Virus record (IMG/VR): IMGVR_UViG_3300028392_000029
Span: 124,001-188,000 of that record
Strand: one strand, 5' to 3'
DNA: 64,000 nucleotides
The notes under the pieces are model-generated. The model saw only the letters and a program-made list of their open reading frames with translations, had not been told where the DNA came from and did no database searches. This document shows positions 1-64,000 of this stretch, in pieces. Each line of letters opens with the position of its first letter. Position 1 is the stretch's first letter. The position numbers and the translations under genes are program-made.

Positions 1-3000
1 TATGATTCATATCCGGTGGGCGCACTTGTTACCTACAATGATGTACAGTATCGTGCTATACTTCCAACTTTTGGTAACACAACTGTCATTATTACAGCAA
101 TAGACGGATTTACTGGACGATTAACAACAACATCGACAGCAAGTCTTGAGCCCGGACGACTTTTAAAATTTGAAAGCACTGGAGCATTTGGAGGAATTAT
201 CCCAACACAAAACTATTATGTGTTAAGCATAGATAATAGCACTCAATTTACAATTACTGATACGTACAACGGCACTAATTTTGTTTTATTAACATCGGGT
301 AAAGGTCGCATGACGGTTACACAAGAGGCCCCTAGTGCCCCATCCGCTGGTGTATCATCATGGACAAGAGTAAAAGATCAAATTGGACCTTCAGCACACG
401 GAGTAGTGTCTTTATATTCTAAAGACACAAATAATATCTATACATTAGTTGATACAATTATCAGCCCTAACATCACAGCTAACGAGCAATTTGGATCAAC
501 TATTACATTTGGTAATAACAACTTGTTCATTGGAGCTGTTGGAAACAATAACAATACAGGCGCAGTTTATGGCTTAGTCTATACAGAGTTTTTAGAAGCT
601 ACTACAGGCTACAATCCAGTTGGTAGTAGTTTTAGTACAATTGTTGTAAGTTCAACAGTGGGAATCCGAGAAGGTATGTATGTTCGAGGAATTGGATTTA
701 CCGGAGACCAGCAAGTTGAAGCTGTTATTAATTCAGTAACTTTAGTGCTAACTGGTAGTCCTAATTCTACACCTAGCGGCACACTAAACTTTATTTCTAT
801 AGGTTGGAGATACCAACCCGTACTGCCGATTACTGGAACAGTTGCAGGTAGCAACTTTGGAAGCAGTATTGCAGTTAGCGGGGACAACTCGGTACTGGCT
901 ATTGCGGCAGCAGGCGGCACAGTTGGCGGCTCAGTAACTGTATTTTTTAATATAAATGAAGTTGCAGGGTCTCAGCAATTAATCAGTAATTCCGACATAA
1001 ATTTTGGACAAAGTATTTCTTTGTCTGACTCTTCAGAATATTTGATTATCTCAGATGACAGTGCTAGTAAAATATTACGTCCGCAAATTGGAAATGTATA
1101 CATTTACAAATTTAATGGTATTAATTACGGAACTACTCCGTACCAGACATTAGTTGATCACCACCCTGAACCAAATGGCAGGTTTGGAAATAAAGTTTCG
1201 TTCATGAATGATTACAAAACTATAGTCGTTTATAGTTTATATGGCGATACCGCTAATGCTATGACATTTAATACAGGAGGTGTTACGACATTTGACAAAA
1301 ATTCAACGACTTTCTCAACTAAAAATTCTGATAGCGGTAGAATAGATATCTATGACAATTATTTTACTAAATGGGTGTTTAGTGAAAGTTTAGCCACAAC
1401 AAATCAGTCATCTGACGGATTTGGAACAGGATTTGCTGTAGGTAACGATCATGTGTTTGTTAGCGCACCAAATGCTGTAGATTATGATAATTTACAACAA
1501 CCATATATTTCTGGCAGAGTATATTATTATGGTAAACAGCCTAATACTCATACTTGGGAAACATACAAACAAGAAATTGAAAAACCTAATATTAGCAGAG
1601 TTAAAAAAGCATTTTTGTATAACAGAACTACGAACCAACTAATCAGATATTTAGATGTAGTTGACCCTGCCCAGGGCAAAATTCCCGGGCCAGCTGAAGA
1701 AGAAATTAAATTTAAAACATTTTATGATCCAGCCCATTATTCAGTTGGAGATGATAGAGTCAATATAGATGCAAGATCTGCCTGGTCAAAAGACCAAGTA
1801 GGTACATTATGGTGGGACTTGCGGACTGCAAAGTTTATTGATAGTTACTCAAGCGATGTTGTATACAGAAATAGTACTTGGAATTCTTTAGCAATTGGAG
1901 CCAGTATTGATATCTACGAGTGGGTATCGACTACTAATTTGCCATCTGCCTGGGACAAAATAGCTGATACTGGTGCCGGAGTGGCCTTAGGTATCAGCGG
2001 AAAGTCTTTATATGGAGATAGTTGTTATTCAACTAGACAAGTATATGATAATGTTAGTAAAAAATTTAAAACTACTTATTTTTATTGGGTAAAAAATAAA
2101 AAAATAACTCCGGATATTCCGGGCAGAAATAAGTCTGCATTAGATGTATCTAAATTAATTGGTAATCCTAGAGGAGAAGGATATACATTTTTAGCACTAA
2201 CTGGGCTAAATTCGTTCAGTCTAATAAATGCTAAACAATATTTAAGCAACACTGATGTAGTGTTAAGTGTCGAATACTGGACAGTTGACAAGACTGATCA
2301 AAATATACACAGCCAATGGAAGATGATTAGCAACGATTCTGCAGTCACATTACCAAGTGTCATCGAGAAAAAATTATTTGATAGTTTATGCGGTCGTGAT
2401 GAAGCTGGTAGACTGGTTCCGGATCCTACATTACCAATTAAATTAAAATACGGAATTGAGAATAGACCTCGACAAGGCATGTTTGTTAATAGATTTGAGG
2501 CTCTTAAACAGTATATAGAGCATGCAAATAGTATTATGTTATCTGAGCAAATTGTCAGTAATTGTGACATAAGTGCTTTAAAATCATACGATCCTGAGCC
2601 AAATATGGATAAGGGTTTATATGATGTTGTGTTTGATACTGACTTAGAATTAAGATTTGCAAATATTGTAAACTTTGTAAGAGCATCTGCAAGTCCTGTG
2701 ATATCAAACGGCAAAATAGTCGGAGTCACAATTACTAATCCAGGTAAAGGATACCTAATTGCCCCATATATTTCTATAGTTGGAACCGGAGCAAATGCAA
2801 TAGTTAGATCAATAGTTAATAATCTAGGACAAATTACCGGCACTGAAATTATCAATGGCGGCTCCGGCTATTCTGATGCAACAGTTTGTTTGATTAGAGA
2901 TTACTCAGCACTGGTTCATAGCGATAGCCAGGCAAGTAATAACTGGAGTATATATTCATATGACGGATATAATCAAGTATGGTCGCGTATTATTACCCAG

Positions 3001-6000
3001 GCATACGATGTTAGGAATTTTTGGACGTATGCAGACTGGTATGCTCTAGGCTACAGCCAATTTAGTGCGGTTGACTACTCTGTATCGACTCTGGCAGATC
3101 TGAATAGTATCACAGTTCTTATTGGCCAAGTTGTTAAAGTTAGAACAACAAATTCTGGTGGTTGGGAGTTATTATTAAAATATAATGAATCAACATCAGT
3201 TGATTGGACGTTATCTTATAAAGTAGTTGGTATTCAAAACGGTACTATACAATTTAGTTCTACACTTTATGAATTTGTTGATACTGGAATAGGATACGAT
3301 GGATCTACATTTGACGGTAGTTCGTTTGATATTGTAGCCGCAGTTGAATTACGTATCATTTTAAAAACTATAAAAAACAAGATTTTTATTAATACATTAA
3401 AACAAGAATATTTAAATTTATTTTTTACCGCGGTACGATATACACATAGCGAACAATCTTATATTGATTGGATATTTAAGACTAGCTTTATACGAGCTGA
3501 ACACAATGTTGGTACGTTAAATCAACCAGTAACATATACACCAGACAATCTAGGTAATTTTGAAGATTATATCGCAGAAGTGAAACCTTATAGAACGAAG
3601 ATCCGAGAGTACATAAGCAATTATGATAATATCGATAACGGTAGTTTAGCTGTTACTGACTTTGATCTGCAACCAGTATACGAAAATAATCAAATTTCGT
3701 TAATTAATACCTATGTCGCAGATGGAGTAATCCAAGCCTCAGATCCCTTAATAAGATCGTATCCTTGGAAATTTTGGTTAGATAATGTTGGATATATTGT
3801 AACTGAATTGCGGATAGTGTCTGGCGGCAGTGGATATGTAACTGAACCTACAGTTGTTATTACAAGTAATAGCGGCAAAGGAGCTACAGCTAAGGCATTA
3901 TATACTAACGGCGTGATCAATAGAGTAATACTGTTAACACCTGGTTCTGGATACTTGTCAGCCCCAACAGTAACAGTAAACGGCGGACTATCAGCCACCG
4001 GGGTACCGGCAGTTGTAGTAGCGGTCATTGGCGATAGTCCTGTTCGATCAACGCTAGTTAAAATAAAATTTGATAGATTAACACAAACTTATTATATTAA
4101 TCAGTTAGAAAACACTGAAACATTTACCGGATCAGGAGCCAAGTTACAATACAAACTACAATGGGCTCCCGATATTCGAATTGGAAAATCTAAAGTAATT
4201 ATAAATGGTGTGCCTGTGTTGCGTGAATTATATAAATTTGCCACTGTAACATCTAAGACTAAGGGGTATACAACATATGCAGGGTCTATAACATTTACAA
4301 CACCCCCGGCAATCGGGGCCGTTATAGAAGTTTCTTATATAAAAAATTGGGATCTTCTAAATGCGGCAGACCGTGTGCAGTATTATTATAATTCTTCGTC
4401 TGGTAATCTAGGTAAAGACCTTGCACAGTTAATGACAGGAATTGATTATGGTGGTGTGATCGTAACCGGGCTAGGATTTGATTTAAGTTCTGGATGGGAT
4501 GCTCTACCGTATTTTTCAGACAAGTGGGATAGTGTTGATCCAACATTTGACGATTATATAGTAACAGCATCTGCCAATCAAAAGGTATTCACATTACCGT
4601 ATAATCCACCTGCTGGCACACAAATCAATGTGTATCATTTACAAAGTCATATAGATTCGTATGTTTCTGACGGTGCAAAATTAGAATATATTTACAGCGT
4701 GTTGTCAGAATTGCCAGTGGTGACGGTAGTTCGCACAGTATCTAGTGCAACACAATCGTTGTTAGTTAATAGCGCAGGGCTCCCTACGCTTACTATTGCA
4801 AGTACAGTCGGATTAAAAATTGGCGATGTAGTTACATGTAGCTCAACGGCAGCATTTAGCTATAACACAAAAATAACAGCAATACCATCGGCAACAACAG
4901 TTAGTCTGAGTCAAATTATATTTGTTGATGTCCCATCAGCTAGTTCAATAGTATTTACTAGAACATTAGTATCACCGATTGATGTTACTATAAACAAGAA
5001 TGGATCTATCATCCTGGTAAATCCAATTGCTGCCGGCAGTACTATAAAAATATCTGGCAGCTTGGCTCCGGTTAGAATTGATGATCCGGCATACAGCACC
5101 CTTCAACAAAAAAATCTCGATGCTGTGATGTATACTCCTATAGTAGGAAGTCCGGGACAGACTATTACTCCACTTGATAACGGAACTGCAAGCGTTGTAA
5201 CTCCGAGCCAGATATATGATGCTGGACAAGCATCAACAGTATATACCTCCTCGGATACTACCGTTGATGGTGAAATAATTAACAATAGTATTTCTAATAT
5301 TATTGAACTACCTCCAGAGTATTCAGTACTAGCAGGCGATAGATTTATATTCCGTAAGAGTACAAGTGATGGTGCAATAGTTCCACAGAATGTTGATTAC
5401 GATACTGCCATCACCGGCGGAACAACTGCACACGATCTTAGCGGAGCGTTCACCACAGCAACTGGATTTGCAGCCGACGATATAATTATGGATGGAGATG
5501 GATTAGTAACACCTACGTCTAGCCCAGCTCCTGAAGAAGTCGTACCTGGACAGATTGTAGATACCTTAGCAATAAAAGTGTACGATCAATTTAGTTCGGG
5601 TAGTGCAAGGTTCAAAGTAGATAGGTACTTTAGTGACGGAGTAACATCATCATACTCGATATCACAGCAGCCTAATAGCCCACAAGCAGTGGTTGTAAAA
5701 TTAGGAAATGTAATAGAAACTCAGGTTGATAATTATACTGTTGATTATCGTAATAAATTAATTAAATTCAACACTGTACCGCCCGCCGGACAAGAAATTG
5801 GAATATTCAGTGTAGGATTTAATGGTAATAATATTTTAGATATTGACTATTTTGTTGGAGATGGAGTAACGCAAGAATTTGTCACTAGAGCAACCTGGTT
5901 AGATACTATTACCACATTAGTTTATATCGACGGAGTTGTTGCTAATGCAGAGTTGTTTAAGACTGATTCTAGCTATTCGTTTACTAATGCAGTTGGCATT

Positions 6001-7863
6001 AGATTTATTACACCTCCGGTAGCAGGCGCTCTAATAAATTTTGTTATTGTTAGCGGAAATCAACATACATTCTCAATTACTAAAGCTGAGCGTATTACAC
6101 CTAATGGGAGTTCTACATCGTTTATACTAGCAAATCCTATAGGTACAAGTATCCCGAACGAATCTAATATTATTGTTAGAGTTGGATCTAATATTCTTCG
6201 AGCACCAACTAATAGTTACTTTACTATAGGCGGTAACAGATTAAACTATACAATCGATGCTACTAAGTTTAGACCATATGAACTTACGATTGACAACATA
6301 CAAGTTATCGCTGATGGTAAACTACTAGTGCTGGGTAACGATTATATTGTTGACATTGGCGGGATCGCTATTAAATTGAGTAGACCTACTTATAAATTTT
6401 ATGCCGGTAAACAACTAGTTGTTAGTGTAAATGTAGGAGCAGATTATTCGTATAATCCTCTTAACAATACAATTACATTTAATACAGCTCCTGCACTTAA
6501 CAGTGTAGTAGAAGTGATCAGTAGTTATCAGCATAACATTTTAGATGTTGAAAGAACCACAACAACTATTTCTTCAGATTTAAGTATAACACCTGATACT
6601 TTAGAATTTTATACGTATACTGCCCTGAGTACTGGTCGTATAGAGCTAGACAGACCGGTCATAGATGACAATTATGTTTGGGTAATGAAGAACAACACAT
6701 TACTGATTCCAAGTTCTGATTATAAAGTCAATGATGATAAAATCAGTATTCAGTTGGCAGCAATACCAACAGATGCTGATAATATATCAGTAATGCTTTT
6801 CAGTAGCAGAATAATAACATCTAGCATTTCTTATATGCAATTTAAAGATATGTTAAATCGTGTAATATACAAACGACTAAGTCTTAACAAACAAACATCG
6901 TTAGTTAATGATTTGCTTTGGAACGATACTATAATCACTGTCAAAGATGCTAGTAATTTTGATATTCCTAATCCATCACAAAATAAACCCGGTATCATTG
7001 AAATCCGAGGCGAACGAATCGAATATTTCGCTCTTACTGGAAATGTGTTAAGTAGATTACGTCGGGGTACTTTAGGAACAGGAACTCCGGAAATCCATAT
7101 AATTGGATCAAAAGTTCAAGATATCGGTCGATCAGAAACAATTCCATACAGTGATAAATTAACAGTTGACCAAATATTGTCAGATGGTACAAATATTGTA
7201 AATCTAGGGTTTACACCAATGACCAGTGTGGTTGCTACTGGAAAGTACACAAGCACATCAGAATGGACATATGCTACAGGATACACATCTTCAATCCCAG
7301 TAGGGTATGTACAAGCAGACGACATTGAAGTATTTGTCGGTGGATATGATTCTAGCTTATCATGGGCCGCAGGAGTTGTCTATAATGTTGGAACAGTAGT
7401 AACTGTGGGTAGTTATACCTACAGATGTATTACACAGCATACTAGTAGCTCCAAATTTAGCACAGACAGTAGTAATTGGACTTTCTTTATTGGAAATATT
7501 CGACTAAAGAAAACTCCTTATAAAGTACACAATGTTAATATTGCTCCTTACAGCCCCGAAGGTGATGTGCAACTAGATGCAGATTTTGCAGTTAACGGTA
7601 CTTTATCTAGTATTCGTCTTACTAATAAATTAGCAGTAGGAACTCAAGTTACAGTTGTTAGACGTACTGGCACAGCTTGGGACGGTTCTATTAATATTCT
7701 AAATGACGATGGCGATATCTCTAGATTCTTAAAAGCTACTCCTGGAGTATGGTATACTGATTACAATAAATATTTGCAACAAACAACAACATCCAATTCT
7801 ACATTTGATTCAACAATTGGAACATTTGATGCAACAAACACTACATTTGACCAAGGAAACTAA
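1..7863 (+). CDS. Giant baseplate wedge-like virion structural protein (5'-truncated at window edge)
   Basis: Frame 1 is open from base 1 (YDSYPVGALV...). FG-GAP-like repeats near the N-terminus, repeated Ig-like GxGY..P.V segments, and a CBM5/12-like motif near the C-terminus. Heads a tail gene cluster. Confidence 0.75.
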   Translation, partial: YDSYPVGALVTYNDVQYRAILPTFGNTTVIITAIDGFTGRLTTTSTASLEPGRLLKFESTGAFGGIIPTQNYYVLSIDNSTQFTITDTYNGTNFVLLTSGKGRMTVTQEAPSAPSAGVSSWTRVKDQIGPSAHGVVSLYSKDTNNIYTLVDTIISPNITANEQFGSTITFGNNNLFIGAVGNNNNTGAVYGLVYTEFLEATTGYNPVGSSFSTIVVSSTVGIREGMYVRGIGFTGDQQVEAVINSVTLVLTGSPNSTPSGTLNFISIGWRYQPVLPITGTVAGSNFGSSIAVSGDNSVLAIAAAGGTVGGSVTVFFNINEVAGSQQLISNSDINFGQSISLSDSSEYLIISDDSASKILRPQIGNVYIYKFNGINYGTTPYQTLVDHHPEPNGRFGNKVSFMNDYKTIVVYSLYGDTANAMTFNTGGVTTFDKNSTTFSTKNSDSGRIDIYDNYFTKWVFSESLATTNQSSDGFGTGFAVGNDHVFVSAPNAVDYDNLQQPYISGRVYYYGKQPNTHTWETYKQEIEKPNISRVKKAFLYNRTTNQLIRYLDVVDPAQGKIPGPAEEEIKFKTFYDPAHYSVGDDRVNIDARSAWSKDQVGTLWWDLRTAKFIDSYSSDVVYRNSTWNSLAIGASIDIYEWVSTTNLPSAWDKIADTGAGVALGISGKSLYGDSCYSTRQVYDNVSKKFKTTYFYWVKNKKITPDIPGRNKSALDVSKLIGNPRGEGYTFLALTGLNSFSLINAKQYLSNTDVVLSVEYWTVDKTDQNIHSQWKMISNDSAVTLPSVIEKKLFDSLCGRDEAGRLVPDPTLPIKLKYGIENRPRQGMFVNRFEALKQYIEHANSIMLSEQIVSNCDISALKSYDPEPNMDKGLYDVVFDTDLELRFANIVNFVRASASPVISNGKIVGVTITNPGKGYLIAPYISIVGTGANAIVRSIVNNLGQITGTEIINGGSGYSDATVCLIRDYSALVHSDSQASNNWSIYSYDGYNQVWSRIITQAYDVRNFWTYADWYALGYSQFSAVDYSVSTLADLNSITVLIGQVVKVRTTNSGGWELLLKYNESTSVDWTLSYKVVGIQNGTIQFSSTLYEFVDTGIGYDGSTFDGSSFDIVAAVELRIILKTIKNKIFINTLKQEYLNLFFTAVRYTHSEQSYIDWIFKTSFIRAEHNVGTLNQPVTYTPDNLGNFEDYIAEVKPYRTKIREYISNYDNIDNGSLAVTDFDLQPVYENNQISLINTYVADGVIQASDPLIRSYPWKFWLDNVGYIVTELRIVSGGSGYVTEPTVVITSNSGKGATAKALYTNGVINRVILLTPGSGYLSAPTVTVNGGLSATGVPAVVVAVIGDSPVRSTLVKIKFDRLTQTYYINQLENTETFTGSGAKLQYKLQWAPDIRIGKSKVIINGVPVLRELYKFATVTSKTKGYTTYAGSITFTTPPAIGAVIEVSYIKNWDLLNAADRVQYYYNSSSGNLGKDLAQLMTGIDYGGVIVTGLGFDLSSGWDALPYFSDKWDSVDPTFDDYIVTASANQKVFTLPYNPPAGTQINVYHLQSHIDSYVSDGAKLEYIYSVLSELPVVTVVRTVSSATQSLLVNSAGLPTLTIASTVGLKIGDVVTCSSTAAFSYNTKITAIPSATTVSLSQIIFVDVPSASSIVFTRTLVSPIDVTINKNGSIILVNPIAAGSTIKISGSLAPVRIDDPAYSTLQQKNLDAVMYTPIVGSPGQTITPLDNGTASVVTPSQIYDAGQASTVYTSSDTTVDGEIINNSISNIIELPPEYSVLAGDRFIFRKSTSDGAIVPQNVDYDTAITGGTTAHDLSGAFTTATGFAADDIIMDGDGLVTPTSSPAPEEVVPGQIVDTLAIKVYDQFSSGSARFKVDRYFSDGVTSSYSISQQPNSPQAVVVKLGNVIETQVDNYTVDYRNKLIKFNTVPPAGQEIGIFSVGFNGNNILDIDYFVGDGVTQEFVTRATWLDTITTLVYIDGVVANAELFKTDSSYSFTNAVGIRFITPPVAGALINFVIVSGNQHTFSITKAERITPNGSSTSFILANPIGTSIPNESNIIVRVGSNILRAPTNSYFTIGGNRLNYTIDATKFRPYELTIDNIQVIADGKLLVLGNDYIVDIGGIAIKLSRPTYKFYAGKQLVVSVNVGADYSYNPLNNTITFNTAPALNSVVEVISSYQHNILDVERTTTTISSDLSITPDTLEFYTYTALSTGRIELDRPVIDDNYVWVMKNNTLLIPSSDYKVNDDKISIQLAAIPTDADNISVMLFSSRIITSSISYMQFKDMLNRVIYKRLSLNKQTSLVNDLLWNDTIITVKDASNFDIPNPSQNKPGIIEIRGERIEYFALTGNVLSRLRRGTLGTGTPEIHIIGSKVQDIGRSETIPYSDKLTVDQILSDGTNIVNLGFTPMTSVVATGKYTSTSEWTYATGYTSSIPVGYVQADDIEVFVGGYDSSLSWAAGVVYNVGTVVTVGSYTYRCITQHTSSSKFSTDSSNWTFFIGNIRLKKTPYKVHNVNIAPYSPEGDVQLDADFAVNGTLSSIRLTNKLAVGTQVTVVRRTGTAWDGSINILNDDGDISRFLKATPGVWYTDYNKYLQQTTTSNSTFDSTIGTFDATNTTFDQGN

Positions 7864-7865
7864 CA

Positions 7866-8732
7866 ATGTCACAGCAACTTATTAATTTAGGATCAGCACC
7901 TAACGATCATTCGGGCGATTCATTGCGTACCGGTGCCCAAAAAATAAATGCTAATTTTACTGAATTGTATACTAGTACAGTAATTCCCTCGCAAGTTGGA
8001 AGTGCTGGCTTGTTTTTAAGTACCAACGGTACAAATTTATCTTGGCAAGCCCCTACAATCAATAATGTAGTGTTAACAACTAATTCTTATGCAGATCCCA
8101 CATGGATTACCAGTCTAAGTTACGCTAAAATAAATGGAGCTCCCGCACAATATACATTGCCAACCGCTAGTACAAGTGTATTAGGTGGCGTTAAAGTTGA
8201 CGGTATATCGGTGGTAATTAGTGGTGCAGGAGTTATCAGTTCTCCAGCACAGGTTATTCCTACTGCAAGTGCTAGTACATTAGGCGCAGTAAAGATTGAC
8301 GGCGTTACGGTTACCTTAAACGGTAGCAGCCAGTTAGTTGCCGCACAAACAACTATAGTAAGAACTACTGTGTCTGGAACAACACAAACAATTGCCGCAG
8401 GCTCCTTTGACATTATTACTATTACTGGTTTTAAAAGTTATGCATTGCTATCTATAACAACCAGCGCGGCAGCCTGGGTATCAGTATATACCTCCACAGC
8501 AACGCAGGCAGCAGATGCAAGCAGATCAATAACAACAGATCCAGTTCCGGGCAACGGAATCGTAGCTGAGATGATTTCAACTACTGCAAAAACACAAAAA
8601 TTTACCCCAATGGTTATGGGATTTAATGACGAAGTGGTTCCAAATAACAACATACAATTGAAAGTATACAATAATGGTGTTGCATCTGCCGCTATAACAG
8701 TAACTCTTGCTCTAATCCAGCTAGAACGTTGA
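7866..8732 (+). CDS. T4 gp9/gp10-like baseplate/fibre protein
   Basis: N-terminus MSQQLINLGSAPNDHSGDSLRTGAQKINANFTELY matches the gp9/gp10 N-terminal motif; two LPTASxSxLGxVKxDG fibre repeats. Confidence 0.75.
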   Translation: MSQQLINLGSAPNDHSGDSLRTGAQKINANFTELYTSTVIPSQVGSAGLFLSTNGTNLSWQAPTINNVVLTTNSYADPTWITSLSYAKINGAPAQYTLPTASTSVLGGVKVDGISVVISGAGVISSPAQVIPTASASTLGAVKIDGVTVTLNGSSQLVAAQTTIVRTTVSGTTQTIAAGSFDIITITGFKSYALLSITTSAAAWVSVYTSTATQAADASRSITTDPVPGNGIVAEMISTTAKTQKFTPMVMGFNDEVVPNNNIQLKVYNNGVASAAITVTLALIQLER

Positions 8733-8762
8733 TAACATTAAACTAGCACATTATAAACATTG

Positions 8763-8769
8763 ATAAATA
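8763..8769 (+). promoter_or_regulatory. T4-late-like promoter motif
   Basis: Intergenic ATAAATA, 20 nt before a structural gene. Confidence 0.55.
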
Positions 8770-8789
8770 CCATATAAAGAGAGACCATT

Positions 8790-9398
8790 ATGCAGAGTAA
8801 AGACGTAACTGGAATACATATAGAAGGGCATATTAAGATATATAACCCTGAATCCAAAGAAATTTATGTTAACAAACGTAATGCAATCCATTACGAAAAC
8901 ATTAGTATTGCTCTAGCACAAAGCATGGCTAACAGCGGACAAGGGTTTGTCTATCAAATGGCGTTTGGCAATGGCGGTACAGCTATCGATCCTACAGGAA
9001 TTATCACGTATCTAAGCCCAAATAGTTCAGGATCAAACGCTAGTTTATACAATCAAACTTATTCTAAAATAGTTGACGGGCGTTCAAGCAATAATATTGA
9101 TCCAACCCGCAATTATATTGAAACTCGACATGTGACCGGTACAAATTATACTGATATATTTGTAACTTGTTTATTAGATTACGGCGAACCTGGTTCACAG
9201 AGTGCGTATGATACAACGTCTGATGGCGCTAATGCATTTTTATTTGATGAGTTAGGATTACAAAGTTATAGCCCAACTGGTCAAAGTTTATTGTTAACAC
9301 ATGTTATTTTCCATCCTGTACAAAAAAGTTTAAACAGATTGATTCAGATCGATTATACTGTGCGTATACAAAGTTTGACTGGCCTGGTAGGAGTTTAA
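8790..9398 (+). CDS. Virion structural protein (baseplate/tail)
   Basis: 202 aa ORF in the tail cluster, preceded by an ATAAATA motif. Confidence 0.5.
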   Translation: MQSKDVTGIHIEGHIKIYNPESKEIYVNKRNAIHYENISIALAQSMANSGQGFVYQMAFGNGGTAIDPTGIITYLSPNSSGSNASLYNQTYSKIVDGRSSNNIDPTRNYIETRHVTGTNYTDIFVTCLLDYGEPGSQSAYDTTSDGANAFLFDELGLQSYSPTGQSLLLTHVIFHPVQKSLNRLIQIDYTVRIQSLTGLVGV

Positions 9399-9401
9399 TA
9401 A

Positions 9402-11504
9402 ATGACGTATCAAGTAACCTACTCTGAGCCGAACAATCCTGCTAAAGCTCCAATTGTTGTAGCCGATCAAACCCTCAACACTCAAACTAGTATTACGTTT
9501 GTTGGTAAAAATTATGCAGGATACGGCCCAGTAATTGCAACAGACTTATTGCATCTATTAGAAAATTTTGCTAATAGTTCGCCACCCTCAAACCCAGTTC
9601 AAGGCCAGTTGTGGTATGATACCGCAGGCAGCATTAATACACTTAAAGTCTATGATGGTACTACTTGGGGCGCCGCTGGTTCGTTAAAAAAATCAGCGAC
9701 AGCTCCCGATGTTGCCAACAGCAGTCCTGGTGATTTGTGGTCTAACACAGATACAAGCCAATTATATCTATTTTCTGGATCAAACTGGTTATTAGTTGGC
9801 CCTCAATTCTCAACAGGAACTTTAACCGGTCCGATTGTTGATGAAATTATCGATGTGAACAATGAAACTTATTCGGTAATTTCTTTATATGCTAACAATT
9901 ATAGAATTGCTATAATCAGTAAAGATACATTTATACCTAAAGCATATATCGCAGGTTTTGCTAATATTAATCAGGGTATTAATTTAAGTACTACTGATAC
10001 AACAAGTTCTACATCTTTGTCAAGAATTTGGGGTACAGCAAGTTCTGCAGATGCATTACTAGTTAATAATACTGTAGTTCCGTCTTCTAGCTTCTTACGT
10101 AATGACCAAGTTAGCTTAACGAGTAACGCTATTAATATCAAGACTGACGCCGGTATCAGTCTAGGTAATAGTTTAAATTTTAATATTGGAGTTAACGGCA
10201 ATTCAACGGTATTTTATTCTAAGGGTAGTTCAAATAGTATCGAGTTTAATTTAAATAGTTCAATTTTAATTCATGTATCGCCTCTTGGAAAAATAGGAAT
10301 TGGTTTAAACAACATATCTCCAGCTTCTACACTTGATGTAGATGGCACTATAACAACCAGTGCCGGTTTAAATGATTTAGGAACTTCGGATATTAGCGAT
10401 ATAGCCGGCGCAAGCATAAAAACTTTAGGCGGACTGTCGGTATCTAAATCAACAAGTCTAGGTGATGATACTACAATAAGCGGCCAACTATATCTAAATT
10501 GGTTGCATGAAGGTCAGCCAGTAACTGGCCCAGCCCTACTTCCTTCAACAACTGGCATATATGATATTGGTTCAGCTAGTGCAACATTTAGAAATATCTA
10601 TGCACAATCGTTTGTTGGTAACTTTAATGGTGTGTTTACTGGACAGCTTACTGGGAGTATTAGCGGCGCCGCTGCCAAATTACAAAGCCCAACAAATTTT
10701 AGATTAACCGGTGACGTTTCTGCACCGGATGTGAGCTTTGATGGACAAACTCAGACTGGAGTTGCACTGTTTAATACATCTATTAGTCCTGGTATTATCA
10801 CATCTAAGGCTGCCGCCGATGATTCATCACTAACCGATCAATTTTTAGTTTATAGAGCTGGATCTGGTTTGTTAAGCATGACTAAACAAACTTTATTAAA
10901 TCACGTTGCTACTGTTCCTGTGGGCACATTATTTCCGTTTGCAGGTACAACCATACCCGACGGGTACTTGCTATGCGATGGCAGTGAGGTAAGGGTTTCA
11001 GAATATACCTTATTATTCCAAGTTATTGGGTATGTGTACAAACCTGCACAGCTATTGCAAGGTCTAGGAACATTTGGATTACCTGATATGAGAGGCAGAT
11101 TTGCATTGGGTCGTGACAACATGGATAATGGTATTACTGTACCTAGTAAAGATGGATCCGGAACACAAATTCAAACTGGCGGCGGATCAGCTAACAGAGT
11201 AACAGACATTACAGCAGACACGATTGGTACAGGCTTAGGAAGTCAAACTCAAACACTAGCATTAAACAATCTTCCGGATCACTTTCATAATTTAAGTAGT
11301 GGAAATGCCCAATATTATGCAGCCGGACTACCGGGCGCAGGCCCCGATCCAAATGCAGTTCCGGGACTAGGCTTGCCAACTACTAGTTCTGGGTCAGGAT
11401 ACCCCAGCAGTGGATCAGTTATAGCAAACTCATTGGGTGAAGGATTTTCAACAATGAACCCTTATGCAACAATTAATTACATAATCTTTACTGGTGCTTT
11501 ATAA
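9402..11504 (+). CDS. Tail fibre with tail-collar domain
   Basis: Collar motif VPVGTLFPFAG...GYLLCDGSEV...FGLPDMRGRF; N-terminal GKNYAGYG...LLENFAN...GQLWYD module; C-terminal NPYATINYII. Confidence 0.8.
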   Translation: MTYQVTYSEPNNPAKAPIVVADQTLNTQTSITFVGKNYAGYGPVIATDLLHLLENFANSSPPSNPVQGQLWYDTAGSINTLKVYDGTTWGAAGSLKKSATAPDVANSSPGDLWSNTDTSQLYLFSGSNWLLVGPQFSTGTLTGPIVDEIIDVNNETYSVISLYANNYRIAIISKDTFIPKAYIAGFANINQGINLSTTDTTSSTSLSRIWGTASSADALLVNNTVVPSSSFLRNDQVSLTSNAINIKTDAGISLGNSLNFNIGVNGNSTVFYSKGSSNSIEFNLNSSILIHVSPLGKIGIGLNNISPASTLDVDGTITTSAGLNDLGTSDISDIAGASIKTLGGLSVSKSTSLGDDTTISGQLYLNWLHEGQPVTGPALLPSTTGIYDIGSASATFRNIYAQSFVGNFNGVFTGQLTGSISGAAAKLQSPTNFRLTGDVSAPDVSFDGQTQTGVALFNTSISPGIITSKAAADDSSLTDQFLVYRAGSGLLSMTKQTLLNHVATVPVGTLFPFAGTTIPDGYLLCDGSEVRVSEYTLLFQVIGYVYKPAQLLQGLGTFGLPDMRGRFALGRDNMDNGITVPSKDGSGTQIQTGGGSANRVTDITADTIGTGLGSQTQTLALNNLPDHFHNLSSGNAQYYAAGLPGAGPDPNAVPGLGLPTTSSGSGYPSSGSVIANSLGEGFSTMNPYATINYIIFTGAL

Positions 11505-13318
11505 TGAGTTACAATATATTAAAAACCAACGGCACAACATTAACTCAATTGATTGATGGTACGATTGACCAAACAACGACTGACTTAACTTTAATAGCAA
11601 AAAATGCTACAGGTTACGGAGTTTTTTTTAATGATAACTTTGTACATCTACTAGAAAATTTTGCTAATACTAGCCAACCAAACTATCCTATAACCGGACA
11701 ACTTTGGTTTGATACTAATGATAATCGATTAAAAATATACGACGGAGTACAGTTTAAAGTCACCGGCGGAACAACAGTATCTCCGACAGCTCCCAGTAGT
11801 CTAACAACCGGGGATATCTGGATAGATAGTTTACGCCAGCAACTGTATTTTAATGACGGTAACTCGACAAAATTAGCAGGCCCTATATACACTAATGCTC
11901 AGGGACAAACAGGATTTATTGTTGAAGATATAGTAGACACTAATAAAGTTAGCCATACAATCTGTTATCTCAAAGTTGCTAGTACGATACTTGGTATTTT
12001 TAGTAAAGACAGTTTTACACCACTTACAGCAATTACTGGATTTTCCGGAGCAATTACTTCTGGATTTAATGTCGGCAACAAGCCTGGAATATCGTTTAAT
12101 GTTCCAGTAAGTTCTTCAAGTGCATTAATCAGCCCAACTGGCACACTATTATCATCGTCAAATTTTGTAACAACAGTTGGTGATTCTTCAACCGTAGGCT
12201 CATTGACAATACAAAATAGTACGCCGTTGGTATTAGGACAAGCATCTAGTACTGAAATAAATGTTAACTACTCGTTATTTGAAATTAAATCAAATTCTAC
12301 AAATCAGAATTTTTCGCTTAACATGCTAAATTCAACGAGCCAAACTTCGGCATTATATGTTAATGCGTCTGGCAAGTATGTTGGTATATATACAACGGTC
12401 CCAACAGCAACTTTAGATGTAAATGGTAGTGTTAGAGTTCGTGGAGATTTAACGATTGAAGGCACCACTACTACTATTAATTCTGCAATAATTAATGTTA
12501 GTGATAAAACTATTATTCTAGCTAAGACAGCAAGCCCGTCAAATACTAGTGCTAACGGCGGCGGCTTAGAAATTGCTGCCGGTACAGATGTTAATAAAAC
12601 ATTTCTTTGGTATTCAGCTAATACTGCGTGGACAAGTTCAGAAAATCTAAGCCTAGCTTCGGGTAAAAGTTACAAAATTAACGGTATAGATGTTGTAACA
12701 GCAAATTCACTAGGCACAGCAATTACCAGTGCGCCTGGACTAACTAGTATTGGAACTCAAATATCATTCCAAGCTGGGTATATATCTCTCACTGGGTCAA
12801 CAATTTCATATCTAAATGCATCGGTTGCAAATGCTAATTTAACTTTGACACCAAAAGGAACTGGATCAGTTGACGTAAGTAATTCTAAAATAACCAGTGT
12901 TGCAACTCCTACAGTTAGCACTGATGCCGCATCTAAAGGATATGTCGATACTGCAATACAAAGTTCTCCGCTTGCAATATCGTTGACCACTACTGGTTTT
13001 ACAAATTTACAAATATCATCAGGTATTTTACCAAAGATTTTTCCAGCCAGTGAGCATCAAAATAACACAATAGCTAGAGTAGTATGTATAGATGCGGGTG
13101 CTACACAAAGTATCCCCGCAGGATCATTTGTGACCGGCGCAATATATACTGTTGCGGCACCGGGAACTACAAATTTTACAGCAATTGGAGCAGGAAATAA
13201 TACTAGCGGAACAGTATTTGTGGCATCAGGCCCGGGAGCCGGAAGCGGAACAGCAAACCCGTATGTCCGACAATTTCAGCTATCAGCTGGAATATGGACT
13301 TACCAGTCATATTCTTAA
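11504..13318 (+). CDS. Tail fibre-like protein (paralog)
   Basis: Same N-terminal module (AKNATGYG...LLENFAN...GQLWFD); Ser/Thr-rich beta repeats; DAASKGYVD fibre motif. Confidence 0.7.
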   Translation: MSYNILKTNGTTLTQLIDGTIDQTTTDLTLIAKNATGYGVFFNDNFVHLLENFANTSQPNYPITGQLWFDTNDNRLKIYDGVQFKVTGGTTVSPTAPSSLTTGDIWIDSLRQQLYFNDGNSTKLAGPIYTNAQGQTGFIVEDIVDTNKVSHTICYLKVASTILGIFSKDSFTPLTAITGFSGAITSGFNVGNKPGISFNVPVSSSSALISPTGTLLSSSNFVTTVGDSSTVGSLTIQNSTPLVLGQASSTEINVNYSLFEIKSNSTNQNFSLNMLNSTSQTSALYVNASGKYVGIYTTVPTATLDVNGSVRVRGDLTIEGTTTTINSAIINVSDKTIILAKTASPSNTSANGGGLEIAAGTDVNKTFLWYSANTAWTSSENLSLASGKSYKINGIDVVTANSLGTAITSAPGLTSIGTQISFQAGYISLTGSTISYLNASVANANLTLTPKGTGSVDVSNSKITSVATPTVSTDAASKGYVDTAIQSSPLAISLTTTGFTNLQISSGILPKIFPASEHQNNTIARVVCIDAGATQSIPAGSFVTGAIYTVAAPGTTNFTAIGAGNNTSGTVFVASGPGAGSGTANPYVRQFQLSAGIWTYQSYS

Positions 13319-13330
13319 ACCAAAACTAGC

Positions 13331-13337
13331 ATAAATA
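13331..13337 (+). promoter_or_regulatory. T4-late-like promoter motif
   Basis: Intergenic ATAAATA before a tail fibre gene. Confidence 0.55.
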
Positions 13338-13359
13338 CTACGAATAAGGAACGAGCCAG

Positions 13360-14838
13360 ATGTCATATACAATAACAAGATATAACGGTAATCAAATTGC
13401 TGTTATTGCCGACGGCACAATAGATGCTACTCTTGATCTGAAATTAATCGGCAAAAATTATGCTGGATACGGATCAATTCAGAATGAAAATTTTGTATAT
13501 CTATTAGAAAATTTTGCTAATACTACACAGCCTCCTAAGCCATTACCAGGACAAATTTGGTTTGACAGCGGAAAAAGCAAGTTAAAATTTTACGACGGCA
13601 CAAAATTCCGTACAACAGGTGGTGCAGAAATTGGCGGAACTGCTCCTTCAGGATTAACACAGGGTGATTTTTGGTACGATACTAATAATAATCAGTTATA
13701 TGCGTGGAACGGCACTACATTTACATTGATTGGTCCTCAAGGTGTTGCAGGCGCAGGTACAACACAAATGCGCTCTATCAGTCTAAAAGACAGTTTCGGT
13801 GTGTCTCATCCAGTAATCCAGGGTGTTGATAACGGCCAGGTTATATTTACAATTAGTGCAGATAGTGATTTTATTTTAGATAACACTCAAAACGCAATCA
13901 CAGGCTTTACTACAATTCACCAAGGTATTACATTAGTTTATACTAACAATAATGCGGCTCCGGGTGTAACATCAAGTGCTCACAGATTTTACGGAACAGC
14001 TACAAATGCTGACCAATTAGGCGGATTGCCAGTATCAGCATTTGTACAAACAGGTAGCGCGGCATTTAGTACACAGGTTAACTTTGCCGATGTAGGATAT
14101 ACCGTTGGTAATCCTATTGCTAGGTTAGTTGTTTTTAACCAGTCAGCAACAACTCCTACTATTAGAAATCAATCAAACAACACAATTGTATTTCAAACTA
14201 CCGTTTCAGCGGCAACAAAAACTCCACTTCAATTAGTAGGCAGTGACATGTTACCGGGTACAACACTGACAAACAATATAGGAAGTCCGTCTTTACAGTG
14301 GAATCAAATTTATGCTAGTTATATTAACGGCACATCATCTCAAGCAGATGCGCTTAATGTAGGTGGAGTTTATAGAACAGCTAGTATTGCTTCAAGCCCT
14401 AATACTGTTGTAGCTCGTGACGGCAGCTCAAATATTGCCGCAAACTTATTTCAAGGAATTGCATCTAGTGCTAACTACGCTGACTTGGCAGAGAAATATT
14501 TAACCGATGTTGAATTAACACCGGGTACAGTGGTAAAAGTTGGTGGCTCAGCTGAAGTATCAACAGCCACTCTTGGTGATCGAGCAATAGGTGTGATATC
14601 TACAAATCCAGCTTACATGATGAATAGTGAATTAGAAGGTGGCACATATGTTGCACTAAAAGGTCGAGTACCTTGCAAGGTAGTTGGGCCTGTCGCCAAA
14701 GGCGATCGATTAATAGCATACGGACAAGGGCGTGCAGTTACCTCGATACAGGCGAACGGGGATGTATTTGCAATAGCTCTTGAGGACTTTGATACTGTAA
14801 GGGGTGTTGAAGGTGTAATTGAAGTTGTAGTACTATAA
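13360..14838 (+). CDS. Tail fibre with C-terminal intramolecular chaperone (peptidase G2-like)
   Basis: Same N-terminal module; C-terminal YADLAEKY...GVISTNPAYMMN...VALKGRVPCKV signature. Confidence 0.75.
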   Translation: MSYTITRYNGNQIAVIADGTIDATLDLKLIGKNYAGYGSIQNENFVYLLENFANTTQPPKPLPGQIWFDSGKSKLKFYDGTKFRTTGGAEIGGTAPSGLTQGDFWYDTNNNQLYAWNGTTFTLIGPQGVAGAGTTQMRSISLKDSFGVSHPVIQGVDNGQVIFTISADSDFILDNTQNAITGFTTIHQGITLVYTNNNAAPGVTSSAHRFYGTATNADQLGGLPVSAFVQTGSAAFSTQVNFADVGYTVGNPIARLVVFNQSATTPTIRNQSNNTIVFQTTVSAATKTPLQLVGSDMLPGTTLTNNIGSPSLQWNQIYASYINGTSSQADALNVGGVYRTASIASSPNTVVARDGSSNIAANLFQGIASSANYADLAEKYLTDVELTPGTVVKVGGSAEVSTATLGDRAIGVISTNPAYMMNSELEGGTYVALKGRVPCKVVGPVAKGDRLIAYGQGRAVTSIQANGDVFAIALEDFDTVRGVEGVIEVVVL

Positions 14839-14847
14839 GGAATAACA

Positions 14848-15750
14848 ATGTCTGGTCAAAATACATCAATCCTAGCCACTGATTATAATACTATACAGTC
14901 AAAAATTGCTACGGTTCTAGGAGTTGGTTCCGGCACTAGCGGATACGGTCAACCAGTCACTAGTATCCAAGTAACACAAGGTACTCCGATCCTAGTAAGT
15001 CAGTGGACTGCATTGCGAAATGATTTGCTAAAGGCACGTAATCATCAAACAACAACAGACCAAAGCGGACAACTTACTGTTATTACAAATACTACCCAGG
15101 TAAAAGAGTCAGACAGAGCCGCTTACGATTCAATGGCTGAGCTAATTATTGTAAACAAGCTGATAACTCCACCGAGCGGGCAAGGCACATTAGCTGATGT
15201 TGCTACCAGCAGTAGAACTAGTGCATGGAACGGTACTATTAGTCATGTAGTAACTGCAACCTTTCCTAATTATGATTCCGCAAGGGCATTTTTTAACAGC
15301 GGCGGCAATTTTCAATTCTCCGGTAGCCAAAGCGGCGGATCAAATACTGCAATCGGCAGTAAAAATGACTCGTGGAATAAAATGCTGTCTAACATGGGTA
15401 CTATTACCTTTGACTACGGCAGTACTTCTGATGCAGGAACTACTCCGGGAACAGTGGCCAGTAGTATCGGGTACTATCAGCTGACCACAGTAAACCAATT
15501 GATTTTTACAAAAAGCACTGAGAATAGTTCATACTCTCCAAATCAGTACGATATTTCTGCTAAAATAAATGCGGCAGGATCAGTGATAACTTTTACCATA
15601 CATTTTGCAGACCTATCCGGACAACCAAATGCACCGTATGGTACCGACGAAAACGTTGACGGAACTTTGATCAGCCAAGTCCAGGCATACTATGCTACTG
15701 GAACCAATGTAGCAGTTTCTTTACCTGCTGTATCGTCAGTTGGTCCTTAA
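14848..15750 (+). CDS. Virion structural protein
   Basis: 300 aa Ser/Thr/Gly-rich ORF at the end of the tail cluster. Confidence 0.5.
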   Translation: MSGQNTSILATDYNTIQSKIATVLGVGSGTSGYGQPVTSIQVTQGTPILVSQWTALRNDLLKARNHQTTTDQSGQLTVITNTTQVKESDRAAYDSMAELIIVNKLITPPSGQGTLADVATSSRTSAWNGTISHVVTATFPNYDSARAFFNSGGNFQFSGSQSGGSNTAIGSKNDSWNKMLSNMGTITFDYGSTSDAGTTPGTVASSIGYYQLTTVNQLIFTKSTENSSYSPNQYDISAKINAAGSVITFTIHFADLSGQPNAPYGTDENVDGTLISQVQAYYATGTNVAVSLPAVSSVGP

Positions 15751-15820
15751 TCAGGACTGCACTCCACGCTTCACTCAACATGATAACTAACATAGTGTAC
15801 AATACACTATGGAGTCGTCT

Positions 15821-16171
15821 ATGGATGAAAGAATCGAAAAAGCATTTAACGTTGCTAATTATATGGCAACTCTGTCTAATCAGCGCAAGGTCGCATTAGA
15901 AGAATTTAATCAAAAATTATTGTTTTACATAAATGGTGCAACATTTTTAATTACACTAGAGTTAATTAATTTTACAAAAATGTCACTAGATCTCGGACGT
16001 AATAGTGATGTTCCGTTTTTGGACATAAACAATTTACCTGTTAATATCGTTGATGTTACAGAATTTTTTACAACTATCACTGATCAGTATTTTGAAGCGT
16101 TAAACGAGTATTCAGTTAAGTTTAACGAAATTAAATCTAAAAGAAAAATTTCGGATATCGTTGAACTATGA
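15821..16171 (+). CDS. Hypothetical protein
   Basis: Start moved to the ATG downstream of GGAG (15811-15814); ATGA overlap with the next gene. Confidence 0.6.
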   Translation: MDERIEKAFNVANYMATLSNQRKVALEEFNQKLLFYINGATFLITLELINFTKMSLDLGRNSDVPFLDINNLPVNIVDVTEFFTTITDQYFEALNEYSVKFNEIKSKRKISDIVEL

Positions 16172-17013
16172 AAGGTGCAGTAATATTTGCTCAAAATAAT
16201 AGCAAAATTGATTACATCAAAATGGCAGTATATTCTGCTTCTAAAGTTATTGAACATTTAGATATTCCGGTATCAGTTGTAACTGACGACAAAAACTTTT
16301 TGCTATCTAAATATCCGGATAATCCTTTTGATCAAATTATTGAAATTCCTAAAGATAGTTCGACCCAGGTAAAAAAATTCAGCGACGGAGCACTAGCATC
16401 GACTATGCTAGAATGGAAAAATTCCTCAAGAGGACAAATTTATAATTTATCTCCGTATGAAAAAACTCTAGTAATCGACAGCGATTATATTATAAATTCT
16501 AGCATACTAAAACCTGCTCTTGACAACGATCAAGATTTACAATTATATAAAAGTTCCTTCGACTTAGCTGGATGGAAACGTTCAAATGAATTTGATAGAA
16601 TAACACAATACAGTATTCCTTTTTACTGGGCTACGGTATTTGTATTTCAAAAAAACGTATTTACAGAAGCATTCTTTAATATTGTTGCGTATATAAAATC
16701 AAATTGGCATTACTATAGAATGTTGTACAATATTGAATCTAATAATTTTAGAAATGATTTTGCATTTAGTATTGCAATCCATATTATGAATGGAAGCACA
16801 AATGGTACATTTGCAACTAATCTTCCGGGAACAATGGTATACACTTTGGATAAAGATGTGCTAGTTAGCACTGATGCAAATAAGATGAAATTTTTAGTTG
16901 AAAAGAAAAATCATCTTGGAGAATATACACTTGTTAAAACTCATGGCCTTGATGTCCATGTAATGAATAAATCAAGTCTAACTAGATTTATTGATGGAGG
17001 TTCTGGTGTCTAA
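16168..17013 (+). CDS. Nucleotide-diphospho-sugar transferase-like protein (GT-A)
   Basis: KTLVIDSDY DxD motif; RNDFAFSIA and HVMNK motifs; paralog of the next gene. Confidence 0.55.
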   Translation: MKGAVIFAQNNSKIDYIKMAVYSASKVIEHLDIPVSVVTDDKNFLLSKYPDNPFDQIIEIPKDSSTQVKKFSDGALASTMLEWKNSSRGQIYNLSPYEKTLVIDSDYIINSSILKPALDNDQDLQLYKSSFDLAGWKRSNEFDRITQYSIPFYWATVFVFQKNVFTEAFFNIVAYIKSNWHYYRMLYNIESNNFRNDFAFSIAIHIMNGSTNGTFATNLPGTMVYTLDKDVLVSTDANKMKFLVEKKNHLGEYTLVKTHGLDVHVMNKSSLTRFIDGGSGV

Positions 17014-17845
17014 GGGATTTTTAGTACTAGCTCAAAATACTGATACTGTTGACTATGTACAACAGGCTTACGCATTGGCCCTATCAATTAAGTATAGTCA
17101 AACAGATATAACGGCAATATCAATTGCAACCAACGATCCAGTTCCTAAAAAATATCAAAAAGTATTTGATCAAATAATCCCAATACCTTGGGTAGATGAT
17201 ACTGCTACTAGATTTCGAAGTGAAAACCGTTGGAAACTGTTTCATATAAGTCCCTATGAAGAAACAATTGTATTAGATACTGACATGCTACTATTAGGCG
17301 ATATTAAATCCTGGTGGGATTTTTGCAGTAATTTTGACTTACAGTTTTGTTCACAAATAACTAATTACAAACTAGATACAGTAGTTGATACTTATCACAG
17401 GAAAGCGTTCATTGCCAATGGATTGCCTAGTCCATATTTTGCGTTACATTATTTTAAAAAAACAGAACTAGCATTAAATTTTTATAAAACATTAGAATTT
17501 GTAGTGAATAATTGGGAACTATGCTATGGCAAATTTGCTCCTAAGGAATACCAAAATTGGTTAAGCATGGATCTAGCTTCAGCAATTGCCATTGATATGC
17601 TTGGCATATCTGAACAAGTAATTAATAATAAAAACCCAATGGAGTTTGCACATATGAAAACACCAATACAGGGAATAATACCTATACCTAAAAGTTGGCA
17701 GGACGTTGTTACATGTTATTTAAATAATAACGGTGAGCTAATTGTTGGAAACATCAAACAAAATAAATTGTTTCATTATGTAGAAAAAGACTTTATTGAT
17801 AATCGCATGTTATCTAAATTATCGGGATTAGTGTATGGTTCGTAA
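17006..17845 (+). CDS. Nucleotide-diphospho-sugar transferase-like protein (GT-A)
   Basis: ETIVLDTDM DxD motif; probable GTG start after GGAGG. Confidence 0.55.
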   Translation: MSKGFLVLAQNTDTVDYVQQAYALALSIKYSQTDITAISIATNDPVPKKYQKVFDQIIPIPWVDDTATRFRSENRWKLFHISPYEETIVLDTDMLLLGDIKSWWDFCSNFDLQFCSQITNYKLDTVVDTYHRKAFIANGLPSPYFALHYFKKTELALNFYKTLEFVVNNWELCYGKFAPKEYQNWLSMDLASAIAIDMLGISEQVINNKNPMEFAHMKTPIQGIIPIPKSWQDVVTCYLNNNGELIVGNIKQNKLFHYVEKDFIDNRMLSKLSGLVYGS

Positions 17846-18410
17846 GTACAAAGCTCCTGTGCCTAAATTTTACTTGCATTATGATAAATCTACCGGCAGG
17901 ATTTTTTCAGCGTCAAACGAAAAACAAAATGAGAATTTCCTTGAAGTACCTCAAGCCGAATATAACGATTTTATAACAGGTAAGAAAAAGTTTTTTGACT
18001 ATATTATTGGCAATATAAAAGTTCCAGGCAAGCGAGCTTACACTGGATTAATACCAAAAGCTGATCATACTGTTGTATCTAGAAACAGTGTATTAGAATG
18101 GATTATAGATGCTCCTAATAAATCAACTGATTTAACAGTAACATGGGATAAAAATCGTTGGGGATTTAGTTTATCGGACAAGTGTAAAAAATCTATAGGA
18201 ACTGATCCGATTGCTAATTTAGTTTTTTTTGTTATGTTAGAAAACAATTTTAATTTTTTAATTAGAACTATTGTATTAGATTCTAAACAATTATTAGAAC
18301 AGCCTATAGTAAATATTGCATTTGACACTAAATTTGAAAATGATATAAAACTGATTACGATTGCATCAAAGGCAGTCTTTGATTCGTATGGATTATTAAT
18401 TAATGATTAA
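17835..18410 (+). CDS. Hypothetical protein
   Basis: 191 aa ORF overlapping both neighbours. Confidence 0.6.
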   Translation: MVRKYKAPVPKFYLHYDKSTGRIFSASNEKQNENFLEVPQAEYNDFITGKKKFFDYIIGNIKVPGKRAYTGLIPKADHTVVSRNSVLEWIIDAPNKSTDLTVTWDKNRWGFSLSDKCKKSIGTDPIANLVFFVMLENNFNFLIRTIVLDSKQLLEQPIVNIAFDTKFENDIKLITIASKAVFDSYGLLIND

Positions 18411-19293
18411 AATTATAGAACAAGATATTATTTTTCTCAGCTATGATGAACCTAATGCTGAAAAAAACTATGCCGATTTGTTGACCAAAGCACCTTGGGC
18501 AAAGCGTGTACACGGAGTAAAAGGCAGTGATGCCGCACACAAAGCCTGCGCCGCGTTGAGTGAGACTGAATACTTTGTTACTGTAGATGCAGATAATATA
18601 ATAGATCCTAAGTTTTTAGAAGTTGAAATTGATTTAGAAAAGTTAGGATTAACTAATAAAAATGTGTTTAGCTGGTGCGGGCGAGTTCATGTTAACGGAC
18701 TTATGTACGGCAATGGCGGGCTTAAATTATGGACACGTGAGTTTGTCAATAATATGCGCACACACGAAAATAGTGATCCTACTGATGTCAAGGGATTAGT
18801 TGAATTCTGCTTTGATGACTTGTATGTACAATTTAATGAAAACTACAGCGAGAGTTTTACTAATGCCACTCCGTTCCAGGCATGGAGAGCAGGATTCAGA
18901 GAAGGTGTAAAAATGTGCTTATTGCAGGGTGCAAAAGCTAACCATTTAAAAGACATCTGGTGGCAAAATTATCACAGATTATTAATTTGGTGTAATGTAG
19001 GCGCTGATGTAAAAAATGGGCTGTGGAGTATGTACGGTGCTAGAGAAGGATGCTATCGTACCATGTGTACTGATTGGGATTATGCTAATGTTAGAGATTT
19101 CGAGTGGCTCACATCTGAGTGGGAAACTACGTACAGTAAAATTACCGACAAAATGTTGCCTTATGAAATAATGGGAATTGGCGAAACTTTAAAACATGAA
19201 TACAATTTAGAAATGTCTGATTTAGATAGCGACAGCAGTAAATTTTTTAAATTAGTTTACAGCAACATCCCAAGGAACTTAAGGCGACTATAA
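18403..19293 (+). CDS. Glycosyltransferase family 2-like protein
   Basis: IIFLSYDEPNA start, FVTVDADN DxD motif, GNGGLKLW. Confidence 0.6.
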   Translation: MIKIIEQDIIFLSYDEPNAEKNYADLLTKAPWAKRVHGVKGSDAAHKACAALSETEYFVTVDADNIIDPKFLEVEIDLEKLGLTNKNVFSWCGRVHVNGLMYGNGGLKLWTREFVNNMRTHENSDPTDVKGLVEFCFDDLYVQFNENYSESFTNATPFQAWRAGFREGVKMCLLQGAKANHLKDIWWQNYHRLLIWCNVGADVKNGLWSMYGAREGCYRTMCTDWDYANVRDFEWLTSEWETTYSKITDKMLPYEIMGIGETLKHEYNLEMSDLDSDSSKFFKLVYSNIPRNLRRL

Positions 19294-19985
19294 TGTACGA
19301 TATTATTTTTATTTCATACAATGAACCAGATGCAGATGCCAACTTTAATGCACTAAAAGAACGATTTCCTTTAGTCAAGCGTGTTAATGGTATTAAGGGT
19401 ATACATCAAGCTCATATTGCCGCTGCCAAAAAAAGTTTTACTAAAATGATGTGGGTAGTAGATGCAGATGCAGTTGTATTGAATTCTTTTAAATTTGATT
19501 ATCTAGTACCAGAGTGGGAAACAGATGTAGTACATGTTTGGCATAGTATTAATCCTATCAACAGTTTATCATATGGATATGGTGGGATAAAGCTATTGCC
19601 GAGATCGTTAACAGCAAGAATGAATGTTAACAATCCAGATATGACTATGAGTATAAGTAAGAAATTTAAAGTAATGAAAGAAGTTAGCAATATTACTGCA
19701 TTCAATACTGACGAGTTTACCACTTGGCGATCGGCATTTCGCGAGTGCGCAAAATTAGCATCTATTAAGGATTCTGAAGCTACTGAACGTTTAGACACAT
19801 GGTGTAATGTTAGTAATGGACATTACGGAATCTATGCAATTGCAGGTGCAGTTGCAGGTAGAAAATACGGTGAAAAAAATGCTGGCAATATACCAGCATT
19901 AAGTAAAATCAATGACTTTAAATGGCTAGCTGATCAATTCAAGAGTCATAGGGAAAATATCAGCAATAACCTTAGCACAGGCTAA
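19293..19985 (+). CDS. Glycosyltransferase family 2-like protein (paralog)
   Basis: IIFISYNEPDA start, WVVDADA DxD motif, GYGGIKLL, WRSAFRE. Confidence 0.6.
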   Translation: MYDIIFISYNEPDADANFNALKERFPLVKRVNGIKGIHQAHIAAAKKSFTKMMWVVDADAVVLNSFKFDYLVPEWETDVVHVWHSINPINSLSYGYGGIKLLPRSLTARMNVNNPDMTMSISKKFKVMKEVSNITAFNTDEFTTWRSAFRECAKLASIKDSEATERLDTWCNVSNGHYGIYAIAGAVAGRKYGEKNAGNIPALSKINDFKWLADQFKSHRENISNNLSTG

Positions 19986-20591
19986 TGCTACTTCTTGATG
20001 CTCTTTTTGTGTACCATTAGCACTGCGTAGTTCAATAAAATGAATCCAACTGCGTAGTGTACCATTCATATAAATTCTGCTTTCTATAAGACCTTCTGGC
20101 AATACTGCTCGAGCTTGTTCTTTGGCAATGCCACGCTCTATTGCTTCTTGGTAGATCAAACGGCTATGTTCAATGATGAACTTTTGCTTGGCATCCCACC
20201 ATGCTTGTAACTCTGTATCGCTTGTGGAAATACTGTTCTGTCTATTTTTTGTATCTTGGAGTCGTGCTTCTCGCAGTACAAACGACAGGTCTCGAGTAGG
20301 ATCAGCATATCGCTGACTGAATTCTTGAAAGCTGAAGCTACGATGTCTGAGGATCTGTCGTGCAATATCTCTTGTTGTGGAGATTTCAATACAGGCTGAG
20401 ACCATTTCGAGTGGTGACCAGTGCTGGTGTTTGATGAGGTATCGGATGAGTTTTTCGGATGTTTCTGTATTGAGTTGATTGGAGGGATTAGACACACGGG
20501 CGCAATACGCAATGAGTTCCTGCGCATCTGTGAGGCCCAAATCTCTAAATTCCGGTGTAGGTTGGGAGTAACTGAGTAGTTGAACATGCAT
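19926..20591 (-). CDS. thyX: Flavin-dependent thymidylate synthase
   Basis: RHRSFSFQEFSQRY ThyX motif; HWSPLE; QARAVLP. Confidence 0.95.
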   Translation of the reverse strand: MHVQLLSYSQPTPEFRDLGLTDAQELIAYCARVSNPSNQLNTETSEKLIRYLIKHQHWSPLEMVSACIEISTTRDIARQILRHRSFSFQEFSQRYADPTRDLSFVLREARLQDTKNRQNSISTSDTELQAWWDAKQKFIIEHSRLIYQEAIERGIAKEQARAVLPEGLIESRIYMNGTLRSWIHFIELRSANGTQKEHQEVALACAKVIADIFPMTLELIS

Positions 20592-20594
20592 TAT

Positions 20595-20915
20595 TTATAA
20601 CTTCTTTTTTTTAAGGAATTTTTGAGTACTACGTTCAATATCTCTTCTAACTTTAACGGTATCTAGTTTAAAATCGACGTTATCTACTTTATCTTCATAA
20701 TTAACAACTAGTTCAGATAAATTCTTTTCAAAAGCAGGCCACCCATCACGTTTAATTTCTGGGGTGATTCTTATCTCCCAAGTCTTACCATCTTTAAAAT
20801 TGACCAGAACGGCATGGAGATACCTAAGAGGTAACACATTAAGTTTTACCTCACTGAATACTTCTGGCCAATTTTCTATAAGATCTTTAGAAAGTGATTT
20901 ACCTAAGTTAGACAA
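20595..20915 (-). CDS. Hypothetical protein
   Basis: 106 aa ORF tiled within the operon. Confidence 0.6.
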   Translation of the reverse strand: MSNLGKSLSKDLIENWPEVFSEVKLNVLPLRYLHAVLVNFKDGKTWEIRITPEIKRDGWPAFEKNLSELVVNYEDKVDNVDFKLDTVKVRRDIERSTQKFLKKKKL

Positions 20916-21552
20916 TTTTTTTCTTAGTCGGCGATAGTTCTTCAGCTCGTCGTCTCATTGCAGCCGCTTCTTTGGCTAACTTATCTGCTTGGCTACGATA
21001 AAACTTTGCTTCAGCATCTGGACTATCAAACGATGTTGGTGTAGCTGTAACAGCTTCAACTTCATTTACACTTGCCGACGTAGTCTTGGCAGCACTATTA
21101 TCTTTAACTGTCTCAGTAGACTTTGCGACAGTTTTAGCTGCCTCAGATTCCTGTTCGTCAAATTGTGGCTTGAGAGCAAGATCGTCAACTGACACTCCGC
21201 GCTGTTCAGCAATAATTTGATTTAATTCACTCAGTTGTATAGTGACACCAGGACTTGGATTCATCTCGATAGAGCTAGTACCCATCTTGAGAAGACGTCC
21301 ATTTGCATGTAACCATTTAAGCATATTGTTACCATCGCTGAATGTTGTACGCATCAGTATGTCAGCAAATTCATAAGAATCTTGTCCAGCATGTCCTTCG
21401 ACTAAATTGATAATACTATTATGATAACTATCATTTAATGTATCTGTAGGGATAACCAAGCAACTGCTAGATTCGCCGGGTAGTGTACGATATGCTACTA
21501 AACAACGCTGTTTAGTTGATATTACACGACCTACGTGTTTAAGTTCAGCCAT
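20908..21552 (-). CDS. Hypothetical protein
   Basis: Start moved to MAELKHVG, downstream of AGGAG. Confidence 0.65.
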   Translation of the reverse strand: MAELKHVGRVISTKQRCLVAYRTLPGESSSCLVIPTDTLNDSYHNSIINLVEGHAGQDSYEFADILMRTTFSDGNNMLKWLHANGRLLKMGTSSIEMNPSPGVTIQLSELNQIIAEQRGVSVDDLALKPQFDEQESEAAKTVAKSTETVKDNSAAKTTSASVNEVEAVTATPTSFDSPDAEAKFYRSQADKLAKEAAAMRRRAEELSPTKKKIV

Positions 21553-21553
21553 A

Positions 21554-21799
21554 TTATGCTCCTGTTGGTGCGGCAGCTTTCTGTGCTTCTGCTTGTTTAG
21601 CAACTGTTGCTAAAAATGATTCTAGCTTGGTGTATGTTTGCCCAACAGCTACCATTTCATTTGGTTTAAATGCACCACGTGAACTAGCAATATCGATAAT
21701 GATTTTCATGGCATTAAGGTCATTAATTGTTAGTTCATTTGAATTTTCTCCGCCTTGAGCTTGTGATTGCTCTTGCGTATCTTGTACTGTATCAGTCAT
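21554..21799 (-). CDS. Hypothetical protein
   Basis: Start moved to MTDTVQ, downstream of AGGAG. Confidence 0.65.
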   Translation of the reverse strand: MTDTVQDTQEQSQAQGGENSNELTINDLNAMKIIIDIASSRGAFKPNEMVAVGQTYTKLESFLATVAKQAEAQKAAAPTGA

Positions 21800-21812
21800 A
21801 ATATCTCCTTTG

Positions 21813-21833
21813 AATGTACGTATATAATTATCT
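21813..21833 (-). promoter_or_regulatory. 21-bp repeated upstream motif, copy 1
   Basis: AGATAATTATATACGTACATT, upstream of the SD of the 21799 gene. Confidence 0.65.
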
Positions 21834-22115
21834 CTGTTGCAAATACGGACATGCGATTGTGAAGAAACTGAGTTCTTTCTCTGACTCAAATCCAATATGC
21901 GTATTATAGACTATTGTGTTAGTATTGTCTAGGGCAATACCTTGCCCTATATAATACCTGTTGTTTAGATTGGATATAATCCAATGGTCGATCTTTTTAA
22001 TCAACCCTGGATTATATCTGTCTAAGTTTGTATATTTAAAATGCGGGCAGGCAAAATCAACCCTTCTTAAATTAAAATAATTTAAGGGATTTGGCTTACC
22101 ATTTTTTAAACTCAT
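21828..22115 (-). CDS. Hypothetical protein
   Basis: 95 aa ORF with ATGA overlap to the upstream gene. Confidence 0.55.
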   Translation of the reverse strand: MSLKNGKPNPLNYFNLRRVDFACPHFKYTNLDRYNPGLIKKIDHWIISNLNNRYYIGQGIALDNTNTIVYNTHIGFESEKELSFFTIACPYLQQR

Positions 22116-23287
22116 GCGGTTTCTACCGCTTCTTCATAATATGCATGTTCGCCCCAAGGCGGCACGATTTTATCATTGCCGTGGATGATGAACACTGTAT
22201 CACAGTAATTTTCATCTCCCCAACTACTATAAGGATAACCATCTGTAAACATGATAAACTTTTTAGGGTTAATATCGTGTTCCTTCATATAATTCCAATT
22301 GGCATCAAAATCGGTACCACCGCCACCCATCACTTCGTAGTCATCGAACTCGTCCATTGAGTAGCCGTCAAAATCTGCTTCGTTGTACACACGGGTATCA
22401 AAGCACCAAACTTTAATTTTAAAGTCTTTGTATTCTTGCATAATACCTTTGATCTCTGACAAGAAATCTTTTGCCTGCTCGTCTCCAATTGAACCTGACA
22501 TATCAATTGCAATACAAATATCAATAGTTTCTTCGTAGTTAGTTCCAGGCAAAATTGCACTCATGTGCCATCCCTTACGGTTAGGGCGCATAAATGTGTA
22601 GTCATTCTTAATTGTACTTTGGATTTGTTGACGCAGAATCTCACGCCAGTTCATTTTTGCTTCTGTAAGTTCTTTAATCATGCGCTGTACACTAGCCGGA
22701 GTATTTCCCGCACCCGCTGCCTGTGCCGCTTGCATAGTTGCTTCGCGAACCTCGTCACGAATCTGCTTCATTTCTTCTTTAGTGTACTTTGGCTGTCCGT
22801 CTTTACCTTTAGGTCCAGTCCAATCAATGTGATCATCTAGCAATTGACCAATATCAATCTTATCAGCATTATCATACAACTCGTCGTAGATTTCTTCAGC
22901 ACCTTTGCCGTAGTATTTTGGATCGTTGTAGATATTAATCTCTGGAGGTTGTTCTCCAATACGATCTCGAGTCAATTGTCCGTTTACGCAATAGTCAGCC
23001 GCGGCATTCCAAATCTTACGGTCTCTATTTTCCACACGACCCATGTGATCAAAAACATTATGAAGAATCTCGTGTGCAATAACGAACTCTACTTGCTTAG
23101 TAGTCATTGGTGCAAAAAAATCACGATTAAAATAGATAGTACGGCCATCTGTTGCCGCAGTCATACACCACTCGGTGGCTTCTTCAATTTTAAGACGTGT
23201 AGCCATATTGCCAAAGAACGGATGACGAAGTAGCAAACCTACTCGTGCTACAATAATTTTATCGATGATTGGATCTACATGTGACAT
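22112..23287 (-). CDS. Metallopeptidase-like plus VWA domain protein (DUF2201-like)
   Basis: TAATDG, HEILH (HExxH), DMSGS MIDAS motif, GGGGTDF, MFTDGY. Confidence 0.85.
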   Translation of the reverse strand: MSHVDPIIDKIIVARVGLLLRHPFFGNMATRLKIEEATEWCMTAATDGRTIYFNRDFFAPMTTKQVEFVIAHEILHNVFDHMGRVENRDRKIWNAAADYCVNGQLTRDRIGEQPPEINIYNDPKYYGKGAEEIYDELYDNADKIDIGQLLDDHIDWTGPKGKDGQPKYTKEEMKQIRDEVREATMQAAQAAGAGNTPASVQRMIKELTEAKMNWREILRQQIQSTIKNDYTFMRPNRKGWHMSAILPGTNYEETIDICIAIDMSGSIGDEQAKDFLSEIKGIMQEYKDFKIKVWCFDTRVYNEADFDGYSMDEFDDYEVMGGGGTDFDANWNYMKEHDINPKKFIMFTDGYPYSSWGDENYCDTVFIIHGNDKIVPPWGEHAYYEEAVETA

Positions 23288-23317
23288 ATCTGCTCCTAAA
23301 TGTTTTACTATGTATAT

Positions 23318-23346
23318 AGTATAACACCTCCCGAAGGAGGTGTCAA
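23318..23346 (-). promoter_or_regulatory. sigma70-type promoter of the VWA gene
   Basis: TTGACA-17 nt-TATACT; the spacer is an inverted repeat. Confidence 0.75.
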
Positions 23347-23361
23347 ATACAGCTAACTCGA

Positions 23362-24453
23362 TTACTTCTCAGTAGCGGCGCTAATGTACTTACCAAACTT
23401 GGCGTGGAATGCATCAAAACATTTGATCTCGTCTGGATCCAGTGGCAATTTGTAAGTGCTCAATGCCAATTTGGTACCCATAATAACCAATTCTGTTTCA
23501 AAGTTATTCATCATAAATTCGAAGAAGTTATTAACTTGATTATTCCAATTCTTTGCGTTTTTGTCGCAAGCATCTTTGAGCTCGTAGCACAACGAAATTG
23601 TCAAAGAATACATAGCTGAAATTTCTTTGGATTCCATTTTCTTAACAGAACCTGCCAAAATATCTGTAGGGTTAGGCATCTTGCTAGAAATTTTGCGGTG
23701 TGCCATAAAGCTAACAGCAAGTCCTTCACCTACCGAACCACTGATCAAATCAGTCAACGTATCAGCATCGCAGTCGTCGTCTGTGAGCAATTCGCTGACA
23801 AAAGACCAAGAGCGTGGAGTAGCAAACGCACGTGAGCTAGACTTTGGATCAAAGTCGTACAAGCTCTTCTTACTGAAGCTCAAGAAGCCGACTACATCTT
23901 GATGAATCTTGTTTTCAACAGCCCACTCAAAGTAGTCATCCCACTCAACAGTCATTTCCAAGTGAACAAAACGGTTAGCCAACGGAGCAGGCATACGGAA
24001 TGTAACACCCTTGTCAGTTTCACGGTTACCAGCCGCAACCATTACAACATTGTCAGGCAGTTTGTAAGTACCAACACGGCGATTCAAAATAAGCTGATAT
24101 GCCGCAGCCTGTACAGCAGGCGCCGCACTATTCATTTCATCTAAGAACAGTACAATCTTCTTGTGCTGTTTTGCCATCTCATCATCAGGCAATTCCGAAG
24201 GAGGAGCCCAAACCATTTTATTTGTGTTTGAGTCAAAATATGGAATACCTTTGATATCAGTAGGTTCCCACAAGCTCAAACGAACGTCAATTACATGAGC
24301 GTCGAGTTCTGTGCCCAACTGTTTAATAATGTCGGACTTACCAATTCCGGGAGGACCCCACAAGAAGATTGGACGCTTGTTTTTAAATGCTTTACGCAGG
24401 GATTTTTTAGCACCTTTAGGGCCAACTGTACGAGTAATTAGTTCCGAAGCCAT
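23362..24453 (-). CDS. MoxR-like AAA+ ATPase
   Basis: Walker A GPPGIGKS, Walker B LFLDE, AAGN, PLANRF, TPRSW. Confidence 0.9.
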   Translation of the reverse strand: MASELITRTVGPKGAKKSLRKAFKNKRPIFLWGPPGIGKSDIIKQLGTELDAHVIDVRLSLWEPTDIKGIPYFDSNTNKMVWAPPSELPDDEMAKQHKKIVLFLDEMNSAAPAVQAAAYQLILNRRVGTYKLPDNVVMVAAGNRETDKGVTFRMPAPLANRFVHLEMTVEWDDYFEWAVENKIHQDVVGFLSFSKKSLYDFDPKSSSRAFATPRSWSFVSELLTDDDCDADTLTDLISGSVGEGLAVSFMAHRKISSKMPNPTDILAGSVKKMESKEISAMYSLTISLCYELKDACDKNAKNWNNQVNNFFEFMMNNFETELVIMGTKLALSTYKLPLDPDEIKCFDAFHAKFGKYISAATEK

Positions 24454-24508
24454 TTTATTTCCAATCTTAGTTAAAAAGTGTTGTTGAGTTAACGCTGTCT
24501 ATGTATGT

Positions 24509-24537
24509 ATTATACAGGGCTCTTTGCTGGTTGTCAA
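24509..24537 (-). promoter_or_regulatory. sigma70 consensus promoter of the MoxR gene
   Basis: TTGACA-17 nt-TATAAT. Confidence 0.85.
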
Positions 24538-24545
24538 CAGTATTT

Positions 24546-24956
24546 TTACAAATTATTGGTTATTTTGGCTAGATCTTTTTCTCTTTCTGTCATGGCTTTG
24601 ATCAGTCCAAATTTTCGAATATCGTCCGAAAACAAATAGAGCTCAAAACTTTTACGTTCTGAAAAAACGGAAATACTTTGGTTTGTAAGATAGTAAGGAC
24701 AGTCAATATATCTTTCCAAAAAGATAATTGTTTGGGGACTTAGCTCAATCGGCTCAGTGAAAGGTACTTCATACATTTTGATTTCTAACGTAGTAGTTAG
24801 GAATTCAAATCCATTTTCAGTTAATCGAAAAGCATTTGGTTTGTTAACTCTATTAGATTGCCACCAGATCCTATTGTACAGTTCTACATTTGCATCATCT
24901 GTACTTTTGCCCCATTCTTGTAAGAATATTTTGGTTAGGCAATCTCTGGTTATCAT
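24546..24956 (-). CDS. Hypothetical protein
   Basis: 136 aa ORF tiled within the operon. Confidence 0.65.
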   Translation of the reverse strand: MITRDCLTKIFLQEWGKSTDDANVELYNRIWWQSNRVNKPNAFRLTENGFEFLTTTLEIKMYEVPFTEPIELSPQTIIFLERYIDCPYYLTNQSISVFSERKSFELYLFSDDIRKFGLIKAMTEREKDLAKITNNL

Positions 24957-25237
24957 TTTACAACAGTACCTTGAGTTAATTTTATTACTTGGAAATCTTC
25001 ACAACTAAATGTAAGATTTAATTTTTTAGCTAAGTTATGCGCATGCCCGGGATTACTAAAACTTACTTTCTTATATTTAGGTCCAGGATAACTTGTTAGG
25101 CTATTAAAACTTTTCAAATTGAATGGCTCGTTTTTATAAAAGACAGCCCAAATAGCTTCGGCTTCTAGGATTTGTTCTGCTTTATAAGTTTTCTTGTTAA
25201 CATGTTCTAATAAAACTGCTGGTTTTGGTCTTGACAT
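24953..25237 (-). CDS. Hypothetical protein
   Basis: 94 aa ORF downstream of the repeated 21-bp motif. Confidence 0.65.
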   Translation of the reverse strand: MSRPKPAVLLEHVNKKTYKAEQILEAEAIWAVFYKNEPFNLKSFNSLTSYPGPKYKKVSFSNPGHAHNLAKKLNLTFSCEDFQVIKLTQGTVVK

Positions 25238-25255
25238 AATATGCGCACCTTCAAT

Positions 25256-25276
25256 AATGTACGCATATATTTATCT
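25256..25276 (-). promoter_or_regulatory. 21-bp repeated upstream motif, copy 2
   Basis: AGATAAATATATGCGTACATT, upstream of the 25237 gene. Confidence 0.7.
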
Positions 25277-25522
25277 CTATTTGTCTGCAAAACCGCCGCC
25301 GTCCATGGTCACAGTTACTACTTCGTTGTTAGTGCTATTTTTGATAGCATTAAACATGGTCTCGTAGTCTTGTAGCAGTTTATCTTGGATTTCAATTAAT
25401 GCTAAGTTAAGCAATCTAGCCTGCTGAATAGGTAATTTAACTTCCTTTTGCTGGCTTAATTCTGCCGCTCTTAGCGTGTGCGAAAATTGAGTAATGGGAG
25501 TTAGATTAATCTGATTTTGCAT
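25277..25522 (-). CDS. Hypothetical protein
   Basis: 81 aa ORF. Confidence 0.6.
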   Translation of the reverse strand: MQNQINLTPITQFSHTLRAAELSQQKEVKLPIQQARLLNLALIEIQDKLLQDYETMFNAIKNSTNNEVVTVTMDGGGFADK

Positions 25523-25985
25523 TTGCTAATATCATTTTCATTTCTAGTTCGGATTTAAAAGGACCCTTGCTTGGGTAGCGTTCAATTGTAATTGCTTTGG
25601 GACAAAATGATTTAACCCAACCCTTGTCAAATTTAATTACATAGTATCCTGCACAATATAAACTTTTGCTAGCATTGCTTTTAGTAAACAACGGCAACTT
25701 TCTACGAACGTCGTACATGGCATTAAACGGACTACATGACGTAGGATATCCGTGACATTCGTGCTCTTCTAATTGTGTAACCTTTACTTTGGTATTATTT
25801 AAAAAGAATCCTTCCCCAAATTGTTTTGTTAGATCCTGTTTTTTATTAAACATCACCTCACCGTTTGTACTGCTTAGTACAAATCGATTGTTTTCTTTTT
25901 TGTGTAGTGTAGCAATCTTAGTACCGTCTTGTTCGACGATCCAAAATTTTCCATCGACGATGGGTTTAGCGTGTATTTCTGTCAT
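25506..25985 (-). CDS. Hypothetical protein
   Basis: 159 aa ORF downstream of the repeated 21-bp motif. Confidence 0.65.
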   Translation of the reverse strand: MTEIHAKPIVDGKFWIVEQDGTKIATLHKKENNRFVLSSTNGEVMFNKKQDLTKQFGEGFFLNNTKVKVTQLEEHECHGYPTSCSPFNAMYDVRRKLPLFTKSNASKSLYCAGYYVIKFDKGWVKSFCPKAITIERYPSKGPFKSELEMKMILANAKSD

Positions 25986-26024
25986 TTTTAGTCCCCTTTA
26001 TAAGAGCCCCTAAGGCACTCTATT

Positions 26025-26045
26025 AATGTACGCATATATTTATCT
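26025..26045 (-). promoter_or_regulatory. 21-bp repeated upstream motif, copy 3
   Basis: AGATAAATATATGCGTACATT, identical to copy 2, upstream of the 25985 gene. Confidence 0.7.
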
Positions 26046-26186
26046 TTTAAAAACACTCTTAATCCACTGGGCTAGATTAAGGTATCTAAAATGATACTCT
26101 GTTAGCATTGGAGTTAGATGCGGGCACCGTCCTTGATTCCAATTGCAATTTCCAATAATTTCTTGATTACAACCATTACACTTCAT
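26040..26186 (-). CDS. Small Cys/His-rich protein (48 aa, absent from the ORF track)
   Basis: Hand translation MKCNGCNQEIIGNCNWNQGRCPHLTPMLTEYHFRYLNLAQWIKSVFKR; GAGG SD; fills the gap exactly. Confidence 0.6.
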   Translation of the reverse strand: MKCNGCNQEIIGNCNWNQGRCPHLTPMLTEYHFRYLNLAQWIKSVFKR

Positions 26187-26195
26187 TATTCTTCC

Positions 26196-26879
26196 TCAAA
26201 ATTTATAAATTTCTATTGTGTATGCAGGATCTTTAAATATTTTTTCTTTGATTCTAATTTCTAATCTTGTCTTTCCACTATAGACTTTAACATTGGCTAA
26301 AGTAGGGTCGATGATTGATGTTACTACCATTGATTTATTTTGTTTACTAAATGTACATGCAGTATCTAAATACCTTAGTGCAGTATTACTAATTTTAAAT
26401 CCTGCTAGCGAACAATTCAATGTATTTGAATCTCTAAAAATAGACAACAAATAGTATTCTTTAATAGCCGATACTTTTTTCATCCAACCATTAACATACA
26501 GATTCCACACTTGCTGTTTATCTTTATTTTTAAAATACTCTGATGACAGTTCTGTTTCCGATAATGGTTGATACATACTTGCCTCGGTAGTAGCAGTTTT
26601 CAGAGTTTGTACACTCTTAACGTCAATGCCAATATTACTACCAACACTTACATCGGCAATACCTTTGCCAGCACCGCACCATTTACCCCCGGCGATACTA
26701 TCTGCAACTGCATATTCCCATAATTCTTTACCCATGCTAGCAGGCCGACCTAATGCAATATGTTTACGTAACGGCTGTATAACAGGATCAATTTCTTTTT
26801 GAAACTGTGCTATAAAATCCTTACCGACTAATATTTTTAATTCGGAAGCCAGCATAGGAGTAAGACAGTAGTTGCTCAA
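26196..26879 (-). CDS. Putative PD-(D/E)xK restriction-like nuclease
   Basis: GKELWE...GIADVSV...GIDVKS arrangement of acidic residues and Lys. Confidence 0.45.
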   Translation of the reverse strand: MSNYCLTPMLASELKILVGKDFIAQFQKEIDPVIQPLRKHIALGRPASMGKELWEYAVADSIAGGKWCGAGKGIADVSVGSNIGIDVKSVQTLKTATTEASMYQPLSETELSSEYFKNKDKQQVWNLYVNGWMKKVSAIKEYYLLSIFRDSNTLNCSLAGFKISNTALRYLDTACTFSKQNKSMVVTSIIDPTLANVKVYSGKTRLEIRIKEKIFKDPAYTIEIYKF

Positions 26880-27895
26880 TTAACATCCTTAAATAAATTT
26901 AGGGCCGCTTTAGTGGTTGGATATTTTGCTTGGAATGGCTCGGCGTACGATTGTATATTGTCTGCAATTTTCTTCATATCCCAAGCATTGCAGAATTTTA
27001 GCATACGAATACCTACTTGATCTACTGTCTTAGGTACAGAGTTGGCTTTAATAGTTTCTGTAATCTTTACTTTAACATCTGCCGGTTGTGCTGTTAAGTC
27101 GCATAGTTGTACATTACGCTGATAGTCTTCTAAAACTCTGTGTTCTTGTCCATTATGGTCGACCCATCTCTGCAACATGAGATTGTTCCACGCATATCCG
27201 CGGCTTTTACGATCTTCGAATGCTTCAGTAAGACCCACTTTGTTTTTTGTACCTTTAGTACGCACACCTGGATACGCCGAGAAGACATTATCACTGGTAT
27301 CACCGCGCATACATTTCTCGAACAGCATCCACTCTGGATCTTGTGCTGGCTTTGGCTCTCCCGTCTTTTTGTCTTTAACAGGTTTGCCCTTGGCATCAAA
27401 GATACCGTTGTGTGTGATATGTAAATCACCTACACCGTTATACTGGCTAACGGTAGGACTTACGAGCTGTGCAAAATCTCCGTCTGTTGAAATAATAACA
27501 TGTTTTGCTTCTGGATGGCTTTGAATCCAGCCAGCAATCAAATCATCAGCTTCTAAGTTAGGATGTTGCATTACAGTAGCATTGGTCTTTTCTGTAATAA
27601 AATCTTTAAACTGATCAAACGCTTCCCAGAACAATTTGTCTTCTTCTTGTTCTCGAACAGTCATAGCACTACGAGTTTCTTGTCTATTAGCCTTGTAAGG
27701 CTTGTAATAGTCCTTACGCCAGCTTCGACCCTCGAGGCAGAATACTACATGGGTGCCTCCGAAGTCGTTCCATGCTTTTTTGATACTGTTAAGTGTAATA
27801 TGAAATGCCATGCCCAATTTAATATCGGCAGAGCCTTGAACCACGTGTCTAGCACGAAAGAATGTATTTGCAGTGTCGACAATGATATATGTCAT
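26876..27895 (-). CDS. rnh: T4 RNase H-like 5'-3' exonuclease
   Basis: IIVDTAN, YKANR, LEADDLI, ISTDGDF, MRGDTSDNV. Confidence 0.9.
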   Translation of the reverse strand: MTYIIVDTANTFFRARHVVQGSADIKLGMAFHITLNSIKKAWNDFGGTHVVFCLEGRSWRKDYYKPYKANRQETRSAMTVREQEEDKLFWEAFDQFKDFITEKTNATVMQHPNLEADDLIAGWIQSHPEAKHVIISTDGDFAQLVSPTVSQYNGVGDLHITHNGIFDAKGKPVKDKKTGEPKPAQDPEWMLFEKCMRGDTSDNVFSAYPGVRTKGTKNKVGLTEAFEDRKSRGYAWNNLMLQRWVDHNGQEHRVLEDYQRNVQLCDLTAQPADVKVKITETIKANSVPKTVDQVGIRMLKFCNAWDMKKIADNIQSYAEPFQAKYPTTKAALNLFKDVN

Positions 27896-28584
27896 TTTAG
27901 ATTTTCTGTTATAGTATTAAAAATAGATTGATCCATGAATGGCACAGATTTTGTTATGCTAACATAGTTGTTTACTTTTGGTCTAAGATCAAATGCTATG
28001 CTAACTCGAGGAGTGTCGCCTTGATATGCGTCACTCCAATGTGGAACACAACTAGGAAATAGTGTAATGTCGCCTTTGTTATTTCCAATAACAACATTTG
28101 ATGTAGAATCAAATGGTGACTTATATGTATTTGTGGTGTTGTATGTATCTAAGTGCATATTACCACTTAGATAGGATTCTGGATCTGCACCATGCCCGTG
28201 TTCGCCGATAGACTCCCCAGCTCTTGCAATGTTAAACCAAGAATACAGTTGAAGTTCTCGCCAATTACCATCTTGACTAGCCATGAATTTTAGGTATGCA
28301 ATTCTAATAAAATTTAACATGTCATCTAACTCTGGACATTCTTTGTTAAACTGAAACAGATTATATTTGCCATGCCTTGCGGTCACACTTGCGTCTCCAA
28401 GACCAGTTCCGCCATCGTGATGTACGGGATACCTGTTTATAAAAACTTGTTCTTGTGAAATAAGCCAATTGCGAATGGTATCAATTTTATCATGATCAGC
28501 CCACGTATCCATTCCTATTGGAAAATTCCATGTTGGTGCAAATTCAGTTTTTGCATCGGGACTTTTTATCTTAGCAATTCTCAT
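27892..28584 (-). CDS. 2OG-Fe(II) oxygenase-like protein
   Basis: SWFN...EHGH...YLSG, LFPSCVPHWS, RVSIAFD. Confidence 0.75.
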   Translation of the reverse strand: MRIAKIKSPDAKTEFAPTWNFPIGMDTWADHDKIDTIRNWLISQEQVFINRYPVHHDGGTGLGDASVTARHGKYNLFQFNKECPELDDMLNFIRIAYLKFMASQDGNWRELQLYSWFNIARAGESIGEHGHGADPESYLSGNMHLDTYNTTNTYKSPFDSTSNVVIGNNKGDITLFPSCVPHWSDAYQGDTPRVSIAFDLRPKVNNYVSITKSVPFMDQSIFNTITENLK

Positions 28585-29015
28585 TTAACTTCGGCTTTGC
28601 CGCCACCTATTTTACTTACATTAATATACCCAGCACTAGCTCTTCCCGGGTCTTGTCCAGCCTCAGCCAACATATTTGATGCTAGATCTCTGAACCAACG
28701 ATCTACTATTTGTTCTTCTGGATCACCATCAAATCCGTAGCCTGCTTGCTTCAATTGTACTATAAATTCCTGATTCCAGTCAAGTTCAAAAAAGCCATTT
28801 CGAATATTATCTTTATTCACATGCGTATCCAAAACACTAACCCAAGGTTCACCTCGTGCAGTAGCACGTTCCTTAGGAGTAGCTTTGGCTTGTTCTTCTG
28901 CTTTTTGTGCTAGTACTGTCTCTGCAACTGCCTTGTCTCTAACAATTTGAAGTGCATCTTTTTCAGCTTGTAGTTTATCGATGCCAAGCCATTTTCTAAA
29001 TAAATTTTTAATCAT
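28581..29015 (-). CDS. Hypothetical protein
   Basis: Start moved to MIKNLF, overlapping the queE stop (TAATG). Confidence 0.65.
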   Translation of the reverse strand: MIKNLFRKWLGIDKLQAEKDALQIVRDKAVAETVLAQKAEEQAKATPKERATARGEPWVSVLDTHVNKDNIRNGFFELDWNQEFIVQLKQAGYGFDGDPEEQIVDRWFRDLASNMLAEAGQDPGRASAGYINVSKIGGGKAEVK

Positions 29016-29860
29016 TAAGTTCCCCACTCGTTTTTAAAGAGTGGAACTTGTAAACGATCGCTATAGCGCCACCCACGTTTCATAGCCGATAGTGCTACAT
29101 TTTTTGCGTTCAATGTATAAACACTTTCCACACCGCCTACTGGCATTAGATAAACATGTCCTTTAAATCCTGCCGACTTAAATTCTGTTACTGCACGTTC
29201 TGCATCTAAAATGTCATCCTCTGTTGCCACAACAAATTTAAGATATGCAGTACCAACTTGTTCATATTCACGAACTACTTCTGGAAGAATTGCTTCTTCC
29301 CACTTTTCACCACTTGCTGGTAATTTGGCACTGACGCTAAACGTAAGTTCTTTACCAACTTCGCTATTCCATTTAGCTAGATAGCTTTTAAATTCTGGAG
29401 TAAGTTTTTGAGTACCATTTGTTTCAAATGTAATTTCTTTCAATGCTTTCATTTTGGGATTGTTAAGCAAATCTGGATAAGCACGTTGCCAACCTAACAA
29501 AGGCTCACCGCCTGTGATAACCAAGTGTTCATCTTGCCATTCATTATGTGGAATAATTTCCATAATACGATCTGTAATTGCTTCGCTTGTAAGCATTGGA
29601 CTTAGATCTTTAAAACTTGGATGCCAACTGGCATAGCTATCACACCCGGTGCTTACTAACGGCAAGTGTTCGTATTTTTCAAACATATGAGCAACCGTTG
29701 CAATCTCTTCAGCTTCTTCGCTGAACATGCCTCGACTCATGCCAAATCCAGCACATTTAAAGTTGCAACCAAATGTACGCAAGAAAACAGACGGTACACC
29801 CATGTAACGTCCTTCGCCTTGAATTGAATAAAATAATTCTGCTATTTTAATTTTGCTCAT
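29015..29860 (-). CDS. queE: 7-carboxy-7-deazaguanine synthase (radical SAM)
   Basis: ELFYSIQGEG, VFLRTFGCNFKC...CDS, ITGGEPLL, FETNGT, SVSAKL, RLQV. Confidence 0.88.
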   Translation of the reverse strand: MSKIKIAELFYSIQGEGRYMGVPSVFLRTFGCNFKCAGFGMSRGMFSEEAEEIATVAHMFEKYEHLPLVSTGCDSYASWHPSFKDLSPMLTSEAITDRIMEIIPHNEWQDEHLVITGGEPLLGWQRAYPDLLNNPKMKALKEITFETNGTQKLTPEFKSYLAKWNSEVGKELTFSVSAKLPASGEKWEEAILPEVVREYEQVGTAYLKFVVATEDDILDAERAVTEFKSAGFKGHVYLMPVGGVESVYTLNAKNVALSAMKRGWRYSDRLQVPLFKNEWGT

Positions 29861-30083
29861 CTTCGCCTCTTTCTAAAAATTGTGATACTTGGTGTTCGGC
29901 ATCTTGAATACTTTCGGCCCATATCTCAAACGTAGCAATGCCGTTACTAGCATGAATATCAAAAGGCACAGTACCTCTAGGTAACCAGTTAGGCCCAACT
30001 TCTCGTTTAATCTCAAACTTATTTAGGTCCGTGGTTTTCATACGGTAAATTAATTCGTCAGTTAGTTGTTTAGCGTTTGTCAT
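29847..30083 (-). CDS. Hypothetical protein
   Basis: 78 aa ORF. Confidence 0.55.
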   Translation of the reverse strand: MTNAKQLTDELIYRMKTTDLNKFEIKREVGPNWLPRGTVPFDIHASNGIATFEIWAESIQDAEHQVSQFLERGEDEQN

Positions 30084-30414
30084 CTTGCTGTTTCCTAAAC
30101 TCTTCTACATCTATTATAGCACTCTTTAATGTTTCTGCATAGTTCAAAGCACCTTGCGATTTCAAACAAACAGTTGATTGGGTATCTATATAACCTTTAG
30201 TAAGCAAGGTCCAAATATGATACCATCGTGTTTGAGTCCAAAAATTAGTTCTAACTGTAGTATAGATAGTTACTTCAACGCCAGTATCGTCTGCTTCTAC
30301 CCATACGTTATGATCGCATTCAGAACTACCACATTCACATGTAACGCGATAAACTTTTGAGTCTCCCCAATCGTTATGCTTTAAAATGCCTTCCGCCGGC
30401 GCCTGAACTTTCAT
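30070..30414 (-). CDS. Hypothetical protein (CECG...CDH motif)
   Basis: 114 aa ORF. Confidence 0.6.
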   Translation of the reverse strand: MKVQAPAEGILKHNDWGDSKVYRVTCECGSSECDHNVWVEADDTGVEVTIYTTVRTNFWTQTRWYHIWTLLTKGYIDTQSTVCLKSQGALNYAETLKSAIIDVEEFRKQQDDKR

Positions 30415-30584
30415 AGTGCCATTATCCTTGCAATAACTTGTTTAGCTTCTGTGCAATCGTTACGTTCTACTTGTGCTTCAATCGCACGTTCAACAGCCTC
30501 ATGCAATTGACGTAGGTAAGGACGCTCGTTAATAGTTGAATAGGGTTGTGTCCAGCGTAAGGTATACAAGTGTCGAGAGTTCAT
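30411..30584 (-). CDS. Small hypothetical protein (57 aa, absent from the ORF track)
   Basis: Hand translation MNSRHLYTLRWTQPY...VIARIMAL; ATGA overlaps at both ends. Confidence 0.6.
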   Translation of the reverse strand: MNSRHLYTLRWTQPYSTINERPYLRQLHEAVERAIEAQVERNDCTEAKQVIARIMAL

Positions 30585-31318
30585 TTTGAAGCATACTCCT
30601 GTTGCATTTTGATATTGTCAAAAAATTCTTTCTTTGTACTCTGGTCGTCTTTAAACGCACCTTTCAACACTGTGGTCTGTGTTAGACTAGAGTGTGCCAT
30701 AATGCCACGATTTTCACAGCAACCATGTGTAGCTTGAATGTATACACCTAAGTTTTCTGCTCCAGTTGCTTTTTGGATTTCTCTAGCAATGTCGTTGCAA
30801 AGTTCTTCCTGGAGAGTCCCGCGACGAGCACACCACTGAGCAATACGAGTGTACTTGCTAAGACCAATAAGTTTTTCTGCGGCGATGATGCCAATGTAAG
30901 CGACACCGCTAACGGGCTGATGATGATGACTGCACATAGAGCGCAACTCGCTACGTACCACCAACATACCTTCGTAACGGTCCGCTGAATCGTTTGGAAA
31001 TGCTGTTGCGTCTGGTGCTTGTTCATATCTTCCTGCCATAACTTCATTAAAATACATTTTAGCCAATCGCTTGGCTGTGCCTTTGCTGTTAGGATCAGTT
31101 TCACGATCGATTAGCAGTGTGTCTAATACTTTTTCAAAAGCTTCTGTAGCTTCATTGATTAAGATTTCCTTGTCACCTTCGTGTAGGTAATCGCTAATGT
31201 TATCTCCAGCCCAGAAACGTTTGTTATCACGTTTCATTTTAAAGCGGATAGCATCTGCAAGGTTACATTCCTCGTAGCCTTTGTCGTCAATATTTTTGTA
31301 TGTTACGGATTCAGTCAT
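30581..31318 (-). CDS. folE: GTP cyclohydrolase I
   Basis: TAKRLAKMY, SMCSHHHQP, IGLSKYTR, LQEEL, HGCCENRG. Confidence 0.95.
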   Translation of the reverse strand: MTESVTYKNIDDKGYEECNLADAIRFKMKRDNKRFWAGDNISDYLHEGDKEILINEATEAFEKVLDTLLIDRETDPNSKGTAKRLAKMYFNEVMAGRYEQAPDATAFPNDSADRYEGMLVVRSELRSMCSHHHQPVSGVAYIGIIAAEKLIGLSKYTRIAQWCARRGTLQEELCNDIAREIQKATGAENLGVYIQATHGCCENRGIMAHSSLTQTTVLKGAFKDDQSTKKEFFDNIKMQQEYASK

Positions 31319-31336
31319 TATTACTCCTATGTTAGT

Positions 31337-31365
31337 ATTATATAGGTTTATTTAGGTTTTTGCAA
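31337..31365 (-). promoter_or_regulatory. sigma70-type promoter of folE with embedded TAAATA
   Basis: TTGCAA-17 nt-TATAAT followed by AGGAG and ATG. Confidence 0.7.
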
Positions 31366-31376
31366 ATTTTTCGAGT

Positions 31377-31478
31377 TTATTTTGTTAGTTGGGGTACTAT
31401 AATAAATCCTAGTCCAAACCAAAAAATTAGATATTCAATCCAATATTTTTCTATCAATTCTGTAATTTGTTTTTTCAT
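31377..31478 (-). CDS. Small membrane peptide (33 aa, absent from the ORF track)
   Basis: MKKQITELIEKYWIEYLIFWFGLGFIIVPQLTK; ATGA overlap. Confidence 0.5.
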   Translation of the reverse strand: MKKQITELIEKYWIEYLIFWFGLGFIIVPQLTK

Positions 31479-31681
31479 TTTATTTTATCTGCTCGAAGTT
31501 TGCGACAGCCTTCTTTGACCGCAATAGGATAATCGGGACTTATTTCGGCAATTGAGCAATCGTATTTTACAGTAATATGAGGATGCTCGATTACATAAAA
31601 TACAGTGTAAGCACAGGCTATCAACGCACAAACTAAAGCAGTGATTACATCGTAATTTTGTCTGATAGTAGAATTTTGCAT
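31475..31681 (-). CDS. Small membrane protein
   Basis: N-terminal hydrophobic segment. Confidence 0.55.
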   Translation of the reverse strand: MQNSTIRQNYDVITALVCALIACAYTVFYVIEHPHITVKYDCSIAEISPDYPIAVKEGCRKLRADKIK

Positions 31682-31848
31682 AATTGATAATCTTTTTTTG
31701 ATTTAAAATTAAACGACATATCTTCGAAGCTCGGATGATATGTATATCGTTCTCCAGGCAATCCAAATACTTCTACTACATCTGCGCACATTTGATTCCA
31801 CCAATTATTATCTTGGTCGTGCCAGGGAATTACAATTTTATAATCCAT
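31645..31848 (-). CDS. Hypothetical protein
   Basis: Start moved to MDYKIV. Confidence 0.5.
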   Translation of the reverse strand: MDYKIVIPWHDQDNNWWNQMCADVVEVFGLPGERYTYHPSFEDMSFNFKSKKDYQLCKILLSDKITM

Positions 31849-32215
31849 TACGATAATTGCCCTTGCTGGGAATGACATGACGAACTCCTCCACGTGGATC
31901 TGGCATATCTCCTTGACGTCTTGGGATCATATGCACATGTGGATACATTACTGTTTGTCCAGCAACTTCGCCGACATTTTGCCCAATGTTGAATCCTGCC
32001 CATTTTTCCGATTCAACCCCGTCGTAACCAAATTGGTATGCGGCTTTGAAGCAGTCATATAAGTTTTCAGCTCTTTTGTAGGTAGGCACAAATAACAAAT
32101 GCCCTTCGGTAACTGGATATGCATCTTTAAACACCCAAAAAGTTTTTGTTCTATATTCAATTTCAGTCCACGGTGCAGACTTGTCAGCTAATTCACGTTC
32201 AAGATCTGTTAGCAT
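31838..32215 (-). CDS. HIT family hydrolase
   Basis: YPVTEGHLLFVP, GFNIGQN.G..AGQTV, variant triad YPHVHMIPR. Confidence 0.88.
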   Translation of the reverse strand: MLTDLERELADKSAPWTEIEYRTKTFWVFKDAYPVTEGHLLFVPTYKRAENLYDCFKAAYQFGYDGVESEKWAGFNIGQNVGEVAGQTVMYPHVHMIPRRQGDMPDPRGGVRHVIPSKGNYRNGL

Positions 32216-32393
32216 TTTCTAAATTTTTTAATTCGTCTATTAAATAATCTTTATACTCAGCTAACAAGGTACTTTTGCGGTCATTGCCGGCTTCACCTTG
32301 CAATTTTATGATGTCAGCCTCTACCATAGCAATCTTATCTTTCAAATCTTGCATAGATAATGGCTGATTATTTAATTGGTCTACTTGTCTCAT
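32199..32393 (-). CDS. Hypothetical coiled-coil protein
   Basis: 64 aa ORF. Confidence 0.55.
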   Translation of the reverse strand: MRQVDQLNNQPLSMQDLKDKIAMVEADIIKLQGEAGNDRKSTLLAEYKDYLIDELKNLENANRS

Positions 32394-32590
32394 GATCTGC
32401 GTGATCCAAAACTTAATCCACTAGCACCGCCTAGCAGGATTGCAAATGCCGCCCAAGTTTCCCAAGTCAACGGAATGTGTAGCACTGGAAACAGTGTGTT
32501 CAAAGCCCATATACCTAGTATGGGTCCGAGTGCAATGGCAATTACAATTAGAGTAAGGCCAAATATTAATTTAATTAATGCTGATGTCAT
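32390..32590 (-). CDS. Small membrane protein
   Basis: Two hydrophobic segments; start moved to MTSAL. Confidence 0.55.
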   Translation of the reverse strand: MTSALIKLIFGLTLIVIAIALGPILGIWALNTLFPVLHIPLTWETWAAFAILLGGASGLSFGSRRS

Positions 32591-33078
32591 AACCAAAATT
32601 CCTCCCAAGGATAAACTAACCAGCAGTCTTCCTCTGCCTTATTTACAGTCCAGACATAGTAATCTGGATCTTTAAACTGACTTGACTGATTGTGTGTCAA
32701 TACTGCAAAGCGAACTGAGTCTCCCCAAATAGTTTTCCAATTAGGATGACCTGGTAATGCACTTGACTCCCAGTCTTGCTTGATCCAAGCAACAGTGGAT
32801 CCTTGATCGTTAATATCATCAACGATCAGTATCTTTTTACCTTCAAATGCATCTTCTGCCATGCCACAGTTACTTACACAATCTCCGCCGTCACGTAGAC
32901 TAACATCTAAACTTAGCATTTTAATGCCAGTATATTGACTAAGAAGATTGGCAGGAACAAGCCCGCCCCGGGTAATGCCCACAATGTAGTCAGGTCGCCA
33001 ATTGTGTGCTGACATCTGTCGAGCAATATCTAAACAAGCACCTTCTACTTGAGACCAAGTATAATAAACTTTTTTCAC
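32587..33078 (-). CDS. Purine phosphoribosyltransferase-like protein
   Basis: VGITRGGLVPA and the PRPP loop ILIVDDINDQGST; C-terminal WLVYPWE. Confidence 0.85.
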   Translation of the reverse strand: MKKVYYTWSQVEGACLDIARQMSAHNWRPDYIVGITRGGLVPANLLSQYTGIKMLSLDVSLRDGGDCVSNCGMAEDAFEGKKILIVDDINDQGSTVAWIKQDWESSALPGHPNWKTIWGDSVRFAVLTHNQSSQFKDPDYYVWTVNKAEEDCWLVYPWEEFWL

Positions 33079-33305
33079 GCAACTAGTCCGTTTGCAAGTA
33101 CTTGCATCTCTTGCTTGGTCATAAAGAAGTTATATGTTTGCGAGTCAATAACATCACCGTCTTTTAATGACTCCTGTAACATGTTAATACTAAACAAACC
33201 TTTAGGGCTTAGTACTTCATGCTTTTTAAGCGTCAAACGAAATCCTTCGTTTTCTTTAATAACCATTTCTTTATAGGTATCTTTAACTGATTCATGTAGT
33301 TCCAT
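33075..33305 (-). CDS. Hypothetical protein
   Basis: Start moved to MELHES, 6 nt after AAGGAG. Confidence 0.55.
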   Translation of the reverse strand: MELHESVKDTYKEMVIKENEGFRLTLKKHEVLSPKGLFSINMLQESLKDGDVIDSQTYNFFMTKQEMQVLANGLVA

Positions 33306-33729
33306 CTTCATCTCCTTTAATTGCTTCAAATGTTCTATACTTACCCAATGCATTGATGTATTCATCATACAGTTTCTTTAGCTTTGGATGCTTCTTCTCT
33401 AGTTTAACATCTCGTTCTGGAATTTGCAACACCTTTTCGATTGTATCTAACCGTTCTTCCAAGTCACGGCCGTTGATAACCATTCGACCTTTGACTTCTA
33501 ATTCTGGTGGATTATTTTTGGCAACCAATACATTGTCGCCGGGAAAATTTCTCCAACTAGTTCCGTTACCAGTTGATGTTAAAAACTGTCCTGCGGATCC
33601 AGTATTATTAGTTGTATAAACTGTTCCAACTGTTAGTGGAGTTGCCGGCGGAACGGCATTACCGTACCCAATAGATACAGTGCTTCCAATCAAGCCATTA
33701 CTGACGGCGTTCTTCAAGATAGTTGTCAT
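33292..33729 (-). CDS. Hypothetical protein, Thr/Gly-rich N-terminus
   Basis: 145 aa ORF. Confidence 0.6.
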   Translation of the reverse strand: MTTILKNAVSNGLIGSTVSIGYGNAVPPATPLTVGTVYTTNNTGSAGQFLTSTGNGTSWRNFPGDNVLVAKNNPPELEVKGRMVINGRDLEERLDTIEKVLQIPERDVKLEKKHPKLKKLYDEYINALGKYRTFEAIKGDEDGTT

Positions 33730-34168
33730 TGTGTATCCATTTGTTGTTTACCCAGAATCCCCATTCTTGCTGTTGCGGCCCAGGCATAAACAAGGTCCAA
33801 GGTGTAACACCGGGTTTCAATTCAATACGGTGATAGCTGTTGGCACTGCAAAATCTAAAATGCCCAGGCCCCCGCCAGTGTTTGGTTTCACTGACCATTT
33901 TGCCGTATTCAAAATTAGGGGTATATTCGTAATAGCCGCCTGCTAATATTAAAGTAAAATACGGCCACGGATGATCGTGTACATCTCCGGGATCACCTTT
34001 ATGGAATTTATGTAGGAACGCATTAAACGGAAATCTCTTACGATCTTTTAAAAACAGATAATAACGAGTTAGCAACGGCTCGTTACATTGACGATCCATA
34101 ATAATACGTTTGCGGTCATTCCGCTCTAGACAGTTAAGGCTTAGGTCTTTGATCTTCTGGAGTATCAT
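33698..34168 (-). CDS. Cupin-fold protein
   Basis: LHKF...HDHPW...GGYYE...HRIEL...WTLF cupin-like pattern. Confidence 0.6.
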   Translation of the reverse strand: MILQKIKDLSLNCLERNDRKRIIMDRQCNEPLLTRYYLFLKDRKRFPFNAFLHKFHKGDPGDVHDHPWPYFTLILAGGYYEYTPNFEYGKMVSETKHWRGPGHFRFCSANSYHRIELKPGVTPWTLFMPGPQQQEWGFWVNNKWIHNDNYLEERRQ

Positions 34169-34520
34169 AGTGATTTTTTACAAGTAGGTAAGTTGTTTTA
34201 AATTTTTCAAAAGCTATTGCTAGACCTGGATATTCTTTACACATTTTCTGTATCCGATTCCAATCCGGGAATGTGTCAGCCCATTCTTCTGTAGAAGGAT
34301 TAAATGTAAATGCAGAAATGCTAGCAGAGGATAATGTCGAAATAGTTCCAGTAGTTAATCCGATACCAGTACCTAATGTAACTGTACCCATATTATTGCC
34401 ATAATAATATGAGCTACCGTTACCTATATTAGCCCCTATATTAGCAAATGTAGAAGTATCTATAGTAATAGTGTCATTTGATGTTATTGAGTAAGTTGTT
34501 GGCACTGAAGAATTGGTCAT
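34134..34520 (-). CDS. Hypothetical protein, Thr/Ser/Gly-rich N-terminus
   Basis: 128 aa ORF. Confidence 0.6.
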   Translation of the reverse strand: MTNSSVPTTYSITSNDTITIDTSTFANIGANIGNGSSYYYGNNMGTVTLGTGIGLTTGTISTLSSASISAFTFNPSTEEWADTFPDWNRIQKMCKEYPGLAIAFEKFKTTYLLVKNHYDTPEDQRPKP

Positions 34521-35571
34521 ATAAATCCTTTGCTTGTTTACGTATGGCAGGTATCCTTGTGGAATAATTGTCCATGTGTTCTATTATTGCACGGCATAGA
34601 TCTGGTCTATAAACAGTGTAAGTGTCATAGTCGTTGGTCCATACACTGGGATACTTGAATGTATCATAATACATCTCTGAGTAGCTGAGTCTATCTGGAA
34701 CCATAGGTATAGCATCGACTACCGCACCTTCATAACAACTGATACCTAGTGTTTCTTGTAAGTTGGCACTGAACACCATCTTCGCTTCGCCTAACAAGTT
34801 ATGATATTCATTTTTTGTTAGCTGTTGATCCTGACACACTACAAATTCATACTGCGGTAAATGTGCGGCCAAGTCTCGAAAGATATCTACCTGCTTCTCT
34901 GGTGCAATACGATGTGGGAACAAGATAAGATCACGCTTGGGCATATTCTTATACATGGTCAAGGTATCTTCCATATACTCCATGGGCCAACCGGTGCGTA
35001 CAAATCTAGGATCTTCGCCGGCAATAATGTCTGCCAGATCTTCTTCTAACCACGGATTTTCTGTAGGATAATCGTTTAGAAGATTAGTAACAAACATTCG
35101 GATATGAAAATCGGTGGCAAAGTAGTTGTGATCAAATGCGTGAAAGAAACTCTTCTCAGCATTTCTGACCCAGGGCTTATTGCCAACCAGTCGACCTAGA
35201 AAGTCTTGAGGATCATATGATCCAGCATGCCACAGGCCATGTGTAACTACTGGAATATTCAATAGCTCACTCATGTACTTTAAGTTGATGATGCCAGGGT
35301 GCCAAGCGTCAGTAAACAAAAAATGATCCCCAGGCTTAACTGCTCCGGAGCAAAATAAACGACCCATCTGCTCAACTTGACTAGCTTTATATATGTTAGT
35401 TCCACCAAAATTGAGAAAAGCGCCAGGGGTGGTAGCAGTCGGAATATCTGTAGGTCCGGAAATAATTTGAACATTGTGTCCTGCCTTTTTAAGTAACGCA
35501 GGTACATGAGTCTTCCATTGACCCGTGTACCTTGTCTCAACTGATTCTAAGTCGACTAAGAATACGTTCAT
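34474..35571 (-). CDS. GT-B (GT4-like) glycosyltransferase
   Basis: LFPHRIAPEKQ and the Ex7E signature QETLGISCYEG...PDRLSYSE; HAGSYD. Confidence 0.75.
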   Translation of the reverse strand: MNVFLVDLESVETRYTGQWKTHVPALLKKAGHNVQIISGPTDIPTATTPGAFLNFGGTNIYKASQVEQMGRLFCSGAVKPGDHFLFTDAWHPGIINLKYMSELLNIPVVTHGLWHAGSYDPQDFLGRLVGNKPWVRNAEKSFFHAFDHNYFATDFHIRMFVTNLLNDYPTENPWLEEDLADIIAGEDPRFVRTGWPMEYMEDTLTMYKNMPKRDLILFPHRIAPEKQVDIFRDLAAHLPQYEFVVCQDQQLTKNEYHNLLGEAKMVFSANLQETLGISCYEGAVVDAIPMVPDRLSYSEMYYDTFKYPSVWTNDYDTYTVYRPDLCRAIIEHMDNYSTRIPAIRKQAKDLYDQFFSANNLLNNIK

Positions 35572-35822
35572 TATTCTACAGTAGCATACTTTGGATTTTT
35601 GCCCTGATATGGCTTGCGCTCACGAGAGCTGTCCAGACGTTTAGGTCTACGTGATTTTTCAAAGTTTCGCCATGCCCAACTTTCTCTGTTATAAAGATGG
35701 GACTCATCAAACGGAAACATTTCCAACCGACAGAAATTGTGATATGCTTCTAGATCATCAAAGATCTTAACAACATCAGGACGGTTTTCGAAGTAAGCGT
35801 AGTCTTTGTAATTTTTAGCCAT
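35571..35822 (-). CDS. Hypothetical protein
   Basis: Start moved to MAKNYK, after AGGAAAG. Confidence 0.6.
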   Translation of the reverse strand: MAKNYKDYAYFENRPDVVKIFDDLEAYHNFCRLEMFPFDESHLYNRESWAWRNFEKSRRPKRLDSSRERKPYQGKNPKYATVE

Positions 35823-35841
35823 GATAGCTTTCCTTGTATTT

Positions 35842-36231
35842 TTAATACTTAATAAATGAACCATTTTCTCCGTCTTCGGAGACCTCAATCCAAACCTCAC
35901 GGCCTGGATACTTGCTGGAAATAGTATCAAACAAATCGCCTGACATCATCTCGCAACTCTTGTAGTCTAGTTGGAGTGTACCCTCTGCGTACAATTTTTC
36001 CAACCAGCGTTTAAACTGAATAAACTCAATATCGCGATCATCGTGGGTGACACTAATCCACACTTTGAAGTGGAATGTGTGGCGATGCGGATAGCCTAGA
36101 AAACTTACATCATATTCATCACCTGTAGCAAGTGCTGTATCTGTAAGTGCGGCTGGATATTTGTGAATACCTTCTTTCTGAAAGGTAACCCAAATCATTT
36201 TGTTAGGACGAATGTCTTGTTTAATAATCAT
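35842..36231 (-). CDS. QueD/PTPS-like T-fold protein
   Basis: EGIH...HRHTFHF (cf. HGH), DIEF (cf. DF), SCEM (cf. TAEN), VSEDGENG. Confidence 0.7.
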   Translation of the reverse strand: MIIKQDIRPNKMIWVTFQKEGIHKYPAALTDTALATGDEYDVSFLGYPHRHTFHFKVWISVTHDDRDIEFIQFKRWLEKLYAEGTLQLDYKSCEMMSGDLFDTISSKYPGREVWIEVSEDGENGSFIKY

Positions 36232-36803
36232 ACAGTTTCTTCAAAGAGTGAGGTATAAGTTGATATAGCCATGTTTTCAAGTGTTTTCATATCTTCATCA
36301 CTTAGTCTAAAAGAATAAGATTTAGACTTCGGTAAATGCACTTGTTCAAAATATCCGTAGAAACCTTCATAAGGTGTATACCCGATATTTTCATTCATTG
36401 TAATCAATGTTTTAGCATTGTTATATGCTTTTTCTATCAGTGCTTGAATGTGCGGAGCAGAAAAATCGTAAACTCTTGCTTCGATAATCACTCCGCCTTT
36501 AATTTTAATTCTTAACTGTTGTTGAAACTTTTTCCATACATGGGAATTCTTGTAGTCATTATTAATAATGTCTTCAGCATGCATATCTGCAATAGTTTGC
36601 GCACTAGTTGCATCAACATCTCGAGTTTTTACTTCAAGACCGTATACTAATATGTCTGCGCCATGACCTCGATTAATAGGAACACCCATAGATTCAAGTA
36701 ATGCTTCGACGGCTCTACCTGCATATCCGCCAGCACTTGCTGGTACTTTTTTGCCAATTAGTTGATCAGCAATTTTAAATACTTTTACTTTTGCCTTTAT
36801 CAT
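36228..36803 (-). CDS. MutH/Sau3AI-like PD-(D/E)xK endonuclease
   Basis: GYAGRAVEALLE...GADILVYGLEVKTR resembles the MutH-family G..vE....D....G.ElKT pattern. Confidence 0.6.
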   Translation of the reverse strand: MIKAKVKVFKIADQLIGKKVPASAGGYAGRAVEALLESMGVPINRGHGADILVYGLEVKTRDVDATSAQTIADMHAEDIINNDYKNSHVWKKFQQQLRIKIKGGVIIEARVYDFSAPHIQALIEKAYNNAKTLITMNENIGYTPYEGFYGYFEQVHLPKSKSYSFRLSDEDMKTLENMAISTYTSLFEETV

Positions 36804-37324
36804 TTGATAACTTCATCGTTTTTATATTGAGACCAGTCTGTAAACTTACTTCTATCCATTAGCGTATGTAGACTGTGGGACCATACACCGGGATTAGTTG
36901 CCTTAAAATCTTTGTCATCTATTTTAAGCATTGTATTATAATTCCACAATTTAATGTAAGGAATTGGCACTCTTATTTGCGGAATAAAGTTGTTGTAGTC
37001 ATTCAATCCACCGTCATTAAACTCTTCTACAGCACTTAATGGAATATCTAGACTGCATATATAACCTTCTCCTAGGAAGTATTCAATCATTTCTTCCCAT
37101 TTTTTCCAACCAGCATAGTCGTTGAATACTGGATTAAAACTGTGATTTGCACCAAAGAAAATATGCTCGCAATCATTGTTCACTGCATGAAATGCAATTT
37201 GATCAATTTGTTGAATACCTGTAACAAACAAAGTTTTTAATCCGTATGCAGGAGTATGTTCAATTTCTGTGCCAACAAAAAATGTCACTTGCTCGCTTAC
37301 ACCAGTTGTATAATCACGTTTCAT
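36800..37324 (-). CDS. Hypothetical protein
   Basis: 174 aa ORF inside the modification locus (HIFFGANHSF). Confidence 0.65.
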   Translation of the reverse strand: MKRDYTTGVSEQVTFFVGTEIEHTPAYGLKTLFVTGIQQIDQIAFHAVNNDCEHIFFGANHSFNPVFNDYAGWKKWEEMIEYFLGEGYICSLDIPLSAVEEFNDGGLNDYNNFIPQIRVPIPYIKLWNYNTMLKIDDKDFKATNPGVWSHSLHTLMDRSKFTDWSQYKNDEVIK

Positions 37325-37565
37325 TCTTTTCTGCCTTCGATCGTTCGTACACTTTAAACATTCTAGTTACATCTTCTATACGTTCAGCAAAATGCTCAGG
37401 AGCACCTCGAGCCGCCGCTTTCATATCATATTCTTCGGGATAGTGTCTTAAACAAGCTCGAGCACCGTCTTTGATTGCTTTTGGAACTCGAGGAGTAGTC
37501 AGGATCTCTAATAGAAATCTTTTAGTTTGTACTACTGCTCGATATCTTTCATCTGGTAACGTCAT
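37314..37565 (-). CDS. Hypothetical protein
   Basis: 83 aa ORF downstream of a TATAAT promoter. Confidence 0.6.
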   Translation of the reverse strand: MTLPDERYRAVVQTKRFLLEILTTPRVPKAIKDGARACLRHYPEEYDMKAAARGAPEHFAERIEDVTRMFKVYERSKAEKNET

Positions 37566-37571
37566 ATTTGT

Positions 37572-37599
37572 ATTATACAGTGATTGTAACTAAAATCAA
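37572..37599 (-). promoter_or_regulatory. Possible sigma70-type promoter
   Basis: TTGATT-16 nt-TATAAT, 6 nt before the ATG at 37565. Confidence 0.45.
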
Positions 37600-38816
37600 T
37601 CGTTTTGGCCAAGTTCGTCAAATATGAACGGCGAACCTTTAAAATAATTATATCCAAAAAACTCATCCATAATAGATAAACTATGTGCTGAAAACAATAT
37701 TGGGGGACCGTTTGCAGGTAATCCCATATCATATGCACGTTGGTTATAGGCCATTAGTTTTCTAAACTCGATATCTCCAGCTAGATTATCTTTTGAGTTT
37801 TGACTAGCTTGCCGCCAAAATTCTGTATCAAAATTACTACCACCGTGATAGATATAGTTAATAATACGTTCTAAAGTCTGTGCTAATCTAACTTGTTCAG
37901 CGTTGGCTTCTTCTTGATTCATTTGACCTGTAACATACTTAAAAATAATACCACATACGTTTGTATAGTGGTTAATCGATGTTGCACTAATTGGTTCAAA
38001 GAATATAGCACGATTGCCGTTCTTGATAACTCTGTTATCAACTAATTTAGTAGTATAATAGGGTTTGAATTTATACTCTTTAGTATCTAATTCGTCTATA
38101 GTTATTTTTAGCATTTCAGCCATGTCAGCTTTTGCATCTTCAACAGTAGTGATTGTGTCGTTAAACAAATAACCATATGTTTTTCTACTAGTTAACGGAA
38201 TTCCAAACATCCATCCATTCTTGGTAGCAAAGTGTTCTGTGTACTGAATAGGATCAAATCTTTCAAAGCTATGTACTAGACATCTGTTTAGAATACTGCA
38301 AGTACTCATATGATAGTCTTCAGAGTAGTCTGTAGGGAAACCTCTGCAATCTATAACATAATCAAATTCTTCATTGGTTCCATTTATTTCTACAATAGCT
38401 TTATCAGAATTATTAATAACATTAGTTACTGTGCCTTCAATTATGGAAAACTTTTGCGGCCAGCATAGAGCTAATCTTTCAAATACAAATTCTTTTAATT
38501 TAAAATTATTAAAATGTACAGCTACCCCGCCCTGTAGCAATGGGTTCAACCATTCCCACTTACGCCAGTTAATATACTTTGTTCCAAATTTAAGTGTGCT
38601 ATCTAATTTTGGAGTATCTTCAAGAGTTGTAAATCGTGTACCTTTTTCCAGTAAGCCAATAAATCCAGGATTAGTACTTTCGCCAATTCCTAAAATAGGA
38701 ATAGCTGGGTCATACAGTGAAACAATGTCCCATTCATTAGTAAGTGTTGAGCAAAGGTGCGACAATGTTAGCACCCCAGCACTACCTACTCCTAGTACAC
38801 CAATACGTTTCTTCAT
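37596..38816 (-). CDS. Tryptophan-halogenase-like flavoprotein
   Basis: GVLGVGSAG FAD motif, GIGEST, IDCRGF, GWMFGIP, FFEPISAT. Confidence 0.75.
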   Translation of the reverse strand: MKKRIGVLGVGSAGVLTLSHLCSTLTNEWDIVSLYDPAIPILGIGESTNPGFIGLLEKGTRFTTLEDTPKLDSTLKFGTKYINWRKWEWLNPLLQGGVAVHFNNFKLKEFVFERLALCWPQKFSIIEGTVTNVINNSDKAIVEINGTNEEFDYVIDCRGFPTDYSEDYHMSTCSILNRCLVHSFERFDPIQYTEHFATKNGWMFGIPLTSRKTYGYLFNDTITTVEDAKADMAEMLKITIDELDTKEYKFKPYYTTKLVDNRVIKNGNRAIFFEPISATSINHYTNVCGIIFKYVTGQMNQEEANAEQVRLAQTLERIINYIYHGGSNFDTEFWRQASQNSKDNLAGDIEFRKLMAYNQRAYDMGLPANGPPILFSAHSLSIMDEFFGYNYFKGSPFIFDELGQND

Positions 38817-40438
38817 TTAACTTCTCCCTCTAGCTCGTCTAGTTTAGACATTTGATCTTCAGAAAACTCTCCATCTTCTACTTCAATCTCTGCTGTGCTT
38901 GTTCCTACTTCTTCAAACAAATTAGTAAACATTGATTGTGAGTTTAGTGTTTTCTTACCTGTAGCACCTCGAGTTCCAATAATACTCATCCAGAATCTGC
39001 TGTATTCTTCTACCACAGCATCTGCGGTGCCCCGGTCACTAGTTGCAAAGATAGCTTCGATTACATCTTTAAAATATAATCTATCAAACTTTTCTTGTAC
39101 TAGCATATTAGGACAACTGCCTAAATCATATTGTCGATTAGCTTCTTGTACTGCGTTCACATGCATCCAAACATTATGACCCATCATAACAGCATAGGTA
39201 AAACTATCCCAACTTGTTCTATTACTGACTTTACCTAGTTTGTTAACGTCCGGCATTACTGTCCAGTGTGCGGGATTATACGGATCTAGGATTGTTCCGG
39301 GTGGAACATTTGGATTTGGAGTACCAGCGTTGTAGATACAAATTTCATTCATAAGAACACCGTCCATAATTGGACTAGTTGTAAACTTAGGAAATATTTT
39401 ATCCTGTATTACTGCGTCTTGGAAGAGTCTAGTATCTGTTGCGTATTTCTTGTCGTCAGCAGAAGCCTGCATACGGTAGACCCATTTTGTCCTATCGTCT
39501 GTTTCGACATTAGTATAGATTTGTCCGTTTGCTGTTGCAAGGAATGGACTTGCGCAGTCAAAAGAGATGGTAAAGTTTTCATTATGGTATTTCCTAACAG
39601 CACGTTGAATATCGGTTAAAAGAACTGCCCACTCTAACTTAGAGGTGCCTAGGAAGTGCATCCAATCATGTTGACCCTTTTCAAGGAGCCCATCGAATCG
39701 TAATGCCACTAATCTCTTTAGTACAAGGTGGATGTCACACATATTCTGCCCACCCATACCCCAACCGTTAAATGCACGATCGCCGTATTGCGAGCGATCA
39801 CAGTAACGTTTCATTCGTTGATACCAATCTTCGGCATCTGTATGCGTTTCACCTTGTAGTACGTTTAAGAACTTACAGTTACCATTGCGATTATTAACAA
39901 AGTAATCGTTATTGATATATGTGCCTTGCACAGCCTCTGCATATGAACTAATGCCAGTTGCCGCAACACCTGCTGGACTACGAGCAACCCAAGCTGGGAT
40001 ATCAAGACCCATGCCGTAGTCCATTAGTGTGTCCATCCAAGTAAGAACTTGCTGTCGCTTCTTCATAGCTTTAGGACAGTTAGGATCTTTCCAGTCGGCT
40101 GGCCAAACACCTTTACCAATCTGGAATCCGCCTGAGTCACCTAATACCCAACTAGTACTACGATTACGATTTCGGAACATGTCCTCGCTTTCATCTTGTT
40201 TATTCAAATCAAGATTAGCATGGCCTGCCGAATATAAACAGTGGTCATAATAAAATGCACCTTTATCTGGATCAAGATAGTTAAGACTTTCAACACCGTT
40301 TTTAAAACTTTTAGGAATACGTGTAGGATCTACGTAATTGCTATAGCGTTGTTTTCCGATAAAGGTGCTATAAAAGCCGCTAGTTGCTGGCAAGAATACA
40401 GCATAGTCGTTTTGTGTTGCGGTAAGATTTCTATTCAT
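38813..40438 (-). CDS. dpdA: TGT-fold base-exchange enzyme (DpdA-like DNA transglycosylase)
   Basis: DSGGFQ, LDIP, LNVLQG, GWGMGG, WMHFLG, SFDCASP, HNV: ordered TGT-family motifs; linked to folE/queD-like/queE. Confidence 0.75.
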   Translation of the reverse strand: MNRNLTATQNDYAVFLPATSGFYSTFIGKQRYSNYVDPTRIPKSFKNGVESLNYLDPDKGAFYYDHCLYSAGHANLDLNKQDESEDMFRNRNRSTSWVLGDSGGFQIGKGVWPADWKDPNCPKAMKKRQQVLTWMDTLMDYGMGLDIPAWVARSPAGVAATGISSYAEAVQGTYINNDYFVNNRNGNCKFLNVLQGETHTDAEDWYQRMKRYCDRSQYGDRAFNGWGMGGQNMCDIHLVLKRLVALRFDGLLEKGQHDWMHFLGTSKLEWAVLLTDIQRAVRKYHNENFTISFDCASPFLATANGQIYTNVETDDRTKWVYRMQASADDKKYATDTRLFQDAVIQDKIFPKFTTSPIMDGVLMNEICIYNAGTPNPNVPPGTILDPYNPAHWTVMPDVNKLGKVSNRTSWDSFTYAVMMGHNVWMHVNAVQEANRQYDLGSCPNMLVQEKFDRLYFKDVIEAIFATSDRGTADAVVEEYSRFWMSIIGTRGATGKKTLNSQSMFTNLFEEVGTSTAEIEVEDGEFSEDQMSKLDELEGEVK

Positions 40439-40789
40439 TTAGATCCAATGTTGTACTAGAACCATAAGACTTAACCAAGCCCACATGGTATTGAAACCGA
40501 CTAGCGTTGGTAATGACTTTTTACGACTAGCCCAAATAAGTGTTACACTAGTTAACAAGGTTAGGTAGTATAATTGCCAGATTTGAATTCCAAAGATTAA
40601 ACCTGGAATGATAATGATTGCCTTGGCCAGCCAACTGACAAATTCTACAGTATTGTAGCCAGTCCAATATTCTTTTGTAAACCACATCATATAGCAGTCA
40701 CGCATATTTGCCCAACCGCTATGTGAGTAGCAAATTACCATTAACACTAGCCATACACCTACAGCTAATAAAATTTGATCAGTAGTCAT
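40439..40789 (-). CDS. Small multi-pass membrane protein
   Basis: 3-4 hydrophobic helices in 116 aa. Confidence 0.6.
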   Translation of the reverse strand: MTTDQILLAVGVWLVLMVICYSHSGWANMRDCYMMWFTKEYWTGYNTVEFVSWLAKAIIIIPGLIFGIQIWQLYYLTLLTSVTLIWASRKKSLPTLVGFNTMWAWLSLMVLVQHWI

Positions 40790-41520
40790 TATTTGCTTAG
40801 TGCAGGTAAAATATAATTGTATTCAGCAACACCGCTGTCTACAGTAATTTGCATGGCACCTGAGTCCGAAATCTTCATAGTCAAATCTCCTGGCAATGCT
40901 AAAATACTTTGTACTTGTTGTACAGGCCATGACAATGTCTGACGCATTTTTCCAGTAATTCCAGATTGGAAAGTAAATGATCCAGCATGTGTGCTTGCAT
41001 CGCCGAAACTAAACACTAGATCGCTGCCGTCAGTTTTAACTTGGAAACTAGATTCTTCAGTATGAGCTGCCGCCTGGTATTTTAATTTTTGGATCGATGC
41101 GACTGTAGGTTGTACTTCGACATCCCAGCTAACACCTTTGAATTTGACGGTTTTAAGTTTTTCATTAATAACTTCGTTATTCATAAAACGATAATCGTTT
41201 TCAAAGTCACCGGTCGCATTTTGAAAATGCAAGCCTGTTGGAACTTCTTCACCGTTACGTTGTTGTTTAACAACTTTAATACCGGCGCCTTCTTTGTACT
41301 CCGGGCATTTCAAATGCAAATCTAATTTATTAAGTTGTGGCATTCCAAACACACCTTCGAAATTATCAACTGGGTTATGTGTTTTTGCACTGAAAATAAC
41401 TGAACGGTCTTCAGCCATTGATTCAATTGCGGTTTCTTTGTCGCTGGCACTTACTTTAACTAAAGGCAGGAAGCCCAGGTTGTGTGTATGTGCTACTAGG
41501 TCTTGTAAAAAGTCTTTCAT
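40789..41520 (-). CDS. Probable DNA polymerase sliding clamp (gp45-like)
   Basis: About 243 aa with alternating alpha/beta pattern ending AEYNYILPA; two genes from the polymerase; own sigma70 promoter. Confidence 0.55.
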   Translation of the reverse strand: MKDFLQDLVAHTHNLGFLPLVKVSASDKETAIESMAEDRSVIFSAKTHNPVDNFEGVFGMPQLNKLDLHLKCPEYKEGAGIKVVKQQRNGEEVPTGLHFQNATGDFENDYRFMNNEVINEKLKTVKFKGVSWDVEVQPTVASIQKLKYQAAAHTEESSFQVKTDGSDLVFSFGDASTHAGSFTFQSGITGKMRQTLSWPVQQVQSILALPGDLTMKISDSGAMQITVDSGVAEYNYILPALSK

Positions 41521-41540
41521 ATGATTCTCCATGTTTAATG

Positions 41541-41569
41541 ATTATACTTAGGTTTTTTGACTATGTCAA
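41541..41569 (-). promoter_or_regulatory. sigma70 consensus promoter of the clamp gene
   Basis: TTGACA-17 nt-TATAAT. Confidence 0.8.
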
Positions 41570-41572
41570 TGT

Positions 41573-42346
41573 TTATTTTCTTATTTTGTTGTTGTATTTC
41601 ACCACTTCTTCTACAACGGTTACAGGGGTATTTAGGTTTTTTGCATAATGTATGAAAGCATTTGTGTCTTTAGGAAAACACGCTCCGCCAAACCCAAACA
41701 ATCCATCGGATCCAGGCACGTTCATATGGCTTAATCCAATTCTAGTATCTGCAGAGACTAACTGTTTGACTAATTCATAGTCTGCACCGTTGGCCTGACA
41801 TACTTCATAAATTTGATTAAAAAACGCTACCTTTGTACTTAAAAAACTATTAATTGAATATTTGATCATACTAGCTTCCGTAATACTACACGGGAGAAAG
41901 AATTCGCATTTTTTAAGAACAGATGAAAATAAGTTTTCCCAGAAACTATTGAAATCTTCTCCGCCGATAATCATATATTCTTGATTTAAGAAATCTTCAT
42001 CAGCAGTTGCCGCACGTAGAAATTCTGGACTATAACAAATATGATGATTAGGATAATCGACTAATATTTGAGATAGCTGATCCGGGGGTATAGTTGACTT
42101 AATTAAAACTGGTAAATTATCCGGCGTATTTTCTAATACTGATCGTATCTGTGTGTCGTCACAACTACCGTTGGGCAAACTTGGTGTACCTACACATATG
42201 ATAACACCTTCTCCTGTTTTGTAATCAGATACACTACTAGTGTTGATCTTTGGATCAACAATGTGAATAGTATGCTCAGCCGCCAATGCTAGACCAACCG
42301 CCTTACCTACAAATCCATAACCTGCAATTATAATTTCTTTTTTCAT
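41573..42346 (-). CDS. ugd: UDP-glucose/GDP-mannose dehydrogenase family protein (short form)
   Basis: GYGFVG, ICVGTP, KSTIPP, SPEFLR, KYSIN, GFGGACFPKD; stops after the central domain. Confidence 0.85.
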   Translation of the reverse strand: MKKEIIIAGYGFVGKAVGLALAAEHTIHIVDPKINTSSVSDYKTGEGVIICVGTPSLPNGSCDDTQIRSVLENTPDNLPVLIKSTIPPDQLSQILVDYPNHHICYSPEFLRAATADEDFLNQEYMIIGGEDFNSFWENLFSSVLKKCEFFLPCSITEASMIKYSINSFLSTKVAFFNQIYEVCQANGADYELVKQLVSADTRIGLSHMNVPGSDGLFGFGGACFPKDTNAFIHYAKNLNTPVTVVEEVVKYNNKIRK

Positions 42347-42347
42347 A

Positions 42348-45017
42348 TTAGAACTCAAATAAACTGTTAAATGTGTTTTTTTCTTCTGTACTACGGACAT
42401 CCCATTTAAGTACACCGATAAGATTTTCTAGTTTTTTATCTATAATGGCTTGTTCCATTTCAGTATGGTTAAAAGGCAAATCCTTAAACCATTGCGGCAA
42501 TCTGAGCTCATCTACTGGATAAGCTACGCTTGTGAATCCCAAAGGATTGTCTTTAAGTTTGCAGACGATAACTTTTGCACCATCTGTAATAGCCATGCTA
42601 TATTTGTCATCAAACATACGTTTAAGTGTGTTCCAATTAATGCTTGCACGAACATGCCCGGGCATATTAGCCTTACCAGCCTTTACTTCCTTAGCCTGAT
42701 ATTCTGTAATGTTATTGGCACGTTTAGGACTACCTTTCTCCCAACCGGGACGAACTTTAAAACGTGTTCGGAATTCAGTGATGTGGGCTAGTACAGTATT
42801 TTCGTCAGCACCGGTTAGCACCAACTCAAGAACATCACTTAAAAAGTTTTGAATAAACTCAGGTGTATCACTACGCTTGAGATCCAGCCCCATGGCTTTG
42901 ATCTTGCCAGGCTTGCCATCTACGTCTGCACGTTTGCCTTCTTTGTCATAATACAACACTGCATAGCGTTTCTTAGTAATAAACAGACCTTTAATTGCAA
43001 CAATCTCACGACCAGCTTTGATAACTTCACCGCGTGACTTTGGCACATGGAATGTATCTAACATGAACTGTGGAAAGGTAGTATTAACTTCTTCACCAAT
43101 CTGGTCATATAGCTGAACAACACTTTCTTTAGTCCAGGGAATAACTTTTGAATTGATATCTTTTTGCAGAGTTTTATAAGCACTAAAATAGCACGAGTCT
43201 GTATCACCGTAAATAATAGCCTTGCCCCTGTAGTCATACTCGCCGGCCACAATCTCATTGACCTTGCCAGCCATGTGCTTGACAATTTGTCTGCCTGTCA
43301 GTGTGGTTGACTGCCCGATACGCTTGTCAAAGAATCTACAGCCACTATTAAGAATAGCACCATACAAACTGTTCAAGTTAATCTTCTTGACCAACTGACG
43401 TTTGTCCCAATATTCTTCTTCAATCTTGTTGCCTGCCTTGATAGCATCTTTTAGTTTGGCCTGCATCTCCTTACGTTCGGCATACCAACGTTTGAGCAAG
43501 CCGGGGATAATGCCTTCTGTTTCGTGTGTAAAGATAGTACCATTAGCACTTAACATCCACGGCTGATTGCTTTCAAATATAAGTCTATAGACTTCCGCGG
43601 CACTGAGCACATCACTATCACCGTTTTGCCAATCAATAGTAATGTCTGTGCCAATTTGTTGTTCCATTACGGCTGTATATTCTAGTGATCCGAAGATACC
43701 TTCCCATGCCGCCGCAAATGATTTACCTTTTCCAATTTGCGCTTCAATATAATCGTCAGTTAATGTCTGACGTAATTGTCCAACAATAGTTTCCGGACCC
43801 ATATTCAATGCACGAATGGCTGATGGGTAAAGACTATTAATATCTAGGGAACCAATCCAATCATGAATACCTTCTTTAGGGACAGCGACATACGCACCTG
43901 CGGCTCCTTCATTATCTTCTCGATCATCCATCTTAGTTCGATTGGGTACTTGGAATCCTCTTCGATGGGCTTCGTTGATAATTGCTTGCTCAGTTACAGC
44001 TACCGCACCCATTGTGGTCTGTAGCAACACAGTACACTCATGTGCCAGTGTGTTGGCAAGATCCATAAACTTTAGTTTCTTGTCTAGATCGTCAAGCAGT
44101 TTACAGTCGTTACGGTTGTACTCAATGAACGTTTTAAAGTCATTGTTGTATAATTGGTCGAGCGTACCTTCATATTGTGTTTTACGTTGACCTAGTTCAT
44201 ATTCCGCGATGGCGTCAAGTCTATAACTGTGGCGTTCTTCATACGTATACTTACGGTACAGCTCAAGATAGTCTAAGTGAACGCGACCAATGTAGTCATA
44301 GGTTACACTATCACGACCAAACTTTTCATATTCTCTGCGTTTAGGAAATTGGTCAAATAAACAAAAACGTCGGGTATCTTCTTTGCTTAGTGCTTTAGTA
44401 ACACGATTAGTTGTGTAGGGAATATCAAAACCTTCACTATTCCACCCACTTAGTACATCAGCATCTTTAATCAAATCAAGAAAAACATCTAGCATTTCTG
44501 CTTCTGTTTTATAAAGCATTGTGTTAGGGAAGTCTTTAACTTGCTCTAACGCTTCTTCCATGGTAATAGTCTTTGGAGGAACTGCTAGACATACCATGGT
44601 TTCCATCCACTGTAGGTAGACAGCAATCGCAGTAATTGGCATGAACGCATCGTCTGGACTTGCATAGCCACGCTCTGGATCAAAGTCTACCTCAATATCG
44701 AAAAACGCTACGTTTAGTTTAGGAGCATCTTGATTAATGTAGTTTTCGCTTAGGCAAACAAAGATGGGATTAATATCTGCTTCAAATAATTGCTTACCTG
44801 AATTAATTGCTTGTTCTTTGCGTAGTTCTTTTGTATTTTTACAGATAACCCTGTTAAGTGGGTCGCCGTAGATTGATTGATATTTGCCCTTGGGGTCTTT
44901 GTAGTAAAACGTGTGTTTGACAGGTATGTCACGGAACTCACGCTCACCTTTCTTATTGCGTTCGACAACTTTAATAACATCGTTATTACGGTCAAACCAT
45001 GCATCTACATAGCTCAT
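42348..45017 (-). CDS. Family B DNA polymerase (gp43-like)
   Basis: Exo DIEVD and GWNSEGFD; DINSLYPS; KINLNSLYG; YGDTDS; KKRYA. Confidence 0.97.
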   Translation of the reverse strand: MSYVDAWFDRNNDVIKVVERNKKGEREFRDIPVKHTFYYKDPKGKYQSIYGDPLNRVICKNTKELRKEQAINSGKQLFEADINPIFVCLSENYINQDAPKLNVAFFDIEVDFDPERGYASPDDAFMPITAIAVYLQWMETMVCLAVPPKTITMEEALEQVKDFPNTMLYKTEAEMLDVFLDLIKDADVLSGWNSEGFDIPYTTNRVTKALSKEDTRRFCLFDQFPKRREYEKFGRDSVTYDYIGRVHLDYLELYRKYTYEERHSYRLDAIAEYELGQRKTQYEGTLDQLYNNDFKTFIEYNRNDCKLLDDLDKKLKFMDLANTLAHECTVLLQTTMGAVAVTEQAIINEAHRRGFQVPNRTKMDDREDNEGAAGAYVAVPKEGIHDWIGSLDINSLYPSAIRALNMGPETIVGQLRQTLTDDYIEAQIGKGKSFAAAWEGIFGSLEYTAVMEQQIGTDITIDWQNGDSDVLSAAEVYRLIFESNQPWMLSANGTIFTHETEGIIPGLLKRWYAERKEMQAKLKDAIKAGNKIEEEYWDKRQLVKKINLNSLYGAILNSGCRFFDKRIGQSTTLTGRQIVKHMAGKVNEIVAGEYDYRGKAIIYGDTDSCYFSAYKTLQKDINSKVIPWTKESVVQLYDQIGEEVNTTFPQFMLDTFHVPKSRGEVIKAGREIVAIKGLFITKKRYAVLYYDKEGKRADVDGKPGKIKAMGLDLKRSDTPEFIQNFLSDVLELVLTGADENTVLAHITEFRTRFKVRPGWEKGSPKRANNITEYQAKEVKAGKANMPGHVRASINWNTLKRMFDDKYSMAITDGAKVIVCKLKDNPLGFTSVAYPVDELRLPQWFKDLPFNHTEMEQAIIDKKLENLIGVLKWDVRSTEEKNTFNSLFEF

Positions 45018-45029
45018 TAATTCTCCTTA

Positions 45030-45075
45030 TGTCATTTTAGGCTGACAAATACCTAGTGTGCGGTTTATGGCCCGC
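45030..45075 (-). promoter_or_regulatory. Twin-hairpin leader of the DNA polymerase gene (candidate translational operator)
   Basis: GCGG-GCCATAAA-CCGC and TGTCA-GCCTAAAA-TGACA, the latter 1 nt before AAGGAG. Confidence 0.55.
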
Positions 45076-45091
45076 CGACCCTCTATAGCAA

Positions 45092-45098
45092 TATTTAT
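45092..45098 (-). promoter_or_regulatory. T4-late-like promoter motif upstream of the polymerase
   Basis: GATAAATA at the dsbA-like stop. Confidence 0.45.
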
Positions 45099-45355
45099 CA
45101 GATACGCTTAGTGATATCCAAAATTGCTTCAATCTCTTCCCAATCTTCATTGTAAGCCGCCCAATCGCCTTTGTGTGCAATCTTGATAGCTTTGTTAATG
45201 ACACTTGGTTTGATCTGTAATTCTTCTGCTACTGCCTTAACTGTTTCTTTCAATCCTTCTTGCAAGTCTTCAACTTCGCGTAGTACTGTGCTACCTTCAC
45301 TAATCAAACGCTCGAGTTTTGCCTTTTCTTCTGCACCGTATGAACGACCACCCAT
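45098..45355 (-). CDS. T4 DsbA-like dsDNA-binding protein
   Basis: 85 aa helical protein (LKETVKAVAEELQIKPSVINKAIKIAHK...EEIEAILD) with the DsbA pattern. Confidence 0.6.
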   Translation of the reverse strand: MGGRSYGAEEKAKLERLISEGSTVLREVEDLQEGLKETVKAVAEELQIKPSVINKAIKIAHKGDWAAYNEDWEEIEAILDITKRI

Positions 45356-45380
45356 TGTAAATCTCCTAATGTATAAGCCT

Positions 45381-45409
45381 ATTATATACTAGTTATCCGG
45401 TAAATGCAA
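45381..45409 (-). promoter_or_regulatory. sigma70-type promoter of the dsbA-like/polymerase unit
   Basis: TTGCAT-17 nt-TATAAT. Confidence 0.7.
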
Positions 45410-45431
45410 CCACTAAGAAATTTTAGAGGTG

Positions 45432-45458
45432 AAAATGGCAGAACTAGTCTGCCATTTT
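45432..45458 (-). terminator. Intrinsic terminator (likely bidirectional)
   Basis: AAAATGGCAGA-ACTAG-TCTGCCATTTT inverted repeat right after the 45472 stop. Confidence 0.8.
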
Positions 45459-45471
45459 GTTGCATAACTAA

Positions 45472-47265
45472 TTACGGTGCTGGAGCCGGCGCCGCCTTTG
45501 GAAGTGAATCAATAGCAGTTTGTGCGGATTGTAATGCGGCGTTAATGCCGGCATCGTTGCCGTCATCTGGTAATTGAGCCATGATTTTTCTAATCTCGTC
45601 AACCATTGCTGTTTGTTCCGGTGTTGGTCCAACTGGCACTACAGGAGCTACTGGTTTGTTTGGATCTACTACTGGTTTATTTGGATCAACTGGTTTATTT
45701 GGATCAACTGGTTTATTTGGATCAACTGGTTTATTTGGATCAACTGATGGATCTGGACCTTGTCCTTTATTTGGAGTTAACGCAAGACCAGCGGCACCTC
45801 CTAATGCTGCCGCACCTAATGCAGTTTTAACTGGGTTCTTTGCAATTGCTGAACCTACGCCCATTCCTTTAAGTGCCGCATTTGAAGGAGCTCTTTCAGC
45901 GCCAGCTTTTGCCATTGCTTGCACCTGGGCAGGCGTATACTTTGCTACTTTGTTTGCTCCACGGCCAGTAGTTTGCGCCGCTAATTTGTCAGCTGACTTT
46001 TGAAAGGCAGCTTTGTCTACAGTATTAGCTAATCCTGGTTGGCCTTTCAACCCCTTCCAAGCCGCACTACCAAAGTCTGCTATATCACCAAAGATACCTT
46101 CATCTAGTGTTAATGGTTTGTTCTTTACACTTTCCCAGATGTGTTTTACTGTTGTAGTGTCTGTAACTAAGTCACCGTTGGTTCTATAAAAATTACCATC
46201 AGTGCCTAAGAAATATTCTTTGTCTAATGTTGACATAGCTTCTAACATTTCTAAACGATTGCGTAGACGAACAATAGACTCGGCAGCAGATTCTGCGGCA
46301 GGCATTGTGACTCCATATTGCTTCATAGCGGCTTGAGTCATCGGACCCATTTTGCCATCAGCTTTAATCTTAGCACCTTTCTTGATTAGTTCATTTTGTA
46401 CAGCAAATACTTTAGCATCTCCACCAGGTGGAACTGCAGGTTTACTATCAAACTCACCATGTTTGTAATCACGAGCTAAGTTGGCGGCATCTAATCCTAA
46501 TGATGCGGCAGTGCCAATTCCTGGAACTAAACTAGCTAGACCACTGGCACCAGCCATACCGGCACCTAACCAATCACCTTTCTTAGCGCGATTATACGCA
46601 TCGGCAGCACCGAATGCTAAACCAACACCAGGGATAGCTTTGCCTAACATTTTACCAACACCTTTAGCGCCAGCGTATGTTGCGCCACCGACGGCAGCTT
46701 GTTGTGCTAGGCTTGCTTCGCTTTCAGTTTGATAACCAAAACTCTCAATCAATCTACGCGAGTTAAAAGATTCCTTAACGGCTGCAGGAGTTTTTAATGA
46801 TGCTTGTAATTTTTGTACTAGATCTGCCAACTTAGTCATGTTGGCTTGATTTTGCTCGTTACTGTTTAGTGTAGCATTAGTTCTATCGCTTTGTGTTTGT
46901 ACATCCTTGTCGTACTTACCACCACTTACGCCAAACAGTCTACCAAGGAATGAACTCTTGTTTGCATTCTTAGGAACTAGACCTAAATTAGCTAATTTTT
47001 GGTCATCTTCTTTGCTAGCAGTAGTACTGATACGTGCTGTTGGCTGTCCGCCGTCGCTAGCCGGGTTTAATACAGCAGAAACATAGTTACCGCTTACTGG
47101 ATCATACAATCCTGGCAAGCCGTTTTTCTCAGCCATCTGTTGTAGTGTAAGTGAACGAGCTTGTTCATTACTAGCACCTTGTACGGCAGCTTCTACATCT
47201 CGCAATCTAATACCTTCGGATAGTTCGATTGCATCTAGTTTGTTCATTAATTCACGAATGTTCAT
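45472..47265 (-). CDS. Probable internal head/virion protein with peptidoglycan-binding-like segment and Pro-rich repeats
   Basis: Start moved to MNIRELM; VQNELIKKG...ADGKMGPMTQAAM is PGBD-like; DPNKPV repeats. Confidence 0.55.
   Translation of the reverse strand: MNIRELMNKLDAIELSEGIRLRDVEAAVQGASNEQARSLTLQQMAEKNGLPGLYDPVSGNYVSAVLNPASDGGQPTARISTTASKEDDQKLANLGLVPKNANKSSFLGRLFGVSGGKYDKDVQTQSDRTNATLNSNEQNQANMTKLADLVQKLQASLKTPAAVKESFNSRRLIESFGYQTESEASLAQQAAVGGATYAGAKGVGKMLGKAIPGVGLAFGAADAYNRAKKGDWLGAGMAGASGLASLVPGIGTAASLGLDAANLARDYKHGEFDSKPAVPPGGDAKVFAVQNELIKKGAKIKADGKMGPMTQAAMKQYGVTMPAAESAAESIVRLRNRLEMLEAMSTLDKEYFLGTDGNFYRTNGDLVTDTTTVKHIWESVKNKPLTLDEGIFGDIADFGSAAWKGLKGQPGLANTVDKAAFQKSADKLAAQTTGRGANKVAKYTPAQVQAMAKAGAERAPSNAALKGMGVGSAIAKNPVKTALGAAALGGAAGLALTPNKGQGPDPSVDPNKPVDPNKPVDPNKPVDPNKPVVDPNKPVAPVVPVGPTPEQTAMVDEIRKIMAQLPDDGNDAGINAALQSAQTAIDSLPKAAPAPAP
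45650..45742. repeat. 18-bp coding tandem repeat (DPNKPV)
   Basis: ACTGGTTTATTTGGATCA x4 perfect (45671-45742) plus one variant copy (45650-45667). Confidence 0.95.
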
Positions 47266-47266
47266 T

Positions 47267-48346
47267 TTATTTTCCTTTATTTGGTACACAGTTAGGTACT
47301 GACTTGCTGCCTTTTTTCTTTGTACCAACCATTTTATAACCTTTCCAGCACGGATCATTCATCATTTCATCTATGCCAGCAGGTATGTTTCTGCTGTTTG
47401 AGCCGCCGGCTCGACGTTTAGCACCCAATTCTCCTAGACCATGACTAATTTGTTCAATATTCATAGCAAGTTCGGGGAACAGCTTAGTAATATGTTGCCA
47501 TATTCTAGGATCATCACTTTGAGCCTGTTCTGCTAGATCTTTTAATTGTCTACGAGCTCGCATAATGCGATACTCGATACTACCTGGATTCGCACCTTTA
47601 TGACTGTGAATAGTACTGGACATAGGGTTTTCACGATCAAAGTCTAATGGAGTTTCTGCCACATTACCTTGTAGACCAGGGCCGCCTGGCCCAGGTTTAA
47701 ATCCCATGTTGTCAGATAACCCTTCTTGCATGGTCTTTAACAGCTCTTGGGCTTTTTCAATGCTAATCATATAACGGCCGAGTCTGTTTGGATCAGCGGC
47801 TTTTTCTAACCACTCTTTACTATAACCAGTTGGTGCTGGAGTTGGAGCCGCCGACGGCACGACTGGTTGTTTACCTTGTTCTCTTGCTGTTAGTTCAGCC
47901 TGCGCATCAGCTACACTAACCATGTATCTTCCAAGTCTGTTTGGATCGGAGGCTTTGCGCAACCATTCTGTATCAAACCCACTTAAATCGGCACCTTCTT
48001 TTATACGTTGCGTCGACTCTCTCATTAAGACACGTTCAGCAATAGTCTGAGCGTATTGTTTATACATTGTATTTTTTTGTGTCAATCTTTTGGTAGCATC
48101 TGTTTCAGCTTGATCAAAATACTTTCTGATACTCGATTCACGAGTAATATTTGAAACAGGAGTAGTAATAGGTTGGCCAACAACAGGTTGCTGATAGTGT
48201 TGCATTGCCATTTGTACTGGCAATGTTACTTTGTGTGGATTGCTGCCTTCGTTGATAATAGAAAGAAACTTGGACATGCTATCAACGCCTTCCACAGGCT
48301 TCGAAGATGCCCCATCCATCGCCTGTAGAATACGTTTCATGTCCAT
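47267..48346 (-). CDS. Probable internal head protein
   Basis: Multiple [ILV]xE sites; internal duplication; C-terminal DPCWKGYKMVG...VPNCVP motif. Confidence 0.5.
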   Translation of the reverse strand: MDMKRILQAMDGASSKPVEGVDSMSKFLSIINEGSNPHKVTLPVQMAMQHYQQPVVGQPITTPVSNITRESSIRKYFDQAETDATKRLTQKNTMYKQYAQTIAERVLMRESTQRIKEGADLSGFDTEWLRKASDPNRLGRYMVSVADAQAELTAREQGKQPVVPSAAPTPAPTGYSKEWLEKAADPNRLGRYMISIEKAQELLKTMQEGLSDNMGFKPGPGGPGLQGNVAETPLDFDRENPMSSTIHSHKGANPGSIEYRIMRARRQLKDLAEQAQSDDPRIWQHITKLFPELAMNIEQISHGLGELGAKRRAGGSNSRNIPAGIDEMMNDPCWKGYKMVGTKKKGSKSVPNCVPNKGK

Positions 48347-48350
48347 TGTA

Positions 48351-49886
48351 TTAACCTAATAGACGCTTTGTTAATGCACGAATGCTAGCAACTTCACCTG
48401 ATTCAGCAACCATAGTTCGCTCGTTTTGATTTAAACGACCTGTTAGTTCGCGCATACGTGATAAGTCAGAGGATTCGTTAGTGCCAATTGGATCTTTTTT
48501 GCCTGCTGGTGCTGGCATCATTGCTCCTAACTTCTTGGCTTCTTCAGCATCCTTAGCACCTGATGGATTTGGAACAACGGTCAAATTCTCGTCTGTAATC
48601 TTTTCTTTCTTTTTCTTTTCAGCTAGATACGCTTGAGTTTCTTTGATGTTCTTCCACATAGCGGCAGCGGCAACCTTCTCACCTTTCTCACCGCCACCAG
48701 CAGCCTTGGCCACTTTGTCAAAACTCTTACCTGGCTTACCAATGTCGCCACCTGCTTTAGCTTTCTTAACTACAGCAGATTTTTTCTCTTTGCTTAGACC
48801 TGCGCTTGGTTTTGCGGCTTCCTTAACAGACTTTCCGCCTTTTTCATCTTTGCCAAGACGTCCGGCGATAACATCACCACGTGTTACTTTGTCGTATGGT
48901 TTAGCGTTGTTGGCCAAGTTGCCATCGCCTTTCTTTTTAGCTTCGTCTAATTCAACTTCTTTTTCTTTCTTTGGCTTAGCAGGTGCACCGTCACGATTGT
49001 CAAACTTCTCGCTATCCTTCATACCCCATGTCTTAGCACTTTTAGGAGACATCTTTTGTGCAGGAGCTTTTTCTTTTTTCTCTGCGGCCGACTGCGATTT
49101 AGCATGGGTCTTAATACCCTTACCTGATTTAGCGTTCGAAGAGATTTCGTCGCCGTCGTCGTGATACGTAGTATTGGTATGCTTCATACCGGTATCAGTT
49201 TTAGTTGCTACACCTGTGCGTGTTTTAAATGTATCACCAGTCTTTGATTTGTCGGTAAATTCTTCATCTAAGTCTTCTTCACTGTCAGGAATACCATTGT
49301 GATTTTTATCTAAACGCTTGTGAGCGGCATGCATAGCTTTAGTTTTGCGATCGTAATCACCAGCCATTTTCTTAACATGATCTGGAATTGGCATCGCTTC
49401 GACATATACCATACCAGTACCACCACACTCTGTACATTGTTGCTCACCACCGCGCAACGGACCTTCCATTACTTTTTTATCTTTGGCTTTTTCAGCTTGA
49501 GTCTTTTTAAGATCTTTCATCTTAGATTTAGCTTCTGAAAGCAATTCTTTAATTTTCATACGTTGTCCTTCGCTTAATGTATCGCTGTTATCTAAGTGTT
49601 TACCATATTCACTAAATTTCATCTCATATTCTAAGTAGTGGTATACTGATGCAATATAATCAGCGGCCTTAGTGATCTTAGCTTGCACCCATGCTTCTAA
49701 CTGATCATCGTCATGAACTTGTTTGAACAATTTCATGCTATAGTTAGCTAGTTTGTATAGATCAGCTTTGGCCATTGCGCCTTCGTGATCTAATTCATCA
49801 CTGTGCAAGCCTACTACTGCTGACTGTTCAGTTGGGCTACTTTGTGGTTCCATTTCTGGGTTCATTTGGTCTAAATCTGCTGGCAT
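48351..49886 (-). CDS. Lys/Glu-rich scaffold-like head protein
   Basis: Highly charged low-complexity protein with LSEG, LDEE, LDEA, VKEA sites and one CTECGGTG. Confidence 0.5.
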   Translation of the reverse strand: MPADLDQMNPEMEPQSSPTEQSAVVGLHSDELDHEGAMAKADLYKLANYSMKLFKQVHDDDQLEAWVQAKITKAADYIASVYHYLEYEMKFSEYGKHLDNSDTLSEGQRMKIKELLSEAKSKMKDLKKTQAEKAKDKKVMEGPLRGGEQQCTECGGTGMVYVEAMPIPDHVKKMAGDYDRKTKAMHAAHKRLDKNHNGIPDSEEDLDEEFTDKSKTGDTFKTRTGVATKTDTGMKHTNTTYHDDGDEISSNAKSGKGIKTHAKSQSAAEKKEKAPAQKMSPKSAKTWGMKDSEKFDNRDGAPAKPKKEKEVELDEAKKKGDGNLANNAKPYDKVTRGDVIAGRLGKDEKGGKSVKEAAKPSAGLSKEKKSAVVKKAKAGGDIGKPGKSFDKVAKAAGGGEKGEKVAAAAMWKNIKETQAYLAEKKKKEKITDENLTVVPNPSGAKDAEEAKKLGAMMPAPAGKKDPIGTNESSDLSRMRELTGRLNQNERTMVAESGEVASIRALTKRLLG

Positions 49887-49909
49887 GAGTATACTCCGTT
49901 ATCTTTATA

Positions 49910-49916
49910 TATTTAT
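49910..49916 (-). promoter_or_regulatory. T4-late-like promoter motif
   Basis: GATAAATA before the scaffold-like gene. Confidence 0.55.
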
Positions 49917-50389
49917 CGTTTGATGCTTCCGCCAGTCATTAGATTCACATCTATATCTAGGGCGTTTTTAGCTGTGCCGTCTTTGTTTTTAGGCTGTTTT
50001 ACTGGTTTATTCTTATATACCGGGCCTACTGATACATTAGCGGCACTGGTTGCTCCAGCGGTTGCTGATTCTGACACATCTTCGGGTTTACCAAACGGAT
50101 GTACTTCAATCCACTTGCCGCCTTCATTTTTAATCCATTTTTCCTGATGAAACTTACTTTTGACAATGCCGTGCATTTTTAATGCCTGTTCAGGACTATC
50201 TCTAAATCCCTGTTGGCGAGCTTCATGTTCGCGATGGTTACTGATCATAGCTTGATGTAACCTACCATCTTTAAAAATGTATAATAGATTTGATTCGTCT
50301 TCTGCAGGATTGCGGCGCTGACTACTAAATCCTGTGCGATTGTTATCGTAATTGTTATAGTGACCTTCGTCAAGTTCGTGCATTTTCAT
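49913..50389 (-). CDS. Hypothetical (probable head) protein
   Basis: N-terminus MKMHELDEG; internal VSESA. Confidence 0.55.
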   Translation of the reverse strand: MKMHELDEGHYNNYDNNRTGFSSQRRNPAEDESNLLYIFKDGRLHQAMISNHREHEARQQGFRDSPEQALKMHGIVKSKFHQEKWIKNEGGKWIEVHPFGKPEDVSESATAGATSAANVSVGPVYKNKPVKQPKNKDGTAKNALDIDVNLMTGGSIKR

Positions 50390-50390
50390 T

Positions 50391-50684
50391 TTATTTTCCT
50401 ACAGGTTTTTCGCCAGTTAAGTACGGCTTACTAAACCACAGTTGAAACCATTCTGGGGTTCCGGGACGAATATGATGCTTACGCTCTAGCTCTTGTTTGC
50501 TCATACCAGTAACACTGATATTACTGCCTTGATTAGCACGGTATTCGTGTAGTCTAGCTTCGCCACCTAACCCGCCTAGTCCTGCTAGTGCTTTCATTTC
50601 GTGTATAGGATCACTCGGATCTAAATAGCAGTCATCTGAACTATCTTGATTTAAATCCTGCGTAGTAATTCTATACTGTTTCAT
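50391..50684 (-). CDS. Hypothetical protein
   Basis: Start moved to MKQYRIT (ATGA overlap with dps). Confidence 0.6.
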   Translation of the reverse strand: MKQYRITTQDLNQDSSDDCYLDPSDPIHEMKALAGLGGLGGEARLHEYRANQGSNISVTGMSKQELERKHHIRPGTPEWFQLWFSKPYLTGEKPVGK

Positions 50685-51121
50685 TTTAAACTTGACCTCA
50701 GCATCCAACTGTGCTTCTTATGTGCATCCTGTCGATCAGCTAAGAAATTACTCAGCCCGTGGTCACCATGCGCTTCAGCCATATCAAACGTAATGCGAAA
50801 TATCTCAGCCATTCTGTCACTATCTGTTAATAATTCTTTTAGCATACCGCTCCAATCTGGTACATGATTTTCATCTTCTACCACAGTCAGCATACTGAAT
50901 TTTTGTAAACTAGCCGGTGTATAAATCTGTAGAGCACGTAGATGTTCCGCAAACGGATCAATTGCACCATATACTTCCTCGTATATGGTTTGAAACAGTT
51001 CGTGTAACTGACCAAACAACGGTCCTTCTACATTCCAGTGAAAGTTATGCGCTTTTAGATAAAAACTAAATTCACTAGCAAAAGCTGTTTTTAATGATAA
51101 GTGATATTTGTCGTGTTCCAT
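50681..51121 (-). CDS. dps: Dps-family ferritin-like protein
   Basis: HNFHWNVEG..F..LHELF...YE, DPFAEHLR, HKKHSWML. Confidence 0.92.
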   Translation of the reverse strand: MEHDKYHLSLKTAFASEFSFYLKAHNFHWNVEGPLFGQLHELFQTIYEEVYGAIDPFAEHLRALQIYTPASLQKFSMLTVVEDENHVPDWSGMLKELLTDSDRMAEIFRITFDMAEAHGDHGLSNFLADRQDAHKKHSWMLRSSLK

Positions 51122-52416
51122 TATATACCGTATTTGTTTCTTTTGGCTTTATTTACAGGGCTAGTTTTGTTAGTGTCAGCGGGCTCTTCGCTCTTGCTAA
51201 ACTTGCTAATTGTTTTTCCATCAGTGGGGACAGTTTTCATAGCCGATCGAATCTTATTATCGTCTTCTTTGGTGTAAGGATGATGTGTATTATACTTTTC
51301 AGCCCAGGTATCTTGCGGACTGTCTACAGCTTTTATACTCTCGCCGTCGGCCATGGCCATGGCCATCATCATGCGATTCATGTGATAGATACGATCGTAC
51401 CCGCCGATATCGCGTGTTCGAATTACGCCCAGGCTGGCGGCATCGTGGTGGGGGTGTCGATGACTAGTTTTACCTTCGCGTACAAATTCGTTAGCTTTCA
51501 TTTCTCTTAATACCCTGTTAGCTTCTTTAATCAAATTAAAGGCTTTTAAATTCTTTTTTGGTGTACTACTATTTACATCAACTGTACTATTCTGTTTTGT
51601 AATAGTGCCGACCCCGGCAGCTTCTTCGTCAGTTTTAGTATATACTTGTTGCGGTTTTTTATGCCCCTCACCTCGTTCCATTTTATCAGGATCTTTGGAT
51701 TTTTCTTTTTCAAAGTACTTGCGCATTTCTTCTGCACTGGTCGTTGGCTTAGCTTTAACAGGTTTAGTCATGAATCCCATTAAGCCTTCATCAGTTACTG
51801 GTTCTGCTACAGGTTTTTCTTTTTTAGCTCGTTTTACTTTTTCAGGATGTTGGCCTACTGCGGCTACTACTGTATCAAAATAGTGTTGACCATTTACTTC
51901 TAGATTAGGATCTGTACCAGCGGCTCGATAAAATGCGTCCATGTTACCAGCACGAGCCGCATTGCGTAGATCAGTTGCTGAGCTTACTCTGGGACTTGGT
52001 ATATGGATGATTTTAGCAAAGTTAAAATAACCATGTGTACTTTCCTTGCCATTGTATTGATTTAATAATTTTCCAGCCCATGCCCAGTCAGTTGCATCAG
52101 TTATATAAGCTACAGTTGCACCATCTCCAACTTCTGCATAAATCTTAGAGGCCAGTGTGATAACTGTAGATTCACCTAACACATGTCCTTCAATGCTGGG
52201 ATCAATTGCAGACATCCATGCTGCCTTAACATCAAACGGCAACGGATCGTTGGTGCCGGTTGTACTAGGATTAGTACCTATGTACCATTGATGACCTGCA
52301 TGTTTAACAGCTTCCCAAACTTTGGCATGCCCTTGATGCGGTGGATTGAACCGACCAAAGCAGAATGCCGCAGTTACCTTAGTATGAGTTGATTCAAAAA
52401 GTTCACGTAAATTCAT
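51121..52416 (-). CDS. HxGH nucleotidyltransferase (cytidylyltransferase/NadM-like) with charged C-terminal extension
   Basis: FCFGRFNPPHQGH, NDPLPF, SSATDLR. Confidence 0.75.
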   Translation of the reverse strand: MNLRELFESTHTKVTAAFCFGRFNPPHQGHAKVWEAVKHAGHQWYIGTNPSTTGTNDPLPFDVKAAWMSAIDPSIEGHVLGESTVITLASKIYAEVGDGATVAYITDATDWAWAGKLLNQYNGKESTHGYFNFAKIIHIPSPRVSSATDLRNAARAGNMDAFYRAAGTDPNLEVNGQHYFDTVVAAVGQHPEKVKRAKKEKPVAEPVTDEGLMGFMTKPVKAKPTTSAEEMRKYFEKEKSKDPDKMERGEGHKKPQQVYTKTDEEAAGVGTITKQNSTVDVNSSTPKKNLKAFNLIKEANRVLREMKANEFVREGKTSHRHPHHDAASLGVIRTRDIGGYDRIYHMNRMMMAMAMADGESIKAVDSPQDTWAEKYNTHHPYTKEDDNKIRSAMKTVPTDGKTISKFSKSEEPADTNKTSPVNKAKRNKYGI

Positions 52417-53609
52417 TATGGTGTCCAGGCTGGTATAGTTCCAGACGGAGTTTCGATACTACTACGCGGAACTAGTTTAATATGATCATCACCTTTTTTA
52501 TCGTAGTGTACCCAGCCCTCTGGGTTGGTTACTTTAATCTCACCGGGATCTTTATCTAATTGTGCAATTACACTGTTCTTCAATTGCATAATATCGTCAA
52601 ACAAATTAAACATTGCAGGTAGTGCTCCTGGGAACATCTTTGCACGTTCTTGTACCTTAGCCAACTGTGTTGGACTTACAATTGTTGGATTAGATTCCAT
52701 CCACATCATAAAATTATGACCGACATTGTGTAATTGTCCTTGCTTACTCATAGTATTAACATATCTGTAAACAATATTTTTAAATCCACTTACTCCGGGT
52801 AGTGGTGATAAGAATTGATCAATTTCAGCTGAATGTTTTTTAATTTCTGCTTCAACAATAGATATAGCTTGAGAATCAACTTCCGGCTGCATCTGGGTAT
52901 AGTATGGACCTAGTACGATCAGTTGAGATGTTGAATTAAACTCTTCAAAACTGTCTTTGGGTTGTTGCGTATGGTCGGCGTCTCCGAATGTTTCAAATAT
53001 GCCATGACCAACAACCATTGCATGCGCTGTAGAAATTTGTTGTCCTAGATCAGTATCCTGTGCAATATGATAAACTGTTCCGCTTTTTGGATTTGGATGT
53101 AAATTATATATTCCATCAGCATCTGGGGTTGGTTGCCCTAAGAATAACCCATCGGCGTAGACAAATCCTCTAAAATCTTCAGGGGTAGCTTTTTCAAACA
53201 CTGGATGTAAGAAACTAAATTCTCTAGCAAACTCTTTACGTTGCTCTTGTTCTTCGGGGGTCTTTGGATTACCACTCTTGTTAAGAATAAAATTATAAAT
53301 TCCTTGCTGTGTGGTAAACTCGTCTAATGTACTTGTACCAGTGCCGCCACGCAACCAACCATTGTGGTTAGTCAATATAAATGTACCATTCTCATCTCTG
53401 CCCCAATACACTTGCGGAGCACCGTCCCACTTGTATCGAACACCCTTGGCATTTTTGCCTATGGCTTTGATATGTTCCAGCGCCTTAATTGCACCAGCAC
53501 TGCCATTTAAAAATGTTAGATCCTCTGGATGATTGAATGCCCTACCTACTTTTTTCTTAACTTCTTCAGCGGCTGGGGCTTCTCTTAAAAATAATTCTCT
53601 TAGTAACAC
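52416..53609 (-). CDS. Phage protein with ligase-like KxDG motif (DUF6267-like)
   Basis: FNHPEDL...RYKWDGAP.VYWG; PEGWV...IKLVPR. Confidence 0.55.
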   Translation of the reverse strand: MLLRELFLREAPAAEEVKKKVGRAFNHPEDLTFLNGSAGAIKALEHIKAIGKNAKGVRYKWDGAPQVYWGRDENGTFILTNHNGWLRGGTGTSTLDEFTTQQGIYNFILNKSGNPKTPEEQEQRKEFAREFSFLHPVFEKATPEDFRGFVYADGLFLGQPTPDADGIYNLHPNPKSGTVYHIAQDTDLGQQISTAHAMVVGHGIFETFGDADHTQQPKDSFEEFNSTSQLIVLGPYYTQMQPEVDSQAISIVEAEIKKHSAEIDQFLSPLPGVSGFKNIVYRYVNTMSKQGQLHNVGHNFMMWMESNPTIVSPTQLAKVQERAKMFPGALPAMFNLFDDIMQLKNSVIAQLDKDPGEIKVTNPEGWVHYDKKGDDHIKLVPRSSIETPSGTIPAWTP

Positions 53610-53611
53610 GA

Positions 53612-53983
53612 TTAGTCCTTATACTTGCCATCGGCAACGTGCTTACAAGTTTCATCGTGTATTTTTTTACATACTTTACTGCAAAGTTCCTCATCTAATT
53701 CGTCTGGTAGTTCGCGAATCGGAAATTTTTTAATGTACAATTTATAGCTAGCCTGTACAGGCACCTTAAACATATTTGGATGTGTTGCACGATCAGCTTT
53801 CAAACGGTCTATGCACTTGGAAATAACTGGATGGACATGACGTCGATACGATCTGTCATCGTTATGCATAAAATGAATTAAATCATCCGGAAGGTCGTAG
53901 TTAATCTCTCTGCCGTCATTCTTTGGCGAGACAAAGTCTAAATCTTTGAAGATGGTGCCTTCTAATAGCTCATTTATGCGCAT
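53612..53983 (-). CDS. Hypothetical (probable head) protein
   Basis: N-terminus MRINELLEG; first gene after an ATAAATA motif. Confidence 0.55.
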   Translation of the reverse strand: MRINELLEGTIFKDLDFVSPKNDGREINYDLPDDLIHFMHNDDRSYRRHVHPVISKCIDRLKADRATHPNMFKVPVQASYKLYIKKFPIRELPDELDEELCSKVCKKIHDETCKHVADGKYKD

Positions 53984-54029
53984 TGTTAAATCCGTTTTTA
54001 TAGACCAGCAGAATAAACTACGGTTAGAG

Positions 54030-54036
54030 TATTTAT
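54030..54036 (-). promoter_or_regulatory. T4-late-like promoter motif
   Basis: Intergenic GATAAATA heading the head-protein block. Confidence 0.55.
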
Positions 54037-54055
54037 CGATTTTGGAATCAACACC

Positions 54056-54685
54056 CTATGCTTTAACGATACGTTCAATCTTTGTTATTACGCCACCGAG
54101 ATGCATTTTAGTCAACAGTAGTGTATTGTCGCCTGTTACATAGAAGTGTGTTCCGCCCCAACTTCTTGATTTTCCTAGCTCTTTTTTGCAACTTTTAGTC
54201 AGTTTTAGTTTGTCACGGCCAGCCGCCCATTCAACAAACGCTTGATAATCTTGGTTAGTTTTACCTAAAGTCACTCGATAATCGTAATTTGTTTTAGGCA
54301 TTATTATAGTATTAGCCGCTAGAGGTGAATCTTTTGGTGGCTCAGATATATATTTCACATTGCTACTATCTAATTTAGACAGCAGAGTAACATAATCAAG
54401 GTTGTTAGTATATACGCTGACCCACGGAGATTCTACCCTAATTTCTATATCCTTCATTTTCTTCAAGGCAGTTGCAAGTCTAATAGCATAATCTAGCTGA
54501 TCTTGAGTTTTGATATTATTAATACGCCACACATCGTCGGGCTTTTGAAGTAAAGAAGTTTTACTTAGTAGTTTTAATGCAGTTTCCATATCACCGCTTC
54601 TAAACGAACTAGCGCCAGAACATATCAACACAATTTTGTATTGATATGTTCCTTTAAATAAACTTCTAGTTGTTTTGTACAACAT
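54056..54685 (-). CDS. Hypothetical protein
   Basis: 209 aa ORF overlapping the clpA 3' end. Confidence 0.65.
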   Translation of the reverse strand: MLYKTTRSLFKGTYQYKIVLICSGASSFRSGDMETALKLLSKTSLLQKPDDVWRINNIKTQDQLDYAIRLATALKKMKDIEIRVESPWVSVYTNNLDYVTLLSKLDSSNVKYISEPPKDSPLAANTIIMPKTNYDYRVTLGKTNQDYQAFVEWAAGRDKLKLTKSCKKELGKSRSWGGTHFYVTGDNTLLLTKMHLGGVITKIERIVKA

Positions 54686-56939
54686 CTTCTAAGTTGCTCT
54701 CAATAGCCAGTAATGCAATTTTAGATACTTTTGGTTTAGCAATTAACGAAATTGCATCGCCATCAACACTAATAGTGACCCAGCCGCCATTTTTAAGATC
54801 TCCAAACAACATCAATCGAGCAAGGTCGCGTTTAATTTCCTTGTCAATAACACGCTGTAACGGACGAGCACCCATCTTAGGATCAAAGCCTTTTTCGATG
54901 AGCCAATTAACTGCTTCCTTATCGATCTTAACTCGGATACCTTTATCTTTAACTTGGTCTTTAAGTTGATCTATAAACTTATTAACAATTTTTATCATTG
55001 TTTCTTTTCCAAGTTTATTAAATGTAACAACACCATCTAAACGATTGCGGAACTCCGGAGTTAAGAATTTCTTCAAATCAGCATCGCTATAGTCTTTATC
55101 TTGCTTACCAAATCCAATAGCATTTTTGTCTGCTGATTGTGCTCCGGCATTAGTAGTAAGGATAAGAACAATATTACGGCAGTCAGCTTTTTTGCCATTT
55201 GATCCGGTAATAAATCCGTTATCCATAAGCTGTAGCAATACAGTTATTACATCTGGATGCGCTTTTTCAATCTCATCTAGCAACAGTACAGCATTAGGTG
55301 CTTCTTGAATACTGGTAATTAGTTGACCCGCATTTTCTTCAAATCCAACATAACCGGGAGGGCTGCCGATCAACTTACTGATACTGTGTTTTTCTTGATA
55401 TTCACTCATATCAAAGCGCAGTAACTTAACACCCAAGTTTTTAGCAAGTGACTTAGCAGTTTCGGTTTTACCAGTACCAGTCGGCCCCATGAATACAAAC
55501 GATCCAACGGGTTTATTTTCTGTTTTAAGTCCAGCCTGTGCAACAACAATCTTATCAACGATTTCGGTGATAGCAAGTTCTTGCCCATACACTTCTGTTT
55601 CAAGTTTAGTTTGTAAACTAATTAAATTAACACTTTCAGTTTCTGAAACTTGCTCTTCCGGCATATTGACCATCTTAGCTAGTTCGAATTGAATTTCACG
55701 CTCGCCGATAATGCGCTCATCAGCTAGTTTGAGATTGAAGCGTGAGCAAGCTACATCAATTAAATCAATGGCCTTGTCCGGAAGTTTTTTATCTGTTTGA
55801 TACTTAACTGACAATTTAATTGCCGCATCAATTGCATCGTCCTTGATCTTAACATTATGGAATCCTTCGTAGTATTTCTTAATACCTTTAAGGATCTGTT
55901 TAGTAACTTCTGTTGTAGGCTCGTCAACAGTAATGCGTTGGAAACGACGCATGAGCGCACGATCCTTTTCGAAGTGCTTACGATATTCTTCCCAGGTAGT
56001 CGATGCTACAACTTTAATATTGCCTTTGCTTAGTGCAGGCTTCATCATGTTGGCAAGATCGTTCGCTGAATTGCTTGCCGACCCAGCACCACTAATCATG
56101 TGTGCTTCGTCAATAAACAAGACAGTCTTACCTTTCTTTTGTAGGGCTTTAATAACATGCTTAAAGCGTTCTTCAAAGTCTCCGCGATATTTAGAGCCAG
56201 CTAACATAGCACTGATGTCTAGATTATAAACTGTATACTCTTTCAAGAAATCAGGAACAGCACCATTTACAATATTATGAGCCATGCCCTCGGCGATCGC
56301 AGTCTTACCTACACCAGGGTCACCAACTAAGATCACGTTGTTTTTGCTACGACGACCTAGTGCTAACGCAATATTTTCTAATTCGTCAACTCTGCCAATA
56401 ACTGGATCGATTTTGTTTTTCTTAACTTCTTGATTCAGATTAGTAGTAAATGCCTGAAGGGCTTTATCACTATGCGAATCAGCTGGGCTATCGTCCGGAC
56501 CATTTTCCATATTATTATTTAAATATTCAGCAAATTTATCTTTATCGATATTAGCTTGTGCAACAAAAAAGTGCGCCCAACTACGTTTCTCGCCCATCAT
56601 AGCCAAGAATACATCCGTTGGTTCAATACGCTGTCGCCCGTTGAATAGGACTTGAGTAAACGCCCTATTAAGTACACGCTCTACACTTTGAGTTTTCTTA
56701 GGTTTAACCACTACATCTGGTACTGTAATTTCACTACATTTATTATGTAGATAATCTTGTAGGTTTGTTTTAAGGGAATTAGCATCAGCGCCGAATCCTT
56801 GAATACAGTTAGTAAACCCATCTTCTGCAAGCATAGCAAACAACAGATGTTCTATTGTTAGATATTCGTGATGAAGTTTTTTAGAAGTTTCTATAGCTCT
56901 TTCAAAGACTGCTTGAAGATTATCGCTAGGTTCGACCAT
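54666..56939 (-). CDS. clpA: ClpA-like Hsp100 AAA+ unfoldase
   Basis: HEYLTIEHLL N-domain; GDPGVGKT; LFIDEAH; GPTGTGKT; LLLDEIEKAH; IGF loop; no ClpB coiled-coil. Confidence 0.93.
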   Translation of the reverse strand: MVEPSDNLQAVFERAIETSKKLHHEYLTIEHLLFAMLAEDGFTNCIQGFGADANSLKTNLQDYLHNKCSEITVPDVVVKPKKTQSVERVLNRAFTQVLFNGRQRIEPTDVFLAMMGEKRSWAHFFVAQANIDKDKFAEYLNNNMENGPDDSPADSHSDKALQAFTTNLNQEVKKNKIDPVIGRVDELENIALALGRRSKNNVILVGDPGVGKTAIAEGMAHNIVNGAVPDFLKEYTVYNLDISAMLAGSKYRGDFEERFKHVIKALQKKGKTVLFIDEAHMISGAGSASNSANDLANMMKPALSKGNIKVVASTTWEEYRKHFEKDRALMRRFQRITVDEPTTEVTKQILKGIKKYYEGFHNVKIKDDAIDAAIKLSVKYQTDKKLPDKAIDLIDVACSRFNLKLADERIIGEREIQFELAKMVNMPEEQVSETESVNLISLQTKLETEVYGQELAITEIVDKIVVAQAGLKTENKPVGSFVFMGPTGTGKTETAKSLAKNLGVKLLRFDMSEYQEKHSISKLIGSPPGYVGFEENAGQLITSIQEAPNAVLLLDEIEKAHPDVITVLLQLMDNGFITGSNGKKADCRNIVLILTTNAGAQSADKNAIGFGKQDKDYSDADLKKFLTPEFRNRLDGVVTFNKLGKETMIKIVNKFIDQLKDQVKDKGIRVKIDKEAVNWLIEKGFDPKMGARPLQRVIDKEIKRDLARLMLFGDLKNGGWVTISVDGDAISLIAKPKVSKIALLAIESNLEDVVQNN

Positions 56940-57424
56940 TATTTAAATTTCCTTTGTTTTTTCTGTGCCATTTTTAATTTCAAATCACTTACATATTCTG
57001 TAAATGTTATTCCATCTAAGTGATCTAATTCGTGTTGAAAACAACGAGAGTCGATTCCTTCAAGTTCTATTATACATTGTTTTCCTGCGCTGTCAAGATA
57101 CATGGCAGTAATTTTGTCACTTCTTTTGACTTTAAGCCAGAGATTTGGAAAACTTAAACACCCTTCGTCAGCTTGTACATCTGCGTTGTCGCCGACTAGA
57201 ATAGTAGGATTGAAAACCCCAAGTTCTCTACCGTCTTGTAGTTTCATCACAAATACTCTACGCAACAACCCAACTTGATTGCCAGCAAGTCCGATACCGT
57301 TATGTGCTCGCATGAGTTCAAGCATTTCTCTTTCTATAACATCCGCATTAACATGGTTTTTAAAATCCCAACGTTCTGCTTTTTGTTTAAGAATTGGATC
57401 AGGATCTTGAATTAATTTCAACAT
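56939..57424 (-). CDS. def: Peptide deformylase
   Basis: GIGLAGNQVG, EGCLS, QHELDHLDG. Confidence 0.95.
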   Translation of the reverse strand: MLKLIQDPDPILKQKAERWDFKNHVNADVIEREMLELMRAHNGIGLAGNQVGLLRRVFVMKLQDGRELGVFNPTILVGDNADVQADEGCLSFPNLWLKVKRSDKITAMYLDSAGKQCIIELEGIDSRCFQHELDHLDGITFTEYVSDLKLKMAQKKQRKFK

Positions 57425-58256
57425 CTAGTGCTTTAAGTTTTTCTATTAATGATGGATCTGTAATTGCCGGTGTTTTAATATTTACAACAATTACTAGCCG
57501 ACCTTTCTGACCAGTATTAATATTAGGGAATCCGTGCCCAGAGCTTGCAAATTCAGATCCAGCTTCAATACCTGGACGAATATCAAGATCTATTTTTTGG
57601 CCGGTTATAGTTTTAACACCTTTACTACAACCGATCATAGCCTCGATCGGTGTTATGTACACTGTAGTATACATATCGTCTCCGGCACGCCTAAAGTTGC
57701 TATCAGGAAGCACAATAATAGTTACATTTAAATTTCCTCTCGGAGCATTAGGAACACTATCGTCACCTAATCCATTATATCGTATAGTTTCACCATGACT
57801 TATTCCAGCCGGAACATTAATAACTACAGTCTGCGTTTGCCCGCTCGGCATTTTATAATTTGCTTCTAGTTGTTTTCCTAGATAGCTGTCTAATATTGAA
57901 ACTTGACATTGGATGTTTAGATCTCGATTTCTGCGCATCTGCGCATGTCCGCCGCCGAACATGCTAGTAAATGGGTGCCCTTGCGGGAATCCTTGTCCAA
58001 ACATCGCGCCAAATGGATCAAATCCATCTGTAGTAAATCTTACTTGCGGGCCACCTCCGAACATACGTTGTTGGTCGTATTCAGCTTTCTTTTGTGGGTC
58101 GCTTAGGTTATCGTATGCAACGCTAATATCTTTGAATTTGGCTTGATCACCACCCTTGTCCGGGTGATGTTTATTAGCCAAGCTTCGGTATGCTTTTTTA
58201 ATTTCATCTGGGCTAGCGTTTTCGCCAACACCTAGTGTTTGGTAATAATCTGTCAT
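57399..58256 (-). CDS. dnaJ: DnaJ class B (CbpA-like) co-chaperone
   Basis: J-domain with HPD, G/F-rich linker, C-terminal domain, no zinc finger. Confidence 0.9.
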   Translation of the reverse strand: MTDYYQTLGVGENASPDEIKKAYRSLANKHHPDKGGDQAKFKDISVAYDNLSDPQKKAEYDQQRMFGGGPQVRFTTDGFDPFGAMFGQGFPQGHPFTSMFGGGHAQMRRNRDLNIQCQVSILDSYLGKQLEANYKMPSGQTQTVVINVPAGISHGETIRYNGLGDDSVPNAPRGNLNVTIIVLPDSNFRRAGDDMYTTVYITPIEAMIGCSKGVKTITGQKIDLDIRPGIEAGSEFASSGHGFPNINTGQKGRLVIVVNIKTPAITDPSLIEKLKALDVEINSRS

Positions 58257-58287
58257 AGTCGTAAAAAAGGCTCCAGTAATAGCATTA

Positions 58288-58316
58288 ATTATACTATCTT
58301 AACTGAAGCCTGTCAA
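58288..58316 (-). promoter_or_regulatory. sigma70 consensus promoter of the dnaJ-def-clpA unit
   Basis: TTGACA-17 nt-TATAAT. Confidence 0.85.
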
Positions 58317-58324
58317 GTTTTTGA

Positions 58325-58504
58325 TTACTTCTTCTTGCTGTCTGGAACTTTATCGCCCTCGACTTTTTTGTGAACTTTGATAGTTTTGCAAACTTCTTTC
58401 TTTGTTTTTGGATCAGTGTTGCAAACCTTCTTTGATTCACCGCCGGCAAATGCTGGGCTAGATAATGCTAAACATAGTCCTGCTACAAATATATAATTTT
58501 TCAT
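58325..58504 (-). CDS. Small exported basic protein
   Basis: Start moved to MKNYIFV; signal peptide ending AFA; two Cys; Lys-rich. Confidence 0.6.
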   Translation of the reverse strand: MKNYIFVAGLCLALSSPAFAGGESKKVCNTDPKTKKEVCKTIKVHKKVEGDKVPDSKKK

Positions 58505-58514
58505 TTTAACTTCC

Positions 58515-59093
58515 TTAAATTGCTGGTTGACCAAAATCTGGTACAATCTTTTTACCGCTTGCAGTTGTGCCTACTGTTGGGGTTGATCCCCAGCTTGCTG
58601 GCGGTGTGAAACTGCTTGAGCTGTTGCCGCCGAGTGGTACTGAACCAAAACCTGTGCTGGGGGCACCGAAGCTGCCTGTTTGAGGTACGCTAGGTGCTGT
58701 TGACCCACTCGCAAATCCTGTTGTTGGTGCTGTTGTTGTGCCATTTCCAAATCCTCCGCTGACCGGTGGTGTATATGTTGTACCTGAGCCTAAGCTAAGA
58801 CCTCCATTGTTTGCGCCGCCCAGCTTTTCTTGTGTACGCCCATATGCTGAAATACCAATAACAGCACCCATCGCAATGTGGAATAATCCAGCACCTTGCA
58901 AGGTTAATGGTTGCCATTGTGTATTGACTGATCCATGACTTAGGGATTGTAATAAACTCCATAGGATTGGGAATCCTACAAAGTCCATAGTACACACCAG
59001 CATATACATCCAACCCATCATGGGACGCCATTTGCTGTTCATCCAATCTTCTTTCTTTAGTTCGCTTGCGCTCTTGACTTCTTCGTCTGCCAT
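58515..59093 (-). CDS. Holin (3TM/GTA-holin-like)
   Basis: WRPMMGWMY...GAVIGISAYGRTQEK family pattern; located in the lysis cassette. Confidence 0.75.
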   Translation of the reverse strand: MADEEVKSASELKKEDWMNSKWRPMMGWMYMLVCTMDFVGFPILWSLLQSLSHGSVNTQWQPLTLQGAGLFHIAMGAVIGISAYGRTQEKLGGANNGGLSLGSGTTYTPPVSGGFGNGTTTAPTTGFASGSTAPSVPQTGSFGAPSTGFGSVPLGGNSSSSFTPPASWGSTPTVGTTASGKKIVPDFGQPAI

Positions 59094-59120
59094 GGTTCGC
59101 TCCTGTTGGCTTAATAGTAG

Positions 59121-59127
59121 TATTTAT
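59121..59127 (-). promoter_or_regulatory. T4-late-like promoter motif
   Basis: AATAAATA before the holin. Confidence 0.5.
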
Positions 59128-59396
59128 TTGATACTGTCAAATATTTTCTTTTGCTCAATATACCACTCTATCCATGCGTTATATCGCTCACGTAATTCGT
59201 AATATTTGCCAGCATTTTCGTTGGCATTTTCTATAATATCGCTTAATTCTATTTTTTTACTAGTATCCAACGGTGATAATTTTCCAGCAGGTACTTTAAG
59301 TGCTTCTGGTACTTCTGGGAATTTTATTACTACCGGAGCAGTTGTACTACATGCAGTTAGTGCAGAAATGAAAATAATTAGTAATAGTCTTTTCAT
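59124..59396 (-). CDS. o-spanin lipoprotein (Rz1-like)
   Basis: Lipobox LTAC followed by a Pro-rich segment. Confidence 0.75.
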   Translation of the reverse strand: MKRLLLIIFISALTACSTTAPVVIKFPEVPEALKVPAGKLSPLDTSKKIELSDIIENANENAGKYYELRERYNAWIEWYIEQKKIFDSIK

Positions 59397-59851
59397 TTGT
59401 TAACCTCGGTTGGATCGCTTACTGCTTTATTATAAAGTTCTATGGCAATGTCATTTATTTTACATTCAGCATTAATAACTTCTCGTTGAATTTCTATTTC
59501 TTTTTTAACAACTTCGACCTTCTTCTCTACAATTTTAACACGTTCTACAACCTTAGTTTGTATTACAGTATTAGCTTCTTGTGATTTAGTTTCGGCTGCT
59601 TTAACTTTAGCTTCTAATTCGGCTACACGTTCTAGCCAGGCTTTTTGAACACCATGCCCACCATAAAAATATGCACCGACTACTAGTAATATAACTCCGA
59701 TGATTTCTGAAGGAAATTTGTATTGCCCCATCATGGGGATCCATTTTACTAGTTTGCTAGCAATATACAATACGATACCTGCTGTCAGCATGATATAGTA
59801 TATTAGTATAAAAATACTATCAGGTACAAGGCTTAAAACCCAACCAAACAT
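59393..59851 (-). CDS. i-spanin (Rz-like)
   Basis: N-terminal TM helices plus coiled coil; overlaps the o-spanin start. Confidence 0.7.
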   Translation of the reverse strand: MFGWVLSLVPDSIFILIYYIMLTAGIVLYIASKLVKWIPMMGQYKFPSEIIGVILLVVGAYFYGGHGVQKAWLERVAELEAKVKAAETKSQEANTVIQTKVVERVKIVEKKVEVVKKEIEIQREVINAECKINDIAIELYNKAVSDPTEVNK

Positions 59852-59852
59852 A

Positions 59853-60479
59853 TCAGCCTCCTAGGACTTGTAGTGCGTGTTGATAATGCTTTTGACGATC
59901 TTCAAGGCCTAGTGTGCCACCGTTAATACGTTTGGTCATGGTTAGGATGTCACCTGAATCTGCATACTGATTTAGGTTATTAGCTTCCCAGAACCAAGCC
60001 GCTGATTGTACACAACCCTCAAAAGTTGACAGATGTTCGCTGGCTTCGTCTAAACTTTGTTCGGTTGCTTGTGCATAACGGGTATAGTTATCTTTACCAG
60101 TTAACTGGATAAGTCCGCGTCCGCAAAACTTCCAACCGTCGCCTGATGCTTCGTTACCGTTGCCCATGCGGTTAGCATAAGCTCGATTGGCAATTTTTTC
60201 TGGTTGATGAGCATAGTCATTGGCATTGCCTGCATTAAAATATTTAGGCCATACTTTGCATAGACTTTCTGCTTTGTAATTTAGATTTTCTTTGATTGCA
60301 GTATATCCGCCTGATTCGTGTGCTGTCTGTGCTAGAAAGGCTGCAACACGTTCCACAGTATCAATATCATAGTCTGGAAGTGTTTCACTCAATGCTTCGA
60401 ACCAATGATCGGCATAAGGATTATTACCAATAATTGCTTTGAATTTCTCTAATGTAAAATCAAATTTAAAGTCGCTCAT
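59853..60479 (-). CDS. Endolysin, glycoside hydrolase family 19
   Basis: AAFLAQTAHESGG, GRGLIQLTGKDNY, TKRINGG. Confidence 0.9.
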   Translation of the reverse strand: MSDFKFDFTLEKFKAIIGNNPYADHWFEALSETLPDYDIDTVERVAAFLAQTAHESGGYTAIKENLNYKAESLCKVWPKYFNAGNANDYAHQPEKIANRAYANRMGNGNEASGDGWKFCGRGLIQLTGKDNYTRYAQATEQSLDEASEHLSTFEGCVQSAAWFWEANNLNQYADSGDILTMTKRINGGTLGLEDRQKHYQHALQVLGG

Positions 60480-60480
60480 C

Positions 60481-61215
60481 TTATTTCCTTTCTAGTGCAA
60501 CGGCCCAGCCGTTGTTTTCAAATATAAATTTGTTACTAATCTTAGTAATATTATAGTTACCGATTATTTTAGTTAAGAATAATACTTCTGAAATATCTTT
60601 ACCTTCTAGCATAATAGGACCACTGATACTATTATAAACTTCTGCCCTAGGTCCACTATTAACTATATTAAACTTAATTTGTTCACCGTAGACTCTTTTA
60701 AATGTAATAGACTCGTCTATTAATTTTAATTCTTCTGCATAACTATTTTTAAAAAACTCACTAAAGTTATTTAATTTATGCTCTTCGGTTGCGATTGCAT
60801 ATGCATTTCTATCAGTGGGAACCACTGCTGATATATTTTCTTCGTTAGCAACTTCACTTTTAAAACTTTTAAAATATCTAAATCGCATGTATTCTAAACC
60901 AGTTAGTAATATTATGCCATCTACGATTTCCATTATTTGTCTAGCCACATGCCGATTGCGTTCAAGTTCTACGTATACACGATAGTTGCCATCGTCAGTC
61001 TCACCTGGAGTAGCATCGGCATCTAGAACAAATTCATAGCCCATCTCGATAAAGTTTTCTAAATCTTTAGCGGCATCTTCTTGATCTACAGTAAAACTCA
61101 ACACAACAATATCTTCATCGTCGCCAGTTTTACTTTTAAATGAATCAATCTCAAACACTTTTTTAACTAAGTGTTCTAAATCACCTGCTCTAAGATTTTC
61201 TGTAATGTATGTCAT
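60481..61215 (-). CDS. Hypothetical protein
   Basis: Start moved to MTYITE. Confidence 0.65.
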   Translation of the reverse strand: MTYITENLRAGDLEHLVKKVFEIDSFKSKTGDDEDIVVLSFTVDQEDAAKDLENFIEMGYEFVLDADATPGETDDGNYRVYVELERNRHVARQIMEIVDGIILLTGLEYMRFRYFKSFKSEVANEENISAVVPTDRNAYAIATEEHKLNNFSEFFKNSYAEELKLIDESITFKRVYGEQIKFNIVNSGPRAEVYNSISGPIMLEGKDISEVLFLTKIIGNYNITKISNKFIFENNGWAVALERK

Positions 61216-61216
61216 A

Positions 61217-61777
61217 TTATGCTGCCGGTGTAGGTGCCGCTCCTGCCGCCGGTGCGCCGGCTGCCGGTGCCGCCGCTGGTGCTCCTGCCGGTGCTCCACC
61301 CGGAGGCGGCGCCGCTGTACTTGGAGATTGTGATTCTTTATATTCGTTCTTCATCTTGTCCATGTAACCTTTGTATACATCAAATGCTAGTTTTTTTGGC
61401 ATTTTAATTTCTACAATCCAAATAGGATGGCGATCTAATTTACCTTTTTTACTATTGGGTCTTAGATCTTCTTTCGTTCGTATTTTACGGGGCTCTACTA
61501 AGAAATTCTTTTGATAGGAAATTTTACATCCTAAATCAGTTAATCGCTTGCCACCGATGGGATCGGGCATCTTTTCTTCAGGCCACATGAATCCCACGGT
61601 AATCCAATGACGATCTACTTCAGGCCCATAGGCCAATTCGCCTTCTTCCCAGTTTTTGTAAACATACACATCTAGTTCGTCCAACACCCGTTCGAAATCT
61701 TTCAAAACAGCTAAACTACTGTTGTTTTCGTATAGATCCTGTATATTTTGTATAACGTCTAATATGTCGTGGTGCAT
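61217..61777 (-). CDS. Hypothetical protein with Ala/Pro-rich tail
   Basis: 186 aa ORF downstream of a TAAATA motif. Confidence 0.65.
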   Translation of the reverse strand: MHHDILDVIQNIQDLYENNSSLAVLKDFERVLDELDVYVYKNWEEGELAYGPEVDRHWITVGFMWPEEKMPDPIGGKRLTDLGCKISYQKNFLVEPRKIRTKEDLRPNSKKGKLDRHPIWIVEIKMPKKLAFDVYKGYMDKMKNEYKESQSPSTAAPPPGGAPAGAPAAAPAAGAPAAGAAPTPAA

Positions 61778-61867
61778 GAGTTGATCCTAGAGTCTTCTAC
61801 ACTTATTTAGCTGGTTTAAATCCATAACGTATCAGTTTATAATTCTGTAGATCCGTTAAATAATAGT

Positions 61868-61934
61868 GTAGGACCTCTGTAGTTATCAAGGCCGGTCACT
61901 ACAAGTTCTACTTTTATTACAGTAAGAGTAGGAG
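61868..61934 (+). promoter_or_regulatory. Structured 5' leader of phoH
   Basis: Nested stems GTAGGAC/GTTCTAC and TGTAGT/ACTACA; alternative stem overlapping the SD. Confidence 0.45.
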
Positions 61935-61943
61935 CACAACTAG

Positions 61944-62663
61944 ATGAGTAAACAACGAGTGAAAAAGCGTTTTACATCAGAAGTTAACATAATTGACTTT
62001 CAACCATATCTTCCTCAAAAGAAACAGCGTGTGAGTCTACATGCACGAAATCCAAATCAAAAAGTATACCTTGACAAGCTACAAGATGAAACTAAAAGTA
62101 TCATTTTAGCTATCGGGCCAGCAGGCACGGGTAAAACTATGTTGGCAGTGCAAGTAGGAGTTAAGCTGTATCAAGAAGGTATTGTTGATAAGATAATTGT
62201 AACAAGACCCGCCGTCAGTGTAGATGAAGATTTAGGATTTTTACCAGGTACGCTAAATGAAAAAATGGCACCTTGGACTCGTCCTATATTCGACGTTCTA
62301 GGAGAGTATTACCAGCAAAAAGACATAGCTAAAATGCTAGAGGATGGAACCATTGAAATAAGCCCACTCGCGTACATGCGTGGACGCACATTTAAAAACG
62401 CATACATTGTTGCAGATGAATGCCAGAACACCACAGTCAATCAAATGAAAATGTTACTAACTCGTTTAGGCGATGGTAGTAAGATGGTTGTTACGGGTGA
62501 CTTGGCTCAGGCTGATCGTGTTAGTGATAATGGTTTAATAGATTTTTGTAACTTACTCTCATCTAAACCTGCTCTAAAACATATCGACATAGTACAATTT
62601 GAAGCTAAAGACATTGAACGCCATAATGCCGTGAAGGAGGTGTTAGCGGTTTATGGAGACTAA
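61944..62663 (+). CDS. phoH: PhoH-like ATPase
   Basis: GPAGTGKT, TRPAV, LGFLPG, YMRGRTF, DECQN, TRLG, GDLAQAD, RH. Confidence 0.95.
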   Translation: MSKQRVKKRFTSEVNIIDFQPYLPQKKQRVSLHARNPNQKVYLDKLQDETKSIILAIGPAGTGKTMLAVQVGVKLYQEGIVDKIIVTRPAVSVDEDLGFLPGTLNEKMAPWTRPIFDVLGEYYQQKDIAKMLEDGTIEISPLAYMRGRTFKNAYIVADECQNTTVNQMKMLLTRLGDGSKMVVTGDLAQADRVSDNGLIDFCNLLSSKPALKHIDIVQFEAKDIERHNAVKEVLAVYGD

Positions 62664-62664
62664 A

Positions 62665-62690
62665 AAATAGGAGCATGGACGCTCCTATTT
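62665..62690. terminator. Bidirectional intrinsic terminator
   Basis: AAATAGGAGC-ATGGAC-GCTCCTATTT between convergent genes. Confidence 0.8.
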
Positions 62691-62709
62691 AGAATGTTAT
62701 AGCAATTTG

Positions 62710-63465
62710 TTACTTGATGGGAAGTTCTATATCGTGGACATCAACGGTATAGGACTTCTTCTCTCTTATGTGACGTACCCAACTAGTAAAAGACATTTCT
62801 TTAAGATAAGACAGTGAGTTATGTCGTTTGATCATGGATTGTGTAAGCTCGCCTGAAAATGCAGTAATCTCTTCTCGTTTAAGAGGGATAACTTGTACTA
62901 ACGGTTCGCCCATCTTGATGACAGTTGTTTTAGGTTGCTTCAACATAATATTAATAGGTTGAATCAATGGTACCTTATCATGATCAATGATCCCGGGAAT
63001 AGCTTCCCAGTTACGTGAGTCGTCATAATAATACATAGGTTGCCAAAACAAACTGTAACCCTTTGCCGCCCACACAGTCCATGGATTATCAAGTTTAACT
63101 GGAGTGCCAAACTTAAATTTATTACCCATGAATCCCTGTAGGGCATCTTTAGGTTGAGCACCTTCTTTATATTTAGGATGGCTATAGCGGGTAACTACTC
63201 TGCCATTCGGACCCGGTTCAATTTCAATATCACACCATGCAGGAATAACAAATCCAGTACTACAGTAATCAATAATTCCAGGGCACGATTTAACAGTTTT
63301 ATCACTGTCAATGGGCTTTGCAGATTTCTTGTAGTACAGCGCCATGTCCTTAAATGCAGGCGGTAAAAACTCGCTTGCTGGACGGATTGGTGCATGGTGT
63401 CTAATAGCCCACTCGTCGCAGGCAAAGTAAATCTGATGCTCAAGTTTTTTCTTAAATGGCCACAT
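62710..63465 (-). CDS. Hypothetical protein (possible dUTPase-like beta-clip fold)
   Basis: CPGIIDY..GFVIP, PGIIDHD, IKMGEPLVQVIP. Confidence 0.45.
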   Translation of the reverse strand: MWPFKKKLEHQIYFACDEWAIRHHAPIRPASEFLPPAFKDMALYYKKSAKPIDSDKTVKSCPGIIDYCSTGFVIPAWCDIEIEPGPNGRVVTRYSHPKYKEGAQPKDALQGFMGNKFKFGTPVKLDNPWTVWAAKGYSLFWQPMYYYDDSRNWEAIPGIIDHDKVPLIQPINIMLKQPKTTVIKMGEPLVQVIPLKREEITAFSGELTQSMIKRHNSLSYLKEMSFTSWVRHIREKKSYTVDVHDIELPIK

Positions 63466-63467
63466 GA

Positions 63468-64000
63468 TTACAGATGTCCGAGTCTAATTAGTGTTGCGGC
63501 TAGGTTAATCTCTGGATCCATGACTAGTGTATGATCCACAAGACCTTGCTTGATAATGAGAATAGCTTTATCTTGCTTATCTTCTGCACCAAAGATTTCT
63601 ACATTGTCATACAGCCAGCGATAAATTTCTTCCATTTCTTCTGGACGAGCTTGACTGCATACAAGTTTACGTGCTTCAGCAATTTTTCCTGCGGTAAACA
63701 ATGCTACCATTTCGACCCGATAATCAGTACTGTCAGCCGCTGTTTCTACAATCTTTAGTCTACCGTCCATACTGTTCATCTGAGCATTATTGATTGTTTT
63801 ACGCAGGTCTGGATAAGTTGCTTTAACATAGATGTCTAATGTATCTAGATCAAATTCTACATTCTCTTCTACAAGGATTGTAGCAACACGAGCTGTAAAC
63901 TCAGTCAAGTCAGTTTTTTCAATATGCATCTTCTGGCACCTGCTGTGCAACGCCGGAAGTATCTTATTAGGATAGTTGCAAGTTAGGATAAATCTAACAG
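63468..64000 (-). CDS. Clamp loader subunit (gp44/RFC-like), 5'-truncated
   Basis: Frame is open to the window end: VRFILTCNYPNKILPALHSRC, YPDLRKTIN. Confidence 0.85.
   Translation of the reverse strand, partial: VRFILTCNYPNKILPALHSRCQKMHIEKTDLTEFTARVATILVEENVEFDLDTLDIYVKATYPDLRKTINNAQMNSMDGRLKIVETAADSTDYRVEMVALFTAGKIAEARKLVCSQARPEEMEEIYRWLYDNVEIFGAEDKQDKAILIIKQGLVDHTLVMDPEINLAATLIRLGHL

What the first reader, a model, noticed from the sequence alone, without database searches (positions are those of the whole stretch)
45472..53983. Late gene block whose proteins share an N-terminal M-x-[ILM]-x-E-L tag and many [ILV]xE sites: candidate capsid-targeting and maturation code
Seen: five starts MRINELLEG, MLLRELFLRE, MNLRELFES, MKMHELDEG and MNIRELMNKLDAIELSEG, plus recurring internal LSEG, IKEG, LDEA, VKES, VSES and LDEG sites between domains. 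The block follows an ATAAATA motif. Known: the T4 prohead protease cleaves after [LI]xE, and T4 internal proteins carry a short N-terminal capsid-targeting sequence. Inference: unrelated cargo proteins, including enzymes, are tagged for head packaging and ejection.
Basis: partly seen in the sequence, partly recalled or inferred. Interest (0 to 1): 0.7.

Follow-up and report, generated by a model that had tools for sequence, protein, structure and literature searches.

The report
Head-targeting tags on jumbo-phage cargo proteins
An uncultured lake-water jumbo phage related to T4 puts the same short N-terminal peptide on a set of otherwise unrelated, fast-evolving proteins (two look like enzymes); the peptide looks and behaves like T4's capsid-targeting, protease-cleaved tag, so it probably marks proteins loaded into the phage head, though no virion data exist to prove it.

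Summary
All five N-termini exist on the minus strand at the stated coordinates. Genome-wide, M-x-[ILM]-x-E-L opens 6 of 204 genes where 0.27 are expected, and 5 of them lie in this 9-gene block. The tagged proteins share nothing else. Conservation is at the peptide level, because codons vary synonymously among relatives. 63 of 64 homologues of p1 and nearly all of the 120 listed p2 homologues keep the tag, while cyanophage versions of the same enzymes lack it.

Each tag in the window ends in hydrophobic-x-Glu. The phage encodes a T4-type gp21 protease, scaffold and gp23 capsid protein. [LIV]xE[GSA] density is highest in the scaffold, which serves as an internal positive control, and next highest in block proteins. 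This was replicated in a 345-kb relative. p6 copies the capsid protein's cleavage junction. Two NATAAATA late-promoter motifs precede the block's two sub-operons, and a gp55-like late sigma factor is encoded.

Best reading: a T4-like capsid-targeting and maturation code on a hypervariable cargo locus. Packaging and cleavage are inferred, not shown. I file it as a new variant of a known kind, with moderate to high interest.

The parts
54030..54036 (-). NATAAATA-type late-promoter-like motif (cGATAAATAc), 53 nt upstream of p1
   Evidence: 29 of the 38 ATAAATA copies in the genome lie within 120 nt upstream of a same-strand gene start (P = 3e-29). A gp55-like late sigma factor is encoded.
53612..53983 (-). 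p1, 123 aa, unknown fold. Tag MRINELLE|G occupies codons 1-8 (53960-53983).
   Evidence: 63 of 64 homologues start M-R-I-x-E-L-[LF]-E-[GNS]. AF2 model has pLDDT 83 with a low-confidence N-terminal element. No PDB fold match.
52416..53609 (-). p2, 397 aa, DUF6267, divergent ATP-dependent ligase-like nucleotidyltransferase with an invariant KWDG motif. GTG start. Tag MLLRELFLRE|A occupies codons 1-10 (53580-53609).
   Evidence: Pfam E = 6e-16. Nearly all of the 120 listed homologues are tagged. E5 and E10 are at least 90% conserved and followed by a variable linker. In the AF2 model, residues 2-10 form a helix, 10-19 are disordered and the domain starts near residue 24. The top structural matches are almost all RNA/DNA ligases, Z up to 7.6.
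51121..52416 (-). p3, 431 aa, cytidylyltransferase-like N-domain (HxGH motif). Tag MNLRELFE|S occupies codons 1-8 (52393-52416). An internal fossil tag, MKANEFVRE|G, lies at residues 306-315 (51472-51501).
   Evidence: Pfam and PHROG matches. Residues 306-431 are homologous to a stand-alone tagged 126-aa gene in a relative, L013:8644-9024. The cyanophage P-HM1 cytidylyltransferase genes beside its p2 homologue, which have the same GRFxPP..GH motif, are untagged.
50681..51121 (-). p4, Dps/ferritin-like, 146 aa, untagged. It is 80% conserved in G006. A different, tagged 136-aa gene is encoded just downstream of p3 in the 95% relatives, where no p4 match was found.
50391..50684 (-). p5, about 97 aa, untagged small protein.
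49913..50389 (-). p6, 158 aa. Tag MKMHELDE|G occupies 50366-50389. A C-terminal module, VSE|SATAGATSAANVS (50030-50077), copies the capsid protein's junction LAE|SATAGATSAGNVA.
   Evidence: The module is kept in every p6-family member of the relatives, while the N-terminal region is hypervariable.
49910..49916 (-). Second NATAAATA late-promoter-like motif, 30 nt upstream of p7.
   Evidence: A metatranscriptome contig covering p7 ends at 49909, which is weak support.
48351..49886 (-). p7, 511 aa, low-complexity Lys/Glu-rich protein with no N-terminal tag. It has an internal tag-like MKIKELLSE|A (49530-49559) and six hxE[small] sites.
   Evidence: second-densest protein in the genome. Sites 104, 116, 139 and 493 are conserved with a variable P2 residue.
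47267..48346 (-). p8, 359 aa. It has its own conserved N-terminus, MDMKRILQAMDG, and a C-terminal CWKGY..VPNCVP knuckle (47279-47350).
45472..47265 (-). p9, 597 aa. It has a long tag, MNIRELMNKLDAIELSE|G (47215-47265), a Gly-rich hydrophobic segment, and a weak match to a peptidoglycan-binding domain that is below the Pfam threshold.
   Evidence: The tag end [LI]xE|[GA] is kept in all orthologues.

Best explanation
The block is a hypervariable cargo locus of a T4-superfamily jumbo phage. The phage has a Rak2-like capsid protein and comes from lake water.

An 8-17 residue N-terminal peptide, consensus M-[RKN]-[ILA]-x-E-[LF]-[LFM]-(x0-2)-E followed by G/S/A/N, acts like the T4 capsid-targeting sequence. 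The proposed steps are:
1. The peptide forms a two-turn amphipathic helix on a flexible linker.
2. The helix docks the protein onto the scaffold core while the prohead assembles.
3. The gp21-type prohead protease cuts it off after hydrophobic-x-Glu.
4. Further hxE[small] sites inside the low-complexity proteins let the protease trim or split them.
5. The mature proteins stay in the head with the DNA and are presumably ejected into the host. They include a ligase-like enzyme, a cytidylyltransferase-like enzyme, a Gly-rich protein with a weak peptidoglycan-binding-domain match, and small proteins of unknown fold.

Transcription is from T4-type late promoters (NATAAATA) read by a gp55-like sigma factor.

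Shown here: the tag, its peptide-level conservation, its modular spread, the motif statistics, the presence of the protease, scaffold and capsid protein, and the promoter motif. Inferred: binding to the core, cleavage, packaging and ejection.
For: 1. Non-random, clustered tag on unrelated proteins.
2. Selection acts on the peptide, not the nucleotides. Synonymous codon changes occur within and between genomes. p1 keeps the tag in 63 of 64 homologues, and nearly all of the 120 listed p2 homologues keep it.
3. The tag is a modular add-on. Homologues of p2 and p3 in cyanophage P-HM1 lack it. Non-orthologous genes inserted in the same locus of relatives carry it, and none of the genes in the roughly 10 kb upstream flank do. 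A stand-alone tagged gene is fused inside p3 here.
4. All five window tags end in [LF]-x-E. T4 IPII and IPIII start MKTYQEFIAE|A. T4 mutational data place targeting at residues 4 and 7 and processing at residues 8 and 10 (PMC9026906). T4 Alt, an enzyme, is processed at ITE-6 (PMC5694885).
5. An S77 gp21-type protease, a gp22-like scaffold, an acidic gp67/68-like core protein and a gp23 capsid protein are encoded.
6. [LIV]xE[GSA] density ranks the scaffold first (p = 2e-8), followed by p7, p3 and p9. In the 345-kb relative G006 the order is scaffold, a tagged protein, then the p7 orthologue. The sites are conserved with a free P2 residue.
7. The p6 family carries the capsid protein's own cleavage junction.
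8. Three more tagged genes lie in structural modules. One is between the portal and the core/protease genes and is conserved in 276 contigs. One is next to the baseplate-hub and tape-measure genes and has its own ATAAATA. One is between a virion structural protein and the large terminase.
9. Cargo proteins diverge fast, at 33-59% identity to G006, while the protease is 98% and the capsid protein 91% identical. This resembles the T-even internal-protein loci.
10. A tagged protein in G006 has a phage tail lysozyme domain.
11. AF2 places the p2 tag as a separate helix followed by a disordered linker.
12. Late-promoter motifs and a late sigma factor are present.
Against: - There are no virion proteomic, cleavage or ejection data for this clade. 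The homology searches run for p1, p2, p7 and p9 found at most distant or short-motif matches in cultured phages, and p3, p6 and p8 were not searched there.
- The one cultured capsid relative scanned in full, Rak2-like phage CBB, shows no comparable tag family.
- Four block genes (Dps-like p4, p5, p7, p8) lack the N-terminal tag.
- The head-module 79-aa protein has Asp, not Glu, at position 10, and no hxE follows its tag.
- The protease-peptide co-fold gave no answer.
- The tag is not demonstrably homologous to the T4 capsid-targeting sequence.
- The block sits among replication, chaperone and lysis genes, not in the head module.
Confidence: 0.6

Rival explanations
1. The shared N-terminal peptide is a recognition tag for another machine, not the prohead. 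One candidate is the phage-encoded ClpA/B-like AAA+ unfoldase, with the DnaJ-like protein and peptide deformylase encoded just upstream. In this reading the tag serves timed unfolding, degradation or chaperoning, or it targets the proteins to another cellular site.
For: The block lies directly downstream of a ClpA/B-family ATPase, a deformylase and a J-domain protein in this genome and in all relatives examined. Short N-terminal motifs are known recognition signals for Clp unfoldases (general knowledge).
Against: This does not explain several observations:
- the hydrophobic-x-Glu ending of the tags;
- the ranking of hxE[small] density with the scaffold first;
- the capsid-protein junction copied in p6;
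- the tagged genes inside the head and packaging modules;
- the likeness to the T4 capsid-targeting sequence.
Confidence: 0.12
2. The tag targets proteins into the virion, to the head or elsewhere, but is not removed. In this reading the hxE enrichment is a by-product of helical, Glu/Lys-rich low-complexity composition rather than a set of cleavage sites.
For: The block proteins are richer in Glu (6.6% against 4.5%). The head-module 79-aa protein has Asp at position 10. In T4, Asp at position 10 allows targeting without processing (PMC9026906). Some of the listed sites are not conserved.
Against: The enrichment is specific to hxE followed by a small residue (3.9-fold), whereas hxD is depleted (0.71-fold) and hydrophobic residues are rarer in the block. 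At conserved sites P3, P1 and P1' are kept while P2 varies. E8/E10 is at least 90% conserved or invariant.
Confidence: 0.12
3. The conserved 5' end acts at the RNA or DNA level. It could be a translation-initiation enhancer in a phage that makes little use of Shine-Dalgarno sequences, or a recombination linker for shuffling gene cassettes.
For: Block genes have almost no Shine-Dalgarno sequence and are tightly coupled from stop to start. The locus shows gene turnover.
Against: Codons for the conserved residues differ freely (CGC/CGT/AGA, GAA/GAG, CTA/TTA/CTT/TTG) while the amino acids stay fixed, and position 4 is free. Most of the other roughly 196 genes lack the motif although they share the same translation context.
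Confidence: 0.05
4. The pattern is chance or a compositional artefact of AT-rich N-termini.
For: Lys, Ile, Asn, Glu and Leu are common after start codons in AT-rich phages.
Against: There are 6 observed against 0.27 expected using N-terminal position-specific frequencies. The tags are clustered. The tag is conserved across hundreds of metagenomic homologues.
Confidence: 0.01

Closest known systems
T4 capsid-targeting sequence (CTS) of internal proteins IPI, IPII and IPIII, and the N-propeptide of Alt
   Same: - It is a short N-terminal peptide shared by unrelated, non-essential, fast-evolving proteins.
- It ends in the gp21 motif [L/I]-x-E.
- The hydrophobic spacing i, i+3, i+4 before the P1 Glu is the same (T4 Y4, F7, I8, E10; p2 here L3, L6, F7, L8, E10).
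- An enzyme cargo has a precedent in Alt.
- The genes lie outside the head module.
- The same protease, scaffold and capsid protein families are present.
   Different: - The consensus sequence differs and homology is not demonstrable.
- The tag is often 8 rather than 10 residues long, and p9 has a 17-residue version.
- There are many more tagged genes: at least 8 in 60% of this genome, and more candidate matches to the loosened motif, some probably chance, in a 345-kb relative.
- The cargo includes ligase-like and cytidylyltransferase-like proteins.
- There are internal fossil tags and additional shared short motifs.
- The function is untested.
Propeptides of phiKZ, 201phi2-1 and SPN3US inner-body and ejection proteins
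   Same: These are giant phages that load many proteins, including enzymes, into the head. A T4-related prohead protease trims them after Glu, with redundant sites (PMC9026906, PMC5694885).
   Different: Those propeptides are long and have no shared N-terminal consensus, and the motif is S/A/G-x-E. Here P3 is L/I/V/F and the tag is short and shared. The capsid protein and protease here are of the T4/Rak2 type.
Encapsulin cargo-loading peptides
   Same: A short modular peptide directs diverse enzymes into an HK97-fold shell.
   Different: Those peptides are C-terminal, are not cleaved, have no scaffold or protease, and belong to a cellular nanocompartment. The resemblance is by analogy only.
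Rak2-like jumbo phages (RaK2, GAP32, CBB, Phosso, Atu_ph07)
   Same: The capsid protein is 68-73% identical and the DNA polymerase 44-49% identical. The portal, small protein, core protein, protease, scaffold and capsid protein genes are in the same order. The capsid junction xRE|SATAGATSAGN is the same.
   Different: CBB has no comparable tag family. Only its small head protein starts similarly, MLDEIFE|A. The homology searches run for p1, p2, p7 and p9 found no Rak2-like match.

Membership tests
T4-type capsid-targeting sequence (CTS) system | A short N-terminal peptide shared by otherwise unrelated proteins | tested here: met
T4-type capsid-targeting sequence (CTS) system | The peptide ends in the prohead-protease motif, hydrophobic-x-Glu | tested here: met
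   The window tags end in LLE8, LRE10, LFE8, LDE8 and LSE17, and these endings are kept in orthologues. The exception is the head-module 79-aa protein, which has D10.
T4-type capsid-targeting sequence (CTS) system | The genome encodes a gp21-type (S77) protease, a scaffold core and a gp23 capsid protein | tested here: met
   PF03420 E = 6e-27 and PF07068 E = 1e-79. Scaffold PHROG match and acidic core protein.
T4-type capsid-targeting sequence (CTS) system | Sequence homology to the T4 tag MKTYQEFIAE | tested here: inconclusive
   Only a pattern-level likeness (E-[FL]-hydrophobic..E) was found. The peptide is too short for a homology test.
T4-type capsid-targeting sequence (CTS) system | The tag is necessary and sufficient for incorporation into proheads and is cleaved in vivo | not testable with these tools
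   The co-fold of the protease with p1 residues 1-30 gave no answer.
T4-type capsid-targeting sequence (CTS) system | The mature proteins are present in virions and are ejected | not testable with these tools
   There is no cultured member. The homology searches run for p1, p2, p7 and p9 found at most distant or short-motif matches in cultured phages, and CBB has no comparable tag family.
T4-type capsid-targeting sequence (CTS) system | Cargo genes are hypervariable while the tag is kept, as in the T-even internal-protein loci | tested here: met
phiKZ/SPN3US-type ejection-protein propeptides | Long propeptides cleaved at S/A/G-x-E, with no shared N-terminal consensus | tested here: not met
   The tags are 8-17 aa long, are shared, and have P3 = L/I/V/F.
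T4-type late promoter | A (T)ATAAATA box upstream of late genes, plus a gp55-family sigma factor | tested here: met
   29 of 38 motif copies lie within 120 nt upstream of same-strand starts. Late sigma factor PHROG match, E = 1e-70. Transcription timing itself was not tested.
Pfam DUF6267 (p2) | Match above the curated cut-off | tested here: met
   59 bits against a cut-off of 27. The precomputed Pfam annotation is PF19782 for all 120 listed homologues.
ATP-dependent polynucleotide ligase / nucleotidyltransferase superfamily (p2) | KxDG motif I and the nucleotidyltransferase fold | tested here: inconclusive
   K60-W-D-G63 is invariant. The top structural matches are almost all ligases, but Z is at most 7.6 and Foldseek E is at least 0.15.

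The most novel reading that the evidence does not exclude
An abundant, uncultured clade of lake-water jumbo phages uses a readable peptide code to load a large, rapidly changing arsenal into the capsid for co-injection. The code has three parts:
- the N-terminal tag;
- hxE[small] cut sites;
- a few mobile short motifs, namely the capsid-junction mimic, the CWxGY..NCVP knuckle and the ENLTVxPNPSGA motif.

The arsenal would hold at least 8, and perhaps more, unrelated proteins, including an RNA-ligase-like and a cytidylyltransferase-like enzyme pair. In cyanophages the same pair works untagged in the cytoplasm. If this is right, virion cargo could be predicted from sequence alone, and cytoplasmic enzymes would have been recruited as injected first-strike or anti-defence factors.
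Probability: 0.35. Interest if true: 0.75.

Novelty: new variant of a known kind. Interest (0 to 1): 0.6.

Why it matters
If the tag is a capsid-targeting and maturation signal, head cargo of a widespread uncultured phage clade can be read directly from metagenomes. The small tagged head protein alone is found in 276 viral contigs. The tag would point to dozens of candidate injected proteins, which are likely anti-defence or takeover factors, including enzymes that are cytoplasmic in other phages.

It would also give a second, independent natural example of the T4 capsid-targeting principle, with a different consensus. That helps define what the prohead core actually recognises, and it could extend protein-packaging tools beyond T4.

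Tried and rejected
- Co-folding the protease with p1 residues 1-30 gave no answer. This is not evidence either way.
- PDB sequence searches for p2 and p3 found nothing useful.
- The fold search for p1 found no significant match.
- Searches for cultured homologues, to borrow virion proteomics, gave little. p1 had none. p2 matched only cyanophage P-HM1 at 25% identity. p7 and p9 matched only through short motifs.
- A full scan of the Rak2-like phage CBB, whose record annotates some genes as 'structural protein', found no comparable tag family, so the association of tag with virion could not be tested there. Its only N-terminal cluster, MLPF.., looks like a tandem paralogue family.
- The bS21-phage paper is not evidently about this clade.
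- Lake metatranscriptome contigs show that the block's sequence is present in RNA libraries, but they give no timing and no clean transcript 5' ends.
- Nucleotide-level explanations were rejected because of synonymous variation. Chance was rejected on statistics.
- The loosened pattern M-x-[ILMVA]-x-[EDQ]-[LFIM] is too permissive on its own. It picks up internal Met residues and probable non-tags, such as a possible heme-oxygenase-like N-terminus in G006 (judged by eye only).


Full report
**Context**

The window is bases 124001-188000 of a 223,176-bp IMG/VR viral contig, about 60% complete by CheckV. It is a T4-superfamily jumbo phage.
- The family-B DNA polymerase (42348-45017, minus strand) is 44-49% identical to those of Phosso, Atu_ph07 and the Rak2-like phages.
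- The capsid protein is 68-73% identical to theirs.
- Lake-water metatranscriptome libraries hold 100%-identical contigs of the block.

**Genes in the block** (all minus strand)

| Gene | Coordinates | Length | N-terminus / note |
|---|---|---|---|
| p1 | 53612-53983 | 123 aa | MRINELLEG |
| p2 | 52416-53609 | 397 aa | GTG start, MLLRELFLRE |
| p3 | 51121-52416 | 431 aa | MNLRELFES |
| p4 | 50681-51121 | 146 aa | Dps/ferritin-like, untagged |
| p5 | 50391-50684 | about 97 aa | untagged |
| p6 | 49913-50389 | 158 aa | MKMHELDEG |
| p7 | 48351-49886 | 511 aa | no N-terminal tag |
| p8 | 47267-48346 | 359 aa | no N-terminal tag |
| p9 | 45472-47265 | 597 aa | MNIRELMNKLDAIELSEG |

The p9 start is one base after p8's stop, and its orthologues begin at the same place.

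Annotation:
- p2 belongs to DUF6267.
- p3 has a cytidylyltransferase-like N-domain with a GRFNPPHQGH motif.
- p9 has a Gly-rich segment shared with phage 'endolysin/peptidase' PHROGs, and a peptidoglycan-binding-domain match that is below the Pfam threshold.
- p8 ends in a CWKGY..VPNCVP knuckle that matches several PHROGs of unknown function.

**Is the tag more than chance?**

- In all ORFs of 40 aa or more in the genome, M-x-[ILM]-x-E-L occurs at six in-frame ATGs. Five are in the block. The sixth opens a 79-aa gene between the portal gene and the prohead-core and protease genes.
- Counting p2's GTG start and leaving out p7's internal copy, 6 of 204 gene starts carry the motif. Position-specific N-terminal composition predicts 0.27. 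None of 5000 column shuffles reached 6. The chance of five of six falling in a nine-gene run is about 2e-5.
- Only 1 of about 1230 internal in-frame Met codons has the motif.
- An unbiased all-against-all comparison of N-terminal 10-mers returns this family as the largest cluster in the proteome.
- BLASTP finds no other similarity among the tagged proteins; all E-values exceed 0.03.

**Peptide or nucleotide signal?**

- The codons of the conserved residues differ between genes.
- They also differ between orthologues: CGC/CGT/AGA, GAA/GAG, CTA/TTA/CTT/TTG.
- Position 4 is free.
- Selection is therefore on the peptide.

**Relatives**

- Thirteen related loci were found, 65-100% identical in p2. 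They keep the tag on orthologues and also on non-orthologous genes inserted in the same locus. Examples are MRAKEFLRRLNES, MRAKEFITEH, MRAKEFLSEQ, MRLRELIRES, MKMTDLINEN and MKINDLLTEE. No gene in the roughly 10-kb upstream flank has it.
- Residues 306-431 of p3 are homologous to a stand-alone tagged 126-aa gene of a relative. The internal MKANEFVRE|G is therefore a fused tag at a domain junction.
- Among the 120 listed DUF6267 homologues (44-67% identity), nearly all start MLLRELFx[RQ]E[AN], MRAKEFLKEAE or MRLRELFxEA. In the alignment, E5 and E10 are at least 90% conserved and are followed by a variable linker.
- 63 of 64 p1 homologues start M-R-I-x-E-L-[LF]-E-[GNS].
- In cyanophage P-HM1, the DUF6267 homologue and the adjacent cytidylyltransferases form the same gene pair but lack the tag. 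The tag is a lineage-specific add-on.
- Against the near-complete relative G006 (345 kb), the identities are protease 98%, capsid protein 91%, scaffold 84% and DNA polymerase 86%. The block proteins are only 33-59% identical, with their tags intact.

**Link to head maturation**

- The genome encodes a gp20 portal, an acidic gp67/68-like core protein, an S77 gp21-type protease, a gp22-like scaffold and a gp23 capsid protein, in the T4 gene order.
- Every window tag ends in [LF]-x-E followed by G, S or A.
- T4 IPII and IPIII start MKTYQEFIAE|A.
- In T4, residues 4 and 7 carry targeting, residues 8 and 10 carry processing, and Asp at position 10 blocks processing but not targeting (PMC9026906).
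- Alt, an enzyme, is processed at ITE-6 (PMC5694885).
- p2's tag matches T4's in length and at positions 7, 8 and 10.

The density of [LIV]xE[GSA] was then measured across the whole proteome.
- It is highest in the scaffold homologue (10 sites in 367 aa, p = 2e-8). T4 gp21 destroys its own scaffold, so this protein is a natural positive control.
- The next-ranked proteins are p7, p3 and p9, with one non-block protein between p3 and p9.
- The block as a whole is 3.9-fold enriched (p = 2e-7). Meanwhile hxD is depleted and hydrophobic residues are rarer.
- G006 replicates the result: scaffold first, then a tagged protein of a second cluster, then the p7 orthologue.
- At the conserved sites, P3, P1 and P1' are kept and P2 varies. 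One example is LSE|A, LTE|A, LAE|A and LME|A.
- IKEG in p8 and LDEA in p7 are not conserved.

The p6 family is hypervariable, but every member keeps [LIV]xE|[ST]A[ST][AV]GATS[AS]A[NS][IV]. This matches the capsid protein's own junction, YLAE|SATAGATSAGNV here and LRE|SATAGATSAGNI in CBB. RaK2's capsid protein runs slightly smaller than predicted on gels, which is consistent with a short propeptide (PMC3622015).

**More tagged genes outside the window**

- A 79-aa protein starting MILRELFYID lies between the portal and the core genes. Its N-terminus is almost invariant in the 80 contigs kept out of 276.
- A 384-aa protein starting MKIYEIISE|Q has its own ATAAATA and lies beside the baseplate-hub and tape-measure genes.
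- A 203-aa protein starting MNFTELYTKIRAIDE|N lies between a virion structural protein and the large terminase.
- G006 adds a second cluster of matches to the loosened motif, some of which are probably chance. One of them is a protein with a phage tail lysozyme domain.

**Structure**

- The AF2 model of p2 (pLDDT 91) shows residues 2-10 as a low-confidence helix, residues 10-19 as disordered, and the domain starting near residue 24. Its best structural matches are almost all ATP-dependent RNA or DNA ligases (49 of the top 50, Z up to 7.6), and K60-W-D-G63 is invariant. This is suggestive, not conclusive.
- The p1 model (pLDDT 83) has a weakly defined N-terminal element and no known fold.

**Late expression**

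- ATAAATA occurs 38 times in the genome, fewer than composition predicts. 29 copies lie within 120 nt upstream of a same-strand gene start (P = 3e-29).
- Two copies are in the block, at 54036-54030 before p1 and at 49916-49910 before p7.
- A gp55-like late sigma factor is encoded.
- Timing itself was not measured.

**Rivals**

- A tag for the adjacent ClpA/B-like ATPase, DnaJ and deformylase cluster cannot be excluded. It explains none of the protease-linked features.
- Targeting without cleavage is possible for some members, such as the 79-aa protein with D10.
- RNA-level or recombination explanations conflict with the synonymous variation.
- Chance is excluded.

**Limits**

- There is no virion, cleavage or ejection evidence.
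- The co-fold gave no answer.
- No cultured phage carries the tag family. CBB was scanned in full and is negative.

**Comparison and verdict**

The system works like the T4 capsid-targeting sequence with gp21. It meets every defining feature that can be tested from sequence. Homology to the T4 tag cannot be shown, and the functional features are untested. It differs from T4 in several ways:
- the consensus sequence and the tag length;
- the number and kinds of cargo, including enzyme-like proteins that are untagged in cyanophages;
- internal fused tags;
- a set of mobile short motifs shared among the cargo proteins.

I rate it a new variant of a known kind, with 0.6 confidence in the mechanism and 0.6 interest.

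Noticed in passing
genome 90975-91721 (minus strand), outside the window; L017:975-1721: A 248-aa protein encoded just downstream of the capsid protein gene has an N-terminal ubiquitin-fold domain (PF00240, E = 3e-12).
   Followed up: no
window 47279-47350 (C-terminus of p8); also L016:11215-12384, L013:10221-11192 and L011:15252-16598: A Cys-flanked knuckle, CWxGY..K-rich..VPNCVP, recurs as a mobile module in different block proteins of relatives. Atlas structure hits (leads only) place it on viral proteins that carry DUF6321, DUF2213, Peptidase_S78_2, NUDIX or cytidylyltransferase domains. It may be another capsid-associated short motif.
   Followed up: partly
window 48822-48956 (p7 residues 311-355): The short motif GDGNLANNxKPYDKVTxGDVIAGRLGKD is 72-76% identical to a segment in 166 T4-like cyanophage records, some annotated as cytidyltransferase. 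The rest of p7 has no such match.
   Followed up: no
window 48540-48590 (around p7 residue 434) and genome 32082-32693: The motif ENLTVxPNPSGA..EEAKxLGAM is shared by p7 and by the tagged 203-aa protein next to the large terminase gene.
   Followed up: partly
window 54056-58256: The phage encodes a ClpA/B-family double AAA+ ATPase (54666-56939), a peptide deformylase (56939-57424) and a J-domain protein (57399-58256) directly upstream of the block. A putative lysis cassette, judged from N-terminal sequences only, lies further upstream (about 58.3-60.5 kb).
   Followed up: partly
window 45098-45355: An 85-aa protein between the block and the DNA polymerase gene is 89-99% conserved among relatives. 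It weakly matches the T4 DsbA-type transcriptional regulator (PF11126, below the cut-off; PHROG 639). An ATAAATA lies at its 3' end, 81 nt upstream of the polymerase gene.
   Followed up: no
window 45472-53983, upstream regions of the genes: Almost none of the block genes has a Shine-Dalgarno sequence. Most starts abut the previous stop. This hints at a host with weak Shine-Dalgarno usage.
   Followed up: no
CBB genome (L126-L144), 344-355 kb: Eleven proteins of 215-285 aa start MLPF[PS]R.., ten of them in a tandem array at 344-355 kb. They are probably a paralogue family rather than a shared tag.
   Followed up: no
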